64,000 bases of DNA, taken from contig CAYOVA010000005.1 of NCBI GenBank assembly GCA_964407325.1, forward strand, positions 2,996 to 66,995. The letters are read 5' to 3'. Under the pieces are notes generated by a model. The model saw only the letters and a program-made list of their open reading frames with translations, was not told the origin of the DNA and did not search any database. Source of the DNA: an uncultured Gammaproteobacteria bacterium. Lineage in GTDB: Bacteria > Patescibacteriota > Microgenomatia > UBA1406 > GWC2-37-13. Each line of letters opens with the position of its first letter. Position 1 is the first letter of the stretch. A program made the translations under genes and the position numbers. Shown piece by piece: positions 1 to 64,000 of this stretch.

Positions 1-2
1 GT

Positions 3-443
3 GTTTTGGCGTTGCCAGATGGCACTTTGCAGTACAAGGGAAAAACTTACGGGGATTTGTTTTATGAAACTGCAGTGTATGAAACAGCTTCTACACGGAA
101 TGAGGGATTCTTAATTCAGAAGAGATCGCTGCAAACTGATCTGGATGTATTGATCTCCAGCTATGGTCTAATTGGTCGGGAAAAGAAAGAATTCCTTGCA
201 TACTGGGTGCCTCGGCTTCAGAAAGAGAAAGGTCCTGCCTTCTTTACCCGCGTACTTACTTTGGACGAGAAAAATACGGTAGATAAGGTGTTAATAACGC
301 CAGAACCCGATACCTTTATCCACCTCCTTGTCGAATTTACATCGGTAGGTGAGAACTACCAGTTTAAGCAGCAATCGTATCCCACACCTCCAGAAAGAAA
401 AGGCTTTACTGTGGTAGAGTGGGGTGGCGGAGTGTTGCAATAA
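3..443 (+). CDS. Hypothetical secreted protein, C-terminal fragment (5' end outside window); paralog of 44565..45737
   Basis: The frame is open to the window edge; the listed M at 6 is a TTG codon. The 145 aa align colinearly with the C-terminal ~145 aa of the 390-aa product of 44565..45737 (PDGTL.YKG, DLFYET, RNEGFL.QK.SL, EFL.YWVPRLQKE.GPAFF.RVLT, GFTVVEWGG). No family name recognised. Confidence 0.6.
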   Translation, partial: VLALPDGTLQYKGKTYGDLFYETAVYETASTRNEGFLIQKRSLQTDLDVLISSYGLIGREKKEFLAYWVPRLQKEKGPAFFTRVLTLDEKNTVDKVLITPEPDTFIHLLVEFTSVGENYQFKQQSYPTPPERKGFTVVEWGGGVLQ

Positions 444-483
444 AGAGAAAATATTCTTCAGCCTCGTGTAACAGGTGTTCCCC

Positions 484-2157
484 TTAGCTCAAGATCTTCT
501 CATTATTCGGCAGCACTATCGGATTATCGTATTTATACTCGATTCCCATTTTAATGCAGACCTCCGCCTTTGCCAGTTCCGATCCAATAAATGCGGCATG
601 GTCCACGCGTGAGATAAAGTTAAAGTGTTTTAGCTTGTATAGTAACTCCCGTGCAGATCGACCTTCCAGTTCAAAGAGAGTTTTTCCTGTGGTGGTGTCC
701 TGAAGTCGGGCCTTGATGGTTTTATCGATTACCGTAATATTGACAATCCCTCGTGGGTCGGAATCGCGATTCGGGTCAAAATACATGCGGGGGATTTTGT
801 CGGTTACCTGTTTTTTTAAGAGTGCTTCCACATTTTTCCAGTCCCGCTGGTAGATGTGCGCAGACTCCGATTCAACTGTAATGATGCCGGGTTTGTAGCC
901 GGTTTCTTTCGCAATCTTTCCTAACAGCTGGTTAATCCCGTAAAAGTTAAAAAACCAAGCTCTGCCAATATCATGGCTGCGTACAAACACATGAATATCC
1001 ACTTGTTCATTCCGAACCGTAAAGGAAAACTTAAACAGGCACGGGCGTCCGCTTTCCAATCCGGTATGGTATCGCTGGTCCCACAGCACAATTTCTTTAT
1101 CCAAATCAAATGGTTTCTTTTTGATTCGATCAATAACATACTGAACCTGATCCAATCGCGGCACCAGGCCTTCCAGCAGAATTGTAATTTTTTTGGCATC
1201 GGATTTGATTTTCTCTTCGACATCCTCTACCAGCTTCTCCGCTTTTGTTTTTTCAATCGCAGTATGATTCAGCAGGAAAGTACGGGCAGCGTCATAGCCC
1301 TGTTCTGTCAAAATCTCCTCTACCGATTGGTCGATTATTTCCAATCGGGGGAATGCGTACATCAGCTCTGCATAGAGGTACGAGTAGTCTCGTGGTCGTT
1401 CAAAGGTGTACACTCCCGGAAACAGTTCTTTTCGGTATGGTTCAGCAGAAAATTGCGTTTTGTAATACTGGTCAAGGCTCTCTTTTGTGACTCCTAACGA
1501 TTTTTCTTCAACTAGCCAGTCGGGAAGGAAAAAATCATCCGGATCTTCCCCTTCCACCACCACTGTTGCTCCGCGGATTTCCTTTACTTCTTCACTGTCT
1601 TCGTCAATTTTTGTTTTTACACCATATTTCCACACCGTATGAAGCAACGTCAAATAGGCATCGGCACCTTTCATATCGCGAACGGGATAAGTATATCGCT
1701 CTGAAGGAAGAGTGTCCGGGGCCTCAACCACAAATTCGTCAAATACGACAGGCTCCATATAAGGACCTTTTTCAGCAAGCCGGAGCTGTGCCGGGTCCAG
1801 TTTCGCATCAGTGCTTTTATCATGCAGCTCGACATTACTAAGGATCAACTGGAGTGTCTCTGGAGTAATTTGATCTACTAACGTATCTTCAACGGTTCCC
1901 TTCTGCCACAGTTCAAGTAGCTTTTTCTTGCCACCAAGCCCTATGGGAGTATTACTTAGTTTATCCGGCCCCCACACTATCAGATTTGTAATGTGGGGAT
2001 TTAGTGCCAAGTTGTACAGCATTATGTTGATCCCAAAAGCTGAACGGAGGTTGCCAATAATAGCGAACTCTTCCAGTAAATGAGGATTAAATTTCGTTAC
2101 CAGTTGAACATCCTGCCAGACAACACACAACGCATTGCTGCTTTTAGGATTTCCCAC
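484..2157 (-). CDS. Thymidylate synthase / dCMP-hydroxymethylase superfamily protein with ~330-aa N-terminal extension
   Basis: The C-terminal ~200 aa carry the ThyA-type core pattern: GRPCLFKFSF (catalytic-Cys strand), VRSHDIGRAWFFNFYG (cf. RS.D.FLG.PFN) and GIITVESESAHIYQRD (cf. G..HLY). The N-terminal two thirds are not ThyA-like. Start codon is GTG at 2157. Confidence 0.6.
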   Translation of the reverse strand: MGNPKSSNALCVVWQDVQLVTKFNPHLLEEFAIIGNLRSAFGINIMLYNLALNPHITNLIVWGPDKLSNTPIGLGGKKKLLELWQKGTVEDTLVDQITPETLQLILSNVELHDKSTDAKLDPAQLRLAEKGPYMEPVVFDEFVVEAPDTLPSERYTYPVRDMKGADAYLTLLHTVWKYGVKTKIDEDSEEVKEIRGATVVVEGEDPDDFFLPDWLVEEKSLGVTKESLDQYYKTQFSAEPYRKELFPGVYTFERPRDYSYLYAELMYAFPRLEIIDQSVEEILTEQGYDAARTFLLNHTAIEKTKAEKLVEDVEEKIKSDAKKITILLEGLVPRLDQVQYVIDRIKKKPFDLDKEIVLWDQRYHTGLESGRPCLFKFSFTVRNEQVDIHVFVRSHDIGRAWFFNFYGINQLLGKIAKETGYKPGIITVESESAHIYQRDWKNVEALLKKQVTDKIPRMYFDPNRDSDPRGIVNITVIDKTIKARLQDTTTGKTLFELEGRSARELLYKLKHFNFISRVDHAAFIGSELAKAEVCIKMGIEYKYDNPIVLPNNEKILS

Positions 2158-2245
2158 AATAAACGGGTATTCCTGAAACTTATACGCGTGAAGACCATTA
2201 ACCGGTTGAATATATGCGGGAGGTATAAAGAAAATAAGGTATGAA

Positions 2246-3529
2246 TTAGTAACGGTAAGAACGGGTATCTCTTGTGCCGATTATAGACCTTGCTTTTCCC
2301 GAAAGCAAACCAAATAAGACTGCTGTTACAAGAATATTTTGCTGAAGCGATAACCAGTAATGGTCCATCATACCCGAGATAAACACAGCCAAAAAACAGT
2401 AGAAAAAAGGTTTGTAACTCAGCAGCGGTAGTACTCTGCGCATTCCCATAATGAGGATAAGGCCTCCCAGTACGAGTCCTGCTTCGGCAATCCATAACAG
2501 GATAATATTGTGGACGGGCTGCAAAAAGTACGACCTGTAGGGATTAGGAAATTGGGATTGGGCTGCTACATAAGTACCAAGCCCGGTTCCCGTAAGAGGG
2601 TCAGCAGCAATAATCTGCACCGCGTTATCAATAAGCGTTACCCGTTTAGCAATATTTTCAGGATCACTTTGAGGAGCAAAAAACACTGCCGCAATTACCA
2701 GCAACACAATAGTTCGTGCAATACCACAGAGTTTACACTGCATCTTGAATAGCACCTCTACAAAAACCAGCATATTCAAAATCACAAACACGCCGATAGC
2801 CGTTTTTGAGAAGGTAAGAAAAATAGTAAGCATCGCAATAAATAGTGTTACGGTACGTACGCGAGGGTACTTTTTGAAGGGTTCCCATCCTTGAACAAAA
2901 AAATAGAGTAGCAGGAAAAAACCTCCCATCGAATTGGGATGGGAAAAAGATCCGTAGGGCCGCAAAAATAGGTTACCGTTGAGTGCGGCAACAGCGGCAT
3001 CGGGGGTGGTAACAGTAATCGCCCGTTCTCCCAGCCAGTAAAAAATGCCCTGAAGGGTATGTTTATTAATAAATTGTGCCAGTGCCAGTCCAAATTGGAT
3101 GAAAGTAGATGCGACAAGGCTCCACAGGTACCAATTCCAGGGGTAAAGCAGCTTTGTTTTTTGAGCAATTATTGCGGAATTACCACCCATTTCTCGAAAT
3201 ATGGCAAACAGTGCAACCCATTCAACCAACTTCACAAACTTAAACACACTTACCGGGAAAATAAGTGAAAAGAGGACATTTACAACAAGCAACCCCAACA
3301 CAATCAGCACCCAGCGCTGTCGAAAAAAAGCGAAGACGGTTTTGAAATGGAAACCAATAAGAAGTACTGCAACAATATCCGAAAGAAACAATGCAGGTGC
3401 CAGATAGTCTGTTCTAATAGCCCGAATATGCGAAAACTCAAAAAAGAAATAGGTACCCAGTTGAGTAGGAAGAAGAAACAGAAATGCACAGACAAGCAGA
3501 TGGGGTATGGAGAACCGTATCATTTTCAT
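2246..3529 (-). CDS. O-antigen ligase / Wzy_C-family polytopic membrane protein
   Basis: Highly hydrophobic 427 aa with many predicted TM helices. The loop motifs GSFSHPNSMGGFFLLL and QPVHNIILLWIAEAGLVLGG are typical of the O-antigen ligase/polymerase family. Confidence 0.7.
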   Translation of the reverse strand: MKMIRFSIPHLLVCAFLFLLPTQLGTYFFFEFSHIRAIRTDYLAPALFLSDIVAVLLIGFHFKTVFAFFRQRWVLIVLGLLVVNVLFSLIFPVSVFKFVKLVEWVALFAIFREMGGNSAIIAQKTKLLYPWNWYLWSLVASTFIQFGLALAQFINKHTLQGIFYWLGERAITVTTPDAAVAALNGNLFLRPYGSFSHPNSMGGFFLLLYFFVQGWEPFKKYPRVRTVTLFIAMLTIFLTFSKTAIGVFVILNMLVFVEVLFKMQCKLCGIARTIVLLVIAAVFFAPQSDPENIAKRVTLIDNAVQIIAADPLTGTGLGTYVAAQSQFPNPYRSYFLQPVHNIILLWIAEAGLVLGGLILIMGMRRVLPLLSYKPFFYCFLAVFISGMMDHYWLSLQQNILVTAVLFGLLSGKARSIIGTRDTRSYRY

Positions 3530-3537
3530 GGTGATTT

Positions 3538-3543
3538 ATTATA
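3538..3543 (-). promoter_or_regulatory. -10 box TATAAT (minus strand), 8 nt upstream of the ATG at 3529; candidate leaderless promoter
   Basis: The reverse complement of 3527..3546 reads gcgTATAATaaatcaccATG. There is no purine-rich SD between box and start. Confidence 0.45.
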
Positions 3544-3587
3544 CGCAATACAACTGTTCTTGTATAATTTTTCTCCAGTCTAGAGTC

Positions 3588-3596
3588 TGTTATACT
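3588..3596 (+). promoter_or_regulatory. Extended -10 TGtTATACT, 6 nt upstream of the NfeD ATG (3603)
   Basis: Sequence is tcTGtTATACTacacgtATG. A second TGTATAAT lies at 3561..3568, so the true transcription start site (TSS) is ambiguous. Confidence 0.4.
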
Positions 3597-3602
3597 ACAC
3601 GT

Positions 3603-4040
3603 ATGGAACTACCCGACAACCCTTCTACCTACCTGGTGATAGCTGGTATTGGCCTTGCGATACTGGAACTGATTTTGGGGGCTGCAACAGCGTTTGAGTT
3701 GCTGGTAATTGGAATTATCTTTGTTGTGGGCGGTTTTATCGGGTTAATAACAAACTCTTTTCTGATTGCCCTTCTTTCGATCACATTGCTCAGTTTTCTT
3801 TATTTTTTTGGGGGAAGAAACATGATCCGCAATACCTTTTCGATCGAAACAAAGGCGACAAACGTTGATGCCATTATTGGAGAAAAAGCCGTAGTAGTAA
3901 AAAAAATCACGCCGGATGAAGCCGGCCAGGTAAAGGTCCAGGGTGAAATTTGGCGGGCAACGGCAAAGACTCCTCTTGAAAAAGGTCAATCAGTCACCAT
4001 CGATTCGGTAAGCGGAGTTACCCTCTCTGTTTCTGCATAA
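3603..4040 (+). CDS. NfeD-family membrane protein (short form, OB-fold C-terminus)
   Basis: Three N-terminal hydrophobic helices, then GEKAVVVKKITPDEAGQVKVQGEIWRATAKTPLEKGQSVTIDSVSGVTLSV, the classic NfeD C-terminal OB motif. It sits immediately upstream of an SPFH gene, the canonical nfeD-stomatin operon. I placed the start at ATG 3603, not the track's 3507. Confidence 0.75.
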   Translation: MELPDNPSTYLVIAGIGLAILELILGAATAFELLVIGIIFVVGGFIGLITNSFLIALLSITLLSFLYFFGGRNMIRNTFSIETKATNVDAIIGEKAVVVKKITPDEAGQVKVQGEIWRATAKTPLEKGQSVTIDSVSGVTLSVSA

Positions 4041-4056
4041 CTAATTCGTTCTGCTT

Positions 4057-4065
4057 TGTTATAAT
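4057..4065 (+). promoter_or_regulatory. Extended -10 TGtTATAAT, 7 nt upstream of the SPFH ATG (4073)
   Basis: Sequence is ctttGtTATAATaggctatATG, with no SD in the 7-nt gap. Confidence 0.45.
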
Positions 4066-4072
4066 AGGCTAT

Positions 4073-4939
4073 ATGCAATTTTTAACTATACCTCTTCTGG
4101 TTTTTGCCGTTATAACCGTCTTTGCGGCTGTTAAGATTGTGCGCCAGAATGAAAAAGGCATCGTTCTCCGTCTGGGAAAGTTTAAAGAAGTTATTAATCC
4201 TGGACTTAATTTTGTTATCCCGTATATCGAACAGCTTATTCTTGTTGACGTACGTGAAAAGGTTATTAACGTAGAGCCGCAAAGAGTAATTACCAAAGAT
4301 AATGTTTCCGTAACAGTCGATGCGGTTGTGTACTACAAAATAGTTGATCCTGTTCGTGCGGAATTTGAGGTTGAAGATTTTGACACTGCTGTTACCACAC
4401 TTGCGCAAACAAATCTCCGTAACTTGATTGGTGATAAGTCTCTTGATGAAACATTCGTTGCCCGCGATTCTATTAATGCCAGCCTGCGTGAAGTGCTTGA
4501 TGAAGCAACAAACGGCTGGGGTGTAAAAGTAACCCGTGTTGAAGTGCAAAAAATCGAGCCTCCGCCGGAAATTACAGAAGCGATGAGTCTCCAGATGAAA
4601 GCAGAACGTGAAAAGCGTGCCGCTATTTTGCAGGCTGAGGGTGTGCGCCAGAGTGATATCTTGCAGGCAGAAGGTGCAAAATCCGCAGAAATCTTACGGG
4701 CTGAAGGTGCAGCCCAGGCAGTTATCTTAAATGCTGACGCAGAAGCCAAATCTATTGAGAAAATTTCAGAAGCTGCAAATAAGTACTTTGATGAAAAAGC
4801 ACAAAAGTGGCAGCAAATGCAGGTTTCAGAGAATGTATTGGCACATGCTACAAAATATGTTATCCCAACTTCAGCGGATGTTGTAAACATCCTGAATCTG
4901 GAAGGAAAAGGGGATATTCTACCGGTCAAGAAAAAATAA
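4073..4939 (+). CDS. SPFH domain / band-7 (stomatin/prohibitin-like, HflK/C family) membrane protein
   Basis: N-terminal TM helix; VRQNEKGIVLRLGKF, ITKDNVSVTVDAVVYYKIVDP and RVEVQKIEPP; then an Ala/Glu-rich coiled-coil tail (AILQAEG.. repeats). Paired with NfeD. Confidence 0.9.
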   Translation: MQFLTIPLLVFAVITVFAAVKIVRQNEKGIVLRLGKFKEVINPGLNFVIPYIEQLILVDVREKVINVEPQRVITKDNVSVTVDAVVYYKIVDPVRAEFEVEDFDTAVTTLAQTNLRNLIGDKSLDETFVARDSINASLREVLDEATNGWGVKVTRVEVQKIEPPPEITEAMSLQMKAEREKRAAILQAEGVRQSDILQAEGAKSAEILRAEGAAQAVILNADAEAKSIEKISEAANKYFDEKAQKWQQMQVSENVLAHATKYVIPTSADVVNILNLEGKGDILPVKKK

Positions 4940-5010
4940 TACCGGAGGGTGTTCTTGTAATCCTTATATTCTTTTCATACATTCTTCTTCATTTATTCAT
5001 GTTCTTATAG

Positions 5011-5016
5011 TAATAT
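5011..5016 (+). promoter_or_regulatory. -10-like TAATAT, 6 nt upstream of ATG 5023
   Basis: Sequence is ttatagTAATATacgggcATG, with no SD. Confidence 0.35.
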
Positions 5017-5022
5017 ACGGGC

Positions 5023-5571
5023 ATGGTAGCCGTCGAAAGAGAACATATTGCAGAGTCAGTTGTTCCTGAGCTCGTGATAGATTCTGATGGAACAAGGATG
5101 GGAATAGAGGGTTTTGTGGAAGAGAGCTGGGTTCGTGAAGAAACACCGGCACAGGTGGCAGCTGATATATTTTCCCGTGATCTTCCTCGCATAGTAAACG
5201 AAGTAAAAGCAAATATTGCTCCTGGCAATACAAATGAATGGAAGAGATTGTCTCTATTATATTCTGGCGGTTTCATTGTGGCGCAGATGGCAAGATTACG
5301 AGCTGAACAATTTGATTACCAGGAAGCGGCACGGCTTGTAGGGCAAGGTCTGGCAGTAAGTGCAAGAGATGTCCGTGAACAACGGGTGTGGTCTTCTGTT
5401 ATTGGAAAAGGGCTCAATTCATACATTGCTGCATGTGCTCAACGTGCACAGCCTGGTTCTACGGACGAGCAATGCCTTCGCGAAGCGGAAGCGTGTAGAG
5501 ATGCTTTAGCCCATGCTTTTGGACCATTTGGCCAACTTATAGCGTCTCCCTCTTTACGCAGAACTTACTAA
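5023..5571 (+). CDS. Hypothetical protein
   Basis: Uninterrupted 182-aa ORF with ordinary amino-acid composition. No motif recognised. Confidence 0.5.
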   Translation: MVAVEREHIAESVVPELVIDSDGTRMGIEGFVEESWVREETPAQVAADIFSRDLPRIVNEVKANIAPGNTNEWKRLSLLYSGGFIVAQMARLRAEQFDYQEAARLVGQGLAVSARDVREQRVWSSVIGKGLNSYIAACAQRAQPGSTDEQCLREAEACRDALAHAFGPFGQLIASPSLRRTY

Positions 5572-5597
5572 TGCGCCTTCCTGTAGCATAGGTGCGT

Positions 5598-5603
5598 TAT
5601 AAT
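5598..5603 (+). promoter_or_regulatory. -10 box TATAAT, 6 nt upstream of the smpB ATG (5610)
   Basis: Sequence is gcgtTATAATaacttcATG. Confidence 0.4.
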
Positions 5604-5609
5604 AACTTC

Positions 5610-6056
5610 ATGAAAGTCTCCAATAAAACCTGGTTGCGTGAATTTACCCCCATTGAAGAAATGGAGGCGGGTATTGTGCTTTCAGGTGCTGAAGCAAAGT
5701 CAGCAATGGAAGGTCGTATTAAGCTTGAAGCATCATTTATTAAGATTCGTGAGCATGAACCATTTTTGATTAATACCGAAATTTTCCGGTATCAGTTTGA
5801 TGGTAATCCTGAATACAACCCTACTCGCAGTCGCAAATTACTGTTGAATGCAAAAGAAATTCTTCGTTTGGAAACAAAAATGGCCTCAAATCCCGGCCTT
5901 ACTATTATACCGGTGAGCATGTACAGTAAAGGCCGCCGCATCAAGGTAAAAATTGCCCTGGTAAAAGGGAAAAAGGAAACAGAGAAGCGCCGGCTTGAAC
6001 GCGACAAAAAGGTTGTACGCGCACAAGAGCGCGAGCTCAAAGAACTTTTGCGGTAA
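5610..6056 (+). CDS. smpB: SsrA-binding protein SmpB
   Basis: About 148 aa. EAGIVLSGAEAKS, FLINTEI.RY, YNPTRSRKLLLNAKEI, LTIIPVSMY..GRRIKVKIALVKGKK and a basic C-terminal tail. The tmRNA gene lies 1.7 kb downstream. The track start 5592 is a GTG; ATG 5610 is preferred. Confidence 0.9.
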   Translation: MKVSNKTWLREFTPIEEMEAGIVLSGAEAKSAMEGRIKLEASFIKIREHEPFLINTEIFRYQFDGNPEYNPTRSRKLLLNAKEILRLETKMASNPGLTIIPVSMYSKGRRIKVKIALVKGKKETEKRRLERDKKVVRAQERELKELLR

Positions 6057-6112
6057 TCTCACTCCCTGTGAGTCAAATTCCTTCATCTTTCCTTAGCGAG
6101 CCATGCACTACT

Positions 6113-6307
6113 TTATCCTAGTAAACCCAATCCCAAAATTCCGTTTATTATCAAGTAAAACGCAATCAGATAATTGAGGAATTGGGGAAAAACGAGAATA
6201 AGAACACCAAAAATAAGCGAAACAAAGGGATCGAAGGAAGTTACATTCAATGACATAATAGTAAAAAAACTAGTAATTGAGCCTATTAAACCGCGAAGAA
6301 GTAACAT
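6113..6307 (-). CDS. Small two-helix membrane protein (DUF3096-like)
   Basis: 64 aa, two hydrophobic helices. LILVFPQFLNYLIAFYLIINGILGLG resembles the DUF3096 signature. Confidence 0.5.
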   Translation of the reverse strand: MLLLRGLIGSITSFFTIMSLNVTSFDPFVSLIFGVLILVFPQFLNYLIAFYLIINGILGLGLLG

Positions 6308-6348
6308 TGCAGTCGAGAAGAAGTAAGAGAAGGGTAATAGACGTAGGG

Positions 6349-7704
6349 TTATATACGGAGAATGCTTTTCAGCAACTGCTTAGTTTCTGCATCCATTTCT
6401 TCTGCAGCATTCAGTACGTTATCCTGCAACCGCCGCAACACAGTTGTTATTTCATCAGTAAGTGCTATTTGTCCCCTGAATATACCGGCTCCCATAAAGT
6501 AATCTACAATCAGGTTTTCTTGTCCGCTAGGAATATAAGGCAATATTCGCATAAGAACTGCTGTTGCTTTCTCATCGGGCTGGCCTTTTAAGTAGGAACG
6601 AATAGGTAGTTCAGCAGGGCGAGGAAGTTCTGCTGCAGCGGCTCCTTGTGAATTGTCTGGTTCAGACTGAGAGTTTGGATTCTTACCCTTGTTGCCTGCT
6701 CGCCTTTCACGACGGCTGTTAAACGGGGTCATTTCTATATGTACTGCCGGATTGGTGCGCACTTCATTCCGTAACCACACGAGAGCCTTCCCATAAGGAG
6801 GCATAACCCGATTATCATTTAGCAGGGCAAGCAGTTTTGCGCGTTCCCAGACGGAAATATTAGTCGACATCAAATACTGTAAAGCAGCAGATAAGGCATG
6901 GTCTGCAGGGGGAAGTATGTTTTCCTCGCGCATAAACAGATCCCGGTAAACATGTGGCATATCCACATAGCTACGCGAATTCCCGTTCAGAAAATACACA
7001 AGTTGAGGAAACTCTAAAAGTATTTCAGGATCCTTGCAATCATACATTCCTTGAATGAAATACTTCACATTGTGGTAAAAGCGAAACAGCCCAAAGCCTT
7101 TTCTCGAATTGTTTTTTGCGCTTTGCCAAAACTGTATATTATTTTCACTATCATGGGCAAGTCTAGAAAGTTCTGTTTGAACATACCGATTGACCCAGTC
7201 CATCGTCGGTTTAAAGTTGGGTACACTGATCGTATCAACAGGGTATCTGTCCGTAAACTCCTGATAAAAGTACTCGGTTGCGGCTGTAATCACATACTCC
7301 ACTAACTCTGTAGGAACCCTGTCGAAGTCGGGTACCGGGTTTTCCCGTAGAGATCGACGGATTGAGTTGGTAACATATTGGAGCAGTACAACTTCGTGCA
7401 TGCGGCTGTCTCTATCTTGCATAGGAGTAATCGGTGCTGGAGAAGCACTGTCCCGTATCTCTTTCAGGGATTGAATTGAGTGTAGCACTATTCGGTGGGA
7501 AGGCGCGAAGTCTTCAGCATTATGCCATGCACGTGCGAATAATTCGTCGGGAGTAAATTCTGCTTCATCTTCCACAGCGCAAAGGGTTTCCATTCCCTCC
7601 GCAAATGGACGAACAACAGTAGTCTTCCTCGCTTTATACAACGCGGTGAATACAGGCGGAAGATCTTGTCCATTATACATCGGGTTTTTTCTTTCGTCTC
7701 CCAT
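6349..7704 (-). CDS. Hypothetical protein (451 aa)
   Basis: Long clean ORF with normal composition. No recognisable domain. Confidence 0.6.
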   Translation of the reverse strand: MGDERKNPMYNGQDLPPVFTALYKARKTTVVRPFAEGMETLCAVEDEAEFTPDELFARAWHNAEDFAPSHRIVLHSIQSLKEIRDSASPAPITPMQDRDSRMHEVVLLQYVTNSIRRSLRENPVPDFDRVPTELVEYVITAATEYFYQEFTDRYPVDTISVPNFKPTMDWVNRYVQTELSRLAHDSENNIQFWQSAKNNSRKGFGLFRFYHNVKYFIQGMYDCKDPEILLEFPQLVYFLNGNSRSYVDMPHVYRDLFMREENILPPADHALSAALQYLMSTNISVWERAKLLALLNDNRVMPPYGKALVWLRNEVRTNPAVHIEMTPFNSRRERRAGNKGKNPNSQSEPDNSQGAAAAELPRPAELPIRSYLKGQPDEKATAVLMRILPYIPSGQENLIVDYFMGAGIFRGQIALTDEITTVLRRLQDNVLNAAEEMDAETKQLLKSILRI

Positions 7705-7747
7705 GCTGTATTTTAACCTATAATAGTTTAACTTACCAGCGTAGATG

Positions 7748-7776
7748 TTGATCTGAAGGGTAAAAAATGGTATAAT
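7748..7776 (+). promoter_or_regulatory. Sigma70-type promoter for ssrA: -35 TTGATC, 17-nt spacer, extended -10 TGgTATAAT
   Basis: -35 TTGATC at 7748..7753; TG at 7768..7769; -10 TATAAT at 7771..7776. The mature tmRNA 5' end (7811) is ~28 nt downstream of the predicted TSS, consistent with RNase P processing. Confidence 0.6.
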
Positions 7777-7810
7777 AGGGTTCTAAATTACCGAAGGTAG
7801 TTTATTGATT

Positions 7811-8207
7811 GGGGATGACAGGCCTCGACAATTTGTGTACTTTTACAAGTGGTGAGGGCGTACTTATACGTCAAATAGGAAAACAATATCTGCAAAAACA
7901 GAAGAAACTTTTGCTGAGGTCCGTGCAATGTTTAAGGACGTAGCTGAAAAGGCTATTGCTGCAACATACGCAAGATCTAACTTTCTCGTTGCGTAAGCAA
8001 CAGAAACAGCATGCTATGAAGTTTTCCTTCGATTCAACGACATAGTTATAACCAATCGAAGTGCAGTATCTGAGTGCCGCGGTTCATAAAGGTGCTAAAG
8101 ATTTTTAACCGACAGTTTGCCGGCTTATAAAAAACCGGATATCTCTCACTAGTACATTTGTAAAAAAACCATATTGGATCCCGGTTCAATTCCGGGCATC
8201 TCCACCA
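7811..8207 (+). ncRNA. ssrA: tmRNA (SsrA), one-piece
   Basis: The 5' GGGGATGACAGGCCTCGAC pairs with the 3' CATCTCC-A-CCA to give a 7-bp acceptor stem that includes the G3:U70 alanine identity pair. T-arm is CCCGGTTCAATTCCGGG, and the CCA is encoded. The internal tag frame ends ...S-N-F-L-V-A followed by TAA at 7994..7996. smpB is nearby. Confidence 0.85.
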
Positions 8208-8305
8208 GAAATAACTATTTTCTTTAACTGCTTTTCAATAACACTATCTTTATTCTCTCGAGAAGATACTTATCCTCACAATTTACTATAAGATGTGGTG
8301 TTGAA

Positions 8306-8314
8306 TGGTATAAT
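8306..8314 (+). promoter_or_regulatory. Orphan extended -10 (TGgTATAAT) with no downstream ORF
   Basis: The 13-mer aatggtataatag is identical to the one in the ssrA promoter at 7766..7778. The next ~340 nt on the + strand contain no ORF of 60 codons or more. Confidence 0.3.
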
Positions 8315-8689
8315 AGCTCTACTTAAGGCCACTTTCTTTTTAGCGCCTGCTATACTCATCGCAGACACGTCTGGTATTGCCGCATCAATCAACATAAAGG
8401 AGCTTGTCCATATACTTCGACTGCATCCTTTATTCAGATATTTTGGTATATACATAAAAACGATATATTATTAAGAGAACAAATATAAAGATAGAACACC
8501 TATCATTTATGCAGGCCTTTGCCTGATTGCCCTGGCCGGCTATCTGTTGTTGTCCTATTAGTCTAGCTTTCCGCAGTGCGATGAAGAGGGGGCGTAACGC
8601 TCCCTCCTCGATGATTTAGTTCAGAAGTAGGAAGCAAAAAAAAATACAGTCAGTGTGTAATCTGCATGAAAGTGCTTTAGGCAGCTCTA

Positions 8690-9295
8690 TTACCTGCTTT
8701 TTATTAAAACGTCATGCATTTCTCTCAGTTTTGCTGCAAGGAAAGGAGGTAATTGAGGATTGTCCTTTGCTATTCCCTCTTCAGGATGGCGTAGAACAGC
8801 ACCAACTAATCCATCTAATTCTCGTGCTCTTGAGCTTTCTCGCTTACCATCTTTCCAGGCGGCATAAGACCCTTCAATTATTTTTATATGATGTGGTGTC
8901 TGTTCTTCTAATACGCGATTTGTATTATCAAGTACATCATTTAAAACGCTTGGAAGCAATCCATCTCCTCCATTAATACCATCCAGTCTCCCTTGTACTA
9001 AAGTTCTGGCTGAGGCAATTTCTTCTTGCAGTTTTCTTAACTGTTCTTTTGTGGGTGGTCTACTATATTTTTCAAGTTTCGTTAAGTTAAGAAGTGCTCC
9101 TTCTAAAGCAGGTCTTACTTCGTCAGCGGGTAAAAGAGTTTCTTGTACAGAAATAGCTTCTGAAGTGCTTGCTAGGTACGCTTCACCAGTTGGAGATTGA
9201 CCGGCGTTATTTGCATTTACTTCTAACGGAGGGTTAAGATTTTCAGCTATATCTACCATACTACCGATTGTATTACAAAAGAAAATCATTTTCAA
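8690..9295 (-). CDS. Hypothetical protein (201 aa)
   Basis: Clean ORF, preferred over the overlapping + strand ORF 8653..8976, which is Leu/His-rich and low-complexity. No motif recognised. Confidence 0.5.
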   Translation of the reverse strand: MKMIFFCNTIGSMVDIAENLNPPLEVNANNAGQSPTGEAYLASTSEAISVQETLLPADEVRPALEGALLNLTKLEKYSRPPTKEQLRKLQEEIASARTLVQGRLDGINGGDGLLPSVLNDVLDNTNRVLEEQTPHHIKIIEGSYAAWKDGKRESSRARELDGLVGAVLRHPEEGIAKDNPQLPPFLAAKLREMHDVLIKSR

Positions 9296-9318
9296 ACATT
9301 AAAATATAGGTCTGGAGG

Positions 9319-9864
9319 CTACTTCTCCATTAAAGTGAGCAATTTGGCAATAGTATTCCAGCTTCGTATTGTCATACATTTGTATGCGGGAGTTCCCACA
9401 ATCTTCCCTAGGCGGCTTTTCGTACGTTGTGAACCCAATCGCTGCGAGTAAATTACCCCTTTTCCAGGCCATACTTTGTCGACTCCTTCCCGGGGATTAA
9501 ATACTTTCATTGCTTCATCAACATCGATATCTATGAGGAAAATTGCGTCGCTATAGTATTTTTCCGGCTCTTCACCAAAGCCTTTTGGCTTGTTTTCGAC
9601 AACGCTTTTGAGATACGTTTGCTTCAGCACCAGTACTTTATTTACCATCGGATCCATATGAAATTCATCTGCAAGAATCTTCTCAACATCGGTTTTCACT
9701 GTTTCGGCTCCCTTGGGAGTATCAACAAGAATATTTCCACTGTTAATGTAAGGGGTGACATGCTCATATCCTTTGTTTTCGAGATGATTTTTTAGGGCTG
9801 CCATTGAGACACTGCTTTTCCCGCCGACATTAACCCCGCGGAGAAGAATGCAATAAGTTTTCAT
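9319..9864 (-). CDS. DUF1697 family protein
   Basis: N-terminus MKTYCILLRGVNVGGKSSVSMAALK....G...V..YINSGNIL is the characteristic DUF1697 signature. The ~180-aa length fits. Confidence 0.75.
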   Translation of the reverse strand: MKTYCILLRGVNVGGKSSVSMAALKNHLENKGYEHVTPYINSGNILVDTPKGAETVKTDVEKILADEFHMDPMVNKVLVLKQTYLKSVVENKPKGFGEEPEKYYSDAIFLIDIDVDEAMKVFNPREGVDKVWPGKGVIYSQRLGSQRTKSRLGKIVGTPAYKCMTIRSWNTIAKLLTLMEK

Positions 9865-9870
9865 AGTGAT

Positions 9871-9879
9871 ATTGTAGCA
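9871..9879 (-). promoter_or_regulatory. Extended -10 TGcTACAAT (minus strand), 6 nt upstream of ATG 9864
   Basis: The reverse complement reads aTGcTACAATatcactATG, with no SD. Confidence 0.45.
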
Positions 9880-10043
9880 TTGCGGCGGTATTGAGGGTGA
9901 AAATAAGAGGTTTGGTGCAAATTAAAGTAATTTGAGGCTAAAAAGATGTACTATAGACTTGATTTTATTACTATCCTATAGTATAATCTACCATCGGCCC
10001 TTTAACCTATAGTAGCGCTTAACAGCGCAGAGGAGCAACGGCT

Positions 10044-10637
10044 ATGACCACGCCTACCGCGACCCAGACCTTGGCCACCCCGTTCGTCCAGACCCTGGCC
10101 ATGCTGCGCGACTGCAGCATGGCAGCCTTCGTGACTGGGGTCTACGACCCCGGGACGGAGAAGATGACGTACGACATGGTGGTCTTGGGGATTTCCGGTG
10201 CTCGGTTCATCGTCAAGCGGGACGACCTCCCGTTCAACGCTCGGCTCGGCGACATGTTCGTGGTGAGGCCGACCGGAATCGAGGGGGTGAGCTTCCACCG
10301 ACGCTTCGATCACTACCCGGACGGCAAGCTGCCGTTCACGGGTACGGTCAGGTCGGTGTATAGCCGCGGCTACATGCTCGTCCAGCCGGATCACCCCGCT
10401 CTGTTCCACGCAGCCTCGAACGGCCGCCTGATGGCGCATATCGCCTGGTCGAGCTTTCGCGACCAGATCACCGAAGCCTTCCAGTTCAACTCCGGCGTGC
10501 TGGCCGGGGCGAAGGTGAGGTTCGACCTCAAGGCGCGACAGCTGAGGCAAAGCTGGAAGGACCAGCTCGCCATCGGCATGATCGAGCTCATCGAGCTTGA
10601 TCTCGCCGCGCAAGAGCGGGAGCCGACCTACTACTAG
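10044..10637 (+). CDS. Hypothetical protein encoded in a GC-rich segment
   Basis: 197-aa ORF with strong G/C preference at third codon positions in this frame. GAGGAG SD at 10030..10035, 8 nt before the ATG. The longer antisense ORF is Arg/Gly-rich, typical of a high-GC shadow frame. No family recognised. Confidence 0.6.
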   Translation: MTTPTATQTLATPFVQTLAMLRDCSMAAFVTGVYDPGTEKMTYDMVVLGISGARFIVKRDDLPFNARLGDMFVVRPTGIEGVSFHRRFDHYPDGKLPFTGTVRSVYSRGYMLVQPDHPALFHAASNGRLMAHIAWSSFRDQITEAFQFNSGVLAGAKVRFDLKARQLRQSWKDQLAIGMIELIELDLAAQEREPTYY

Positions 10638-10823
10638 GGTACGTGCCGCCCGCACGCTGGCCACGCAGGCCGAGCAACGCGAGCCCCGGGAGCCCACAAG
10701 GCGCCCGGGGCACTACCCACCCTCCAGAACCTCCAGAAATTCCAAAACCTCCACAACCTCCCCACCCTCCGTAAACCCCCTCTCCCCAAATCAACCTTCA
10801 AATATATAAAAAATAGAATCCTC

Positions 10824-10829
10824 TATAAT
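10824..10829 (+). promoter_or_regulatory. -10 box TATAAT, 7 nt upstream of the MFS ATG (10837)
   Basis: Sequence is cctcTATAATagtttgaATG, with no SD. Confidence 0.4.
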
Positions 10830-10836
10830 AGTTTGA

Positions 10837-12045
10837 ATGTCCCCCTATACCGCAGGTCTTTCAAGAAATATTACTCTTATTTACATAATCCAATTCTTCA
10901 TGGGCCTGGTGTTTATGGTTGCCAACTGGCTGGCATACTATCGCGAATACCTTAGCTTTTCAGAAGTAGGATTTATTGTTGCGCTGGGCTATGCGGTATC
11001 GCTTGTCTTTGAGCTTCCCACTGGTGCTCTTGCGGATCTTATCGGAAGAAAGCGCTCGATGTCGCTTGGCTTTTTTATCGCTGCTATTGGCTACCTTATT
11101 TTTTCATTTGCTACTTCGTTTGCCGGCTTTACCACTGCTACTATTGTTTTTGGCATCGGAATGAGCCTTATTTCTGGTGCTGATACGGCTTTTCTCTACG
11201 ATACGCTTAAAGAACTCAACCGTGAAAAGGAGTTTTCAACGGTGTTTGCAAAAATCGGATTTGTACACAGAATTGGTCTTGCTACGGCAACTTTTGCCGG
11301 CGGGTACTTGTTTACGGTAGGAAGTAATGTACCGTACCTTGCCATGGTCGTGACCCACATCATTATCTTTCTGCTTACTTTTTTCCTTACCGAGCCTAAA
11401 ATCGATTCCGAAAAATTCAGCTTCAACACCTATATTCAGCAAACAAAACTTGGTTTTGCCCAGCTGCTTAAAAACGGCTACGTAAAGCGATTAAGCGTGT
11501 ACTACCTGCTTATTGGTGCTGTTACCTGGTCGTTGCTTACGTATTTCCGACTTCCTTTGGCTTTTGAATTCGGCTACAATCAGCTGCAGATGAGCTGGAT
11601 CCTGGGGGCTTCGTTTGTTATCAGCTCGGTGTTGCTTATCTGGCTGCCTAAATACCCGCGCATCATCAATCCCGCTACCGTATTCTATGGATATCCTATT
11701 CTTATTGCCCTTACCATTGGTCCTTCCGTGATAATGCCGCCATTGGCAGTTCCGCTGGCAATGGTAATAATTCAATTTATCGGAAGTGCCCGTTTTGCCA
11801 TCCTTGATGCCTATACAAACCATGAATTTGAGTCCAAATATCGTGCTACAGCGTTATCTTCACTGAACATGTTGGTAAGTTTCGCTTATATGATCCTCGT
11901 AGGGGGGAGTGGTTATTTGCAGGATCATGTGAGTACAAAAATGCTTATGACAGTACTGGGCGTGGGCACCTTTGTAGTTGTATTACCCTTAGCTGTGTCA
12001 CTGGTGAGGGAGTATGACAAGCATAGTGCTTCTGTATATGGTTAA
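10837..12045 (+). CDS. MFS transporter
   Basis: 402 aa with ~12 hydrophobic segments. The loop 2-3 motif GALADLIGRKRSM (MFS G-x-x-x-D-R/K-x-G-R-R/K) is present. Confidence 0.8.
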   Translation: MSPYTAGLSRNITLIYIIQFFMGLVFMVANWLAYYREYLSFSEVGFIVALGYAVSLVFELPTGALADLIGRKRSMSLGFFIAAIGYLIFSFATSFAGFTTATIVFGIGMSLISGADTAFLYDTLKELNREKEFSTVFAKIGFVHRIGLATATFAGGYLFTVGSNVPYLAMVVTHIIIFLLTFFLTEPKIDSEKFSFNTYIQQTKLGFAQLLKNGYVKRLSVYYLLIGAVTWSLLTYFRLPLAFEFGYNQLQMSWILGASFVISSVLLIWLPKYPRIINPATVFYGYPILIALTIGPSVIMPPLAVPLAMVIIQFIGSARFAILDAYTNHEFESKYRATALSSLNMLVSFAYMILVGGSGYLQDHVSTKMLMTVLGVGTFVVVLPLAVSLVREYDKHSASVYG

Positions 12046-12048
12046 ATG

Positions 12049-12609
12049 TTATTTTGAAGCGGTATTTCGTGGGATACTCATTACGTAGTAGTATCGTGTT
12101 CCAGTTTCATCGGGAATTATTTGAATGCCCTTAAAACCAGAGGCATAGAATAAATTCATACTGTCTGTGTTATCTGGGAATATCATCGCTTCAATTGAGT
12201 CTGTATCCGATTCCCATTCTGCCGGAACAATAGATTTTAGATACTCAACTACACGTCTTCCGATTTTTTTGCCTCGCGCTTCTGCTGTTAAACCAATTCC
12301 TACTGTTATGCGGGCGGGGGAAGTTTCAGTGCGGGGTCTTCGAGAAATAGTAGCTAACCCACAAGGAACAGCTGTTTCGTCTTCACCACTCATTATGGTA
12401 AGTCCTATAATGTTATTGTTGCCTCCAGTTATAGCCTCAAATGTTGGTTTGGGATTTGCCCGTGTTTTTGCACTAAACATACGTTGGAGCCCTTCTTCAG
12501 GGCTTTGTACAAGATTCTCAAAGAAGTTGTAGTCGTTAACGTCCGTTGGACGCACACTGACGGTTGGAAATCCTTCCTGTTCAAGCAATGCTAGTTCCGA
12601 GGTAATCAT
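12049..12609 (-). CDS. GNAT-family N-acetyltransferase (probable)
   Basis: The segment RGKKIGRRVVEYL... (Q/R-x-x-G-x-G/A-like acetyl-CoA loop) followed by N..S..LFYASGFK is typical of a GNAT C-terminus. Confidence 0.6.
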   Translation of the reverse strand: MITSELALLEQEGFPTVSVRPTDVNDYNFFENLVQSPEEGLQRMFSAKTRANPKPTFEAITGGNNNIIGLTIMSGEDETAVPCGLATISRRPRTETSPARITVGIGLTAEARGKKIGRRVVEYLKSIVPAEWESDTDSIEAMIFPDNTDSMNLFYASGFKGIQIIPDETGTRYYYVMSIPRNTASK

Positions 12610-12683
12610 ACTATCTTATAGTATAGCATACATGTAGCAATAATTCAAAAAAAGTAATCATATTGCTTTATACATACCTCCTA

Positions 12684-12691
12684 TGTATAAT
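12684..12691 (+). promoter_or_regulatory. TGTATAAT, 7 nt upstream of ATG 12699
   Basis: Sequence is ctaTGTATAATtaaacgcATG. Confidence 0.4.
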
Positions 12692-12698
12692 TAAACGC

Positions 12699-14615
12699 AT
12701 GAATTTAGAAACCGCTTACATTCATGTTCCTCTCGGCGCGTCTATTCTACGCTCAAAAGACCAAAAAGATTTGCTGCAACAGCAAGAAACCCCGCGTTCT
12801 GTCCGTCATGTGACTATTATCCATCCCGATTCAAAAGCCCATTTTACCGCGAGCTCTCAGCCACTGGGTGTCCAGCAAATTGGTGGGGCTGCAAACGAAC
12901 TGGCGATGACTACTATCGGACGGGTAGAAACCGCAGAAGAAATGGATGTGTTGTGCCAGTACCCCGATCCGGATACCGGAGAAACACGAATGACCGATAT
13001 CCTAGGCATTAGCATGCCTCTTGGATCTTTGGAACTAGTAGAAGAAATGATTTCACGAACGCATACACTCGCTGCTGAAAGGGGCGAAGAATCTCCACTT
13101 ATTGTTCTGGGAGGGTACATCCCTACCTGGATGGGAGGCGATGATCTTACAGCATTCCTGCAAGCACATCCGGGTACGATTGCTGTTCAGATCGGAGGGG
13201 AAAATCCCATGCTCGATATTATCGAACGCCGTCGCCACAATCAGGATTTTCGTGACCTGCCAGGTGTGTGGTATCTCAAAGATGATAACTCGGTAGGGTA
13301 TACTCCCCCCAATGCTCACTACAACACCACACTTTCACCACGTGTTACACCCCATTTGCTGCGCAAACCGGGTGAATTATATGCCGTAAACTGTTCACAG
13401 GGGTGCGAAAAAACTTGTACTTTTTGCACAAGACCTCCGTTAACAGGGGAAATCCCACTTCGTTTGGAAGAACGGATTCTGCGAAACCATGGTGAAACAT
13501 GGGAGCAACGCGATCACGAGCTTATTTTGCAAGAAATTGCGGTTATTGCGCGATTAAACGAAACACCTTCGGGGCAGGGTGCTATTTTTTTCCCTGATGA
13601 AGAATTTTTAGGAACCAGGCCGGAAGATTTTGAACAGGTAGAACTGTTTCTTCAAAAGTGGGAACAAGCACATGCTGAGGGGCGAATCGGCCATGTTCCC
13701 TTTGAGTTTTCAACTCGTTCTGATGTTTTAAACCTCCTAAAAGAAAAAGGAATGGAGGGCATGTTAGCCCGCTTTAAAAAGCTGGGTCTGGAACGGGTAT
13801 TTATTGGATATGAAAGTGCTGTTCCTGCCAATTTTAAGCGCTGGGACAAGTTCCCTATTCCAGGTCAATTAGGAAGATACGGAAAAGGATGCCATCCGGA
13901 CGAACAAATTACTGCTATTCGCTTGCTAGAAGAGCACGGCATTGATGTAGAACTGGGAACGATCTTTTTTGATCCTCTCGTTGATATTGGTGAAATTGAG
14001 CACAACTTTAGAACAATGCGCGATGAGGAATTGGTTTCATACTGCAACACTCCGTTAAGTGAATTACGAGTACAGGCAGGTTCAAACACTCGTGTATTAA
14101 CCAATCGCTTGCTGGTAAAACTAAGACGTGAAGGCCATGTTCCACCAGATACCACCCTATTTACCGATAATTACGATCCATCGCCTATGAGCCATGAATA
14201 TCGGTTTTTACATCCACTTGTTGAAGAACTAATGGCAATTGTGAAGCAGGCTAACCAGGAAACCCACTCCGCACGTAGAGCGGTAAAACAGTTGTTCAGA
14301 ACGGGAATGTATTCGGGTACAGGTGTTTCAGATAACCTCGGCTTGCGAACACTTACCGCCCTCAGTAGGGAGGATGCAAATCTGTTATTGGGAATAACGG
14401 GCTTAATTAGAACGGAAATGGACCGTCGCAGATTACTACTTGAGCAATACGATGTTCTCGCACCGGAACTTACTACTCTTGTCCAGAATTCGGGACTCCT
14501 TCAGCAGTATCGAACGAATCGAAATGCTATCTGGCGGGAGTACGCGGATCACCCTGAAGCAATCGGAAAAGAAGCTGTCGAAGAGATTATCGAGAATAGT
14601 CAGGCAACAGCCTGA
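12699..14615 (+). CDS. Radical SAM protein with N-terminal B12-binding-like domain
   Basis: CX3CX2C cluster motif: NCSQGCEKTCTFCTR (C-EKT-C-TF-C). An upstream Rossmann-like segment PLIVLGGYIPTW resembles a cobalamin-binding domain. IGYESAV is consistent with the radical SAM core. The track start 12663 is a TTG; ATG 12699 is preferred. Confidence 0.7.
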   Translation: MNLETAYIHVPLGASILRSKDQKDLLQQQETPRSVRHVTIIHPDSKAHFTASSQPLGVQQIGGAANELAMTTIGRVETAEEMDVLCQYPDPDTGETRMTDILGISMPLGSLELVEEMISRTHTLAAERGEESPLIVLGGYIPTWMGGDDLTAFLQAHPGTIAVQIGGENPMLDIIERRRHNQDFRDLPGVWYLKDDNSVGYTPPNAHYNTTLSPRVTPHLLRKPGELYAVNCSQGCEKTCTFCTRPPLTGEIPLRLEERILRNHGETWEQRDHELILQEIAVIARLNETPSGQGAIFFPDEEFLGTRPEDFEQVELFLQKWEQAHAEGRIGHVPFEFSTRSDVLNLLKEKGMEGMLARFKKLGLERVFIGYESAVPANFKRWDKFPIPGQLGRYGKGCHPDEQITAIRLLEEHGIDVELGTIFFDPLVDIGEIEHNFRTMRDEELVSYCNTPLSELRVQAGSNTRVLTNRLLVKLRREGHVPPDTTLFTDNYDPSPMSHEYRFLHPLVEELMAIVKQANQETHSARRAVKQLFRTGMYSGTGVSDNLGLRTLTALSREDANLLLGITGLIRTEMDRRRLLLEQYDVLAPELTTLVQNSGLLQQYRTNRNAIWREYADHPEAIGKEAVEEIIENSQATA

Positions 14616-15187
14616 AGCTTCCGTGTCCAGATATGAATATGGGGAAGTTGCTCTATTGATCCGTGAACACCTTGAATTCTTTCTTGTGGGCTTTTGGAAT
14701 AGGGTCGTGTAAAGAGAACAAAATCTTCCGGTGCAAGTCCTCTCTCTTCAAAAAAAGCCGCTAGCTGGCCTGTAATTACTCCCCAATCTACCTCTGGCTC
14801 ATGCCAGAATACAGTGCTTTCTGTATCCTCGGGTAAGTCACTCGGAAACGTATCTTCTGCAAATGCGAACGGCAATCCTTTCAGAAGAGTGCAGCGCACA
14901 TAATCCGCCAGCGATAATCCTGCTGCATTTTCATCAAGCAGTTCGCGAAATTGCATGTAGTGCTGTTGAACTTCGTTCTTTCTATAAACAGTAGCAAGAT
15001 TATGATGAAGAAGATGTCGGGCAGCATATAATTCATCAAAAAGTTCAGGATATAGTACTGCCGCTGGGTGAAATAGCTGTGGTTTACATAGCGTTGCATT
15101 CAGCTGTTCAGTAACCGCAAGTCGTAGCCGATTAGAATAAGCTTCGGGGTAGGTCTGAATATATCCAGAAAAGAGTGTCTCACTCAT
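14600..15187 (-). CDS. Hypothetical protein (possibly DUF3605-like)
   Basis: 195-aa ORF whose 3' end overlaps the radical SAM gene by 16 nt, convergently. The C-terminal LPHIHIW and FPSDLPEDT..VFWHEP loosely recall DUF3605. Not verifiable here. Confidence 0.5.
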   Translation of the reverse strand: MSETLFSGYIQTYPEAYSNRLRLAVTEQLNATLCKPQLFHPAAVLYPELFDELYAARHLLHHNLATVYRKNEVQQHYMQFRELLDENAAGLSLADYVRCTLLKGLPFAFAEDTFPSDLPEDTESTVFWHEPEVDWGVITGQLAAFFEERGLAPEDFVLFTRPYSKSPQERIQGVHGSIEQLPHIHIWTRKLQAVA

Positions 15188-15312
15188 AATAAATGCCTAT
15201 AATAATAAAACTTCTTTTATATAATACAGCAGGAACTAGCAAAGACGTAGGAGGATGCAATGGAACTGCTTGAAGCAGAAGACCGGGCTCGTGAGGAAGC
15301 AGTCTTCAAACA

Positions 15313-16806
15313 TCACTCCGTATTCTCGGGTAGACTATTCTTTGACGCTTTCCGCAACTTATACAAAATCATTTTTTCATTAATAGGCCAGCTCTTTTCT
15401 ACAGTAGACTTTCCAAACGCTGTATATTCCCACATCGTAAGCTGCTTTAACCGTTTATCAGCTGGTACGACAAAATACAGCGTATCAATACTGGCGTAAT
15501 TCGTATACGGTTCAGGCTTTTCACCGACCATTTCAAGGGTATAGCGCAGCGGCATTGCCCGACTGTCATTTTGCGCAAACATGCCAACATTATAGTTCTC
15601 AGCCAAACCTCTGCTGCTTTGTTCAGCCCGAATATATCCAGCCGCTGCTTTAAAATCGCGAATTGCCATGCTCTCTTGTAATGGATGCCGGTCTTTTTCT
15701 ACGTTCCAGGCGAAGATATTCAACACGAAGAGCGCTGCACACACTGTTCCAATAACCATGCGTTTTCCCTGAGCAAGATAGTACAACGCAATTGCGGAAA
15801 GCAATATGAGCGAGGTATGGAAGTTAACAATATAATGCGTTTGCATTTTCCCGCCGTACAAAAGCCCCAATAAAAAAACGAAAACAAACAGCAAACCGAA
15901 CACTTTCAGGTATTTCTTCTCCATAAACTCTGTCTTCAAATAGAGATAACAGGAAGTAGCGGCAATGGTTACAAACCCTAGTAATCCCTGCCAATAGGTA
16001 TGGCCAAATAGTAGCCAGCCTGTTACTTCAGGCCAAACTTGAAACACATTCACAATAGAACGAACAGTCTTTTTCTCCGAAAAAACGTATTGTATAAACA
16101 ACTGGATATTCAGAAACTGGTGGCGGACTTCAAACAGCAAAAAGGGAGAAAGACCGACTACTATTCCGGCTACTAAAGCTCCATAATAACGAAAAGAAAC
16201 CAGGTTCCGCTGAAATAAAACAGGATACAGGACTACCAATACCACCAACGACAAAGAAAGGTAATGCATTTGCATAATACAGCCGAGCAGGATACCCATA
16301 ACAAAACACTTCCATAAAGAGAATCGCTCCAGCACAAACAAGTACAAATACAGAATCAGCGTTGAAAAGAAAACCGCCGGATACGAGTTAAACGCAGCAC
16401 GGGAATAATCAATCATCAGTGGCGAAACTGCAAACAGAAATGCTGCCAGCAGGCCGACTGACTCGTTTTTAACCTTGCGACCAAAAAAGTACAACAAAAT
16501 AATGGTCCCAACCTGCAAAGAAGACTGGAACACTGTACCGGCAACCGGTTGTGCCTGAAACAACCAGTAAAAAGGTACCATTAGGTAGTACACAATGGGG
16601 CCGTTGTAAAACCCACCGACAGAACTAATGGGTCCCAGCAAAGTAAAATCTCCAGAAAGCATATTGCGTACCTGGGTAGAGTCGGAAGCCTGGTCTGCAA
16701 GGAATACTGCGAGTTCTTCCATTTTGTAAAAACGGGCAAAGATACCAATAAGCAGGATAATCCCCAGCAGAATACCAGTGCGGTGTTTCTTCATACGATC
16801 AATCAT
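15313..16806 (-). CDS. GT39/ArnT-like (PMT_2 family) membrane glycosyltransferase
   Basis: 497 aa, polytopic. The N-terminal loop FLADQASDSTQVRNML.GDFTLLGP.SSVGGFYNGPIVYY matches the D-x-D/E first-loop signature of ArnT/PMT-type GT-C enzymes. Confidence 0.7.
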   Translation of the reverse strand: MIDRMKKHRTGILLGIILLIGIFARFYKMEELAVFLADQASDSTQVRNMLSGDFTLLGPISSVGGFYNGPIVYYLMVPFYWLFQAQPVAGTVFQSSLQVGTIILLYFFGRKVKNESVGLLAAFLFAVSPLMIDYSRAAFNSYPAVFFSTLILYLYLFVLERFSLWKCFVMGILLGCIMQMHYLSLSLVVLVVLYPVLFQRNLVSFRYYGALVAGIVVGLSPFLLFEVRHQFLNIQLFIQYVFSEKKTVRSIVNVFQVWPEVTGWLLFGHTYWQGLLGFVTIAATSCYLYLKTEFMEKKYLKVFGLLFVFVFLLGLLYGGKMQTHYIVNFHTSLILLSAIALYYLAQGKRMVIGTVCAALFVLNIFAWNVEKDRHPLQESMAIRDFKAAAGYIRAEQSSRGLAENYNVGMFAQNDSRAMPLRYTLEMVGEKPEPYTNYASIDTLYFVVPADKRLKQLTMWEYTAFGKSTVEKSWPINEKMILYKLRKASKNSLPENTE

Positions 16807-18184
16807 AACATTTCATCAAAAAAATACGATTAATTGAATGTGCAGCCATTATCGGATGTTCGTAATGGAGCTGACAGTCTTTTTTAACCCGCTCAAAATC
16901 AACAATATCGTTTTCCATAATCAGTTTCCTGCCTCCTTCAGACCTTCCGTACAGTACAACAAGCGTTTTAGTATCAAAAACATCCTGGGTAATTGTATGA
17001 GTGTCATAGACCTTTCGTTGAAAGAGTTTGCTATTGGTATCGATAAGTCCGTTAAGCAGCGGAACACCAGAAAGGTACGAAACCAATGGTGCAACATCAA
17101 AAAGACCGTACACATAGTCAGGATGTGCCTTTTGCACCGCTTCAGCAAGTTTTTCAGGCTCTTTGACAAGTATTGACTCCTCCATAGCAAGGTACGATTG
17201 CATATGCAAAAGAAGGGACACTCCACATACTGCAATAAACAGAATCCTTGTTATTTCGAATGGAAAGCGTTGTGTAATGTACTTCCAGGTAACAGGAATA
17301 GTAAGTACGATAAAGGGCAACACGATATTGTAGTAAAAGTAGTACGTGTCCTGGTAAAGGGCAAGAAAAAGCAACGTTATAAGAATAATCAGATTCAATA
17401 GAAGTTGTTTTTGGAGCCGGTACAGCGAAAGGCATGCCAGTGAGAAATAAAGCCAGTTGTCAAACAGAAAGATTTGCAATGCCTCCCAGCGGTCAATGTT
17501 TTCAGGACGGGTGAGGGTATAGCCAAATACATTCTGCATAAAGTCCGTGCGCGCGTACAACAAAGTGGGAACAAACACCACCAGAACGGAAATCCCAAAG
17601 GGCAACACAAAAGACCAGGATTGTAGCTTGCGGGAAACTATATCGTAGATAAGAACTGCAATCACAATTGGTACTGTGTAGCCTTTGGTGGCAAAAGCCA
17701 ATCCAAATAGAACTGCACTTAGGTAAAAACGTTTCTCGCGATACCAATAATACCCGCCTAACGCAAAAAGGGTTGCCGTAAAAGTCCCCGTATTAAACTC
17801 GGTACTTGCAAAAACAAGGGATGAGAATAGGAACAATGTGACTATTAGGCACTGTAATGCAATAGAAACACGTTCTTTTCTTAGCAAAAGTACGATAATC
17901 ACTGCACAGAATCCCGCTTCAATAGCGCTTACTTCAGTAAATGCCAGTAGTGAATGGCGTGTAACCCATACATACAAAGCACAAATATATCCAAACAACG
18001 GCAGATTTGTAAAAAAAATATCTTTGTATAGGAGCTTTCCTTTCAGAACATACTCTCCTAGAACAAAGTAACCGGCAGTATCAGATAGTCTATACGAAAA
18101 TGAAGTAAGCTTTAGTAAAAGGAAGAGTACCGCAATCCCAAAAGGAAGAAATGGTACTATCTTTTTCACCATACACTCTATCAT
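16799..18184 (-). CDS. GT-C-like polytopic membrane protein; paralog of 39062..40426 and 40440..41804
   Basis: Shares with the other two copies the loop motif LYKDIFFTNLPLFGYI (cf. LYKDVFITNTPLMPYL / LYRDIFMTNTPLIPYI), a soluble C-terminal domain (PDYVYG...SY.SG.P..) and the C-terminal KCY. An SD-like GAGGGGGA lies 8 nt before the ATG. Confidence 0.6.
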   Translation of the reverse strand: MIECMVKKIVPFLPFGIAVLFLLLKLTSFSYRLSDTAGYFVLGEYVLKGKLLYKDIFFTNLPLFGYICALYVWVTRHSLLAFTEVSAIEAGFCAVIIVLLLRKERVSIALQCLIVTLFLFSSLVFASTEFNTGTFTATLFALGGYYWYREKRFYLSAVLFGLAFATKGYTVPIVIAVLIYDIVSRKLQSWSFVLPFGISVLVVFVPTLLYARTDFMQNVFGYTLTRPENIDRWEALQIFLFDNWLYFSLACLSLYRLQKQLLLNLIILITLLFLALYQDTYYFYYNIVLPFIVLTIPVTWKYITQRFPFEITRILFIAVCGVSLLLHMQSYLAMEESILVKEPEKLAEAVQKAHPDYVYGLFDVAPLVSYLSGVPLLNGLIDTNSKLFQRKVYDTHTITQDVFDTKTLVVLYGRSEGGRKLIMENDIVDFERVKKDCQLHYEHPIMAAHSINRIFLMKCYD

Positions 18185-18243
18185 ACAATATCCCCCTCAT
18201 TGACACCTTACTCCAATTGCTGTACTCTGAAAAAACATAAACT

Positions 18244-19737
18244 ATGTTGAGTGAGTTTCAGCAGGGTGAACTGCATAACCTTATCGCAAAGCACAAACCT
18301 CTCTATTTGTGGAGTGGTTCCTTTAAGTTCTTTAAATCGATGCCCACCCCCGCCACGGCATCATTTATTTTGGACTGTTTTAACAGACCAGATTTGTATA
18401 TGTTTGTCGCAAAAGAAACAGGACTTCCGTTATACCCCAGCAAAAGCAATATGATTGAACTGGTACTTGACCATGTCTACATTAACTTAAACGCGGAAAA
18501 AGAAATGATTTATAACTCGATCCCGGTCAATATCGAAGTATATGGAGAAAAAATAAAACCTGCGGTAACAATGAAATGGAGTTTGTGGAATTTCCCCGCA
18601 GCTGCGGGGATTTCGATGGGACTGATGTTTTGGATATGGGGACTGTGTACATCAAATCAACTGGAAAGTATTTATGCACGGGTAAACCAGAGGATAAGTG
18701 AATCAATTGCCAAGATTATTAAATCCTCCACCATTACGGAAGTTGCCCTTGAACTGGAAAGCGTGATGATGAACTTTGCGGTACTTACAGTAACCCATCT
18801 GATTGTCGAACAATATGTGGAATATTTACTGGTACAAAAGTTCCAGTACGATTGGGAAACAATTGAACGGTTCTACACCGAAAAGTTCGCCGATAGGAAT
18901 TTGCTGTACCAATCGGAAAAACAGCTAAAAGAAGTAGCCTCGAATAAGATGAGGATTGCCGATTACCTGGCAAAATACGGGAATCTTGCTACTATGGATT
19001 TTGAGTTGTCTGAACCACGTTATAACGAAGATGAAACGCGACTTCGTACCGTTATCCGTGACATTCAGAAAGAACCCGCTCCTCCTGCAACACAAGGACA
19101 GCTTCCCGCAATGAATTGGTTTGAAAGAAGCTTGGCAGAACGCTACTGGGAATCTTTGGCTTACATTGGTTCTGCTCGGGTGCAGTGCATGGCGATCGTG
19201 TCCCATCTGCGGTCATTGCTGATTGTATTTGCATCGCAGAATGCCGTGCCTGGTGATGCCATCTTTTTTATGAGAAGAGACGAAATTGTCAATAAACCAC
19301 AAAGCTTTATTGAAGAAGCAAAACAGCGGGAAATACGGTATTTGCAAAACAAAAATGTGCAGCTGCCGCAGCTTCTTACCGATGAGGTGATTACCAATAT
19401 GCTGTTGCCCTACACTAAAGGGGGGAAGCATCAGCTTGTTCCGATTTCCGCCGGCGTAGTTACGGCCAAGCTGAAATGCGTAAAGCAACCCGAAGATGCC
19501 AATTGTCCTGATAATAACTGCATTCTGGTATTTCCTGATGGAAAGCCCGCATACACCCAATACTACAAACGGGGAGTTGGAGTTATCTTTGAAAAAGGAG
19601 GAGCAACCACTCATGGAGCAATTCTGGCAAGGGAATACAAAATGCCTGCTATCTCGTTAGGCGGCCAAAAACTTGCTCTTGAAGATGGTATGGTAGTAAC
19701 AATTGATGGTGAAGCGGGGACTCTGCAAATTCAATAG
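18244..19737 (+). CDS. PEP-utilizing enzyme mobile (phosphohistidine swivel) domain protein
   Basis: The C-terminus GVIFEKGGATTHGAILAREYKMPAISLG is the PEP-utilizer swivel-domain signature with the catalytic His. The N-terminal ~400 aa are not recognisable. Confidence 0.7.
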   Translation: MLSEFQQGELHNLIAKHKPLYLWSGSFKFFKSMPTPATASFILDCFNRPDLYMFVAKETGLPLYPSKSNMIELVLDHVYINLNAEKEMIYNSIPVNIEVYGEKIKPAVTMKWSLWNFPAAAGISMGLMFWIWGLCTSNQLESIYARVNQRISESIAKIIKSSTITEVALELESVMMNFAVLTVTHLIVEQYVEYLLVQKFQYDWETIERFYTEKFADRNLLYQSEKQLKEVASNKMRIADYLAKYGNLATMDFELSEPRYNEDETRLRTVIRDIQKEPAPPATQGQLPAMNWFERSLAERYWESLAYIGSARVQCMAIVSHLRSLLIVFASQNAVPGDAIFFMRRDEIVNKPQSFIEEAKQREIRYLQNKNVQLPQLLTDEVITNMLLPYTKGGKHQLVPISAGVVTAKLKCVKQPEDANCPDNNCILVFPDGKPAYTQYYKRGVGVIFEKGGATTHGAILAREYKMPAISLGGQKLALEDGMVVTIDGEAGTLQIQ

Positions 19738-19740
19738 TGT

Positions 19741-20481
19741 CTAATTGCTTCCCGGGATATCACTTTCTGCATTCATCGGGGCAATGCTTTCAAGAATATT
19801 TCCGTAAATTGTTTGCAGTGCGCGATTTGCCTGCTCTGTTTTACCTGCGGTAAAACTGATTGTGACAACTGTTTTTGTGGGTGATATAAAGAAATAGCGG
19901 AGAGGGCCCATTTCATCGGTTACCCGAGTTTCAAGAATCTGCACGTTATTTCTGTTCGTAAATAGTGTTCCTTTTACGGGAGCTTCTTCCTTCCCGGCAT
20001 AGGTGCTGTCAAACCAGGTTTCGATATCAAGATCGGTTCTGGTTTCCTGGCCAATAAACATCTTTCCACCGCTTCCTTCATAAATAACGTATACGCCTGC
20101 ATTAGATCGGGTCCACTCGAGGGGATATTCAAGCGTGTACAGTAACTCGGGATTGTTGTACTTTCCTTGGTAAATGGTCGGTTGAACGCGCGGTGTGGCT
20201 GACAATATTGGTTGTGTAGAAACGGTAATCTCGGCCTCTGTTGGAAGAGGGACGGGTGTTGCAGTTACGACAACGGTACGACGAACAGGAGTTTTCTCGG
20301 AGGTCTGGTTTTGCCACACAAACAAATAAGCAGTTGTGCCTAAAGAAAGCATAATGCCGATTCCCAATGCAATAACAAGCCACAGTGGAAACTTTCTTTT
20401 TGGTTTATCGGGCTGTAACACCATAGGAGGGGGAATGTTTAGTTCAGGGTCTGTGACAAGAGAATCGGGAGTTTGGAGCAT
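19741..20481 (-). CDS. N-terminally anchored extracytoplasmic hypothetical protein
   Basis: One TM helix (FPLWLVIALGIGIMLSLGTTAYLFVW), a Pro/Thr linker and a ~150-aa globular domain. Last gene of a co-directional 4-gene cluster. Confidence 0.55.
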   Translation of the reverse strand: MLQTPDSLVTDPELNIPPPMVLQPDKPKRKFPLWLVIALGIGIMLSLGTTAYLFVWQNQTSEKTPVRRTVVVTATPVPLPTEAEITVSTQPILSATPRVQPTIYQGKYNNPELLYTLEYPLEWTRSNAGVYVIYEGSGGKMFIGQETRTDLDIETWFDSTYAGKEEAPVKGTLFTNRNNVQILETRVTDEMGPLRYFFISPTKTVVTISFTAGKTEQANRALQTIYGNILESIAPMNAESDIPGSN

Positions 20482-20493
20482 ATATTTATGATA

Positions 20494-21771
20494 CTACAAG
20501 CCGAGACGAAGACATACTGGTGGATTAATATCAATCTTACCTGTAACTGATCCACCGGGCGTGGTGACAGAAACCGTGTGGCTACCGCATGTAACACTAC
20601 TAAAGACGGCGCGGATTTTATTAGGCGTATTTTCCCTTATCCCTGTGAGCGAAGATCCGCTCATTGCAACTTGGGCGTTTTCAAAATTTCCTCCAAGAAT
20701 ATCGATTGTTGCTGATTGAATTATCCCACCGGCGATGCTCCCTAATAGTCCAGGGTCATAATTTACAACTTCAATAAACGGTGCCGGTACTGATGTTGTA
20801 GGGGTAGGTGTTGGTGTAAAGGTAGGGGCAGTTGTATTTGCCTGCACTGGAGTATTTGTTGCTCCAGATGAAGTGACAGTTGTGGGAACGGGTGTTGGTG
20901 TCCTGCCTTTTACGGTCGGTGTTGGTCGTGGTGAACTGGTTGGCCGGGGAGTATTGGTGCCGCGAAGTCCCAAGGTGGGATTGAGAGTTACGGTAGGAAC
21001 TGTTTCTGAGTCGCTGGTCACACCCAATACGTTGTCTTCATCATATGTCTTTTCACCAAACCGTTCATCCAATACTTCGTCCTGCTCCCTATTAAACTGC
21101 ACCCATTCGTCTTCCATATTAATCCGGTACACTTCGTCTTCGGTAAATCCTTTTCCGGTAATGCAGTTTACTTCTGCGAGCATGTTCTCAGACAGTGTCG
21201 CTTCGTTTGACCCATTAACACACTTCATTTCGACTGTCCCTTTTAACACTGATCCGCGGTTTACTTCATTGGGCAATAAGCCATGGCCATAAGAAGTGCC
21301 GCGAACGGACGCCACCATTGTCCCGCCACTGGACTGGTACGATTCATTGCCGAACAGTTTTTTTATACGTGACCAGATTCTTCCCTGGAGTATTTCGATA
21401 AATATATTCTGCGGTTGCGGGTCAAATTGTTTGACTCGGACAATGCTATCAAAATCAACACGGGTTACTGTCCCACCTGGGAAAACAATCTGCGCCCGAC
21501 CTTCGGCACCTGTTTTAATGATGGTACCTTCGGGGATTATCATATTTTCCTCCGCAGCGACAAATCCTTTCTGCCCGGGAAGCGATACACCCACCGGCTC
21601 TGAAAAAATTTCCAGACGGGCAACAAGTTTGCTTATCGTGGGAGAAAGTGAAGTTGCCTTGTCTTTTACATCCTGTCTATTGAAAGATTGAAGACCATAT
21701 AAAACACCGCTCCCTATGGTAAGTACTAAAAATCCAGTAACGGTAAATAAAAGAGGTTTGCTTTTCCACAT
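20494..21771 (-). CDS. FecR-domain protein with Pro/Thr-rich linker and C-terminal beta-rich domain
   Basis: N-terminal TM helix. IIKTGAEGRAQIVFPGGTVTRVDFDSIVRV is a FecR-like pattern. A long TPxP linker (TPRPTSSPRPTPTVKGRTPTPVPTT...) follows. Confidence 0.6.
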   Translation of the reverse strand: MWKSKPLLFTVTGFLVLTIGSGVLYGLQSFNRQDVKDKATSLSPTISKLVARLEIFSEPVGVSLPGQKGFVAAEENMIIPEGTIIKTGAEGRAQIVFPGGTVTRVDFDSIVRVKQFDPQPQNIFIEILQGRIWSRIKKLFGNESYQSSGGTMVASVRGTSYGHGLLPNEVNRGSVLKGTVEMKCVNGSNEATLSENMLAEVNCITGKGFTEDEVYRINMEDEWVQFNREQDEVLDERFGEKTYDEDNVLGVTSDSETVPTVTLNPTLGLRGTNTPRPTSSPRPTPTVKGRTPTPVPTTVTSSGATNTPVQANTTAPTFTPTPTPTTSVPAPFIEVVNYDPGLLGSIAGGIIQSATIDILGGNFENAQVAMSGSSLTGIRENTPNKIRAVFSSVTCGSHTVSVTTPGGSVTGKIDINPPVCLRLGL

Positions 21772-21805
21772 ATCTATCTGACAACTTATTCAAGTATATC
21801 AAGTC

Positions 21806-22012
21806 TTACTGGTTATTTTCGACCGGGCGGGTGATAATCATCTTCTGATTATCCGGAGAGCTTGCATTCACATTGCGAGTATTGGTATTGTAGTAAGCCC
21901 ATAGAAAAACTCCGCAAGATACAACCACAAGGAGCATAACAATAATACGGGGATTAATTGTGGGAGCATCAGAGGTGGACTTTTTTAGTTTAAACCGGGA
22001 CTTTGGAAGCAT
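21806..22012 (-). CDS. Small single-pass membrane protein (hypothetical)
   Basis: 68 aa with one TM helix (IIVMLLVVVSCGVFLWAYY). Fills the gap in the co-directional cluster. Confidence 0.35.
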   Translation of the reverse strand: MLPKSRFKLKKSTSDAPTINPRIIVMLLVVVSCGVFLWAYYNTNTRNVNASSPDNQKMIITRPVENNQ

Positions 22013-22027
22013 GAATTCAGTATAACT

Positions 22028-22981
22028 TTAACTATCCTTTTTTTCAATGTATCGAAAGCTGTCAGTTATCTTCTTAAAGACATCTTCATTGCTTTTGTTA
22101 TTCACATCTAATTCAGTCGAATCAAGTTCGATACTATAGACTTTTTCTTTATCTTTTGAAAACACGTAAGCAGCAATTGTTTTATAGGTAGCTCCGCCAG
22201 TATTCAGTTCATATGAATGTGCTTTTTTCCCATCCTGCCCATTGAGTGAAATGGACTCTGTCCCGTTTTTTGGCTTTCTGCCACGAGGGTCACTTTCCAA
22301 ATAAGCGTCAATCGAATCAAATTTCTTTTTTGTCACCCCTAAATGGAGTTTGTATTTCCCGTCTTCGCTTTCAAGTGTTTTAATATCCGTGTCTCCTTCT
22401 GTTCTGGTACCTGCTTTTTTCCACTTTTCGTGTTCCACTGAAAACAGATCATCGGGACTAATTGCTACATTTTCGGGAACAGGTGTCGGTGACGGTGAGG
22501 CAGAAGGCGTTGGGCTACTCCCTTTGGTAGGTTTCGGAGGAACTTTTTGCATTTTGCCGTCGGGTGTTTTCATCATTTGCCCCGGCTGCTGTCCCATTTG
22601 CTGCTGTGCAGCAGCTTGCGGATTGGTTAGCCCTTTTTTCTGGTTGTTGTTTGCTGCACCTACCTGAACTTCAGGAAGGGAATCATTTACTCCCATAATA
22701 TTTTTCTCATTCGGGTCGCTATATAATAGTTCATTTTGATCCCGTTCCATCATTTTGGATTGCAGAGTTGAGTTAAATGAATAGTATGCAATAAATCCGA
22801 TAAGGGAAAACACCACGATAACAATAGTTATGATGGTTATTGAAGTGGAAACCGATTGTGCATGGGGCGATTTATGAAGCTCTATAACCTTTTTGCTGAT
22901 ATCGGTATAGTTTTTGACTTCCGGTGAAGTAGATTCTGGTGACTGTGATCCGAATTCTGGCATACCAGTATATGGTAGCAC
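22028..22981 (-). CDS. N-terminally anchored extracytoplasmic hypothetical protein
   Basis: TM helix (ITIITIVIVVFSLIGFIAYY), a Gln/Pro-rich linker (SPTPSASPSPTP) and a C-terminal globular domain. Confidence 0.55.
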   Translation of the reverse strand: MLPYTGMPEFGSQSPESTSPEVKNYTDISKKVIELHKSPHAQSVSTSITIITIVIVVFSLIGFIAYYSFNSTLQSKMMERDQNELLYSDPNEKNIMGVNDSLPEVQVGAANNNQKKGLTNPQAAAQQQMGQQPGQMMKTPDGKMQKVPPKPTKGSSPTPSASPSPTPVPENVAISPDDLFSVEHEKWKKAGTRTEGDTDIKTLESEDGKYKLHLGVTKKKFDSIDAYLESDPRGRKPKNGTESISLNGQDGKKAHSYELNTGGATYKTIAAYVFSKDKEKVYSIELDSTELDVNNKSNEDVFKKITDSFRYIEKKDS

Positions 22982-23007
22982 ATCGTGATAAGGGATAGGT
23001 AAGGGGA

Positions 23008-23440
23008 TTATGAGAATCTGAAAGGGGTATTGAAAATGTCTCCAAGCTTGTTTTCATACATAGCTCTTCCGACTATTACAGCGTCGATATTCCGCTGGTG
23101 TGCAGTTTTAATATCTTCTATCGACGAAATTCCCCCCGAGACAATCACTACCGCCCCCGACAGCTTTTTGAATTCTGCCGCAAGCGCATGTTTATACGCT
23201 TTGGATTGCTGCTCAAGTGATTCATCAAAAGAAAATGATGCGGTGATATGGGAAAAATCAGTGTGCTCTGTTACCAGTGCCTCGTAACAATAACCTGCCA
23301 AACGTTGAGAGCTGTAAGGTACTGACTATTATTTCCGTACCCTGTGATACAAAATGACGTGCGATCTTTACCGGGTCAGTCCCCAAATGAAGATATATGG
23401 GAGCGCCGTTTTGAATATCAATAGCTGGGATTATACGCAT
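23008..23440 (-). pseudogene. hisA-like (ProFAR isomerase) remnant, frameshifted and internally deleted
   Basis: One frame starts MRIIPAIDIQNGAPIYLHLG.DPVKIARHF..QGTEII (HisA beta1-beta2). A second frame ends AVVIVSGGISSIEDIKTAH..NIDAVIVGRAMYENKL (HisA beta7-beta8). Together they give ~140 aa against ~240 aa for an intact HisA, split over two frames. Confidence 0.5.
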
Positions 23441-24302
23441 AGGGTTGTGATAGTATAGCAATCGCCGCCAAAAAGGTGTCACGTTGGTTTGGATTTACTT
23501 TTGTTTCAAGAAATTCTGCTGTCAACTTTTCAGCTTTCCTGTCTCCCGGTAATAAAGACGATAAAAAGTGCAAATCTGGATTGGGCTGTACTTGTCCTGT
23601 AAAAATTTTCCCCGCACATACATATGCAAAGCCGGGGAGTGATGAAGCAGTTTCCATGCGGGCAGCATTACTATTCGGATCAAACATGATGGGGGCCATT
23701 ATGCTCCATTGAGCATCGCTGAACTCAGTTGCATATCTCATGGCTTCAGCGGTAATTCCGGTACTGAGGACATCATCAACAATAACAACATGGCGTGGTT
23801 GCCGCCCTTGCATTGCTTGCATAATTCTGTCGTTAATTCCGGGAAGATTAACTCCCATTACTGCTCCTGTAACAGGATCTCTTACGCGCTTTGCCTCTAT
23901 TTCTGCTTCGCAAAAACCGGCTGTAATGTTTTGCAGCATCCTTTGCACCAGTTTCCCCCCGTTTCCCGGATACAGCAAGAGTGTTTCTTCGGGAGGAATA
24001 GTTTCTTCGGGAGGGGTACGGGCTAAAGAGTCGGAAAAGGTTTCGTACATTTGTGCAACGAGTGTATCCAGTTGTTGAACATCAACGGTTCCTTTATTAC
24101 AGGACTGTACTAGCATCTCAAGTGCTTGAGCCGCACCTATACCTGCAAAAGGAGTGATATCATCGATAATTATATGTTTGGAAGCGGGCACCCATTCACA
24201 GCTTCCAAAGCGTAGGTTATCAAATTTGCTGAGTGAGCGCCTAAAGGCTTCCCTGTTTGATTCAATCTGTAATTTCCATTGTTCATTTTCTGATATTGAC
24301 AT
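23418..24302 (-). CDS. Type-I phosphoribosyltransferase-domain protein
   Basis: PRPP-binding motif HVVIVDDVLSTGITAEAM (acidic pair plus TG.T) in the C-terminal half. Specificity unknown. Confidence 0.6.
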   Translation of the reverse strand: MSISENEQWKLQIESNREAFRRSLSKFDNLRFGSCEWVPASKHIIIDDITPFAGIGAAQALEMLVQSCNKGTVDVQQLDTLVAQMYETFSDSLARTPPEETIPPEETLLLYPGNGGKLVQRMLQNITAGFCEAEIEAKRVRDPVTGAVMGVNLPGINDRIMQAMQGRQPRHVVIVDDVLSTGITAEAMRYATEFSDAQWSIMAPIMFDPNSNAARMETASSLPGFAYVCAGKIFTGQVQPNPDLHFLSSLLPGDRKAEKLTAEFLETKVNPNQRDTFLAAIAILSQPYAYNPSY

Positions 24303-24319
24303 AAAAAGGAAAAAATGTA

Positions 24320-24345
24320 TAAAAAAAGACCCCGACGTGGGGCCT
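24320..24345 (-). terminator. Intrinsic terminator candidate (minus strand) downstream of the E1 fusion gene
   Basis: The minus strand reads AGGCCCC-acgtc-GGGGTCT followed by TTTTTTT. The stem is only 6-7 bp with one mismatch. Confidence 0.45.
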
Positions 24346-24460
24346 TGTTACTTGTACCAGTAGAAAGAAGCCCCGCTTATGCGAGGTGGTGATACAAAGC
24401 AGTTACTAATAATTTCATGACAGTATACTAACATAATAAAACCCGGTATGCAAGGGAGAT

Positions 24461-27280
24461 TTAAGCGGCTTTCATGTGTCGGGCTCGTTGTATTATGTCG
24501 TCAAGTTGCGGGACAGCCGCCCTTTCATATGAACGACCTGCAGGAAAGGGAATATCCATTGCATGAAGCGTCTCTATTTCTTTGTCTAAATACCGGAAAG
24601 CAGGTTTGAGGTTTTTTAAATAAACAGCCGTATCTCCACCAAAACCGGCTTCCAGAGTCATCACAGATCCTGCTCTCATTATTTCTTTATACACTGTTTC
24701 ATAATCAAACTGTCTGCCCATGTTACCTCTGGTATCAATGGTTGTTAAATCAATTCCTTCTTTTGCAAGTTGTTCCGCAGCCAGCACAGCTAGAGGAACA
24801 TTGTTCCCATGGGTAATACACACAATAGGCTCCCGGCCTAAAGCATGAGGTTTAAAACCGGGCGGCTGTATTACACGGGCTTCACCGACAGGTGTTCTTA
24901 CACGTCCCTGATAGGGTTGTCGTGCACTATGCATCAGGCTTATTGGATGGTACAGGAAAACAGGATATCCCCGAGCGGCCAATGCCACTGCTTCACGGAC
25001 ATGGCCGCCTGCTTCAATAGGATTGGATGACGTTAACAGAACTCCCCCTGCTCTCTGCACATACTCATACAGGTAAGAGTTGCCATGTCCTATTCCTCCA
25101 ACACCACCATCTGGCCCCCCGATTCTTGCACCATCATTGACCTCAATTACCATCCCTACCGGAAATTTTCCATTACTGCGCCACAGTGTATTGAGCAATG
25201 ACCCGTGTATTTGCTCCGCTGCACTATGAATATATGGTCCGAATCCAATTTGAACATAGGGAATTTCTCCTGGTGATAATTCGCGTGGTCCTTTTGAAAA
25301 AGTCCTTCCAGTTGCAGTTGCTACAATTCCTACCTCGCTAATCGGGAAATGTCGGACTCGTCTGTTCCCGAAGATTGCTTCAAGGTATTTGCTAGTGCCA
25401 AAATAACCACCCTTTCCTTTAAGCATATCGATAAGTAACGATTGTATACCTGGTGGAACCTGATCAAACTTGCCTTCGTTCCAGCAGCGTAGCGCACGTC
25501 TTGCGTAAATAATTTCCTGATGAGAATAATCACCGGTAAGTTCTGCTTCAGTAATTCTGTCATCTCCATATTTGAGCATATCCCGGCCAATATCAAATTG
25601 ACCGACATCCTCTCCATACACAACAAGTCGGGGATCTCTTTTAAGACATTCTGCAAGAGCAATACAAATATGCTGGCTTGTCGATAGCAGCTGCCCATCT
25701 TTTATGGTATCGGGATTAACATATTCTGCAGTTGGGTCGCGCGGGATAATTAAACGTTCCGTATTAAAAGAATAGTGTTCGTACCTTCCCGGTGCAACTT
25801 CGCCAGACACCGTTACTTTTGCTAATCCGAATGTAGCTTCTTCCGGATAAACAAAGTTATAAAGCCTTTCCGGATTGGCAGGAGGTAGCTGGAGAATTTC
25901 GGTGTACATCTGGTCAATATGGTTTTCCGCGTTTGCATCAACCTGGTCCAGAAGCTCTGCTGATGCTACTCCCCTTTCTATAAGATGCTTGCGATAGAGA
26001 GGGAGCGCATCATGCGATAAGTGTTCTTCAACTTCGTGGAGGGGGAATGTTTTTGATTCCTCAAATGTACTGGTATGGTCTGTTACGCGCGGGACATTGT
26101 TTACCTGTAAAAGGACTATACCTTCCCTGCTTCGGGCATACCTCATTGCTTCAAAAGTGGCCTGAGCCATTCCCTCAATATCATCAATACTTACATCAAT
26201 GAGCTTGAAGTTACCAGCAGCTTGAAAACTACGAAAAGGGAGAGAAGGATCATATTCTCCGGATTCGGCATTAAAAATAGAATTAGTGCTTAATCCCATA
26301 CCTATACCGCCAAAATTATTTACTACGGTGAATACCATCCCAAGGCCATGTTCATCACCATACAGTTGCTTGTACTGCTGGTCATCTTTTACCGCCTGCC
26401 AGACTGCATCATACATTGCAGGTTGCCGTACTGAAGCTTCTCCCGTAGTGGCTATGGTAACAGGACTTTTTGAGTTATTTCTTGCATAGCTCCGGTCCGG
26501 ATTTAATGCGCGGTTTGCAAATGCTGTAGCATGGCCCACTGCCTGGGGTATGTGAGTAGTAGTGTAGCTCATTGCCGGGTAGATGCTGAATTCTGATGCT
26601 GCAACATGGCCACCAAGATTACGTGCATCAGTGCCACGGTCACCATCGGTATGAGCATCCTGTCTGGCCAATTGATTTGTTTCCACACCGCGTATTATTG
26701 CTGAAGTCGTTCCGCGGTAATAGGTATAAATCGGGTTATTGTTAGCTTCAAGCTCTGGATCCTCACTACCATCCGCTTCAGCTAAAGCGACTGCTGCTGC
26801 TTCAAAACATCTTGCAATGTATTCACCACCGGCATCATATACAAAAAACTGAAGTTTTCCTGCTCCACCGGGATATTCCTGTCCGCTCCGCTGGAGCAGT
26901 TTCCCTTTTTCTGCATATTCACGGGAAAATCTCATTGCTACATATTCACGAAGCAAACGTTGTCGTGTTAATCCGAAAGTTGCCTTTCCTTCAATCCGTT
27001 CTGCAAGCCATTCGGTAGTAACAGGAGAGGTCAACCCTTCAAAGGCAGTATTTAGAATACTATCTTCTTCCGTCCACGGAGGTGGTTGGGTAATGGACTC
27101 ATCTGCTAACAGTTCAATCTCACGCAAACCCTGTAATCCTTGCAGGATAAAGTAAGGCATTTGTCGATCATTCGGAATTTTATCTTCCTGTAAAGCTACT
27201 TGTAAATCGCTTTCGCCGGCTTTGAGCATAATTTTTGAAATTATAATCACTGACGTATGTTTTAACCATATATTTTCCAC
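24461..27280 (-). CDS. TPP-dependent 2-oxoacid dehydrogenase E1 component, fused alpha and beta subunits
   Basis: The N-terminal half resembles E1-alpha (TPP-binding region around ATTGEASVRQ... and VVNNFGGIGM). The C-terminal half resembles E1-beta/transketolase pyrimidine-binding and C-terminal domains (VYGEDVG.., FPISEVGIVATATG, ITHGNNVPLAVLAAEQLAKEGIDLTTIDTRG). The start is uncertain: GTG 27280 or ATG 27229. Confidence 0.7.
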   Translation of the reverse strand: MENIWLKHTSVIIISKIMLKAGESDLQVALQEDKIPNDRQMPYFILQGLQGLREIELLADESITQPPPWTEEDSILNTAFEGLTSPVTTEWLAERIEGKATFGLTRQRLLREYVAMRFSREYAEKGKLLQRSGQEYPGGAGKLQFFVYDAGGEYIARCFEAAAVALAEADGSEDPELEANNNPIYTYYRGTTSAIIRGVETNQLARQDAHTDGDRGTDARNLGGHVAASEFSIYPAMSYTTTHIPQAVGHATAFANRALNPDRSYARNNSKSPVTIATTGEASVRQPAMYDAVWQAVKDDQQYKQLYGDEHGLGMVFTVVNNFGGIGMGLSTNSIFNAESGEYDPSLPFRSFQAAGNFKLIDVSIDDIEGMAQATFEAMRYARSREGIVLLQVNNVPRVTDHTSTFEESKTFPLHEVEEHLSHDALPLYRKHLIERGVASAELLDQVDANAENHIDQMYTEILQLPPANPERLYNFVYPEEATFGLAKVTVSGEVAPGRYEHYSFNTERLIIPRDPTAEYVNPDTIKDGQLLSTSQHICIALAECLKRDPRLVVYGEDVGQFDIGRDMLKYGDDRITEAELTGDYSHQEIIYARRALRCWNEGKFDQVPPGIQSLLIDMLKGKGGYFGTSKYLEAIFGNRRVRHFPISEVGIVATATGRTFSKGPRELSPGEIPYVQIGFGPYIHSAAEQIHGSLLNTLWRSNGKFPVGMVIEVNDGARIGGPDGGVGGIGHGNSYLYEYVQRAGGVLLTSSNPIEAGGHVREAVALAARGYPVFLYHPISLMHSARQPYQGRVRTPVGEARVIQPPGFKPHALGREPIVCITHGNNVPLAVLAAEQLAKEGIDLTTIDTRGNMGRQFDYETVYKEIMRAGSVMTLEAGFGGDTAVYLKNLKPAFRYLDKEIETLHAMDIPFPAGRSYERAAVPQLDDIIQRARHMKAA

Positions 27281-27287
27281 ATTCTTC

Positions 27288-27293
27288 TATACT
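27288..27293 (+). promoter_or_regulatory. -10-like TATACT, 8 nt upstream of ATG 27302
   Basis: Sequence is ttcTATACTatttatgtATG. Confidence 0.3.
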
Positions 27294-27301
27294 ATTTATG
27301 T

Positions 27302-27865
27302 ATGAATTTACAAGATAAGCTTATCGCCGGTTGCGGGGTTTTTATAGTAGGAGTGGTGGCATTTGCTGCCTATCATCATTTTATTACTCCCGATACGGGC
27401 TCAGCATTAGGGGCAAAAGCACGACCTACCCCCCGTATAGTTCGCCCTTCAGGAGGGGCAGGAAACGCAAGCGATTCTAAAGCGATTCTTGATAAAGACA
27501 AACAACTGTATGAGCAATTAGCCCAGGATTCAAAAGCAAAGAAATTTGGTTTGACAGATGTGATAGGGAGCAATACGTACGGTGAAGGGTTTTACTTCCG
27601 GGGCGGAGGCAAGCTGTATGTGGGCGCAAAACTCCATATGCCCGAAGCACCCGAAGGGACAGTGCACCAGGCATGGCTTATGAAAGAATTACCACGCAAA
27701 CAGTATGTTCCTTTGGGGCGCCCGCAGATTATCGGTTCGGGACAATTTCTTGTCGCAAAAACAATTACACCTTCTTATCCAGAGTTTGATACGATCGTTA
27801 TCACACTTGAAGCGCAAGAAGATATGACACCAGAACGGGTTGTTATGCAGGGAAAATTCGAATAA
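27302..27865 (+). CDS. Membrane-anchored protein with anti-sigma-K (RskA)-like C-terminal domain
   Basis: N-terminal TM helix. The C-terminal VHQAWLMKE.....VPLG......GQFLV.......EFDTIVITLEAQEDMTPERVVMQG resembles the RskA extracytoplasmic domain pattern (YQ.WL....P.S.G......AVT.EP.GG...P). Confidence 0.45.
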   Translation: MNLQDKLIAGCGVFIVGVVAFAAYHHFITPDTGSALGAKARPTPRIVRPSGGAGNASDSKAILDKDKQLYEQLAQDSKAKKFGLTDVIGSNTYGEGFYFRGGGKLYVGAKLHMPEAPEGTVHQAWLMKELPRKQYVPLGRPQIIGSGQFLVAKTITPSYPEFDTIVITLEAQEDMTPERVVMQGKFE

Positions 27866-27902
27866 CAGTGTTTTGGGGAGGTGTAGCAGCGAGATTCTCC
27901 AT

Positions 27903-27926
27903 AAAAAAAGCCGCATTGCTGCGGCT
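27903..27926 (-). terminator. Rho-independent terminator (minus-strand orientation; also a hairpin for the + strand gene)
   Basis: AGCCGCA-ttgc-TGCGGCT is a perfect 7-bp stem. Read on the minus strand it is followed by TTTTTTT. It lies between the convergent units 27302..27865 (+) and 28121..30535 (-). Confidence 0.6.
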
Positions 27927-28038
27927 TACTGGACATGCGGGTATAGACCTGACTGTGTAGTAGTATTATACAGTCAACTCAATGTTCAGTCAACTGGTGT
28001 TATTGTATAAGTAATATGATATACTGCACACGGTCGTT

Positions 28039-28106
28039 GGGGGTGTCGATGGTTCGAAGACCTGACTGTGAATCTGGTCTAGCGGGTTCGATTCCCGTCG
28101 CCTCCA
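28039..28106 (+). tRNA. tRNA-His(GUG)-like element with truncated D-arm (possible pseudo-tRNA)
   Basis: Acceptor GGGGGTG/CGCCTCC (7 bp, 2 G-T pairs). T-arm GCGGG-TTCGATT-CCCGT. Anticodon arm CCTGA-CTGTGAA-TCTGG (U33, GTG, A37; one T-T mismatch). The D region is only 15 nt (TCGA-TGGT-TCGA), no CCA is encoded, and position 73 is A. Total 68 nt. The flanks GGTCGT and ACGGCC can extend the acceptor helix. Confidence 0.4.
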
Positions 28107-28120
28107 CGGCCTTGTTTGCT

Positions 28121-30535
28121 TTATTCGCCTTTTTTAACGGCATGTCCGCCAAACATCGTTCGTTGAACGTTGACCAGCTTATTTGTAAATGCAGGGTTGT
28201 TTTCAGATTCGATTCTAAATTCCAGAGAATCTTCGATTACAGGTGTGGGTACTTTTAGCTCCTTGCCGGCATCAACAGTCCATTTCCCTTCGCCCGAGTG
28301 GCTGATCTTTGTATCAATATCTTCAAGATTTTCACCAAAAATCCGCAATCCTTCTTCCAGCCAGCCAACGAGTCGCGATTCCACCACACTTCCATGATTG
28401 TAGAGGTTAGCGATATTCTCAAGATTCAGGTTAAAGTTGGAAGCCTTCATAACGGCAAACCCTTCTGCAATTGCCTGCATCATGCCATATTCAATACCAT
28501 TGTGGACCATTTTTACAAAATGGCCAGCTCCGTGTTTGCCAAAGTACTGATATCCCATGGGAACTGAAAGTACGTTGAACAGGGGGCTGAGATAATCGTA
28601 TATTTCTTTTTCTCCTCCGATCATAAGACATGCTCCATGGCGGGCTCCCTTTGGTCCACCCGAAGTGCCGATATCCATGTAATGAATACCTTGCTGCGAC
28701 AGCTTTTCCGCACGGGGGGAAGCATCTTTGTATAACGAATTCCCTGCGTCAATAACAATGTCTCCTTTTTCCAGATACTGCGCAACTCCTTCTTCACCAA
28801 ACATGACCTCATCAACCGCTTTTCCGGCAGGAACCATAATCCACAACACGCGGGGAGGGGGTAATTTTTGAACAAGCTCTTGCAGGGAAGCGGCGGGTTT
28901 AATTCCAAATTCGGACAGGTCTTCGGTCACGGAATACGTACGATTCCATCCGTACACATTCCAGCCTTTTTCAGCAAGATGAAGCGCTATTCCCCGTCCC
29001 ATTTTCCCCAGGCCAACCACGCCAATGTGTTGGGGAAGATTTGCTTCTGCGGTAGCTGTAGTATCAATTGTTTTAGAAGTATCACGAACTTCTTTTGAAC
29101 CTGGCTGGTAGGTATTGAGAGGGACGACATCCTTCTCCCATGCACAGACTATCGGATCAATAAACTGCCACATTGCTTCTACTTCACGGGTTGTTACAAA
29201 CAAAAATTGATCTCCGCGAATACAATCAAGAAGAATTCTTTGATAATCTTCGGATTTATCGGCCACTTCTTTTTCGCGTCGGTAGGAAAACTCAAGGTCG
29301 CGCTCCTCTATATCCATTTTTAGCCCTGGTTTTTTTGAGACAAATGCAATTCTAATTTCTTCTTTTGGTGTTACACGGAAAAAAACTTTGTTTTTCAGAT
29401 AGGGTTTGGGTGTTTCCGTTTTAATATGGCAAACAGCTTCCTTAAAGGTAATCGTTATAGAAGAGCGGTCTTCACCCACCCGCTTTCCGCTCTCAAGAAT
29501 AACGGGAACTCCCTGCCAACGAGGGTTATCAATAAATGCGCGAATTTTAAAATAAGTCTCAGTATTCGAGTTGGGTCTTACTCCCTGAATGGTCTTGTAG
29601 CCTTCATACTGGGCACGAAACGAATAGTTTGCCACATACTCTTTGTCGGGAATACGTAACGCTTTCAGCAGTTCGTATCTTTTATCCCGGACTTCATTTC
29701 CTGATAAGGTCTGCGGCGCATCCATGGTAACCAGCGCCAGCATTTGCAGCATGTGGTTTTGACCAACATCACGCAGCGCTCCAATGCCATCATAGAAAGC
29801 CCCTCGTTGTTCCACTCCTCCCGATTCCAGCATTCGCACTTCAATCTTTTCAATGTGTTTGTTGTTCCAGCTTTGCTCAAGAAGGTTGTTGGCAAAACGG
29901 AAGGTAAGAATGTTCTGAATCATTTCCTTTGCCAGATAGTGGTCAATCCGGTAGATCTGCTCTTCTTTAAAAAGCTGCCCTAACATTTGTTCGATCTTCT
30001 CAGCAGTCTGAGCGTCTTTTCCAAATGGTTTTTCAATAAGGACGCGCGTCCAGCCTTCTTCGGGACTACAGGGTTCGGTAAGGCCGGATTCAGCCAGGTG
30101 CTGCAACAACATTTCATATTGTTCCGGTGGAACAGCCAGGTAAAACAGTTTATTTGAACAGATGCTCCAGCCCATATCATTCATTCCCAATTCTTTTGCA
30201 ATACCCTTGTAGTCATTCAGGTTGCCAAATTGAGCCTGATGATACGAGCAGACTTCGAGAAAGGCCTGAAGGGTAGCCTCATCCGGCGCTGTACCTTCTG
30301 AAGTGGTGATTATCTGGGTAATGTAATCGCAAAACGCATCTTGGCTCACTGCCCGGCGTGCGGCACCGATAATCTTGAATTTTTCGGGAAGTTGTTTTGT
30401 TTTAAACAGGTTATACAAAGCTGGAAATATTTTTTTTTGTGCCAGATCGCCTGTAGCGCCGAAAATGACAAACACTGTTGGAATATTAAATTTTTTTGCT
30501 GGCATACACGCAATGTTACCAGTTATCACAGTCAT
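28121..30535 (-). CDS. zwf/gnd: Bifunctional fusion: glucose-6-phosphate dehydrogenase (N-terminal) and 6-phosphogluconate dehydrogenase, short decarboxylating type (C-terminal)
   Basis: The N-terminal ~490 aa carry FVIFGATGDLAQKKIFPALYNL, EKPFGKD and YRIDHYLAKE (G6PD signatures). The C-terminal ~300 aa carry IGVVGLGKMGRGIALHLAEKGWNVYGWNR (Rossmann fold) and GAGHFVKMVHNGIEYGMMQAIAEGF (6PGDH signature). It is a single uninterrupted 804-aa frame. Confidence 0.85.
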   Translation of the reverse strand: MTVITGNIACMPAKKFNIPTVFVIFGATGDLAQKKIFPALYNLFKTKQLPEKFKIIGAARRAVSQDAFCDYITQIITTSEGTAPDEATLQAFLEVCSYHQAQFGNLNDYKGIAKELGMNDMGWSICSNKLFYLAVPPEQYEMLLQHLAESGLTEPCSPEEGWTRVLIEKPFGKDAQTAEKIEQMLGQLFKEEQIYRIDHYLAKEMIQNILTFRFANNLLEQSWNNKHIEKIEVRMLESGGVEQRGAFYDGIGALRDVGQNHMLQMLALVTMDAPQTLSGNEVRDKRYELLKALRIPDKEYVANYSFRAQYEGYKTIQGVRPNSNTETYFKIRAFIDNPRWQGVPVILESGKRVGEDRSSITITFKEAVCHIKTETPKPYLKNKVFFRVTPKEEIRIAFVSKKPGLKMDIEERDLEFSYRREKEVADKSEDYQRILLDCIRGDQFLFVTTREVEAMWQFIDPIVCAWEKDVVPLNTYQPGSKEVRDTSKTIDTTATAEANLPQHIGVVGLGKMGRGIALHLAEKGWNVYGWNRTYSVTEDLSEFGIKPAASLQELVQKLPPPRVLWIMVPAGKAVDEVMFGEEGVAQYLEKGDIVIDAGNSLYKDASPRAEKLSQQGIHYMDIGTSGGPKGARHGACLMIGGEKEIYDYLSPLFNVLSVPMGYQYFGKHGAGHFVKMVHNGIEYGMMQAIAEGFAVMKASNFNLNLENIANLYNHGSVVESRLVGWLEEGLRIFGENLEDIDTKISHSGEGKWTVDAGKELKVPTPVIEDSLEFRIESENNPAFTNKLVNVQRTMFGGHAVKKGE

Positions 30536-30714
30536 TTTCTAGTGATGACAAACACTATTTTGGTCTGGTGCAAACAGATAAAATATACATACCCAATGCA
30601 TATTGCAAAAATGAAGAAAGAGGAATAATCTAAGCATAATAGTTAAACATGAATAATTCTTCATTTTTGTTCACCATTTTTTGTATTTGTACGTAATATA
30701 AATTATATTTTTTT

Positions 30715-32154
30715 ATGAAACTAATGCAGCGTGTTGGTTTTTTATGTAAGGAAATTTTTCTCGATAAAGTGTTATGGATCCTTATGGGATTTATTATTGT
30801 GTCGGGAACGCAGGTTTTGGCGGAAGAAGCGGGATTGCATGATGCAAACGTATTTAATCTCACGATGTTCGAAATTGCTATTTTGCTTCTTCTGGCAAAA
30901 ATTTCCGGACTCCTGGAAAAGTTGGGACAGCCAGCTGTTTTAGGCGAGTTGGGAATAGGTATTATTCTTGGTAATCTGCATTATTTTGGCATTAACTGGT
31001 TTGAAAGTATTAAAAACAGTGAAATTATTGAATTTCTTGCGGAAATGGGTGTTGTTATTCTGCTTTTTCAGGCTGGTCTTGAATCTAATATTAAGCGTAT
31101 TCTTTCAACGGGTAAGAACGCATTGCTGGTTGCGATTCTGGGAGCTTCCCTTCCGTTTGCACTAGGAGTCTTTGTAGCAGGACCGTTATTTTTCCCCAGT
31201 GTAGATTTCAAGACACATCTGTTTTTGGGGGCTGCGCTCACGGCCAGTTCAATGGGGATTGGTGCAACTTTGTTTAGACAGTATAAAAAAATGAGCAGTA
31301 TTGAAGCACGCACGGTGTTAGGTGCTACTGTTATCGATGATATCCTGGGAATGATTTTTATTCCGGTGGTTTCCGCCATTATCACTCATGGACAAGCTGA
31401 TCCTGCCACCTTTGCGATAATTGTAGGGCAGGCAGTTCTCTTTTTGTTAGGGTCAGTTGTTATCGGTCAGATGGTAGCTCCGTATCTGGGTAAATTCTTC
31501 TCGAAAATTCAAACGGGGACTGGTATGAAGTTTACGCTTGCCTTTTCCATCGGATTGATATTTGCTTATTTTGCAAGTCTTATTGGCCTGGCGCCCATTA
31601 TTGGAGCATTTGCCGCAGGCTTGTTCCTTGATCCAATCCACTTTGATAACTTTGAGAAGCCACGAATATCAGGAGAGCTCTCAGAAATTATCGAAACAGA
31701 AAAGTTTACTCCAAAGCAAAAAGAGAGACTGGAAGAACTTGCCCACGATCATGCCCATACCCATGTAGAAAATCTATTTGAACCACTGGCGCATTTTATG
31801 ATCCCGTTGTTCTTTATTACCATTGGCATGAAGGTTGATCTTGAAATATTTACGAATGTTACCAACCTTATGATTGCCATCGGTATCGTAGTGATTATCG
31901 TAACTGGCCGTCTTATTGCTACTCTTTTTGCTGGAAAGGGCGTTAATAAACTTATTGTTGCCTGTTCTATGATCGCCGGAGGAGAAGTAGGTTTTGTGTT
32001 TGCTTCAATTGGAAAAGATTTGGGAGTGCTGAACGACCAGATCTTTGGTATTCTGATTGCGGTAACAACCTTAACAACATTGGTAGGTCCATTTGGACTT
32101 AATAAGTTCCTTAAGGAACAGCAGATAAGAGAACGGGAAGCGGCAAAAGCATAG
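30715..32154 (+). CDS. Cation:proton antiporter (CPA2 / Na+/H+ exchanger family)
   Basis: Polytopic. QPAVLGELGIGIILG, EFLAEMGVVILLFQAGLESN and ATVIDDILGMI are typical CPA2/Kef-NapA motifs. Confidence 0.8.
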   Translation: MKLMQRVGFLCKEIFLDKVLWILMGFIIVSGTQVLAEEAGLHDANVFNLTMFEIAILLLLAKISGLLEKLGQPAVLGELGIGIILGNLHYFGINWFESIKNSEIIEFLAEMGVVILLFQAGLESNIKRILSTGKNALLVAILGASLPFALGVFVAGPLFFPSVDFKTHLFLGAALTASSMGIGATLFRQYKKMSSIEARTVLGATVIDDILGMIFIPVVSAIITHGQADPATFAIIVGQAVLFLLGSVVIGQMVAPYLGKFFSKIQTGTGMKFTLAFSIGLIFAYFASLIGLAPIIGAFAAGLFLDPIHFDNFEKPRISGELSEIIETEKFTPKQKERLEELAHDHAHTHVENLFEPLAHFMIPLFFITIGMKVDLEIFTNVTNLMIAIGIVVIIVTGRLIATLFAGKGVNKLIVACSMIAGGEVGFVFASIGKDLGVLNDQIFGILIAVTTLTTLVGPFGLNKFLKEQQIREREAAKA

Positions 32155-32231
32155 TGTATGTAATAGTGATGCATGTATGCTAATTGCCCTTTGCAGTAGA
32201 ATCTCACTATCTTATCAATTCTCTTGTGCAT

Positions 32232-33704
32232 ATGATTTTTAGACGCAAACGAAGTGTTTCTTCATTGGGTCATAAGTTGTTCTGGTACGTATTCGGGTTT
32301 GCAATTTCTTCATCGTTTTACTTTTTTGCAGCCACAGGAGGAATTGGAGAGGTAGTACATAACATTGATTACAATGCTACCTTTCTCTTTATTGGTATCA
32401 TGCTTCTTCTTGCTAAAATCTCAGGGTTAATTGAGCGCTGGGATCAGCCATCCGTACTTGGAGAATTAGGTATCGGTATTATTCTGGGAAATCTTATCCA
32501 TTTCCAGTTCCCTTTTTTCGAAGCTGCTGAAAATAATGAAATTCTTAAGTTTTTAGGTGAATTAGGCCTTGTTATCCTTCTTTTCCAGGCAGGACTGGAG
32601 TCGAATGTAAAAGAAATTATGCATGCAGGGCCAAAGGCATTTCTTGTGGCAACGATTGGAGCAGTGGCTCCATTTGTAATTGGTGCATTTGTTGTTATCC
32701 CTATCGTTATGCCGGAAGCTGAGCTGTATACACGGCTATTTATCGGTGCCTGTCTGGCTTCAACTTCAGTTGCTATTGCTGCAACACTATTCCATTCATA
32801 TAAGCAAATGAAATCTCCTGAAGCTCAAATTGTCATGGGATCAGCGGTTATTGATGATGTGTTTGGAATGGTTATGTTGCCTGTCATGACAGCTCTGGTA
32901 GATACGGGAGCTGTTTCAGCACCGGAAATTGCTCTTATCGTTGTAAAGTCTCTGGGATTTCTTATCGCTGCCGTCCTTATTGGCCAGTATACAGCTCCTT
33001 ATCTGAGTAAGTTTTTTGCAAAGCTGAATACCGGTACCGGAATGAAGTTGACTTTTGCACTCTCACTTGCTTTGATACTTGCTTATCTGGCACATTCAGT
33101 AGGTATGTCACCAATTATCGGAGCATTTGCTGCCGGCCTCTTCCTCGATCCAATTCATTTTGATAACTTTGAAAATCCAAAGTTCTATACTGAAATGAAG
33201 CATATAACGGATGAACCATCTTTCAGTTCACATGAACGGGATGTAATTATGAAAGCGGCTCGACGGTATGCACATCACCATATTGAAGATCTGGTGGAAC
33301 CGCTGGCACACTTTACAGTGCCGCTGTTTTTTATTCTGGTAGGGATGAATGTAAACCTGAACATATTTACCGATTTACGTTCGCTTGGTATAGCTTTAGC
33401 GATCCTTATTATTCCAATTGTATCCCGGTTTATTGCGGCTCTATTTACCGGTCCGGAACTTGATAAAGGGGTTATAGGGTTTGCACTGGTCCCGAATGAT
33501 GAAGTGGGACTTGTGTTTGCGAGTGTTGCAGTAGAGCTTGGAGTATTTGATGAACGCATATTTTCAATTGTTGTATTTGTACTTATTATGACGACACTTG
33601 TTGGATCAGCAGCTCTCAATTACTTTTTAGCACGGTATACCGCACGACAGCATGGGCTGAATGGCAATGGTGCCGGAAAAGGAAAGAAAGTTGCGGTAGT
33701 TTGA
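32232..33704 (+). CDS. Cation:proton antiporter (CPA2), tandem paralog of 30715..32154
   Basis: Colinear with the upstream gene (QPSVLGELGIGIILGN, LGELGLVILLFQAGLESN, SAVIDDVFGMV, IIGAFAAGLFLDPIHFDNFE identical block). Start placed at ATG 32232; the track start 32184 is a TTG. Confidence 0.8.
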   Translation: MIFRRKRSVSSLGHKLFWYVFGFAISSSFYFFAATGGIGEVVHNIDYNATFLFIGIMLLLAKISGLIERWDQPSVLGELGIGIILGNLIHFQFPFFEAAENNEILKFLGELGLVILLFQAGLESNVKEIMHAGPKAFLVATIGAVAPFVIGAFVVIPIVMPEAELYTRLFIGACLASTSVAIAATLFHSYKQMKSPEAQIVMGSAVIDDVFGMVMLPVMTALVDTGAVSAPEIALIVVKSLGFLIAAVLIGQYTAPYLSKFFAKLNTGTGMKLTFALSLALILAYLAHSVGMSPIIGAFAAGLFLDPIHFDNFENPKFYTEMKHITDEPSFSSHERDVIMKAARRYAHHHIEDLVEPLAHFTVPLFFILVGMNVNLNIFTDLRSLGIALAILIIPIVSRFIAALFTGPELDKGVIGFALVPNDEVGLVFASVAVELGVFDERIFSIVVFVLIMTTLVGSAALNYFLARYTARQHGLNGNGAGKGKKVAVV

Positions 33705-33813
33705 TGAACCGGGAAAAGGTACTATACACTTGTGAAGATTTTGTTGATGGGTGGTTGGGGATGATGAGGGCAGGGAAGATAAGACAGATCGGTAGAATAA
33801 TAGCCCATAGTGT

Positions 33814-33842
33814 TTGACTTTTTGGCGTGCTAGGTATATACT
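33814..33842 (+). promoter_or_regulatory. Sigma70-type promoter candidate: TTGACT, 17-nt spacer, TATACT
   Basis: -35 TTGACT at 33814..33819, exactly 17 nt, then -10 TATACT at 33837..33842. This would give a ~275-nt leader before the TerC ATG at 34125. Confidence 0.45.
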
Positions 33843-33956
33843 TCTAGTATTCATACTAATACAACTCAATCTTCAGTTGTATCCATAACGAGTCTTGTAC
33901 AAAACAACATGCGGTTATGCTGCTGTTATGGAACTTTAACAATACGCTATTTTTAT

Positions 33957-34124
33957 CTCTTTGCCGCTCCTCCTAGTGGGTGAAAACCAGGTTGTTATGT
34001 GACTTGGTTTCCTATGTGGGGAAGGTTATTTGCTCATCTGTTGGTGAGAGCGGCAAAGGGCTGCTTGAGTACTCCCCACGAAGGGGAGTGCTTTGATTCA
34101 AGGCAAAATCGAAGGAGTAGAACG
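33957..34124 (+). promoter_or_regulatory. Structured 5' leader of the TerC gene (riboswitch/attenuator candidate)
   Basis: A long-range helix pairs 33957..33969 (ctctttgccgctc) with 34048..34060 (gagcggcaaaggg), and it encloses an internal hairpin aaaccagg/cttggttt. A second 10-bp hairpin lies at 34067..34093 (agtactcccc-acgaa-ggggagtgct) and contains GGGGAGU. The AAGGAG SD is at 34112..34117. Confidence 0.35.
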
Positions 34125-35399
34125 ATGGAACCGGTAGTTTCGTCCGTCCCTCATCTCAACGCCGGTCCGCTGGCGTGGGGAGGGTTCCTGGCGGTGGTCG
34201 CCGTGCTTATGGCGGCAGACCTTGGGGTGTTTCACCGCAAAGCCCACGCGGTGAGTGTCAAGGAGGCGGCCATCTGGACCGTGATCTGGATCAGCCTTTC
34301 CCTGGGGTTCAACTACATCATCTACCTCTGGGGCGGGGCCGGCCCGGCACTCAACTTCCTGATCGGCTACCTGGTGGAGTACTCGCTAAGCGTCGATAAC
34401 ATCTTCGTCTTCGTGCTGCTCTTCACCTACTTCAAGGTGCCAGCGGCGTACCAGCACCGGGTGCTGTTCTGGGGGATCCTCAGCGTGCTCGTGCTTCGCG
34501 GCGGTATGATCTTCCTGGGCGTCGCGTTCATCGAGAAGTTCGAGTGGGTGATCGACATCTTCGGTGCCTTCCTGCTCTACACTGGTGTCCGTATGGCCCT
34601 GTCGGGCGAGGAGGAGGATGACCCGAGCAAGAACTGGGTTGTCCGGCTGATTAAGCGCTACCTGCCGTACACCGACCAGTACGACGGTGACAAGTTTGTC
34701 ACCAGGGTTAACGGCAAGCGCCTGGCGACTCAGCTTATGTTCGTGTACCTCGTGATCAACGGGGTCGACGTAGTTTTCGCTGTGGATTCCATCCCGGCCA
34801 TCTTCGGGATCACGACCGACCCGTACCTTGTCTTCACCAGCAACATCTGCGCTGTGATGGGGCTGCGGTCGCTGTACTTCCTGCTCGCCGGCGTTGTCAA
34901 CCAGTTCCACTACTTGAAGCTCGGCCTGGCCTTTATCCTGGCCTACGTCGGCTTCAAGATGATCTTGCCGGACGTCTCCGGCCTGATCACGGGGCAGCGC
35001 CTGCACATCGACAACTTTGCCTCCCTCGTCGTCATCGTCGTCACCCTGGCACTGGCCATCGGTGCCTCGCTCGTGCGCAACCGCAGGTTGGGGCGCATCG
35101 CCGCAGAGGAGGCGCGCTGGGCTGCTGAAGAGGCCGCCCTGAGAGCGCAGGAGCGGGAAGAGAACATGCGGAGGGTGCGGCTTCACATCACACTGCCGGC
35201 CGGCACCACGAGCATCCCCGCCACCCCGCCGGTCGCTATCGCCCCTGAGCTGGACGTGCTCAGTATCGACTACTACGTCGCCGTCAACCCCGTGACTGAC
35301 CACGCCCAGACCCTGCGCCTCGAGGATGTCGACCTGCACGCCAACGGCCACGAGTCCACGCAGCCCGGTTCGCTCGTCGAGACCGAGCCCCGTGCCTAG
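34125..35399 (+). CDS. TerC-family integral membrane protein (GC-rich gene)
   Basis: EYSLSVDNIFVFVLLF and VFAVDSIPAIFGITTDPYLVFTSNI are the duplicated TerC signature motifs. The gene is GC-rich with G/C-ending codons. ATG 34125 follows an AAGGAG SD. The track's GTG 33999 extension runs through AT-rich leader sequence and is rejected. Confidence 0.85.
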   Translation: MEPVVSSVPHLNAGPLAWGGFLAVVAVLMAADLGVFHRKAHAVSVKEAAIWTVIWISLSLGFNYIIYLWGGAGPALNFLIGYLVEYSLSVDNIFVFVLLFTYFKVPAAYQHRVLFWGILSVLVLRGGMIFLGVAFIEKFEWVIDIFGAFLLYTGVRMALSGEEEDDPSKNWVVRLIKRYLPYTDQYDGDKFVTRVNGKRLATQLMFVYLVINGVDVVFAVDSIPAIFGITTDPYLVFTSNICAVMGLRSLYFLLAGVVNQFHYLKLGLAFILAYVGFKMILPDVSGLITGQRLHIDNFASLVVIVVTLALAIGASLVRNRRLGRIAAEEARWAAEEAALRAQEREENMRRVRLHITLPAGTTSIPATPPVAIAPELDVLSIDYYVAVNPVTDHAQTLRLEDVDLHANGHESTQPGSLVETEPRA

Positions 35400-35421
35400 C
35401 ACGGGCTTCTCGTCTCACTAC

Positions 35422-35460
35422 CTCCGGGGGCCGCCGCATCATAAGCGGTGGCCTCCGGAG
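35422..35460 (+). terminator. GC-rich 14-bp hairpin downstream of TerC (no U-tract)
   Basis: ctccgggggccgcc-(11 nt)-ggtggcctccggag forms 14 pairs including 2 G-T. It starts 23 nt after the stop codon. No T-run follows, so it would be an I-shaped terminator or a stabiliser. Confidence 0.45.
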
Positions 35461-35761
35461 AACACACAAAGAGATAAAAATAGTGTATTATTGGAACTCG
35501 GAGTTCTTTGACAATACACTTATGCTTTATGCCGTTCCAGTGAGGAGAAGAGTTGCCTTTGGGTTCACTAATCCTGGGTTTCCACTATTAGGAATTCTTC
35601 TTTTTTCCGGAGCGGCATTAGGCTCGCTCTACAATATATATCCATTTCTGAAGGGATAACCCATCAGGTATGGATAAAGGAGGAATATATCATAAGGTAC
35701 TAGTCCGAAAGACTGCAATCCGCGTTCGCCCTATGGCGACAACAAGCGAAAGGTCTGCTCA

Positions 35762-37060
35762 ATGTCCGCGACTGTTCAAGAAGTACGAGCTCGGCGGGTA
35801 AACCTGGCGATCATCATCATGGCTCTGCTCCTGCCTCTACCCGCGCTCCTGCTCCGCATCACCGGCGCGCACAACGCACCGCTGCTCGACGCTCTCATCT
35901 ACGGTGTGGCCGTGGTGGGGGCTGCCTTCCAGCTATCATGGGGAGCTGAAGTCGCGCAGCACTACATTCCGCGCGCCTTTGCCTTCATGTTCCTGGCGCT
36001 CATCGCCGTTCTGCCCGAATACGCTGTGGACATGTACCTCAGCTGGCAGGCGGCAGGCGATCCCAGCTATGCGCCGCTCGCGCTGGTCAACATGACCGGG
36101 GCGAACAGGTTGCTGATCGGCATCGGCTGGCCTGTTGTGGTGGCCCTGTACTGCTGGCGCGCGCGCGCCGCTGGAAGGCGCGGCCTTGAGGCAACGGGCG
36201 TGAGCATCGAACGGTCACAGTCGATCGAGGTCGCGTACCTCGGCCTGGCGACCATCTACAGCTTTATCATTCCCCTCAAGGGCACGCTCGGCCTCGTGGA
36301 CCTGGTGATTCTGGTGACCATCTTCGGCTTCTACGCGATGCACGTGGCGCGTCAGCCAACGGAGGAGCCGGAGGCAATCGGCCCCGCGAAGCTGATCGGT
36401 GCGATGACCAACCGCCTGCGGCTCGGCATGACGATCTTCCTCTTCATCTACGCCGGAGTCTCGATCTTCATGGTCGCCGAACCGTTCGCGGAGGCGCTCA
36501 TCCACGCTGGTGAAGACCTCGGCTTCGACAGGCGCACGCTGATCCAGTGGCTGGCACCACTTGCCTCCGAGACGCCCGAGTTCATCGTCGTCTCGATCTT
36601 CGCCTGGCGGCTCATGGGCGCGGCTTCCCTGGGCGCCCTGGTATCGAGCAAGGTCAACCAGTGGACGCTCCTGGTGAGTACCATTCCGCTGGTGTACAAC
36701 ATCTCCAGCGCAGTGAAGGGGCTGGGCTTCCCACGGCCGCTGGTGCTGGACCAAATCCAGCGTGAGGACCTGTTCCTCACGAGCGCTCAGAGCTTCTTCG
36801 CCGTCGCCATCCTGATCGGCCTGCGGCTGAGCATCTGGGAAGCGGCGATGCTGACCACACTGTTCATGATCCAGTTCGTCTTCCCGGATACGCAGTGGTG
36901 GGTCACTGTGATCTACCTGGTCTTCGGCGCCTTCTACCTCTGGCGCAACCGGGACCAGTTGCCGGATATCTGGCGTGGCCTTCGCGGCCAGTCGGCGCAG
37001 AACGCTGAAGCCCCCCCGAGCGAGCCTCCTACCGCCGCCCACCGCGGCGCTGAGCACTAG
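35762..37060 (+). CDS. Cation/Ca2+ exchanger-like (CaCA-type) membrane protein (GC-rich gene)
   Basis: 432 aa, polytopic. Two internally repeated halves each carry a P-E motif helix (AVLPEYAVDMYLS and ASETPEFIVVSIFA), reminiscent of the alpha-repeats of Na+/Ca2+ exchanger-type proteins. The family call is tentative. Confidence 0.55.
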   Translation: MSATVQEVRARRVNLAIIIMALLLPLPALLLRITGAHNAPLLDALIYGVAVVGAAFQLSWGAEVAQHYIPRAFAFMFLALIAVLPEYAVDMYLSWQAAGDPSYAPLALVNMTGANRLLIGIGWPVVVALYCWRARAAGRRGLEATGVSIERSQSIEVAYLGLATIYSFIIPLKGTLGLVDLVILVTIFGFYAMHVARQPTEEPEAIGPAKLIGAMTNRLRLGMTIFLFIYAGVSIFMVAEPFAEALIHAGEDLGFDRRTLIQWLAPLASETPEFIVVSIFAWRLMGAASLGALVSSKVNQWTLLVSTIPLVYNISSAVKGLGFPRPLVLDQIQREDLFLTSAQSFFAVAILIGLRLSIWEAAMLTTLFMIQFVFPDTQWWVTVIYLVFGAFYLWRNRDQLPDIWRGLRGQSAQNAEAPPSEPPTAAHRGAEH

Positions 37061-37101
37061 CGCTCCACGTTAAGCGCGAACTGCTCAAACGCCGCCCACT
37101 G

Positions 37102-37129
37102 TGGCCGCCCCGAGCAATCGGGGCGGTCA
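37102..37129 (+). terminator. GC-rich hairpin downstream of the CaCA-like gene
   Basis: tggccgccccg-agcaat-cggggcggtca forms 11 bp with one G-T. It lies 42 nt after the stop and has no U-tract. Confidence 0.4.
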
Positions 37130-37194
37130 CAAACCAACATAAAGCACGTAAAAACCGTAATGGGATAGATTTATAGAAGAAATAACGAAGGTCT

Positions 37195-37686
37195 TTATGC
37201 ATTCTTTTCAAGCAGTTCAATCCGTTCTTCATGGTCGTCTAATCTTACAGTAAGATGACCCTCTACAGCCATCAAGTAATCATGAACGTCTTCAGCCAGA
37301 CTATCAATTTTTTTGTGGAGCTCTTTTATATCGTCTTTGGTTGCCATTTCTTCCCTTATACTTTGAACTTCTTCTTTTGTAGCAAGCCCTTTTAAATCCT
37401 CTTTCGTGGCGAGAGATTTCAACTCTTCCTTCGTTGCGAGCCCTTTTATATCGTCTTTGGTTGCCATTTCTTCCCTTATACTTTGAACTTCTTCTTTTGT
37501 AGCAAGCCCTTTTAAATCCTCTTTCGTGGCGAGAGATTTCAACTCTTCCTTCGTTGCAAGCCCTTTTAAATCCTCTTTCGTGGCGAGAGATTTCAACTCC
37601 TCTTTTGTCGCCAAACCCTGTACTGCCTGGGAGACAATGCCTTGGACAATATCGCGAATTATTTCGATATCAGTTCTATCAATCAT
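37195..37686 (-). CDS. Coiled-coil repeat protein (LATKE[E/D]LK repeats)
   Basis: 163 aa containing nested repeats: 9-aa units LATKEELKS/LATKEDLKG and a 40-aa unit duplicated almost perfectly. The C-terminal heptad-like segment ends ...ERIELLEKNA. Confidence 0.65.
   Translation of the reverse strand: MIDRTDIEIIRDIVQGIVSQAVQGLATKEELKSLATKEDLKGLATKEELKSLATKEDLKGLATKEEVQSIREEMATKDDIKGLATKEELKSLATKEDLKGLATKEEVQSIREEMATKDDIKELHKKIDSLAEDVHDYLMAVEGHLTVRLDDHEERIELLEKNA
37321..37610. repeat. 120-bp direct tandem duplication (2 copies, 2 mismatches) plus a partial third unit, built from 27-bp sub-repeats
   Basis: 37321..37440 and 37441..37560 differ only at 37322/37442 and 37438/37558. 37561..~37610 repeats the inner sub-unit gcccttttaaatcctctttcgtggcgagagatttcaactc. 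Confidence 0.95.
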
Positions 37687-37807
37687 AGGAAGATCATTCT
37701 AGCAAAAGTAACTGGAGAATTACATGACAGAATTGTCAAAAAAATTGACAGTTTTCTCTATCATGAATGCAGAAATATCTCACGCAATTCGTACAGTCGA
37801 CAAGTCT

Positions 37808-38383
37808 TTAGGCTTTCTTTACTTTCTCGATGTTCTCTCGCCCATGTTTTAAAACGCGGGCCATCCAAATCAACTCATCATAAATTCGCTTAACCCGGCG
37901 CACGTACGCTTCATCCAGCAAATTCCCTTCGGCATCAAATATCTCTTGGACTTTGGGAAACTGCACATCTATCGATAGTACCACCAGCCCCGTTTCACGA
38001 ATTGCCGGTACAAGCGATTCAATCGCCCGAACGCCTCCCCATTGGCCATCTGAAACACCCGCAAATGCAATTGCTTTGTGATTGTACGTCTGCAATTCAC
38101 TATCAAGCAAACGCTTTAAAGTACCCGGAAAGCTATGATTGTATTCCGGCACAATAACAAAAAAAGCATCAGCTTTTTCAGTAATTGCCGTATAGCGGGG
38201 ATCTTTTCCCTCCGGATCGTTTCCATCACCTGGCAAATCAAAATCATTTACATCAACAAATACCGTTTCAATTTCTTCAGCATAATGCTCCCGTCCGACC
38301 TTTTCAACGAAGCGCGCGGCTACTATTGAGCGCCTTTTGACCCGTTTTGTTCCTTCAATAATAACTACATTAAGTTTTTCCAT
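37808..38383 (-). CDS. NADPH-dependent FMN reductase family protein
   Basis: MEKLNVVIIEGTKR.. (flavodoxin-like N-terminus) and FFVIVPEYNHSFPGTLKRLLD are hallmark motifs of the FMN_red family. Confidence 0.8.
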   Translation of the reverse strand: MEKLNVVIIEGTKRVKRRSIVAARFVEKVGREHYAEEIETVFVDVNDFDLPGDGNDPEGKDPRYTAITEKADAFFVIVPEYNHSFPGTLKRLLDSELQTYNHKAIAFAGVSDGQWGGVRAIESLVPAIRETGLVVLSIDVQFPKVQEIFDAEGNLLDEAYVRRVKRIYDELIWMARVLKHGRENIEKVKKA

Positions 38384-38434
38384 ACCATTATTGTAGCGCA
38401 GGGAGGGGAAAGTAGCGAAGTAAACAACGGAGAA

Positions 38435-38992
38435 TTACAAATCACGCAAGTCTTTTAGTAAATCTTTCATTATCATTTCCGAAACCCAGGGGGCAAGGCC
38501 TCGCAATCCGGGATTTACATCCGGCTCGTTTAGGTGGGCAAGTGGGATAACAGAATAGCCGTACGAATACTCCGGATTTACCAGAGGCAAACGGTTGATG
38601 CGTGCAATATACAGATGACACACTTCATGCTCTATATAGTTGCCGTGTTTTGAATCATAGATGACTTTTCCCGCCAAATCAATTTCACCAGCCAGGTCTT
38701 TTTGCATGATTCCCCATTCCCGTTCAAGACAGTTCAATACAGCCGTTTTTGCTTCCTGTAGCTTTTCTCCTTCATAAAACTGGTGTGATGAAGCGGTTAA
38801 GTCAATAAAGCCGTCAAATACCGGATGCTTGCGATGCTGGCAGACCATTCCATCTTCATATAGCAATCCAACCGTAAAGCCACGGTGTAACATTCCTTTT
38901 TCGTGGGCTTCCCAGCGTTCTATCTTGCCTACTATTTCGTCATTTTCGTTAACTTGGGGGATATAGAGTGTTGTGGTGTAATGATTGTTCAT
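38435..38992 (-). CDS. Nudix-fold / isopentenyl-diphosphate isomerase (type 1)-like protein
   Basis: GMLHRGFTVGLLYEDGMVCQHRKH resembles the IDI-1 LHRAFS.F.F....LL.QRR. However, the position of the catalytic Cys (..C.HP) reads LTASSHQ, so isomerase activity is doubtful. Confidence 0.5.
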   Translation of the reverse strand: MNNHYTTTLYIPQVNENDEIVGKIERWEAHEKGMLHRGFTVGLLYEDGMVCQHRKHPVFDGFIDLTASSHQFYEGEKLQEAKTAVLNCLEREWGIMQKDLAGEIDLAGKVIYDSKHGNYIEHEVCHLYIARINRLPLVNPEYSYGYSVIPLAHLNEPDVNPGLRGLAPWVSEMIMKDLLKDLRDL

Positions 38993-39061
38993 GCAATAGG
39001 GTTAATTGTACCATGGAAGCTGTAATTTCCGAACTCCCGTCTTGCCTAGCAAACAATCCTA

Positions 39062-40426
39062 TTACTTATAGCACTTCATCAAATGGAGTTCGTTTGCAGG
39101 AGGCCAGAAAAATGGTTGGGAATGGATAATAGTACAATTTTTAAGCACGGGGTCGAGGTCTATAATTCCCACTGCGTATGCGCGTGGTAGCCCAGGGTCT
39201 TGTTTTGCCGGCATAAATACAATTGTGCGGTTACTCAGTATCTTTTTTGTGATGGCTATCCTATCAAGTTTTCCCGACTGGAAGAGGAGTTCGTTGTTAT
39301 CGGCAATATTATCTATCATAGGAATGCCGGATGCGTAACTTATTCCCTGTACTCCCATAGTTACCCCATAGAGGTAATCGGGTTTTTCTTTTTCCAGAAT
39401 CTTCAGCAACTCGTTTGTGTTATTCATGGGAAGTGTCGTGTATGCCCTCATTATTGTCCCTGGGATATTGATAAGCCCAATACCACAGACAATAACAAGT
39501 GCTATTACTTGGATTGTCCTTTCTGAAGCAAAGCGTTTAAGGAAGTTTAATAGGTCGCCGTAGGCCAGTGCAGAAAACGGCGGGAACAAACTGTAATACA
39601 GAAAATGCTTATCGCGGAACAGTAAAAAAAAGAGTAAAAAAGAAAGGAGTCCAAATGCAGGATACGGTCTTTTTTTGAATGACGCAATCGCAAATATTCC
39701 CAGTGCGATAATCAGGAAATCCCGGGTTACGAAGTAATAAAACGGGATAAACAAGTTAAGAGTCGTTCCTCGTACAAGTCCGTATCCAAAGGTTTGGGAT
39801 AGGAAGTAGGGAAAAGCAAAGATAATAGTAGGAAGCATATACACAAATGCAGTTGCTACAAAGCCCAAACCCGATACTAACAGTTTTTTCCAGTCTTCCT
39901 TGAACACGGTAACTATGTATCCTATTACAAACGGAATTGAGTACGCTTTTACCCCTACCATAAGACTAAGCACAACACCAGTCCAAAAGTATTTTTTGTG
40001 CAGATACAGCAAATACGAAAGTACAAGCAGCATATTTACCGTCGTAATTCCCGTGGGAAAGCAATTTGAGAGTATAGTAAAGGACAGTAAATATATAAGG
40101 GAAGTAATAAATGCCGTCAAGTCATTGTTATGAAGCTTTTTTGCAATAAAAAAGATAATAAAGCCTGTTATGCTAATTTCAACAAATGATGTAAGGTAAA
40201 AAAGTGAGTAATTTCCAAACAGAATTGTTTTGTAGAGCCAGCTTAAATAGGGCATAAGAGGAGTGTTTGTTATAAACACGTCCTTGTATAAAATCGCACC
40301 TTCATCCAACCTTTTTGCTACATATATAAATCCGCTGCCATCAACCATAAGGATATTCTGGATAAGGTCGGTGTAGAGAAGCATTGTAAGAAAACACCAG
40401 GCACCCAGCAAAATGAGGAAAATCAT
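39062..40426 (-). CDS. GT-C-like polytopic membrane protein (paralog family, copy 2)
   Basis: Colinear with 40440..41804 along its whole length (MIFLILLGA, DGSGFIY.A, LY.D.F.TNTPL.PY, KPDYLYG, LH.MKCYK). Confidence 0.6.
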   Translation of the reverse strand: MIFLILLGAWCFLTMLLYTDLIQNILMVDGSGFIYVAKRLDEGAILYKDVFITNTPLMPYLSWLYKTILFGNYSLFYLTSFVEISITGFIIFFIAKKLHNNDLTAFITSLIYLLSFTILSNCFPTGITTVNMLLVLSYLLYLHKKYFWTGVVLSLMVGVKAYSIPFVIGYIVTVFKEDWKKLLVSGLGFVATAFVYMLPTIIFAFPYFLSQTFGYGLVRGTTLNLFIPFYYFVTRDFLIIALGIFAIASFKKRPYPAFGLLSFLLFFLLFRDKHFLYYSLFPPFSALAYGDLLNFLKRFASERTIQVIALVIVCGIGLINIPGTIMRAYTTLPMNNTNELLKILEKEKPDYLYGVTMGVQGISYASGIPMIDNIADNNELLFQSGKLDRIAITKKILSNRTIVFMPAKQDPGLPRAYAVGIIDLDPVLKNCTIIHSQPFFWPPANELHLMKCYK

Positions 40427-40439
40427 GAGTTAAGTATAG

Positions 40440-41804
40440 TTAATCTTTATAGCATTTTAAAACGTGTAATTCCTGAGCGCCTGACCATTTCAAGGTTTGT
40501 CTGTGAACGATAGTACATTCCGTAATCCTGGTGTTTGTGAGCACACTTTCAGGATATTCCTTGACTCCATTTGGGAGGGTTCGGAACGGTATTAGAACAA
40601 GGGTTCGCGTTTCAAAAATCCGTTTCGTCATGTGATCTACACTGTATTTCCCAGCTGTAAATAAAGCCGCGTTGGTATCTGCCATATTATCCAGCATCGG
40701 GACACCAGAAAGGTAGCTTGCACCCTGAGTCACGTAAGGCGAACCATATAGATAATCAGGGTTATATTTTTGAATGGTGCTGAGTATAGCCTGAGTATCT
40801 GTTATCCGATTATTATCGTATGAGATAGGCACAGATACAACAATATGCCAGATTGCAAGAAGGACTGCACTTATAAGTGAGATTGTTAGCATAACGCGTT
40901 GTGGAAAAACGCGTCCCATGGATTCAACAAGGTATCCAAAAGAAAGCACTCCAAACGGCACAAATAGAGTGTAATACATAAAATGTCTATCCTGATACAG
41001 GATAAAGAAGAGTATTAGCAAGGCGCTTGTGAGTGCTAAAAAGCGATTCTTCCGGTAGAAAACAAGAGCACATATATTAAGGAGAACAATATGCCAGTCA
41101 TTAACGACAAAACTGACGAAAGCAATGTATTGAGATCGTCCCGGTGTTCTAGTTAATGAATATCCGAATGTTTGTTCCAGAAATTGAGGGAAGGCGAGGA
41201 GCATGGTGGGAAGCATTACAATAGCAAGAGTGCCTAATGCTGTAATAAAGGAAGGAAGATATTTTTTACGTGACACGATAAATCCGTTTATCCAAAAAGC
41301 CAAAACTATAGGAAGGGTGTATGCTTTTGCAGCAAGGGCAAGTCCTACCAAAACTCCTGAAGGAATCAATTTTTTGTTCAAATACAGTAAATAGGCTGAG
41401 GTTAACATAAGCAATGTGGTTGTAATGCCCGTTGGTAGTTTGTTTGATATTACAGTGAATGATGTGAGGTATATAAAAGCAGTTACAAAAGCAGTAAACT
41501 CATTTTTGTGCAGTTTTTTTGCGATAAAGAAAAGAACAAATGCAATGGCGATTATTTCGATTATTGCCGTAAGGTAAAACGCTTGCAGGTTGCCAAACAA
41601 AAGTGTTTTGTATATCCAGTAAATATAAGGGATGAGTGGAGTATTGGTCATAAAAATATCCCGGTATAACACATATCCTTTTCCCATTTGTTGGGCTATG
41701 TAGATAAATCCGCTGCCGTCGGTAATTAAAAGGTTCGAGGCAAGATCGGTACAAAGAAGAAATAAAAAGAAACCAGTAGCACCCAGCAAAATCAGAAAAA
41801 TCAT
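40440..41804 (-). CDS. GT-C-like polytopic membrane protein (paralog family, copy 3)
   Basis: Same family as 39062..40426. Start moved to ATG 41804 (MIFLILLGATG...) by alignment with the paralog and a TATACT box 6 nt upstream. The track ORF extends to 41885. Confidence 0.6.
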   Translation of the reverse strand: MIFLILLGATGFFLFLLCTDLASNLLITDGSGFIYIAQQMGKGYVLYRDIFMTNTPLIPYIYWIYKTLLFGNLQAFYLTAIIEIIAIAFVLFFIAKKLHKNEFTAFVTAFIYLTSFTVISNKLPTGITTTLLMLTSAYLLYLNKKLIPSGVLVGLALAAKAYTLPIVLAFWINGFIVSRKKYLPSFITALGTLAIVMLPTMLLAFPQFLEQTFGYSLTRTPGRSQYIAFVSFVVNDWHIVLLNICALVFYRKNRFLALTSALLILFFILYQDRHFMYYTLFVPFGVLSFGYLVESMGRVFPQRVMLTISLISAVLLAIWHIVVSVPISYDNNRITDTQAILSTIQKYNPDYLYGSPYVTQGASYLSGVPMLDNMADTNAALFTAGKYSVDHMTKRIFETRTLVLIPFRTLPNGVKEYPESVLTNTRITECTIVHRQTLKWSGAQELHVLKCYKD

Positions 41805-41810
41805 ACAAGT

Positions 41811-41818
41811 AGTATAAT
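41811..41818. promoter_or_regulatory. Overlapping divergent -10 boxes (agTATAAT on +, TATACT on -)
   Basis: + strand: TATAAT at 41813..41818, 8 nt before the murJ ATG at 41827. - strand: TATACT is the reverse complement of 41811..41816, 6 nt before ATG 41804. Confidence 0.4.
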
Positions 41819-41826
41819 GAAAAACG

Positions 41827-43314
41827 ATGAAACTCTCCCATGTTTCCAAAACCACGCTTCTGTTAAGCATATTCTTCGGAGTCAATACTATAGTAAGCTT
41901 GTTTCGACAGGTAATAATCGCCCGTACATTTGGCTTGTCTCAAGAACTTGATGCCTTTAACGCGGCAAATAATATTCCGGATCTGTTGTTTTCCCTTATT
42001 TCCGGTGGAGCGTTGGCTTTTGCGCTTATCCCGGTGCTATCGGAATTTCTTACCCATTCCGGCAAAGAACAAATGTGGAAAGTATTTTCCCATGTTTTAA
42101 ATTGTGTGCTGGTTGTTGCGGCAACGCTCTCGCTCCTGGTATTTGTTTTTGCCGAATCCATTGTAAAAGCGGAATTTGGGGTGGCCCCGGGCTTTACAGA
42201 AGCACAACAAAATGTTGTAGTGCATTTAATGCGATTAAATTTAATAGCGACGATGCTATTTTCCGTGAGCGGGATTATTTCTTCGGGATTACAGGCGCGA
42301 CAGCATTTTTTTACTCCGGCTGCCGCTCCGCTTATCTATAATTTTGGTCTTATTATTGGTGCGGTTGTGTTTTCGCGATGGTTTGGGGTCACGGGCTTGG
42401 TGTATGGAACTATTCTGGGATCTCTATTGCATCTGGGAATCCAACTGCCGGTGCTCCCCCGGTACCAGTATCGCTGGTTTGCGGGTTTGGGCTTGCAGAC
42501 ACGAGGTGTTCGACAGGTAATTAAACTGATGGGTCCCCGGTTGCTTACTGTATTGTTAATTCAGCTTATCTTTCTAGGACGCGATAATATGGCATCGCGG
42601 TTGGAAGAAGGTGCCATTACGGCACTTACGTATGGCTGGACCTTTATGCAAGTTCCGGAAACATTAATAGGCACCGCAATAGGAACTGCAATCCTGCCCA
42701 CCTTATCTGAGTTGTCGGCAAAAAAAGACTCCCCAAAATTCAATCAACTCATTTCACATACGATTCGTATCATAACAGCTTTCTCGCTTGGAGCTACCGT
42801 GCTAGGGTTTTTTAGTTTGTATCCGATTGTTCAGGCTATTTTTTCGTTTGAACCGGCGCAGGCCCAGTTGCTTACCCTGGCGGCACGATCATTTCTGATT
42901 GGTTTGTTAGGCCATACCTTATTGGAAATTGTTACCCGGACATTCTATGCAGAACAGGACGCCCGCACGCCTTTGTTTGGTACTGGAATACGGGTAGCGT
43001 TGTTTTTTGGCATTGCAATTCTTTCCTTCCAAACCTTTGGTGTAGTCGGATTGGCACTTGCTGATAGTATTTCTGTTACTCTGGAAGTCTTCTATATGTT
43101 TTTCTTGCTGTATCAACGAGGTGCTCGTATTCAAATTCAGGTGCGTGACTTTGTACGAATCGGAACTGGTTTAGTATTGGCAGGAACTATTACAGTGCTT
43201 GTTACGCTTCTTCCTATTGCGCCCTTAATCCAGGTATTAGTAGGATTGGCGGTTGGAGGAAGCATATTCTTGTACACGTTAAAACCGGAGCTGAAAATGC
43301 TTCTCAAGCTTTAA
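41827..43314 (+). CDS. murJ: Lipid II flippase MurJ (MviN family)
   Basis: LFRQVIIARTFGLSQELDAFNAANNIPDLLFSLISGGALAFALIPVLSE matches the MurJ N-terminal signature (R....A..FG.....DAF..A..IP..L......GA...AFIPV). About 14 TM segments. Confidence 0.8.
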   Translation: MKLSHVSKTTLLLSIFFGVNTIVSLFRQVIIARTFGLSQELDAFNAANNIPDLLFSLISGGALAFALIPVLSEFLTHSGKEQMWKVFSHVLNCVLVVAATLSLLVFVFAESIVKAEFGVAPGFTEAQQNVVVHLMRLNLIATMLFSVSGIISSGLQARQHFFTPAAAPLIYNFGLIIGAVVFSRWFGVTGLVYGTILGSLLHLGIQLPVLPRYQYRWFAGLGLQTRGVRQVIKLMGPRLLTVLLIQLIFLGRDNMASRLEEGAITALTYGWTFMQVPETLIGTAIGTAILPTLSELSAKKDSPKFNQLISHTIRIITAFSLGATVLGFFSLYPIVQAIFSFEPAQAQLLTLAARSFLIGLLGHTLLEIVTRTFYAEQDARTPLFGTGIRVALFFGIAILSFQTFGVVGLALADSISVTLEVFYMFFLLYQRGARIQIQVRDFVRIGTGLVLAGTITVLVTLLPIAPLIQVLVGLAVGGSIFLYTLKPELKMLLKL

Positions 43315-43341
43315 TATCCTATAGTAATTAAGGGGCATTTG

Positions 43342-43350
43342 TGGTATAAT
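43342..43350 (+). promoter_or_regulatory. Extended -10 TGgTATAAT, 6 nt upstream of ATG 43357
   Basis: Sequence is ttTGgTATAATatacgtATG, with no SD. Confidence 0.45.
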
Positions 43351-43356
43351 ATACGT

Positions 43357-44550
43357 ATGAAAAAAGGCATTGTTGTAGCCTCAGTTGGCCTTCTTTTTAT
43401 CGCTTCCGTTGCAGTGGCTACTACTCCTTATGCACAGCAAAAACTGACCAGCCTCAATCGTCGTGTACAAAGCGTAATTAATCAGTACAAGCCCAAAGAG
43501 CCTATCCCTACAGCCTCAACTTCAGAAGAAGACGCCCAGGCAATCTTACAGCGGGAAAGTACCTCTGAAGGTGTAATGAAGCGAGTTCAAAATGCTGTGA
43601 AAAAGCCGACTCCAACGTTACCACCACCACCGTCAAGCTTTCGTGTAAGTGCCCCAATTCAGCAGGAATACCAGACCTGGAATAATTGCGGACCGGCAAC
43701 TACCACAATGATGCTACGGCAACAGGGTAAACCTGCCGTGCAAGCGCAAATAGCTTCCTTTATGAAACCAAACCCCGATGATAAAAACGTCAGCCCGGGT
43801 GATATTATCCGCTATCTGACTAAAGAACGGGGATTAAATGCGCTGTATCTTCACAATGGCGATGATACCATGCTGAAACAGCTGGTTTCCCGCGGCTATC
43901 CTGTGATTGTCGAGCAGTGGTTTGAACCGCACCCCGATGATGGAATGGGCCATTACCGCCTTGTTGTAGGATATGATGATGCAACAAAGCTTTACACAAC
44001 CATGGATTCCTACATCGGTCCAAATAAAACCTTTAGCTACAAGGAATTTAATGACAACTGGAAAGTATTTAACTACGCCTTTATTACCGTATACGAAGAA
44101 GACCAGAAAGATGAAATACAGCAGATACTGGGTGGAAACTGGGACGAAGAGGAAATGAATAAACTCACTCAAGCCCGAGCAGTACAGCAGATCGAAGACA
44201 ATGATGACGATGCCTTTGCCTGGTATAACCTGGGCACATCGTACAGCAGACAGGGAAAACACAAAGAAGCAGTTGTCGCCTTTGATAGAGCACGTGAAAT
44301 TGGCTTACCGTGGCGTATGCTGTGGTACCAATTTGAAATCTTTGAAAGCTACCTCGCAGAAGGCCGCTATGACGATGTAATTAGTCTAACGAATGCAAAT
44401 CTAAAAAATACGAATACCCTGGAAGAATCCTACTACTACCGTGGACGTGCCTATGAAGCACAAGGGAAAACCGATGAAGCGCGCCGCGATTATGAGCGGG
44501 CAGTGGAGCTGAATAAGAATTATGCTCCTGCGGTGGAACGTATTCAGTAA
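43357..44550 (+). CDS. Secreted C39-like cysteine peptidase domain protein with C-terminal TPR repeats
   Basis: Signal/anchor MKKGIVVASVGLLFIASVAVA. YQTWNNCGPATTTMML (Cys nucleophile context) and GMGHYRLVVGYDD (His) fit the Peptidase_C39_2 pattern. TPR-like AWYNLGTSYSRQGKHKEAVVAFDRA and YYYRGRAYEAQGKTDEARRDYERAVEL. Confidence 0.65.
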   Translation: MKKGIVVASVGLLFIASVAVATTPYAQQKLTSLNRRVQSVINQYKPKEPIPTASTSEEDAQAILQRESTSEGVMKRVQNAVKKPTPTLPPPPSSFRVSAPIQQEYQTWNNCGPATTTMMLRQQGKPAVQAQIASFMKPNPDDKNVSPGDIIRYLTKERGLNALYLHNGDDTMLKQLVSRGYPVIVEQWFEPHPDDGMGHYRLVVGYDDATKLYTTMDSYIGPNKTFSYKEFNDNWKVFNYAFITVYEEDQKDEIQQILGGNWDEEEMNKLTQARAVQQIEDNDDDAFAWYNLGTSYSRQGKHKEAVVAFDRAREIGLPWRMLWYQFEIFESYLAEGRYDDVISLTNANLKNTNTLEESYYYRGRAYEAQGKTDEARRDYERAVELNKNYAPAVERIQ

Positions 44551-44564
44551 TGTTGAAGACCTCT

Positions 44565-45737
44565 CTACTCTACCGACCCACCCCATTCAACTACAGTAAA
44601 GCCTGTGCGCTTTGGAATGAAAGTAGGAATCTGTTGTTGTTGATACTGATATGCATCCGGAACCGATTTGAATTCCACCAGAAAATGGATAAAGACATCC
44701 GGTTTTGGCGTAATGTGAACTAAATCTACTTTGTTTTTCTCTTCCCACGTTAACACTCTCATGAAAAATGCAGGACCCGGTTCTTTTTGCAGACGGGGTA
44801 CCCAGTACTCAAGGAATTCGGAATGTTCCCGTCCCTGGAGCCCATATGCTGCAAGAATCGGTGATAAATCCGCTTCAAGTGAGTGTTTTTGTAACAGGAA
44901 ACCTTCATTCCGTTCTGAAGCATCCACTCCGACCTGTGTTTCATAAAATAAATCAGTGTATTTTCCCCCTTTGTAAAACAGAGTGCCGTCAGGGTGGGCG
45001 AGCACCCCATACCAACCGGTTCCGTATTCAGGGATGCTCTTGATAACTATTCCCGGGACTTCCAGAACTACGTCAACCTGCATTGCTCTGGGTGGATACA
45101 AGTACAGAACCGGTTTGTCAAATTGCTTGCAGTAGCGTTTACAAGCAGAACCTAACCGGCGGAGTTCAGAATCAAATTGGGCCTTTGTTATCCGGTCGTA
45201 TTGACTTCCTGAGTTATCTTGTGGTGAGTACCGAATATATTCTTCGGGAGTACCTGCAAATTCGGGTGAGTTTACAAGGAGGATTTGTCTACCATCTGCT
45301 TCACATCGGTAAAACAGGTGCCTGGTAATGGTGCACGTACAATTGACCACTTCCGCTTCTCGGGCACATTCGCCTCCGGGGTTGGAACTGTCACCGGGGG
45401 GAGACTGGGGTTGTGTGGTATTGGGAGCTGTGGCCGTTGGATTTCGTGCTCTCGTTGGGTCTGGAAGGGATGTTATTGCAGCAGTTGGAATACGGGTAAT
45501 GCCTCCAGTAGGAGGTGTTCCTGTCGGTATTTCGGGTGGGATAATGGGAGTAAGTCTCCGAAAGGTTGTTTGTTTCTGATTTGGCTTATATGTTATCAGC
45601 GCCTGGATATCTTCTTCCTGGGCGCGATTGACAAAGGTAGTTGGTCTTGAAACGGCAATGGAGGTTAATACAATCCCTACACCGAGAATACCAAGAAGAG
45701 CTAAAGGTAAAGATTGTTGTTTACGTTTCCTTTTCAT
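44565..45737 (-). CDS. Secreted hypothetical protein (paralog of 3..443)
   Basis: N-terminal anchor (LPLALLGILGVGIVLTSIAV), a Pro/Thr-rich linker, a Cys-containing middle region, and a C-terminal domain shared with the window-start fragment. Confidence 0.6.
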   Translation of the reverse strand: MKRKRKQQSLPLALLGILGVGIVLTSIAVSRPTTFVNRAQEEDIQALITYKPNQKQTTFRRLTPIIPPEIPTGTPPTGGITRIPTAAITSLPDPTRARNPTATAPNTTQPQSPPGDSSNPGGECAREAEVVNCTCTITRHLFYRCEADGRQILLVNSPEFAGTPEEYIRYSPQDNSGSQYDRITKAQFDSELRRLGSACKRYCKQFDKPVLYLYPPRAMQVDVVLEVPGIVIKSIPEYGTGWYGVLAHPDGTLFYKGGKYTDLFYETQVGVDASERNEGFLLQKHSLEADLSPILAAYGLQGREHSEFLEYWVPRLQKEPGPAFFMRVLTWEEKNKVDLVHITPKPDVFIHFLVEFKSVPDAYQYQQQQIPTFIPKRTGFTVVEWGGSVE

Positions 45738-46378
45738 AAGAATCGCATTGTTGCTATCATAGAGTCAAATTCGTAATCTATTGCTTCATTCCGCTCGTTC
45801 CCGAAATAATGGTACACAACGCTATACAAATCTTTATCCCGGATAAAAACATAGGCAGTTTCCTGCAGCAATGCAAATGATCCATTTCCCGGAGCTATAA
45901 TGCTTCCGGAATATTCAATAGCGCTATATCCCAAAATTCGCAAGCTCCGTAAATTGTAGCCTTGGTCATAGTAGTTCTTTTCAATTTCCTGGATTCTTGC
46001 CTCGGTTACATTTTTTTCAATTGTTATTCTCATTGATTTGTCTGTTATTTCTTTTACAGAAGATGAGGGTTTAAAAATCGTTGACTCTGTTGTTGGGGTT
46101 ACTGTGTTTTCCGCACTCCACCCTTTGGGAACACGCAGCAAGAAAAGTGTAGTTGCGAGAGTGTCTGAATTTGAGGCATCAAGCAGGGGGGTGGGTTCAA
46201 TTGTTTCCGCGTCAGATACCGGAACTCTTGATTCATCCACCGGTGCCGTTGCGATAGTAGGCGACAGGTTATTCGATTGACTGCTTTGTGAAGGATTGCG
46301 ACTTATAAGCAAGAGAGCAATAATAAGTCCAAGCAATACAACTAATGAAGCAGTAAAAATAAGTGTTATTTTATTCAT
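45734..46378 (-). CDS. N-terminally anchored hypothetical protein
   Basis: TM helix (LIFTASLVVLLGLIIALLLI), a Ser-rich linker and a ~140-aa globular domain. A 4-nt start/stop overlap with 44565..45737 suggests co-translation. Confidence 0.55.
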   Translation of the reverse strand: MNKITLIFTASLVVLLGLIIALLLISRNPSQSSQSNNLSPTIATAPVDESRVPVSDAETIEPTPLLDASNSDTLATTLFLLRVPKGWSAENTVTPTTESTIFKPSSSVKEITDKSMRITIEKNVTEARIQEIEKNYYDQGYNLRSLRILGYSAIEYSGSIIAPGNGSFALLQETAYVFIRDKDLYSVVYHYFGNERNEAIDYEFDSMIATMRFL

Positions 46379-46399
46379 ATATGCTTTATGGGAATTTCG

Positions 46400-49300
46400 T
46401 TATTTTTCATTGTCAAACTCTTTCAATTTTTTCATCACATCTTCCTCTGAACCGTACTCTTTTGGTTCACTATCGCGGCCATATTCACGGGAGGGTTCTT
46501 CTTCTCCATATTCTTTTAACTCTGGCTCTTTTTTTTCTTCTTCATCCCATGGGATTTCTTTTCCTTGAGATGAAGCAGAGGAGTCATCTGACTGGGAATA
46601 ATAATCGTTGCTACGAATCGAACTGGCATCACTGTCCTCCGGTGTGGATGCCTGTGAACTTTCAGACTGTTCTGTATATGCCTTGTTTACTTCCGGTGCT
46701 GCCTGCACTTCAATCTGGGCTCGTTCTTCAATGGTAGTGGGTCCTTTTTCTTCCTCAAACTCCATGTGCATGGGCTGGTTTAGTTTTTCGTTTTTCTTTT
46801 CCGGTTTCAAGTCCACGAATTCCTCTTCCTGTGCGCGCTTATCGAGCTTGTCCTGTACGAATTTTTCGCGATCTAACAACTTCTTTACCAGTTTTGCTGC
46901 TTCCAGTTTGGCTTTGAGGTAGGTAATAAGCTGATCACCTTTCAGGTTGTTAATCATAAAGATCGGAATAATAAACCCAAGCTCATCCAGTCCTTGTTGT
47001 TGAATCTTTTCATCGGGAGAAAGCACCTTATTCATGACATTGGTGATTGTCACAATATCCTGGTCTACCCATTCTTCACGCGTCTGAATATTTTCCTGAA
47101 CGGGGATTTCACCTTCTTCATACTGGTGTTCCCACATTTCCTTCAGGTCTTCATACTCTTCAAGCGTAATGGAAGGTGGCACAGCCACTATCTTTTCAAT
47201 GTTCTCTTCCGGTTTTGCTGTAATATTCAGCTGCTCCTGAACAACCTGGGCCGCTTCTTCGGTGTGAACCTGCTCTTTTTCTGAGACATCTTTCAGGATA
47301 GCGTCGGTAACCTCCTTATTGTCATTTATAAATCTCAAGATATGACGTACAATTGCAGGCTTATCCTGGGGATTCATACTTTCAATACCCAACTGCTCAC
47401 TCAGTTCCTTATTCTTAAGTGCGCGTTCTGCAAGTTCAGTCGCCAGGTGCTGTTCCTCATTTGTTGGTGCCGGCGCCGGACCGCCACCCGTACCTTCATA
47501 TTGTCCTGCAGCTGCTTCTTTACCAGGAGTGCCTCCCTTTCCTGCTTCGACCAGCTCCGCAGCCGTTTTGGTCGGATTCAAAGGAGGTCCACCGCCGGGG
47601 CTGCCAATGTCTGGTGTCTCTCCGTTTCCACCGGTTGCACCAATTGTTTTTGCAACTGCACTTTGGACTTTTTCCACCTCGATCTTGTTATCTTCGGCAA
47701 AATCAAGAATCATGTTCCGTGTCGTGAACATGGTGTTGATCGTATTCAGAGCGCCTTTGGCTTGACTTTCTGTAACTTTGGCGGTTACCGAGACGCTGGG
47801 TACGACCTGGTTGGCAGGGCGATTCATGTTCTGGGTATACGCGGTAAGGATATCTTTTGTTTGTTGTTGAGTTAGCTTCGATTTTTCTGCAATTTTTGCC
47901 AGTGCCTTTTCACTTTGGAGCATTTTATCCATATAGCTCGTCATAATCTTATTTGTTTTTGAAGCCTGCTGGGTAATTGTCGCATCGAGCGTATTGCGCA
48001 CCTGCTGGGTTGACATGTTGAGTTCTTTTGCCAGGGTTCGGACAGCTTCATTCATGGAACGTGCGTTTGTTTTGGAATAGGCTTCCAAAATCTTTTGTGT
48101 GGACTCAGCTGAACTGTTTACTGCCTTTGCGATTTCTGAAATGGCTTCTTTGTTTAAAGCGACAGTTCCATTTCGTGTTTGTGTACCGGAAGTAGATGAC
48201 GATGTTGAAGCAGAAGAAGCGTTGCTTTCTGCCTTTGACAATGCTGTTTCAATCGTTTTTTGTATTTGTTCAGTGGACAGTGCAAGTTCTTTTGCCAGTA
48301 ATTGCACCGTTTCTGTCATTGCTGCAGAAGTAGATCGTGAATATACTTCCAGAATTTTCCGTGTTGATTCAACGGAAGTATTCATGCTTTGCGCAATAGT
48401 AGAAATGGTTTCCTGGCTTAAGCTGGTAACATTGGTATTGCGTGACATATACATGGTTGAAGCCTCAATTGTGCCTCGAACCTGTTCGGAAGACATATTC
48501 AGCTCTTTGGTAAGGTTTCCGATTGTTTTGTTAAGTGCTTCTGTATTTGCTTGAGAGTACGTCTCGAGAATTCTTCTGGTAGTTGCCGGGGTCGAATTCG
48601 TTGCTTGTGCTACTGAAGTTATAGTATCTGTTGTAAGCAATTGCGCAGCTATGGCAGCGGCACTTCGGGTTGCTGTAGCTGTTCGAGCAGAAACGCTCCC
48701 GGTCGCCGATGCGCTGCTGGATGCGGAACCAAATGCAGACTGGGATGCACTGGAAGCTGCCGCTGCGGAATTCATTACCGATGATTTCATTGTGGAGCTC
48801 ATGGTTCGAGCAAGTTCGTTCATTTGCTCGGCCGTAATGGTAGCCGTTGATTTTGTCGAAACGTTCGCGTTAATACTCTTTATTAGTTCTTCTCTGATTT
48901 TGTTCCTTTCATAACTGGAGGCTGAAGTACTTGAAAGCAGGGTCCGTGCCATACTGTCCTGTTTAATTGCTCTGTTAAAGAGTTCGGTGCGCAGATTCAT
49001 AAATTGCGAACGCTCCGCTCCGGTGGTTGCCTGTGCGGGGTTGGCGAGCATAGCAAAGTTTTTCTGCACCGCTGACATGCGGGTCTGGTTCATTTCCATC
49101 TGGGCAATGTCGGTAAGCCGTGAAGCCTTCATATCAAGCGCTGTGGAAATTTCATGGGTGGCCATCGTTTTCATTTTTTCCGTCGTCGCAATTCTCATCG
49201 CCGCTTTGTTTTCCAGATTTACATCAGTTCTAGTTGGAATACGCAATACCTGTTTCAAATCAAACTTAGGTGCGGGGCCATCTTTCTTCCCCTTTGAACT

Positions 49301-50578
49301 ACGGGCATCTTCGTACATTGAGAAGAGAACATTCTTCATAGCATAGATGCCGTCGCAGCAGTAGTCGCGGAAAATACGCAGTAGCCACCACGGGAAAAAC
49401 GTAACGGCCCACAACATAATAATAGTAATTACATATTCCGAGAACGTATCAACATAGCTACCAGAATTTACAGCTGAAAGAGTTCTGTCATTAATTTGCG
49501 CCGGACCGCCATAGAGAATATTCAAAGCAGTAGGATAGGTATACCCTATAAGCGGGTTATCGGTTGCATCAAAACGCTCTACCGGAATTACACGAGAGAA
49601 GTCGAAGGTAAAGGGAATACCTGCTTTCCAGATTTTCGAGAGAGCCCCAAGAAATAGTGCAAACAGAGGCCCGTACATAAGCCACTGGAAGAATACACCA
49701 ATCCAGATCCACCCAATGTTTCTAATAAATACAAATGGCATTAAGAGGGCGAGAAACGGAGCCACAAAAAGCAGAAACCACAAGAGAATCTTCCGCAAAA
49801 TTATCATCGTACCCATTATGTAATAGGTGATATTCGTAAGCTTGTAGAGGAACATTTTGGTATCAGCCGCTTCCTGTACGCGGATATTCAAGTCGCGGCA
49901 GCCAACAAAGTCAATGTAGTTGCGCTCGGTTGTTCCCAGGTTACCCAGACTGGTAAAGTAGATGGTAAATAAGTCTTTTCCTCCCATGTTATCAATAAAG
50001 AAGCGCATTAGAATCTCGGAGAGCTGGATTAGCAACATGACAATTGAAGCCGAAAGCGCAATATACAGCAGCATAATACCAAGCTTTATTACCGTGGGCC
50101 AGAGCTCAAGGTTTAAGTCAAAGTTGGTACGACGGCTCACGATAAAGCCCAATCCAAAAATAGCAGCTACGATAACTACAAAAAAGAACGCCACAGTGCT
50201 GGTGATGCCCCAGATTTCGCGAAGGACTGGGTGGTCGTCGATGGCGCGGCTGTTAATAGTCCAGTAAATAAACTGGCGGGCGCGGTCGTTTGCTTTTCCC
50301 TGCGCCGTTACTGCTGGATCTTCAATCCAGAAATGTCGGGTAGTGGGAAAGCGACTAAATTCTTGAAATGAGCGAGCACAGGGTTCACCCAGTTCCTGGT
50401 ACACCGGCATCATTTCGGTAGGGCAGCTCCGGGCTTCAGAAGTTCCGCAGGGAATAGGAGTAATTGCATTCCGGGTGATGTCAAAATACGTCATAGGCTC
50501 AATAGCATACGAAGAGACAGGCGCTATGTAGAGCACTACGACAAGGAGCGAGAGCAAAACTGCAATTTTTTTCAACAT
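46400..50578 (-). CDS. Giant polytopic membrane protein with internal ~75-aa repeats and acidic C-terminus (VirB6/TrbL-like topology?)
   Basis: Signal peptide MLKKIAVLLSLLVVVLYIAPVSSYA (start placed at ATG 50578). At least 7 TM helices in aa ~130-440. Then a Ser/Thr/Ala-rich region with 4 degenerate repeats (..I[ST].IAQ..N[ST]..ST.[KR]ILE.YS......M.E.V..LAKEL.[ML]S.[EQ]Q[IV]..T[IL]..). Then a Glu/Lys-rich tail. The VirB6/TrbL assignment rests on topology only. Confidence 0.7.
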   Translation of the reverse strand: MLKKIAVLLSLLVVVLYIAPVSSYAIEPMTYFDITRNAITPIPCGTSEARSCPTEMMPVYQELGEPCARSFQEFSRFPTTRHFWIEDPAVTAQGKANDRARQFIYWTINSRAIDDHPVLREIWGITSTVAFFFVVIVAAIFGLGFIVSRRTNFDLNLELWPTVIKLGIMLLYIALSASIVMLLIQLSEILMRFFIDNMGGKDLFTIYFTSLGNLGTTERNYIDFVGCRDLNIRVQEAADTKMFLYKLTNITYYIMGTMIILRKILLWFLLFVAPFLALLMPFVFIRNIGWIWIGVFFQWLMYGPLFALFLGALSKIWKAGIPFTFDFSRVIPVERFDATDNPLIGYTYPTALNILYGGPAQINDRTLSAVNSGSYVDTFSEYVITIIMLWAVTFFPWWLLRIFRDYCCDGIYAMKNVLFSMYEDARSSKGKKDGPAPKFDLKQVLRIPTRTDVNLENKAAMRIATTEKMKTMATHEISTALDMKASRLTDIAQMEMNQTRMSAVQKNFAMLANPAQATTGAERSQFMNLRTELFNRAIKQDSMARTLLSSTSASSYERNKIREELIKSINANVSTKSTATITAEQMNELARTMSSTMKSSVMNSAAAASSASQSAFGSASSSASATGSVSARTATATRSAAAIAAQLLTTDTITSVAQATNSTPATTRRILETYSQANTEALNKTIGNLTKELNMSSEQVRGTIEASTMYMSRNTNVTSLSQETISTIAQSMNTSVESTRKILEVYSRSTSAAMTETVQLLAKELALSTEQIQKTIETALSKAESNASSASTSSSTSGTQTRNGTVALNKEAISEIAKAVNSSAESTQKILEAYSKTNARSMNEAVRTLAKELNMSTQQVRNTLDATITQQASKTNKIMTSYMDKMLQSEKALAKIAEKSKLTQQQTKDILTAYTQNMNRPANQVVPSVSVTAKVTESQAKGALNTINTMFTTRNMILDFAEDNKIEVEKVQSAVAKTIGATGGNGETPDIGSPGGGPPLNPTKTAAELVEAGKGGTPGKEAAAGQYEGTGGGPAPAPTNEEQHLATELAERALKNKELSEQLGIESMNPQDKPAIVRHILRFINDNKEVTDAILKDVSEKEQVHTEEAAQVVQEQLNITAKPEENIEKIVAVPPSITLEEYEDLKEMWEHQYEEGEIPVQENIQTREEWVDQDIVTITNVMNKVLSPDEKIQQQGLDELGFIIPIFMINNLKGDQLITYLKAKLEAAKLVKKLLDREKFVQDKLDKRAQEEEFVDLKPEKKNEKLNQPMHMEFEEEKGPTTIEERAQIEVQAAPEVNKAYTEQSESSQASTPEDSDASSIRSNDYYSQSDDSSASSQGKEIPWDEEEKKEPELKEYGEEEPSREYGRDSEPKEYGSEEDVMKKLKEFDNEK

Positions 50579-50641
50579 ATGTTTTCCAATCCGGATATGT
50601 ATTACAATCATTATAGAGTAAATATTGAAAGTCCACAATAA

Positions 50642-51529
50642 ATGAAAAAAACCAAAACAGTATTTCTTTTTGCAGTAGGTGTTTTCTGCCTCTTTGCGGT
50701 TGGTGCTGTCTCGATTCTCCTGCTGTTAACACCGGATAAAAGAAAGATGGATTCTGCACAAGCACCTAGTCCAGTGCAAAGCATTACAAAACCTTCTCCA
50801 GATGCTGTAGGAAAAGCGGGTGAAGAAGTTCTTTATAGTGAAGACCTGGAATATGAGATGTCATTGTATCCTGCTTCAGAATCCGCATCTGTGAAGGCAG
50901 CTGTTACTAACAAGATGATACGAGATTCAGTACTATTGCAGGCAGCACGTGATGAAGGAGCAATAAGCCTGGATGAAAAAGTGTTTAATGCCCGCAATAA
51001 AAACTACCGTCTCCGATTACGACTTGTAGATTTGGCCAGGAAGAACTTGGAAGAGCGAATAGGGAAGATTAAAGGTACGGGTGTTGTTTTGTGGTATCAA
51101 AACGGAACTCCTGGAGAGGCTGGGTATGATCAAGGGCGGCAGTTAGCGCTGGATAAGATTACTACAGTTCAACGGCAGGTGCAATTAGGAAATATAAGTA
51201 TAGATGAGGCGATTCAGGAGATTGAGGATGATGATTCTCTTCTGTTAGTAGATACTTCATATAAAACCAATGCACGGCTTGATTTTAATGTACCGTTGAG
51301 CAGTCCCATAACTATAGACCCTGAGGTGGATACTACGATAAAAAAACTAAAAAAAGGGCAACTGAGCCAAGTGTTGGAAGGAAAAGATGTTGAACCAGGG
51401 ATTTTAACGGGCAAGCGTGAATCTTTTTTTGTATTTGCACAGGTTCAGGAAAAATCAGAAAGTGAATATGCCAGTTATGATGAATGGTACCAGTCAAAAC
51501 TAAAAAAATATGAAACAGCTTTGTATTAA
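50642..51529 (+). CDS. Membrane-anchored parvulin/PrsA-SurA-like protein (cassette 1, component A)
   Basis: N-terminal TM helix and a SurA_N-like helical segment (MIRDSVLLQAARDEG). A degenerate parvulin-like core (GTGVVLWYQNGTPG ... KLKKGQLSQVLEG ... FFVFAQV). Colinear with 54743..55690 and 58054..59031. Ends ..KKYETALY. Confidence 0.6.
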   Translation: MKKTKTVFLFAVGVFCLFAVGAVSILLLLTPDKRKMDSAQAPSPVQSITKPSPDAVGKAGEEVLYSEDLEYEMSLYPASESASVKAAVTNKMIRDSVLLQAARDEGAISLDEKVFNARNKNYRLRLRLVDLARKNLEERIGKIKGTGVVLWYQNGTPGEAGYDQGRQLALDKITTVQRQVQLGNISIDEAIQEIEDDDSLLLVDTSYKTNARLDFNVPLSSPITIDPEVDTTIKKLKKGQLSQVLEGKDVEPGILTGKRESFFVFAQVQEKSESEYASYDEWYQSKLKKYETALY

Positions 51530-53600
51530 AACTAGTGGCTTTGTGCTTCTGTTTGCAGGATTGTTTCTGTTTTCCGGGAGCGTCGTAGCTTTTGCGCCAG
51601 CGATTTACGGAACGGTGAAAATCAAAGGTTCCGGTGCTCCGGTTCCTGGAGTGTGGCTTGAGTGGAAATCATCGGAATTAGGTTGTTTTGAAGATGATTA
51701 CCCAGATGGTGAGCCAATGATGGGGAACTGCCGAGGTAATCATATAGGTGAGCATTACAGATTTGCTGGTACCGACAGCAACGGATCCTATCGATTTGAA
51801 CGATGGGATTGCTGTGGCGGCGATATTAACGAAGAAAACATCAACGACACCCGGTCAAACCGCGGTGTAACAGAGTATAACACCATGTTAAACCTGGATT
51901 ACAATCCCGCAACCGGAGCTGGAGGCAACGAGGCGCGCCAGGCATCAACTTCTCTTTTTGACCTTTTCAATTGCCATAATGAATACCAGACAGTACAGAT
52001 TCGCTTACCAGCGCAATACTCAAGTTATAAAGTAACAGGAAGATATCGAGATTCGGGCTCATCTAGCTGGACTACAACAAACAAAAACGAAATTATTATA
52101 GATGGACGAACCTTTTCTAACAATCATGATTATATTGCTGAATTTGAGTTAGAGCCGACGACCGAATGCCTTGGCATGAGTATAGAAAGACCGGTACTTA
52201 GCCCGGGACAAAATACCGCAGTAACAGTAACCTACCGTGCTGCAACTTCTAATGCTGGTAGCCTGATTCCCTTTAACTCCAGCAATGCTAATAGAGCTTT
52301 TTATTCTGAAGCAGATGTCAATGCGCCGGGATTAAGCCAAATGAATACTAACCACACAGATCAAGTAAGCGGATTTGCTACTTCCGGGATGGGTAATACA
52401 TTTGTTTGGCGAGTCAGTTACGAACAACTGCACCAAAGGGATAGGAACGCGGGAAACAGCTATCCTACCCAACTGTTTGTAAGACCTTATGCGGGAGGCA
52501 TATGGAATAATCCGCCGTTGGTGTGTTCAGGGACTATCACCCTTGTTACCCCTCCTTCACCGACACCTACTCCCACAAGGACTCCCACACCGACTCCGAC
52601 AAAAACTCCAACACCCACCCGGACACCCACTCCTACCCCTACACCAACTCCAACTCCCACGCCAACACCGACTCCTACGCCTACGCCAAAACCCATTACG
52701 GTAAACATTCTGAATAATACGCAACAATTACAGCAGCAGTTTGTTGCCAATTCATTACGTATAGGATGCCCTGCTTCCGATGTGTGCAGATCTGCCGTTT
52801 ACAAAGATGGTGTAAAGTGCACCACACAAGTCGCAAGCAATACAGGGAATCTCAATATACGACGCACCAGGATCAGAGATTTACGACTGTATTTTAACAA
52901 CCTAACGCGGGAAGACGAGAAAAAACTGTATATTGCAGAGTGCTTTTCCGGTGTCTTGCAAAGTGGTAAGTATGCCTGTACCACTGCAAATTCTCAAAAT
53001 GATCTGCTAATTTTTGGCGCAGACAATTTTTCTGCATTAAAAGCAAGAGGGTATAAGGCTGAATTGTTTGCAATCCATGATAGGGTAGCGCGTCCCTTCC
53101 CTGTTACTCGTCCCATTGTTCCAGCCGATACCGTGGATGAATTCGAATGGCAGTCGACAATGCCCTTTAATGCAACAAGTACCTTTATTGTTGCCTACCG
53201 AACAAACGGGTCTTTGCAAATACCTGCTACGGAGAATAGAACGCAAAAGATGGGTGCGCTTTCGTTTGGTGAAGTATGCCAAGCCGTTGTTGATCCCTAC
53301 GGCTATATTACCGATACAGCTACGGGTAAGCCGGTTGCGGGAGCTCAAGTAACCCTTCTGAAGAAAACAGCGGCGGGAACTTTTAAGCCGTTAACGAATG
53401 ATGAAGTCTCCGCCCTCCCAGGACATGTACTTATTGTGAATCCGCAGCAAACAGGCCAAGATGGTTACTATTCTTTCCATGTACCAGATGGAGAATATAA
53501 AGTTGTAGTAAAACACTCGAGTTACAAGGAGTTTATTTCAAAACCGCTCCTTCAAAAAGGGAAGCCGGTGCGCTTTGATATTACCTTAAAGAGTAAGTAG
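51510..53600 (+). CDS. Secreted Cys-rich surface protein with (TP)n linker and one CarboxypepD_reg-like domain (cassette 1, component B)
   Basis: Signal peptide MKQLCIKTSGFVLLFAGLFLFSGSVVAFA. The N-terminal domain is colinear with B2 (NLDY....G.EAR.A....FD.FNCHNE, NNHDY..EF.L). Conserved EC...Y.CTT.N and FEWQST blocks. C-terminal VVDPYGYITD..TGKPVAGAQVTLLKK...DGYYSFHVPDGEYKVVVK is a prealbumin/CarboxypepD_reg-like fold. No C-terminal TM anchor. Confidence 0.65.
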   Translation: MKQLCIKTSGFVLLFAGLFLFSGSVVAFAPAIYGTVKIKGSGAPVPGVWLEWKSSELGCFEDDYPDGEPMMGNCRGNHIGEHYRFAGTDSNGSYRFERWDCCGGDINEENINDTRSNRGVTEYNTMLNLDYNPATGAGGNEARQASTSLFDLFNCHNEYQTVQIRLPAQYSSYKVTGRYRDSGSSSWTTTNKNEIIIDGRTFSNNHDYIAEFELEPTTECLGMSIERPVLSPGQNTAVTVTYRAATSNAGSLIPFNSSNANRAFYSEADVNAPGLSQMNTNHTDQVSGFATSGMGNTFVWRVSYEQLHQRDRNAGNSYPTQLFVRPYAGGIWNNPPLVCSGTITLVTPPSPTPTPTRTPTPTPTKTPTPTRTPTPTPTPTPTPTPTPTPTPTPKPITVNILNNTQQLQQQFVANSLRIGCPASDVCRSAVYKDGVKCTTQVASNTGNLNIRRTRIRDLRLYFNNLTREDEKKLYIAECFSGVLQSGKYACTTANSQNDLLIFGADNFSALKARGYKAELFAIHDRVARPFPVTRPIVPADTVDEFEWQSTMPFNATSTFIVAYRTNGSLQIPATENRTQKMGALSFGEVCQAVVDPYGYITDTATGKPVAGAQVTLLKKTAAGTFKPLTNDEVSALPGHVLIVNPQQTGQDGYYSFHVPDGEYKVVVKHSSYKEFISKPLLQKGKPVRFDITLKSK
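52549..52695. repeat. Low-complexity (ACN-CCN)n tract encoding a ~48-aa Thr-Pro linker
   Basis: Encodes PPSPTPTPTRTPTPTPTKTPTPTRTPTPTPTPTPTPTPTPTPTPTPKP within 51510..53600. Confidence 0.9.
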
Positions 53601-53605
53601 TAGGT

Positions 53606-53628
53606 GGAAGGGGCAGGATGCCCCTTCC
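53606..53628. terminator. Perfect 9-bp GC-rich hairpin between convergent genes
   Basis: GGAAGGGGC-aggat-GCCCCTTCC starts 6 nt after the stop of 51510..53600 and lies ~50 nt beyond the stop of 53679..54626 (-). No U-tract on either side. Confidence 0.5.
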
Positions 53629-53678
53629 AATGCGAACTTGCCTGTGTTCAGAGCCCGGATTGCTGGTGCTCCTTCCCC

Positions 53679-54626
53679 TCAACGATGAATCCGGGGTATG
53701 TAGACCTTGAGTTCACCTGTTGCTACCACCCAGCGAAGCCTCTGGTAGCCATTGAACCAGAGAAACTGGCCGCTCACGTCGGTAGTCCTCAGGTGAGCTA
53801 CCACCTCGGCATCCTTGCTTAAGTCCAGGGGGACTGTAAGCACGGTGGTACCGGAGATAAGGCCGTTTACCGGCAACACCTTGCTCTGGTATCCGCCGCC
53901 ATCCTCGTACACGGTCATCCGAAGCGTGCCGCTCAGTGGCTCCGTGCCGGTATCCAGCGTAAAGGAGACCTGTGCCTTGTCGGGCTGCAGCTCAACATCG
54001 AGCTCCACCGCTGTAGTGCAGGGCACATGCAGATGGTACTTCTCCGGGAAGGTGTACGCCCCCACGGTCTGGAGCTGCGCCTCGGCGATGAAGCCGCACG
54101 GCAGCCAGAAGTCGGGATTGTACTCCTTTACCTGCGTCCTGTTGTAGGTCGTTACCTGGCGCCATGGCTGGTCTACCTGCCAGAAGATGTAGTACGGAAT
54201 CCACAGCGAGTGCTGCAACTTCAGCACCCCATTCTCGTACACCAGCTTCGGCAGCGGGAGGGGCACCTCAGGCGCCTGCACCACAAAACTCAGCCACTCG
54301 CTTACCCATCTGTCAGTCACGACCCGCACCGTCGTCTCGCCGCTAAACTGCGGCTTCCACTGGAAGCTGGTGCGCATGTCATCGAGCTGGAAGTAGTACC
54401 AGTGGTGAGGCCCGTTTGTGACACGGACCTCAAGATACATCTTCCCCTCGGGCGTGGGCGGCGCAGGCTGGTTGAGGGTTAGCGTATGCATCACCCCAAC
54501 TTGCGCCGCCTCGCTCGTCGAAAGCGTTACTACCTCGGCTGCGCTGGTAGGGGGTGAAACAATTCCCACCATTACCAACAGAGCAACCATCGCCATCATC
54601 CACCTTAGAGTCCGAAGCGTTCTCAT
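53679..54626 (-). CDS. Secreted hypothetical protein encoded in a GC-rich segment
   Basis: Signal peptide MRTLRTLRWMMAMVALLVMVGIVSPPTSAAE. G/C-ending codons. AGGAGA SD (reverse complement of 54633..54638) 6 nt before the ATG. Trp/Tyr-rich beta-type sequence with no family recognised. Confidence 0.65.
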   Translation of the reverse strand: MRTLRTLRWMMAMVALLVMVGIVSPPTSAAEVVTLSTSEAAQVGVMHTLTLNQPAPPTPEGKMYLEVRVTNGPHHWYYFQLDDMRTSFQWKPQFSGETTVRVVTDRWVSEWLSFVVQAPEVPLPLPKLVYENGVLKLQHSLWIPYYIFWQVDQPWRQVTTYNRTQVKEYNPDFWLPCGFIAEAQLQTVGAYTFPEKYHLHVPCTTAVELDVELQPDKAQVSFTLDTGTEPLSGTLRMTVYEDGGGYQSKVLPVNGLISGTTVLTVPLDLSKDAEVVAHLRTTDVSGQFLWFNGYQRLRWVVATGELKVYIPRIHR

Positions 54627-54706
54627 CTGAGTTCTCCTGTATCAGGATTTAGTCGCTGCAAGTATTATAGGATAAAATTTGTCAAAAATCCATCTTCTTC
54701 CTCGAT

Positions 54707-54736
54707 TTGACAAGCAGGCCACCTGTTCTTTACTAT
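54707..54736 (+). promoter_or_regulatory. Sigma70-type promoter: TTGACA, 18-nt spacer, TACTAT, then 6 nt to ATG 54743
   Basis: -35 TTGACA at 54707..54712; -10 TACTAT at 54731..54736; ATG at 54743. No SD, so the geometry is leaderless. Confidence 0.5.
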
Positions 54737-54742
54737 TGATCT

Positions 54743-55690
54743 ATGGATAATCTTCCTATGCGTAATCCGAAGATGTATATTTTTGTTGGTGCTGGAATTC
54801 TTATTCTTGTTGTTGTAATAATCTCCTTGCTTACTATAACCCGTGACCAGGAAAGGCGCTCAGCTTCCACTACCCCAATAACCGGAGAACAATATCCAGA
54901 AGACACCAACCCTACGCCGGGGCAAGCAAATGTGAATCTTAGAACCAGTTCTCCTCCATCTAAAGGCGTTATTGCAAAAGTAGGTGAAGAGCTGATATAT
55001 GAGTCTGACTTAAACTATGAGCTTTCCTTTTATCCGGCTTCAAACGATGGTGAACCTGAAACCATTTTGTTTAAAAAACTGATTGAAGATTCTGTTCTTC
55101 TTCAAGCGGCGCAGGATGAAGGGTATACCACCCTCGATTCTTCCATCTTTAACTCTCCAACCAAAGATTATGCGAAACGAATTGAGACTGTTATGCGGTT
55201 AAAAGATGAAATCGAGCAAAAAACCTCAACATTCGAAGGGTCAGTAATTGCCATCTGGTTTCATAACCAAACACCTGGGTCGGTAGGCTATGAACGAGGG
55301 AAGCAAATTGCCCAGCAGGAAATGAACACATTGCTCACCGAGCTCTCGGCAAATAGAATTACCATGCAACAAGCTGGGGAAAGAATACGAGCCAACCAGA
55401 ATTTGGCTCAAGTTGATTCATCGTGGAAAGCAAATGCGTTTTTTGATTTTGCGGTACCGTTTGGCGGAAAAATTACGTACAGTAAGGAAATAGACAGAAG
55501 AATTTTTAACGTAGATGAAGGTCAGTTATCCGGAATTATTACCGGAAAAGACCTCGATCCCCAAACAGGCAAACAAATTGATGCGGTTTACATGATTGCA
55601 GAAGTTACAAAACAAGGCGACCGGGCAGCGGTAAGTTACGATAAATGGTTTACTGCCAAACTCAAAGAATATGAAGTCACTCGTTATTAA
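54743..55690 (+). CDS. Membrane-anchored parvulin/PrsA-SurA-like protein (cassette 2, component A)
   Basis: TM helix IFVGAGILILVVVIISLL. LIEDSVLLQAAQDEG. Parvulin-like GSVIAIWFHNQTPGSVGYERGKQIA ... VDEGQLSGIITG ... AVYMIAEV. Ends ..KEYEVTRY. Confidence 0.6.
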   Translation: MDNLPMRNPKMYIFVGAGILILVVVIISLLTITRDQERRSASTTPITGEQYPEDTNPTPGQANVNLRTSSPPSKGVIAKVGEELIYESDLNYELSFYPASNDGEPETILFKKLIEDSVLLQAAQDEGYTTLDSSIFNSPTKDYAKRIETVMRLKDEIEQKTSTFEGSVIAIWFHNQTPGSVGYERGKQIAQQEMNTLLTELSANRITMQQAGERIRANQNLAQVDSSWKANAFFDFAVPFGGKITYSKEIDRRIFNVDEGQLSGIITGKDLDPQTGKQIDAVYMIAEVTKQGDRAAVSYDKWFTAKLKEYEVTRY

Positions 55691-58052
55691 ACTATTATCG
55701 GTTTTTCTTTTTGCGGGAGCATTTGCACTCCTTGCTTCCCCTGTGTCTGCGTATGCTCCAAACGTAAAAGGGAAAATATATCAAAATACCGGAGCTCCTC
55801 TTCCGGGAATCTGGATTGAATGGACATCGCAAGAATCAGGTGATGACGGCAATCAGGAAAATAGAGGAACCAGTTACCGGTACGCGGGTACTAACGAAAA
55901 TGGAGATTTCCTGTTTAAGGGATGGGATCTTGAGGGGACAGTTGACGAGAATGGTGTGATGTATTCGAATCTGGGTAAGCGCGAGTACGAGGAAAAGATT
56001 AATCTTGATTACGATGATGCCAATGGAAAAGAAGCACGGAGAGCCACAAACAACAAGTTTGATATATTTAACTGCCACAACGAAACTAACAGCTTTAGTT
56101 TACGTCTTCCGGAATCGTTGAAGAGTATGAAAGTCGAAGCCAGGTGGAGACGGGAAAGCGATAACACCTCCTGGAGTGCGTGGACAGCAGACAAAGTTTC
56201 ATTGCAGGAGGATATTTTTAACAACAGTCATGATTACGAGATAGAGTTCAAGCTGACATTACCTAAACAAGCCTCCATCCGCGACATTGATAATGATATC
56301 GATCCTCCGTCAATTTCAAACCTAAGCACGCAAATTAATAAAGTTCCTGCGTGTGTACAAGCAAGTTTGTGTACCGGGAAAGAAGGAGAATGTTCCCGCG
56401 ACTACAAACCGGCTCCTGGGAAACACAGGGTGTCGCTTTCAGCTATTGGGGATACAGGAATTGGTGATGCCAGAAGAAAGCTGACTAACAATGCAAGCCC
56501 CATTTGGCTGGTGGAGTGTATTCAAGAGGGCGCGGTAGATTCACCAACATACACCTGTACTACCGGAAATGCGAAACTTGACGAGAAAATATTCGGACCG
56601 GGAAACGACAACGCGAATAAACTGGCGCAAAAGTACGGATATTCGGCAAAGATTTTCTACACAGACGGCACGCCAACCATCGCTGAAATTACCGACGAAA
56701 ACAAACAGGATGTGTACGAGTGGGAGACCACTGTTCGTCCCGATGCCGGTCGAAGAATCTCTAGCGTGTACCTGGCATTGTATGAAGATGATAATTCTGG
56801 CGTACCACTTGCAGGAAACAGAAAAACGCAAAAACTGGCAAAGCTCGGATTCGGGGAAGGGTGTCGGCTGGTAGTTGACCCCTATGGAAAGGTGTTTGAT
56901 AGCGTATCACTGGAACCGCTTGCTGGAGTAGCTCTTACTTTGCTAAAACAGCGTGAAGGCGATCAATTTACACCGGTACAACCGAATGAAGTAGTGGGTT
57001 CTCTGCATAATCCTCAGCGTACCAGTGGAAATGGAAGCTATAGCTTTGTGGTCCCTCAGGGTAACTATAAGCTTCAGGTATCCCGCTCGGGATACGAGTT
57101 CCCCCCCAAAGAAATAAATCCGAATGTAGGGCAGTTTTTCTCAAATTTATATATGGGAGACACCATAACGGTAGTAGATGATCCAATATATACCGATGTG
57201 CCGATGTCTCCCCTTGATAAAAAACAATCGAATACCTACGCAAAATCAAATCCAATAGTTGTCGAAAGTTACTTTATCACCACCGATCACGAAAACATGA
57301 TTCAGCGGATTGAAGGGGTAGTAAGCCATCCACGGGCGATCGTTGAGGTATATGGACAAACACCTAATCATAATAATCCTGGTGAAATGATGCGAACACG
57401 CATGCTGGGAAGTGATGAAGCTGATACTTCAGGACGTTTTGAAATAACTGTTGGGTTAGATACTTTACGGGCAGGAGAAGTAGTCGGCGAACTGGAAGCA
57501 AGGAAAAAATCGATTCCTGGACAAAGTAAGTCACAAGCTGCAATCGTGAAAATGCAACCGGTTCTGGCAACGCTTGATGGGTATGCAACGTCAAACACTG
57601 GAGCGGTACTACCCAATGCCAAGGTGGAAGTACGGTTATTGACTACAAACATACCGGTTGTATCGATAACTGCAGATGAAACAGGTCGATTTATAGTTCC
57701 TGTAGATCAAATGCCAGAAGTTCCCTACACACTTGCCTTTACTGATGGAGATACGGTAAGTACGGTTACTACATCGACATACATTACCAATAACGCAAAA
57801 CTTTCCGGAAGCCATAACTACTACGCTTCAGCTGGGTCTAGTGTTTTGGGTGATTTTGACAGATCTACTGTAGAAAATCCAACGGAATCTATGGATGCTC
57901 AAGATCAACCTGTGGAAATCCGAAGCACTGATTCTCAAGTACCCTCAGGATTTATTCTGGTTGGTATTATTCTAATGATCTTCATAATTGCAGTAACAGC
58001 CTTATTGAGCGTTTATATCACTCACGAATCAAAAACAAAAAGGAGACGGTAA
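55671..58052 (+). CDS. Large Cys-rich surface protein with three CarboxypepD_reg/Ig-like domains and C-terminal TM anchor (cassette 2, component B)
   Basis: Signal peptide MKSLVIKLLSVFLFAGAFALLASPVSAYA. The N-terminal domain is colinear with B1. VVDPYGKVFDSVSLEPLAGVALTLLKQ...NGSYSFVVPQGNYKLQVSRSGYEF. Two further beta-sandwich-like modules (..SGRFEITV.., ..ADETGRFIVPV..). C-terminal GFILVGIILMIFIIAVTALLSVYITHESKTKRRR. Confidence 0.65.
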   Translation: MKSLVIKLLSVFLFAGAFALLASPVSAYAPNVKGKIYQNTGAPLPGIWIEWTSQESGDDGNQENRGTSYRYAGTNENGDFLFKGWDLEGTVDENGVMYSNLGKREYEEKINLDYDDANGKEARRATNNKFDIFNCHNETNSFSLRLPESLKSMKVEARWRRESDNTSWSAWTADKVSLQEDIFNNSHDYEIEFKLTLPKQASIRDIDNDIDPPSISNLSTQINKVPACVQASLCTGKEGECSRDYKPAPGKHRVSLSAIGDTGIGDARRKLTNNASPIWLVECIQEGAVDSPTYTCTTGNAKLDEKIFGPGNDNANKLAQKYGYSAKIFYTDGTPTIAEITDENKQDVYEWETTVRPDAGRRISSVYLALYEDDNSGVPLAGNRKTQKLAKLGFGEGCRLVVDPYGKVFDSVSLEPLAGVALTLLKQREGDQFTPVQPNEVVGSLHNPQRTSGNGSYSFVVPQGNYKLQVSRSGYEFPPKEINPNVGQFFSNLYMGDTITVVDDPIYTDVPMSPLDKKQSNTYAKSNPIVVESYFITTDHENMIQRIEGVVSHPRAIVEVYGQTPNHNNPGEMMRTRMLGSDEADTSGRFEITVGLDTLRAGEVVGELEARKKSIPGQSKSQAAIVKMQPVLATLDGYATSNTGAVLPNAKVEVRLLTTNIPVVSITADETGRFIVPVDQMPEVPYTLAFTDGDTVSTVTTSTYITNNAKLSGSHNYYASAGSSVLGDFDRSTVENPTESMDAQDQPVEIRSTDSQVPSGFILVGIILMIFIIAVTALLSVYITHESKTKRRR

Positions 58053-58053
58053 T

Positions 58054-59031
58054 ATGGATTATCCTGAAGCAGGAGAAAGTAATGAAATTGCAAATGACAA
58101 ACAAAAGATACTGATATTTGCCGGGATCGGCATCTTTTTTTTTGTACTCATACTTTTTGCAATCGTTTCTCAGTTTGCCTCCAACAGAGGGCAGCAAACT
58201 GCACAAAATAGCAGCCCAACTCCACCAATACAAACCTCAGGCAATAAACCTCTCTTTAATGACCCCACCGAGGGGCCGGTAAAAAAAGCAACTCCTCCGG
58301 TTGCCGGTGCCGCAGCAAAAATTGGAGCAGAGATTATCTATAACGTAGATGTAACTCGTGAAACCTCTGCGCTTCCCAATTCCGATGATTCATCGGTGAT
58401 TGAACAGGTGTTTAATAAAATGGTAAATGATTCTGTGACGCTGCAGCAGGCTGCAAAAGAAGGGTACATCAAATTAGATACTACCGTTTTTAATTCCCGG
58501 ACTAAAGACTACACCAAGCGCATAGAGTTGATTGAAGAGGCTAAGCGCTCTGTGGAGATGAATGCTGATGGATACAGTGGCAGTTTTGTGGCGATCTGGT
58601 TTCATAATCAGAAACCTGGGAGGGTAGGATACGCTCAAGGAAAACAACTCGCCTACAATAAAATAAAACCACTCTACGACCAGGTAAAAGCCGGGCAGAT
58701 GACAATGCTTGAAGCATCTGATGCTATTATTGCAGATGCAAGCCTGGAAGATGTTGATGAAGCGTTTCGGGTAAACTCGTATGGGGATTTTAAAGTTACC
58801 GCTGAAACGCAAGCGACGTTTGATCCTGCTTTTAATGCCAAACTTGCCAAGTTACGACCTGGCCAAATTACCGATCTACATCTTGCAAAAGATAAAGATG
58901 AACGTGGTAATATGATTGATGCCGTCTACATGTTTGGAAAAGTTGATTCGGTAACAGCCAACAAAGGCTATACCAATTATGAAGAATGGCTGGATTTGCA
59001 CAGGTCAAAATATGAAATTATTCAGTATTAA
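58054..59031 (+). CDS. Membrane-anchored parvulin/PrsA-SurA-like protein (cassette 3, component A)
   Basis: TM helix ILIFAGIGIFFFVLILFAIV. MVNDSVTLQQAAKEG. GSFVAIWFHNQKPGRVGYAQGKQLA ... LRPGQITDLHL ... AVYMFGKV. An AAGGAGA SD lies inside the last codons of the upstream gene. Ends ..SKYEIIQY. Confidence 0.6.
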   Translation: MDYPEAGESNEIANDKQKILIFAGIGIFFFVLILFAIVSQFASNRGQQTAQNSSPTPPIQTSGNKPLFNDPTEGPVKKATPPVAGAAAKIGAEIIYNVDVTRETSALPNSDDSSVIEQVFNKMVNDSVTLQQAAKEGYIKLDTTVFNSRTKDYTKRIELIEEAKRSVEMNADGYSGSFVAIWFHNQKPGRVGYAQGKQLAYNKIKPLYDQVKAGQMTMLEASDAIIADASLEDVDEAFRVNSYGDFKVTAETQATFDPAFNAKLAKLRPGQITDLHLAKDKDERGNMIDAVYMFGKVDSVTANKGYTNYEEWLDLHRSKYEIIQY

Positions 59032-61474
59032 ACTTCTTATTCTTGCTTTTGCAGCAGGCTTCTTTGCCTTAACTTCCTCACCTGTGGATGCGGCAATTCC
59101 GGTTAAGCGTGTATGTGTGGTAAACCAAAATAACCAGCCGCTCTTATACGAAGATGGACAGGGCTTGTGGATCGGTCACAATAACAGTGAAGGGTCAGTT
59201 TATTCCCGACGTGCTGGTGCCGATGGTTGTACTGACTTCCCAGATCAGGATGCTGCCTGGAGTACAACAAGGCAAATTGACACCAATATGGATGGTACCA
59301 ACGACACAGTTGAAAAAAAGGTGCTGAATGGGAACGACGACCTTGGTTGTGTATCGGCACCGCAGGGGATGAAAGTTACCCTTCCGGCTTCCTGGGCAGA
59401 TGAATGGGAGTGTCAGAGTGTAGGGAGTCCCGATGGTCCTTTCCCGTGTTGCAGGAGTGGCACCAGCCGTGAGTATTATTCGTGTAACGATTGTAAAGTC
59501 CATGGGCGGTGGACCGGGTCGGAGTATGTAGGAACCTATCCGGATGAAATTGCCGGCGATCAGCGCCAGTGCTTTTGCAGCAGAAATACCAGCGGGACAG
59601 ATGACACGCCGGAATCGCAAGCCCAGGATCAATCGTGTCCGCTATGTTTCCACAACAGTGGCCAGCTTCTTAAAATAAAACTCCAGTGCCGTAAAAAAGC
59701 CGAGCAAAAAACAGCAAGTTCGGTTACACTCCAAAATCCCAAACCGGAGCAGTTCGGAACTCCTGCCAACTATATGGTAGATTGTCTTGGCAGCAGGCTC
59801 TGTTCGTATGAGGGTACCCCTCTGGAAGATGAGGATGGGGAAGACAATTTGGATGCAGTAATTTGTTCAGAGCAAAACGAACAGGGTTCAGACACACGCC
59901 GTTTTCTTTTGGAAGATTATCGTGATGCTGCGTTAAAATACTCTAAAACTGCAGAAGACGGGGAAACTCTCAAATCACCGGTATTTATAACCGAGTGTAT
60001 TATGGAAGGCACCAATGAAGATGACGCTCGCTATGTGTGTACAACGGGGAATGCCGCCAAAGATGCGGAAATTGGTTTAAAAGCAGCAGGGAGCAATACA
60101 CCCAGTGCTACTTATCTGGCAAGCACCTACGGTTATAAGGGCGGTTTGCAAGATGAAGAAGGCCAGCCGGTAACTCAGCCAATTCTCGAAATTGCAAATC
60201 TTGCCAGCATTTACGAATGGGTGACTGAAACAACCGAACCGGTGCGAAGTGTTCATGCACTGTTTTATGATGCTCAATATGCAGTTGCAATGAGGGCGGG
60301 AAACAATCCAACGCAAATTCAAAGAACGCTCAGCACCACCGGTGCTTGTAATCTCCATATTGATCCGGTAGGACGGGTGTTTGACAACCACACATTGGAA
60401 CCGATTCCTGGTGTAAACATGACATTGGAACGAAAAGGGGAATCCCAACCTGTGGCTAAGAGCACGACATTGGCAGATGGTCAATTTTCCTTCTACGTAA
60501 GTCCGGGAACCTACAAGCTTCTTGCGCAGGTACGGGATTATGTTTTCCCACTGGTAGGTTCAGTGAACCAAAAAGCTTCCAGCATCTACAAAAACTTCTA
60601 CAAAGGGGGAGATATTATTGTAGATCGACAGATTGTGTACACCGATATTCCAATGCAGCCACAAAACAAGGAAGCGGCGGAGTTTTTTGCGAAGCAAACA
60701 AAGCCTGAAGTAATGGACTATTTCCAGTCTCTCAATAAAGAAAAGGGAGAATACATAATTCAAGGAAGTGTTTCCCATCCGCTTTCCCGAGTATCAGTAA
60801 CCTCAGAGGTCGCCAGCCGTCTTGAACGAGGCACCATAAATCAGGGACGAGTCTTAGCCAGTACAACAGCAGATAAATACGGGCGGTTCAAAGTATCTTT
60901 CCCGCTTACCAAGTTAAATCAGAATGAAACGATTGGTTCATTAGAAGTAATTAAACCGAAGGATGTCTATAAATTTGGAGGTGGTAATAAAGCTTCCGTT
61001 GTGCTTGCACCTATTATGAACGGCATAAAAGGCTTTGCATTTGACAGCAGCGGAAATGTGCTTCCCGGTGCTACCGTGGCCGTTAAATTGCCGGTTTTTT
61101 CCCAACCGGTATACCAAACGAAGGCTGATGAAAAAGGGTATTTTGAGATTGATCCAGAACTGCTTCCTCCCATGCCCTACAAACTTACCTTTACTTCTTT
61201 GGGAAATAAAGAAGAAATTGTTGACACCCGTTCCTTTATTGCTCAAAATGCCCGGATGAATACTAATTTATCCCGTTATTATGCTGCTCGTCCCGATAAT
61301 GTAATGCAATACGTTCTGGGTGAATCAACAGAATATACCAGCTTAAACGCAACGAACGATTTCTTTACCCAAAATCGTCCCGCTGTTTTGGGAGGATTGT
61401 TCCTTTTTATGCTTGTGAGCGCTATTCCTTTTTACAATCTTTACACTCACCATGAACCCCGGCGTCGAAAGTAA
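59012..61474 (+). CDS. Large Cys-rich surface protein with CarboxypepD_reg/Ig-like domains and C-terminal TM anchor (cassette 3, component B)
   Basis: Start moved to ATG 59012 (MKLFSIKLLILAFAAGFFALTSSPVDA) by analogy with the two other junctions. Conserved TECIMEG...RYVCTTGN, IYEWVTET, HIDPVGRVFDNHTLEPIPGVNMTLERK, ADKYGRFKVSF and ADEKGYFEI. C-terminal VLGGLFLFMLVSAIPFYNLYTHHEPRRRK. Confidence 0.65.
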   Translation: MKLFSIKLLILAFAAGFFALTSSPVDAAIPVKRVCVVNQNNQPLLYEDGQGLWIGHNNSEGSVYSRRAGADGCTDFPDQDAAWSTTRQIDTNMDGTNDTVEKKVLNGNDDLGCVSAPQGMKVTLPASWADEWECQSVGSPDGPFPCCRSGTSREYYSCNDCKVHGRWTGSEYVGTYPDEIAGDQRQCFCSRNTSGTDDTPESQAQDQSCPLCFHNSGQLLKIKLQCRKKAEQKTASSVTLQNPKPEQFGTPANYMVDCLGSRLCSYEGTPLEDEDGEDNLDAVICSEQNEQGSDTRRFLLEDYRDAALKYSKTAEDGETLKSPVFITECIMEGTNEDDARYVCTTGNAAKDAEIGLKAAGSNTPSATYLASTYGYKGGLQDEEGQPVTQPILEIANLASIYEWVTETTEPVRSVHALFYDAQYAVAMRAGNNPTQIQRTLSTTGACNLHIDPVGRVFDNHTLEPIPGVNMTLERKGESQPVAKSTTLADGQFSFYVSPGTYKLLAQVRDYVFPLVGSVNQKASSIYKNFYKGGDIIVDRQIVYTDIPMQPQNKEAAEFFAKQTKPEVMDYFQSLNKEKGEYIIQGSVSHPLSRVSVTSEVASRLERGTINQGRVLASTTADKYGRFKVSFPLTKLNQNETIGSLEVIKPKDVYKFGGGNKASVVLAPIMNGIKGFAFDSSGNVLPGATVAVKLPVFSQPVYQTKADEKGYFEIDPELLPPMPYKLTFTSLGNKEEIVDTRSFIAQNARMNTNLSRYYAARPDNVMQYVLGESTEYTSLNATNDFFTQNRPAVLGGLFLFMLVSAIPFYNLYTHHEPRRRK

Positions 61475-61574
61475 TATCCTGATACTGGTTTTCGCAATTG
61501 GTACCCTCCTGTTTTTGGTTGTTACAGCAACCATTGTTCTTTCGTACTTCACTATTAAACAAACAAAGAAATAA
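61452..61574 (+). CDS. Candidate 40-aa single-pass membrane micro-protein
   Basis: The ATG at 61452 overlaps the last 23 nt of 59012..61474 in another frame. Translation is MNPGVESNILILVFAIGTLLFLVVTATIVLSYFTIKQTKK, with stop at 61572..61574. It is below the ORF-track length cut-off and there is no independent support. Confidence 0.3.
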   Translation: MNPGVESNILILVFAIGTLLFLVVTATIVLSYFTIKQTKK

Positions 61575-61577
61575 ATC

Positions 61578-61586
61578 TGGTATAAT
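61578..61586 (+). promoter_or_regulatory. Extended -10 TGgTATAAT, 6 nt upstream of the comM ATG (61593)
   Basis: Sequence is atcTGgTATAATtgtataATG. Confidence 0.45.
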
Positions 61587-61592
61587 TGTATA

Positions 61593-63110
61593 ATGTTATC
61601 CAAGATTTACTCCAGTACTCTTATTGGCATTCAGGGAACTATAGTTGAAGTGGAAGTGGATGTTTCCGAAAGGGGTTTTCCTTCAATTTCCATTGTTGGG
61701 TTGCCTCATAAATCTATAGAAGAAGCAAAAGAACGAATGAGAGCTGCTATTGTAAGCTCGGGTTTCAAAATGCCAGAGTGCCGGATTACAGTAAACCTGG
61801 CTCCGGCTGACATTCCCAAATCGGGTTCGGGATTTGATTTGCCGATGGCCTTAGGTGTCTTAGCAGGAACAGGAGTTGTTTCGATGGATGGCTGCAAAGA
61901 TATTCTGGTTGTAGGTGAACTAGCGTTGAATGGCTCAGTAAAACCAGTGCGAGGGATATTGGCAACTATACAATCTGCTGTAAACAAAGGCATCTCTCAA
62001 GTGGTTGTTCCGGTGGAAAATGCAGAAGAAGCCAGTCTTATTGCTGATGTTAAGATTATTCCTGTTGCCACCCTGCAAGAGTTAATTGATTTCTGCAACG
62101 GAAAAAGAAAAAGCTTCTCTGTTGCTAAAAAAGCAAGACCAGGAACGATCAACCATAAAGATGACTTTTCTTTTATTAAGGGACAAACGCAAGCAAAAAG
62201 GGCACTGGAAATTGCAGCTGCCGGATTACACAACATTCACATGAAAGGCCCTCCTGGGAGCGGAAAAACGGCATTATCGCGAGCGTTCTCATCGATTCTT
62301 CCACCGTTAACCCGAGACGAATTGATCGAAGTATGTACGATCTATTCCGCTTCAGGGTTATCGTTTCAGGAATTTTTATACGGAACCAAACCATTCCGCG
62401 CTCCTCATCACACGATTACAAGGAATGGCTTAATTGGTGGCGGAAATCCACCTCGAGCTGGAGAAATTACGCTGTCACATAGAGGCGTTCTTTTTCTTGA
62501 CGAACTTCCTGAATTTCCCCGTTCGGTTATTGAATCGCTACGCCAGCCCCTGGAAGATGCTACAGTATCGATTTCACGATCGGGAAGCTCATTTCAATTT
62601 CCTAGTAGAGTACAGTTAATTACCGCCTCGAACCCCTGTCCCTGCGGTTATCTGGGGCATCCGGAAAAAACCTGTGAATGTACCGTACCAGCAATAACCT
62701 CATATCAATCACGGTTAAGTGGACCGTTTCTGGATCGCATTGATATACACATAGATATTCCTCCCGTTACAATTGATACATTACTTACAGACAAGCAAGC
62801 AGAATCAAGTAGCACTATTCGTGATAGAGTGATGCAAGCGAAGGAAAGACAATCATTCCGGTATAGGAATCAACGATATTCGGTAAACGGTGATATTCCA
62901 TCCCATGATATAAAAAAATACATTTCGCTCCAGTCCGAAGACGAAAAGTTTCTTATTTCTGCGATAGAAAAGCTCCACCTTTCTGCACGGGCATATTTTA
63001 AGCTGTTAAGGGTATGCAGGACGATATCAGACTTAGATTGTTCTGACAACGTAAAAAATATACATATCGCTGAAGCTTTGCACTATTGCAAAAGATCGCT
63101 TGACAAATAA
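61593..63110 (+). CDS. comM: YifB/ComM family Mg-chelatase-like AAA+ ATPase
   Basis: The N-terminal Lon-protease-like S5 domain has IVGLPHKSIEEAKERMRAAI and NLAPADIPKSGSGFDLPMALGVL. Walker A is MKGPPGSGKTAL. GVLFLDELPEF (Walker B). A C-terminal Mg_chelatase_C-like region. 505 aa is the typical length. Confidence 0.85.
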   Translation: MLSKIYSSTLIGIQGTIVEVEVDVSERGFPSISIVGLPHKSIEEAKERMRAAIVSSGFKMPECRITVNLAPADIPKSGSGFDLPMALGVLAGTGVVSMDGCKDILVVGELALNGSVKPVRGILATIQSAVNKGISQVVVPVENAEEASLIADVKIIPVATLQELIDFCNGKRKSFSVAKKARPGTINHKDDFSFIKGQTQAKRALEIAAAGLHNIHMKGPPGSGKTALSRAFSSILPPLTRDELIEVCTIYSASGLSFQEFLYGTKPFRAPHHTITRNGLIGGGNPPRAGEITLSHRGVLFLDELPEFPRSVIESLRQPLEDATVSISRSGSSFQFPSRVQLITASNPCPCGYLGHPEKTCECTVPAITSYQSRLSGPFLDRIDIHIDIPPVTIDTLLTDKQAESSSTIRDRVMQAKERQSFRYRNQRYSVNGDIPSHDIKKYISLQSEDEKFLISAIEKLHLSARAYFKLLRVCRTISDLDCSDNVKNIHIAEALHYCKRSLDK

Positions 63111-63113
63111 ATT

Positions 63114-63623
63114 ATGGCTTTCTATGATAAGCATATGCTCAAAAATAAACTATTCGCTTACCTTGCATCAATAGTTGCCGTACTCGCACTCTTCTTTGTT
63201 TTTGTCCCGGACGCCTCAGCTGCCACTTTGACTTTGACCATCAAAGTAAATCAACAGGCACTTGGTTTTGCCATTCCGAATCTTGCTGAAATCCTTACTT
63301 TTATTATTCGTGCGTTCTTTGTAATTGCAGGCTTAATTGCTCTGTTTTACCTGCTTATTGGTGCACTTGAATGGGTTTCATCAGGTGGAGATGAAGAAAA
63401 GGTTGAAGCTTCTCGTAAAAAGATCACCGCTGCTATTATCGGTGTCATTTTGATTGTTGTCGTACTTGCCGTTATCGTTACTCTTGAGCAGATTGTATTC
63501 CGGGGCAAAATCTGTGTCGGAATCTCATGCGCAGCTACCATTCCAAATCTTGTTACACCATGTTGCGACTCAACCGTAACATCGCCTCCCGACGATGGAT
63601 CATGCGCAATCTGCACTCCATAA
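63114..63623 (+). CDS. VirB2/TrbC-like mini-pilin (CPR-type 'pilin') with Cys-rich C-terminal tail
   Basis: Signal peptide ...FVFVPDASAA. TM1 is FFVIAGLIALFYLLIGALEWVSSGGDEEKVEASRKKITAAIIGVILIVVVLAVIV, which fits the TM-[x]SGG[DN]..K...A+..I..AIIG-TM motif of VirB2/TrbC-like pilins. The last ~40 aa contain 7 Cys. The 3-nt gap after comM suggests coupling. Confidence 0.55.
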   Translation: MAFYDKHMLKNKLFAYLASIVAVLALFFVFVPDASAATLTLTIKVNQQALGFAIPNLAEILTFIIRAFFVIAGLIALFYLLIGALEWVSSGGDEEKVEASRKKITAAIIGVILIVVVLAVIVTLEQIVFRGKICVGISCAATIPNLVTPCCDSTVTSPPDDGSCAICTP

Positions 63624-63682
63624 GAGCGCAGACTAACCTAACCTCTGTTGACAACGTATTCCAGTCCCGATACTATTAATCT

Positions 63683-64000
63683 ATGTTCCTCTACACATTA
63701 CTTGCGCAAGGCCCGCTTCAGGATTGGGGAGAACGACAAGCTGACGGTACCCTTAATCCAAACTCCGGTTGTCTAGTCGACGGCGTCCCTACTTTAGGAT
63801 GTGCAGAAATTCTTTTTGGTAATCTTCTGTTTATGGCCAGTGCGTTTGTGGGGCTTATTCTTTTTGTAATGTTCGTAATCGGTTCGTTTAATTACCTTAC
63901 TTCCTTTGGTGATGCAGAAAAGATGCAAGCAGCACGGAATACGTTTACCTATGCGATTATTGGAGTTGTAGTATTTGTAAGCGCTGGTCTTATTTTGTTT
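63683..64000 (+). CDS. Second VirB2/TrbC-like mini-pilin, 3' end outside window
   Basis: My own translation from ATG 63683: MFLYTLLAQGPLQDWGERQADGTLNPNSGCLVDGVPTLGCAEILFGNLLFMASAFVGLILFVMFVIGSFNYLTSFGDAEKMQAARNTFTYAIIGVVVFVSAGLILF. It has the same TM-..TSFGD.EK...AR....YAIIG-TM motif. The frame is open to the window end, so it is absent from the ORF track. Confidence 0.5.
   Translation, partial: MFLYTLLAQGPLQDWGERQADGTLNPNSGCLVDGVPTLGCAEILFGNLLFMASAFVGLILFVMFVIGSFNYLTSFGDAEKMQAARNTFTYAIIGVVVFVSAGLILF

Follow-up and report, generated by a model that had tools for sequence, protein, structure and literature searches.

In Pseudomonas and Burkholderia, the foldase Lif/LipB is anchored in the membrane by its N-terminus, acts outside the cytoplasm and shares an operon with its single client, a lipase. 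In Lactococcus lactis, PrtM is a PrsA-family chaperone that is specific for PrtP and encoded together with it (PMC3307742); judging by a title in the reference list of the same paper, PmpA is a PrsA-like protein without a PPIase motif. For the Patescibacteria, the searched text of a T4SS survey (PMC12102498) describes VirB6 as scarce and pilin arrays as abundant in Microgenomatia, places competence genes near the T4SS in the class ABY1, reports no PrgB-like adhesins, and makes no mention of CarboxypepD-type domains or PrsA-like foldases. Here we describe a locus in which three PrsA/SurA-type membrane-tethered proteins (A) are each encoded in overlap with a secreted protein (B), and in which what is conserved as the partner of A is the N-terminal head of B rather than the entire protein.

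The window, the whole stretch of 64,000 nucleotides analysed, carries the three A/B pairs in tandem, all six open reading frames (ORFs) lying on the + strand where a sequence-only reading of this DNA had placed them. By the source labels of homologues, the DNA comes from a Microgenomatia-type member of the Patescibacteria. A1 (50642..51529, 295 aa; A-family HMM match) is followed by B1 (51510..53600, 696 aa; PF13620, E 3e-12), A2 (54743..55690, 315 aa) by B2 (55671..58052, 793 aa; PF13620, E 5e-14) and, after a gap of 1 nt, A3 (58054..59031, 325 aa; A-family HMM match) by B3 (59012..61474, 820 aa; PF13620, E 6e-17). The junction sequences reveal a stop/start overlap of 20 nt within every pair, at 51510..51529 (TATGAAACAGCTTTGTATTAA), 55671-55690 and 59012-59031, all on the + strand. 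The B3 ORF has its first ATG at 58979 (831 aa), but the ATG at 59012, which yields the 820-aa product, is the more likely start because it restores the overlap seen at A1/B1 and A2/B2. Between cassettes 1 and 2 lies an ORF of 315 aa on the - strand (53679..54626), which has a signal peptide and no Pfam or NCBIfam match and looks foreign in base composition (GC 0.59; GC3 0.76 vs 0.32-0.41 in the adjoining genes). The cassettes of relatives, unlike cassettes 1 and 2 of the window, have no gene between them, and this ORF probably stands outside the cassette system.

The A proteins are 34-35% identical in pairwise comparison and contain the motifs DSV.LQ.A..EG, WFHNQ.PG and AVYM; these and the shared blocks of the B proteins, previously read off the letters, are present in A1-A3 and B1-B3. 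Each A protein has a single hydrophobic N-terminal helix (residues ~5-29 in A1 and ~17-41 in A3) and no lipobox, and the only cysteine among the three is in A1. In A2, a TM helix (nt 54767-54859) and a disordered linker precede a SurA_N-like helical domain (nt 54968-55228), a parvulin-fold domain (nt 55229-55615) and a C-terminal tail (nt 55616-55687). The AlphaFold2 (AF2) model of A2 (pLDDT 82) has the parvulin topology beta-alpha3-beta-alpha-beta2, and its top nine Foldseek matches in the PDB are all SurA, PrsA, PEB4, LIC12922 or BB0108 (E 3.5e-5 to 0.1); whole-model TM-scores are low (0.22-0.27), for which the TM helix, the disordered linker and the domain orientation may account.

Sequence comparison points the same way. 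A profile of 51 A sequences matches SurA with E 6e-4, the N-domain and P2 segments being collinear, and A3 has weak Pfam and NCBIfam matches to SurA_N, SurA_N_2 and the SurA equivalog. In the Pfam check proposed in the sequence-only reading, 10 of the 51 sequences match Rotamase, 10 SurA_N and 9 SurA_N_3 (the best with E 9e-6), but none of these matches reaches the curated cut-off, and neither the Pfam nor the NCBIfam library holds an annotation of A above cut-off. The parvulin-like domain taken alone matches no solved parvulin significantly at the sequence level (E 0.58); its fold class is assigned from the predicted structure together with the sub-threshold Pfam matches. Taken together, these data support the proposed identity of A as a membrane-tethered protein of PrsA/SurA type whose parvulin core is degenerate. 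Its family amounts to 554 clusters (50% identity) at E<=1e-3 and 373 at E<=1e-30, the closest relative of A1 being P0171. No histidine is conserved in its parvulin-like domain, and A1 is devoid of histidine altogether; the absence of a conserved histidine from this domain makes it unlikely that A is a canonical prolyl isomerase.

B1, B2 and B3 are 23-37% identical in pairwise comparison, share the blocks EC...Y.CTT.N and [YF]EW, begin with signal-peptide-like N-termini and contain 14, 7 and 19 cysteines, respectively. All three match Pfam CarboxypepD_reg with scores that pass the curated cut-off, over one, three and two stretches. The head, the N-terminal part of 60-120 aa, resembles half a CarboxypepD_reg beta-sandwich. 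B1 is composed of a signal peptide, the head (nt 51594-51809), a Cys-rich region, a (TP)n linker of 48 aa (aa 348-395, nt 52551-52694) and one CarboxypepD_reg domain, and by its Bn/Bc HMM ranges covers just ~230 positions at the start of the B core. B2 comprises a signal peptide (nt 55671-55751), the head (nt 55752-55940), the remainder of the N-terminal module (nt 55941-56501) and a core with three CarboxypepD_reg-like stretches (nt 56502-58049), and B3 a signal peptide, a head, an N-terminal module with 19 cysteines and a B core at nt 59981-61471. A C-terminal TM helix with a basic tail is found in B2 (nt 57948-58022, then KTKRRR) and B3 (nt 61379-61444, then RRRK) and is absent from B1. The CarboxypepD_reg modules, anchors, basic tails and (TP)n linker had all been anticipated, and the evidence supports B as Sec-exported beta-sandwich surface proteins, of which B2 and B3 are anchored in type I fashion. 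Domain searches of B1-B3 brought up no binding domain with a known specificity.

Across genomes, A keeps company with the head. Wherever a non-redundant A gene has a separate downstream gene on its contig, the next gene encodes a head-bearing protein (24/24), and in a 25th case (L101) A and its partner form an in-frame fusion. What follows the head varies: VWA and SdrD_B domains in a 978-aa protein (L095), Laminin_G_3 and CARDB in one of 1416 aa (L090), and short proteins of 187-224 aa in L091, L094, L096 and L099. An N-terminal head is present in 21/21 B ORFs of A-containing loci (E<=1e-27) and in 0 of ~60 B-core proteins of A-less loci, defined as having no A gene within ~10 kb of M, the membrane protein gene described below. 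These ~60 headless homologues, which the sequence-only reading had not noticed, apparently cope without A, so that A is dispensable for the B core. The overlap measures 20 nt in 20/25 non-redundant A genes, 17 nt in two and 29 nt in one; one of the remaining two pairs is merely adjacent and the other is the L101 fusion, which with an A::B fusion remnant in L004 further ties A to its partner. The suggested search for the A-B arrangement elsewhere recovered it in at least 15 other contigs, with strong conservation of the overlap, a recurrence that is not chance; the A-head pairing is real, widespread in Patescibacteria and without an annotation in the libraries searched. Thus adjacency and overlap bear out the claim that A is tied to a large surface protein, but the unit so tied is the head, and its cargo varies.

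Could A nevertheless be a general housekeeping PrsA that stands beside B by an ordinary operon accident? Monoderm bacteria commonly have PrsA-like foldases and A has no other annotation, but we consider this highly improbable: the locus contains three A copies, every A examined, across very different contexts, is partnered with or fused to a head-bearing protein, the overlap is near-invariant at 20 nt, and A and head strictly co-occur in the loci compared.

We think it probable that A is dedicated to the head, as its chaperone or docking partner, in a way comparable to PrtM/PrtP. In this reading an uncleaved N-terminal helix holds A on the outside of the cytoplasmic membrane, with a parvulin-fold domain inserted into a SurA_N-like helical domain to which the C-terminal tail is predicted to return. 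As the parvulin domain lacks catalytic histidines, the role expected of A is that of a binding or holding chaperone and not of a prolyl isomerase. B is exported via Sec, its head emerging first after the signal peptide, and this head would be recognised by A, which may then help to fold the large Cys-rich beta-sandwich ectodomain or else remain bound to B. Translation of the two genes would be coupled through their 20-nt stop/start overlap, such that A and B are co-made in fixed proportion. In this lineage, the A+head module has been joined to a membrane-anchored beta-sandwich B core. Stoichiometric coupling is odd for a catalytic chaperone, and a stable A-head complex fits equally well.

Several of the same features would also suit a permanent membrane dock, with the head as a portable docking domain in two-partner surface display of diverse cargo. 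The fixed overlap suggests 1:1 production of A and partner, the head is the sole element common to otherwise unrelated cargo, the parvulin domain is without catalytic residues, natural A::partner fusions exist (L101, L004), and neither B1 nor the 187-224 aa proteins carry a membrane anchor themselves. However, B2 and B3 possess C-terminal TM anchors that make a dock superfluous for retention, and the PrsA/SurA type is known for chaperones, not for anchors; we regard a dock as rather unlikely.

The history of the cassettes is compatible with recognition within pairs. Four other genomes carry one-to-one orthologues of cassettes 2 and 3, arranged in the same order (B2 orthologues being 47-51% identical), so the two cassettes are old paralogues and not the outcome of recent diversification. 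Copy number among relatives is 2 to 3, and the third copy alone varies between genomes, in position and sequence (A1/B1 in the window, Ac/Bc in L001, a decayed copy in L004). The A and B identity matrices agree closely (Mantel r 0.88, p 1e-4). Compared with the orthologue P0021, the head (97%) and the N-terminal module (89%) are the best conserved part of B, and among B orthologues the membrane-proximal part is the least conserved; between paralogous cassettes, it is these two, head and N-terminal module, that have diverged most (20-22%). To be best kept among orthologues and most divergent between paralogues fits pair-specific recognition. The sequence-only reading had seen in the B proteins adhesins for host attachment, diversifying through duplication of the cassettes and each served by a foldase of its own. 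A variable third copy, the strong divergence of the B paralogues and the beta-sandwich, VWA, SdrD_B and Laminin_G partners, which are typical adhesin architectures, would agree with this, but the age and fixed order of cassettes 2 and 3 do not, B1-B3 lack a binding domain of known specificity, and an N-terminal part that is the most conserved among orthologues, with the membrane-proximal domains most variable, is the opposite of a rapidly diversifying adhesin tip. We therefore hold this reading to be quite unlikely.

The surroundings of the cassettes, which had not been remarked upon before, are conserved as well and comprise M, ComM and VirB2-like pilins. M (46400..50638, - strand; ORF of 1412 aa, likely start ATG 50578) is a polytopic membrane protein transcribed divergently from the cassettes, with a conserved helical membrane domain of ~450 aa followed by a long repeat-containing extension. 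It has no Pfam, NCBIfam or PDB sequence match, and none of 184 homologues carries a Pfam domain. The top Foldseek match of its AF2 model (pLDDT 82, pTM 0.78) is TrwI/VirB6 (7o3v_G; E 0.095, prob 0.94, TM 0.26/0.41), which is not significant, and four further VirB6 chains are among the top 17; on this model M is possibly VirB6-like. Directly downstream of cassette 3, in a position kept in relatives, lies a gene for a ComM/YifB-type Mg-chelatase-like AAA+ protein (61593..63110, + strand; Pfam Mg_chelatase E 2e-84, ChlI, Mg_chelatase_C), followed on the + strand by two VirB2-like pilin genes, one at 63114-63623 (PF18895 T4SS_pilin, E 9e-8, above cut-off) and one, recognised by the pilin HMM, that runs off the window end (63683..64000).

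The B core divergently adjoins M in 46/67 scorable genomes; ComM is also present in 28 of the 46, and pilins in 26 of those 28. Most Roizmanbacteria-type genomes have a B core without head or A, divergent from M and upstream of ComM and VirB2-like pilins. Given this usual place of the B core, the cassettes most likely supply surface components of a conserved M/ComM/pilin envelope apparatus, which may have a role in host contact or DNA uptake. A more specific proposal makes them structural or adhesive parts of a T4SS-like or DNA-uptake apparatus, B being the cell-surface contact element missing so far from Patescibacteria T4SS. The synteny, the significant PF18895 match, the best fold match of M and the situation given in the searched text of PMC12102498 (scarce VirB6 and abundant pilin arrays in Microgenomatia, no PrgB-like adhesins, competence genes near the T4SS in ABY1) argue for it. 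Yet the match of M to VirB6 falls short of significance, VirB4 is nowhere in the 64-kb window, and conserved synteny is no proof of one shared machine; moreover, A+head modules also occur in unrelated neighbourhoods, such as that of L095 near ClpB and NusA/IF-2, so the A-head pairing is not T4SS-specific. We judge the proposal quite unlikely.

Among known systems, the MPF-FATA-like T4SS loci of Patescibacteria, as described in the searched text of PMC12102498, resemble the window in their tandem PF18895 pilins, chromosomal location and Microgenomatia-type genome, and in a polytopic protein, here M, with VirB6 as best fold match; unlike them, the 64-kb window is without VirB4, VirB3/PrgI and a coupling protein. 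The extracytoplasmic proteins PrsA (Bacillus, Listeria, Streptococcus) and SurA/PEB4/LIC12922 share with A its predicted architecture and supply its best structural matches, and the SurA N-domain motif D.iiLQ is common to A at the profile level. In contrast to these parvulin-type chaperones, A has no conserved catalytic histidines and stays below the curated cut-offs of the Rotamase and SurA_N Pfam models; it is anchored by a TM helix, whereas PrsA is lipid-anchored and SurA soluble in the periplasm, and such general chaperones have many clients and no translational coupling to one. Lif is, like A, membrane-anchored, client-specific and co-encoded with its client, but it has an all-helical fold unrelated to PrsA/SurA, belongs to a diderm periplasmic system and serves an enzyme.

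The sequence-only reading could match the gene-pair architecture to no named system, but lactococcal PrtM/PrtP is a precedent, a membrane-tethered extracytoplasmic PrsA/parvulin-family protein co-encoded with one large envelope protein (PMC3307742). PrtM is a lipoprotein and PrtP a subtilisin-like proteinase; A, by contrast, lacks a lipobox and keeps an uncleaved TM helix, and B is a beta-sandwich protein. Unlike PrtM/PrtP, the A and B genes point the same way and overlap by a fixed 20 nt, the module stands in several tandem copies, and the recognised element is apparently a portable N-terminal head common to unrelated cargo.

The three A/B gene pairs, each a PrsA/SurA-like membrane-tethered protein (A) followed by a large surface-protein partner (B), lie in tandem as cassette 1 (50642..53600), cassette 2 (54743..58052) and cassette 3 (58054..61474), B2 and A3 being separated by a single base. 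All six open reading frames (ORFs) were found where the sequence-only reading had placed them, and its description of the pairs was accurate. The A1, A2 and A3 products (295, 315 and 325 aa) share 34-35% identity with one another and the B1, B2 and B3 products (696, 793 and 820 or 831 aa) 23-37%, a level at which synonymous sites are saturated. The B3 frame (+) was confirmed, its extent being 820 aa from ATG 59012 or 831 aa from the first ATG, 58979; the end of each A gene, including its stop codon, overlaps the partner from its ATG by 20 nt in all three cassettes when B3 is taken to start, as is more likely, at 59012. In each A protein a lone hydrophobic helix (about 25-30 residues) stands at the N-terminus; there is no lipobox, and cysteines number no more than one. 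Each B protein contains 7-19 cysteines and begins with a segment resembling a signal peptide; a transmembrane (TM) helix and a basic tail close B2 and B3, and B1, which has no C-terminal anchor, carries a 48-aa (TP)n stretch. The CarboxypepD_reg model PF13620 (gathering cut-off 32.3 bits) was matched at 47 bits by B1, 52.8 by B2 and 62.2 by B3, and a B profile recovered from PDB sequences only generic NOMO, carboxypeptidase D and transthyretin-like chains together with 8qox, an unnamed 'conserved membrane protein' (E 0.0014). Sortase anchoring of B was rejected, as LPXTG-like motifs ahead of a TM helix were absent from the last 80 residues of B1-B3, where the sole loose match to the pattern was IAVTA in B2, inside the TM helix. 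An identity of B as S-layer or peptidase protein was likewise rejected, Pfam and NCBIfam revealing no peptidase domain in B1-B3. A scan for promoters and terminators gave no excess above shuffled expectation.

Between cassettes 1 and 2 the window carries a 315-aa ORF with a signal peptide (53679-54626, minus strand) whose GC content is 0.59 and GC3 0.76, the GC3 of every neighbouring gene being 0.32-0.41. Pfam and NCBIfam gave no match for it, the cassettes of relatives have no gene between them, and its appearance is that of either recently inserted foreign DNA or a chimeric assembly. High-GC islands at 34001-38000 (0.54-0.59) and 10001-12000 (0.51), against about 0.43-0.45 elsewhere, cover TerC, Na/Ca-exchanger and MFS transporter genes and may represent horizontally acquired transporter genes in a low-GC genome. 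Three minus-strand ORFs in the window have composite domain content: one of 804 aa (28121-30535), which joins G6PD_N and G6PD_C to the NAD-binding and C-terminal domains of 6-phosphogluconate dehydrogenase and in which two enzymes of the oxidative pentose-phosphate pathway seem to have been fused; an apparent fusion of 939 aa (24461-27280) with E1_dh and Transketolase_C; and another of 557 aa (484-2157) with a partial thymidylate synthase domain and PterinBD-DUF4346. At gathering threshold, Rfam matched nothing in the window beyond a tmRNA at 7811-8207 (78.6 bits) and one tRNA at 28039-28106.

When A1-A3 were scanned directly with Pfam and NCBIfam, nothing significant emerged, only weak SurA_N/SurA hints. 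The SurA_N-like part proposed for A was nevertheless borne out and the parvulin-like part predicted, a PrsA/SurA-like architecture being seen in the A2 model, in the family profile and in hits across the family. An AlphaFold2 model of A2 (21 homologues, pLDDT 82) runs from a TM helix through a disordered linker to a helical domain, with helices at 87-162 completed by a C-terminal helix and strand at 299-314, and a parvulin-topology domain at aa 163-291 (beta-alpha3-beta-alpha-beta2, pLDDT >90). The nine best Foldseek matches of this model in the PDB were all of SurA/PrsA type (E 3.5e-5 to 0.1): LIC12922, BAM-bound SurA, the PrsA proteins of Lactococcus, Streptococcus and Bacillus, PEB4/Cj1289 and the PPIase domain of BB0108. 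Alignments to PrsA and SurA were full-length (E 3.5e-5 to 3.7e-4) and the match to the BB0108 PPIase domain was at domain level (TM 0.50); whole-chain TM-scores were low (0.22-0.27), which may be due to the TM helix, the linker and a flexible domain arrangement. A 51-sequence A profile reached SurA (E 6e-4) with the N-domain and P2 segments collinear, and among these 51 family members Rotamase was hit in 10 (best E 2e-4), SurA_N in 10 and SurA_N_3 in nine (best E 9e-6), all below curated cut-offs. A profile of the parvulin-like domain alone recovered no solved parvulin from the PDB, its best match being SurA P2 (E 0.58), and hence the fold assignment rests on the model and the family-wide weak hits; hhalign of the A profile against E. 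coli Par10 was uninformative.

The catalytic histidine pair of active parvulins is not conserved in 175 A family sequences. Histidine exceeds 15% at a single column of the parvulin-like domain, a helix position with 45% His, and A1 has no histidine in the whole protein; the invariant residues are N, A, D, N and F. The invariant positions W172, N175, D225, N231 and F236 lie on the SurA_N-like or pseudo-parvulin surface. As modelled, A is a protein of PrsA/SurA-like architecture with a predicted pseudo-parvulin domain, and its residues indicate that it is probably not an active prolyl isomerase. It belongs to the PrsA/SurA class by architecture and departs from it in its catalytic residues and in the lipoprotein anchor, in place of which the N-terminal TM helix provides, by other means, a functionally equivalent tether. 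The family is large: a profile search over 1.84 billion representative proteins gave 554 clusters (50% identity) at E<=1e-3 and 373 at E<=1e-30, so that the 19 A relatives found by a word-indexed homologue search, which also yielded 11 B relatives, are a low count reflecting limited sensitivity. No Pfam or NCBIfam model matched the family at its curated cut-off.

A genes of remote family branches were then examined, about 170 sequences that group into 57 clusters at about 38% identity. In all 24 non-redundant A genes with a separate gene downstream on the contig, that gene is co-directional and encodes a signal peptide followed by a head, an N-terminal segment of 60-120 aa with the motif AP.V.G.V..G.P..G.WV.W...RY..T..G.Y.F..W; in a 25th (L101) A is fused to its partner. 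The adjacency seen in the window is thus kept in every separate pair examined, with a partner that is constant only in its head. Judged from these comparisons, the conserved unit is A plus the N-terminal head, the remainder of the partner being free to vary, from short proteins of 187-224 aa (L091, L094, L096, L099), through partners of 511 aa (L100), including part of the B core (the anchored CarboxypepD_reg beta-sandwich part of B), and 596 aa (L098), to proteins of 978 aa with VWA and SdrD_B (L095) and 1416 aa with Laminin_G_3 and CARDB (L090). Sub-threshold matches to PF13620 positions 2-44 (E 3e-7 to 0.19) liken the head to the first half of a CarboxypepD_reg sandwich. A head-only HMM matched the N-terminus of 21 of 21 B ORFs in A-containing loci (E<=1e-27) and none of about 60 B-core proteins without an adjacent A.

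The junction is nearly invariant. Among 25 non-redundant A genes, 20 overlap the partner by 20 nt, two by 17 nt and one by 29 nt, one is adjacent with a 1-nt gap, and the last is the in-frame fusion of L101. The conserved A C-terminus, Y-E-x-x-x-Y-stop, accounts for the overlap, since it includes the partner ATG (T-ATG-A) in the +1 frame. In L101 (1-1866) the A gene reads in frame into a Cys-rich, TP-linker-rich protein, the former signal peptide having become an internal hydrophobic segment ahead of it; the genes were either fused naturally or joined by a frameshift error of the contig. A 388-aa ORF of L004 (15159-16325, equivalent to L010 1992-3158) joins an A N-terminus, with the TM and SurA_N-like part, directly to a B C-terminus, with the last sandwich and TM anchor, and seems to be what is left of a third cassette that decayed and collapsed through deletion.

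One-to-one orthologues of A2/B2 and A3/B3 occur in the same order in L001, L004, L005 and L009 (identities of 49-55% for A2, 47-51% for B2, 39-52% for A3 and 38-55% for B3), and L092 has two cassettes arranged as cassettes 2 and 3. No A1/B1 orthologue was found in L001, L004, L005 or L009, where the best identity is 35%; its nearest relative, P0171, is on a 3-kb contig that also bears a gene like M, the polytopic membrane protein gene divergent from the cassettes, and the third cassette of L001 differs from A1/B1 and is placed downstream. The identity matrix of A is in agreement with that of B (Mantel r 0.88, p 1e-4), which shows that pairs were inherited together without shuffling. Within B2 orthologues the head and N-terminal module are best conserved (97% and 89% against P0021, 55-73% against others) and the membrane-proximal sandwiches least (mostly 28-46%); when paralogous cassettes are compared, divergence is greatest in the head (20-22%). 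Conservation among orthologues with divergence between paralogues fits pair-specific recognition of the head, and such a pattern does not fit a rapidly diversifying adhesin tip.

We favour, with moderate confidence, a mechanism in which A, tethered to the membrane, would serve a specific client as a chaperone or binding partner of PrsA/SurA type. While the partner is being co-translated, A would engage its head as this exits the Sec channel, and the engagement would help the large Cys-rich beta-sandwich ectodomain to fold or be retained. This account supposes physical contact between A and head, chaperone activity of A and translational coupling across the junction; a part played by the cassettes in host contact would be a further supposition. 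Its main rival, in which A would be a permanent dock for head-tagged cargo, draws on partners without an anchor of their own, such as B1, and on the apparent 1:1 stoichiometry of A and partner; we consider it unlikely.

M (46400..50638, minus strand; 1412 aa) lies upstream of the cassettes and has a membrane domain of about 450 aa with at least 184 homologues in Roizman-, Gottesman- and Shapirobacteria, none with a Pfam domain. M itself matched nothing in Pfam, NCBIfam or PDB sequences, and the name 'oligosaccharide repeat unit polymerase', given by one source to a homologue, was reproduced by no model. Modelled with AlphaFold2 (112 sequences, pLDDT 82, pTM 0.78), the membrane domain had its best PDB match in TrwI/VirB6 of the R388 type IV secretion system (T4SS) stalk (E 0.095, prob 0.94, TM 0.26/0.41), with four further VirB6 chains in the top 17, DotA at rank 22 and nothing reaching E 1e-3; a VirB6-like nature of M is suggested by this model, not established. 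The match agrees with a published survey of Patescibacteria T4SS (PMC12102498), according to which VirB6 is scarce in Microgenomatia by HMM searches, a scarcity its authors blame on divergence, VirB2 pilin arrays are abundant there, and PrgB-like adhesins were not found. The C-terminal extension of M (46400-48600, minus strand) contains at aa ~640-950 a series of three or more degenerate, roughly 70-aa repeats with the consensus ..[KR].IL..Y[ST]...LAKEL..S..Q...T.., which account for spurious weak HTH, Sigma70_r3 and IF2_N hits; its length is highly variable, homologues totalling 700-2233 aa. Just beyond M, at 43339-44550 (plus strand) and 44565-46378 (minus strand), are a Peptidase_C39_2 plus TPR protein and two unannotated exported proteins; L005 matches the genes beyond M, one 414-aa ORF replacing the two of 390 and 214 aa in the window.

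Downstream of the cassettes follow ComM (Mg_chelatase, E 2e-84), a VirB2-like pilin at 63114-63623 (PF18895, E 9e-8, 32.5 bits against a cut-off of 26.6) and a second that begins at 63683. ComM followed by one to four tandem VirB2-like pilins recurs in most Roizmanbacteria-type genomes examined (window 61593-64000; L005, L007, L009-L088). The presence of a natural-transformation helicase, ComM, beside T4SS-type pilins suggests by analogy a ComB-like part in DNA uptake. For synteny we assembled 80 M-anchored loci from GTDB species genomes, 67 of them with enough upstream DNA to score, and collected further loci by anchoring on one A subclade. A B-core gene (600-720 aa) with neither head nor A divergently adjoins M in 46 of the 67, pilins are present in 41, ComM in 35 and A in only two. 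These counts make the B core an old companion of M, ComM and pilins, and A plus head a later addition in one small clade. Together with the orthology of cassettes 2 and 3 and the N-terminal conservation, they weaken the view of the cassettes as adhesins diversifying by duplication; the overall interpretation of the sequence-only reading is partly supported. L009, L012-L014, L016 and many other GTDB species-representative MAGs carry the Roizmanbacteria-type locus under 'uncultured Gammaproteobacteria bacterium' titles (TPA assemblies), further ones bearing the names Weeksellaceae or Limisphaerales, which points to erroneous titles or to contaminated bins.

That the cassettes are components of a T4SS-like or competence apparatus, a reading that overlaps both the chaperone and the dock explanations, we regard as quite improbable. 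No large ORF of the 64-kb window matched VirB4, CagE or AAA_10; in the relative L008, a VirB4 gene is located near dnaA at a distance of about 10 kb from M, and T4SS membership of the neighbourhood is not established. A broader proposal, advanced here with little confidence, is that A plus head constitutes a modular system of two partners, not recognised before and seen so far in Microgenomatia-type Patescibacteria, by which surface proteins would be displayed or matured. The head would be a portable address committing cargo (the adhesin-like VWA/SdrD_B proteins, the Laminin_G/CARDB giants, the B core) to its own membrane-tethered pseudo-parvulin, and in this clade the system would have been recruited to supply the cell-contact part that is missing from the divergent T4SS-like or competence apparatus (the possibly VirB6-like M, ComM and VirB2-like pilins) by which these episymbionts engage hosts.

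Much of bacterial diversity belongs to the Patescibacteria, many of which live attached to other cells, and the way in which they build their surface is poorly understood. Searchable literature yielded nothing relevant linking CPR/Patescibacteria with parvulin or PrsA-like proteins, and no description of the large, unannotated PrsA-like family to which A belongs. The pairing of A with the head offers a testable rule for the maturation or display of large surface proteins in Patescibacteria, and two candidate parts are added to a poorly defined T4SS-like neighbourhood of Microgenomatia: M, whose best fold match is VirB6, and a conserved beta-sandwich surface protein. If the interaction of A with the head is real, the head could serve to predict surface proteomes from metagenomes, and the cognate helper could be co-expressed with otherwise intractable CPR surface proteins.

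Of known systems, the chaperone-usher logic invoked for these pairs does not apply, A being helical and parvulin-like rather than of the PapD-like Ig fold, and it was rejected, no usher occurring among the ORFs scanned in the window. In function, the A-partner pair has an analogue in Lif and its lipase. PrsA is a lipoprotein and SurA is soluble in the periplasm, whereas A is anchored by a TM helix. The gene pair had been held to match no named system, but PrtM/PrtP of lactococci, a PrsA-family chaperone with an envelope-protein client (PMC3307742), is the closest named precedent: there too a PrsA-family gene adjoins the gene of a large envelope-protein partner, although PrtP is a subtilisin-like cell-envelope proteinase and B1-B3 are without a peptidase domain. 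A PrsA-like A without the PPIase motif has its own precedent in PmpA of L. lactis, so described by a title in the reference list of the same paper. Set against these systems, novelty appears to lie in three features: a portable head common to unrelated cargo, a fixed 20-nt overlap across a very diverse family, and tandem multiplication beside a T4SS-like neighbourhood.
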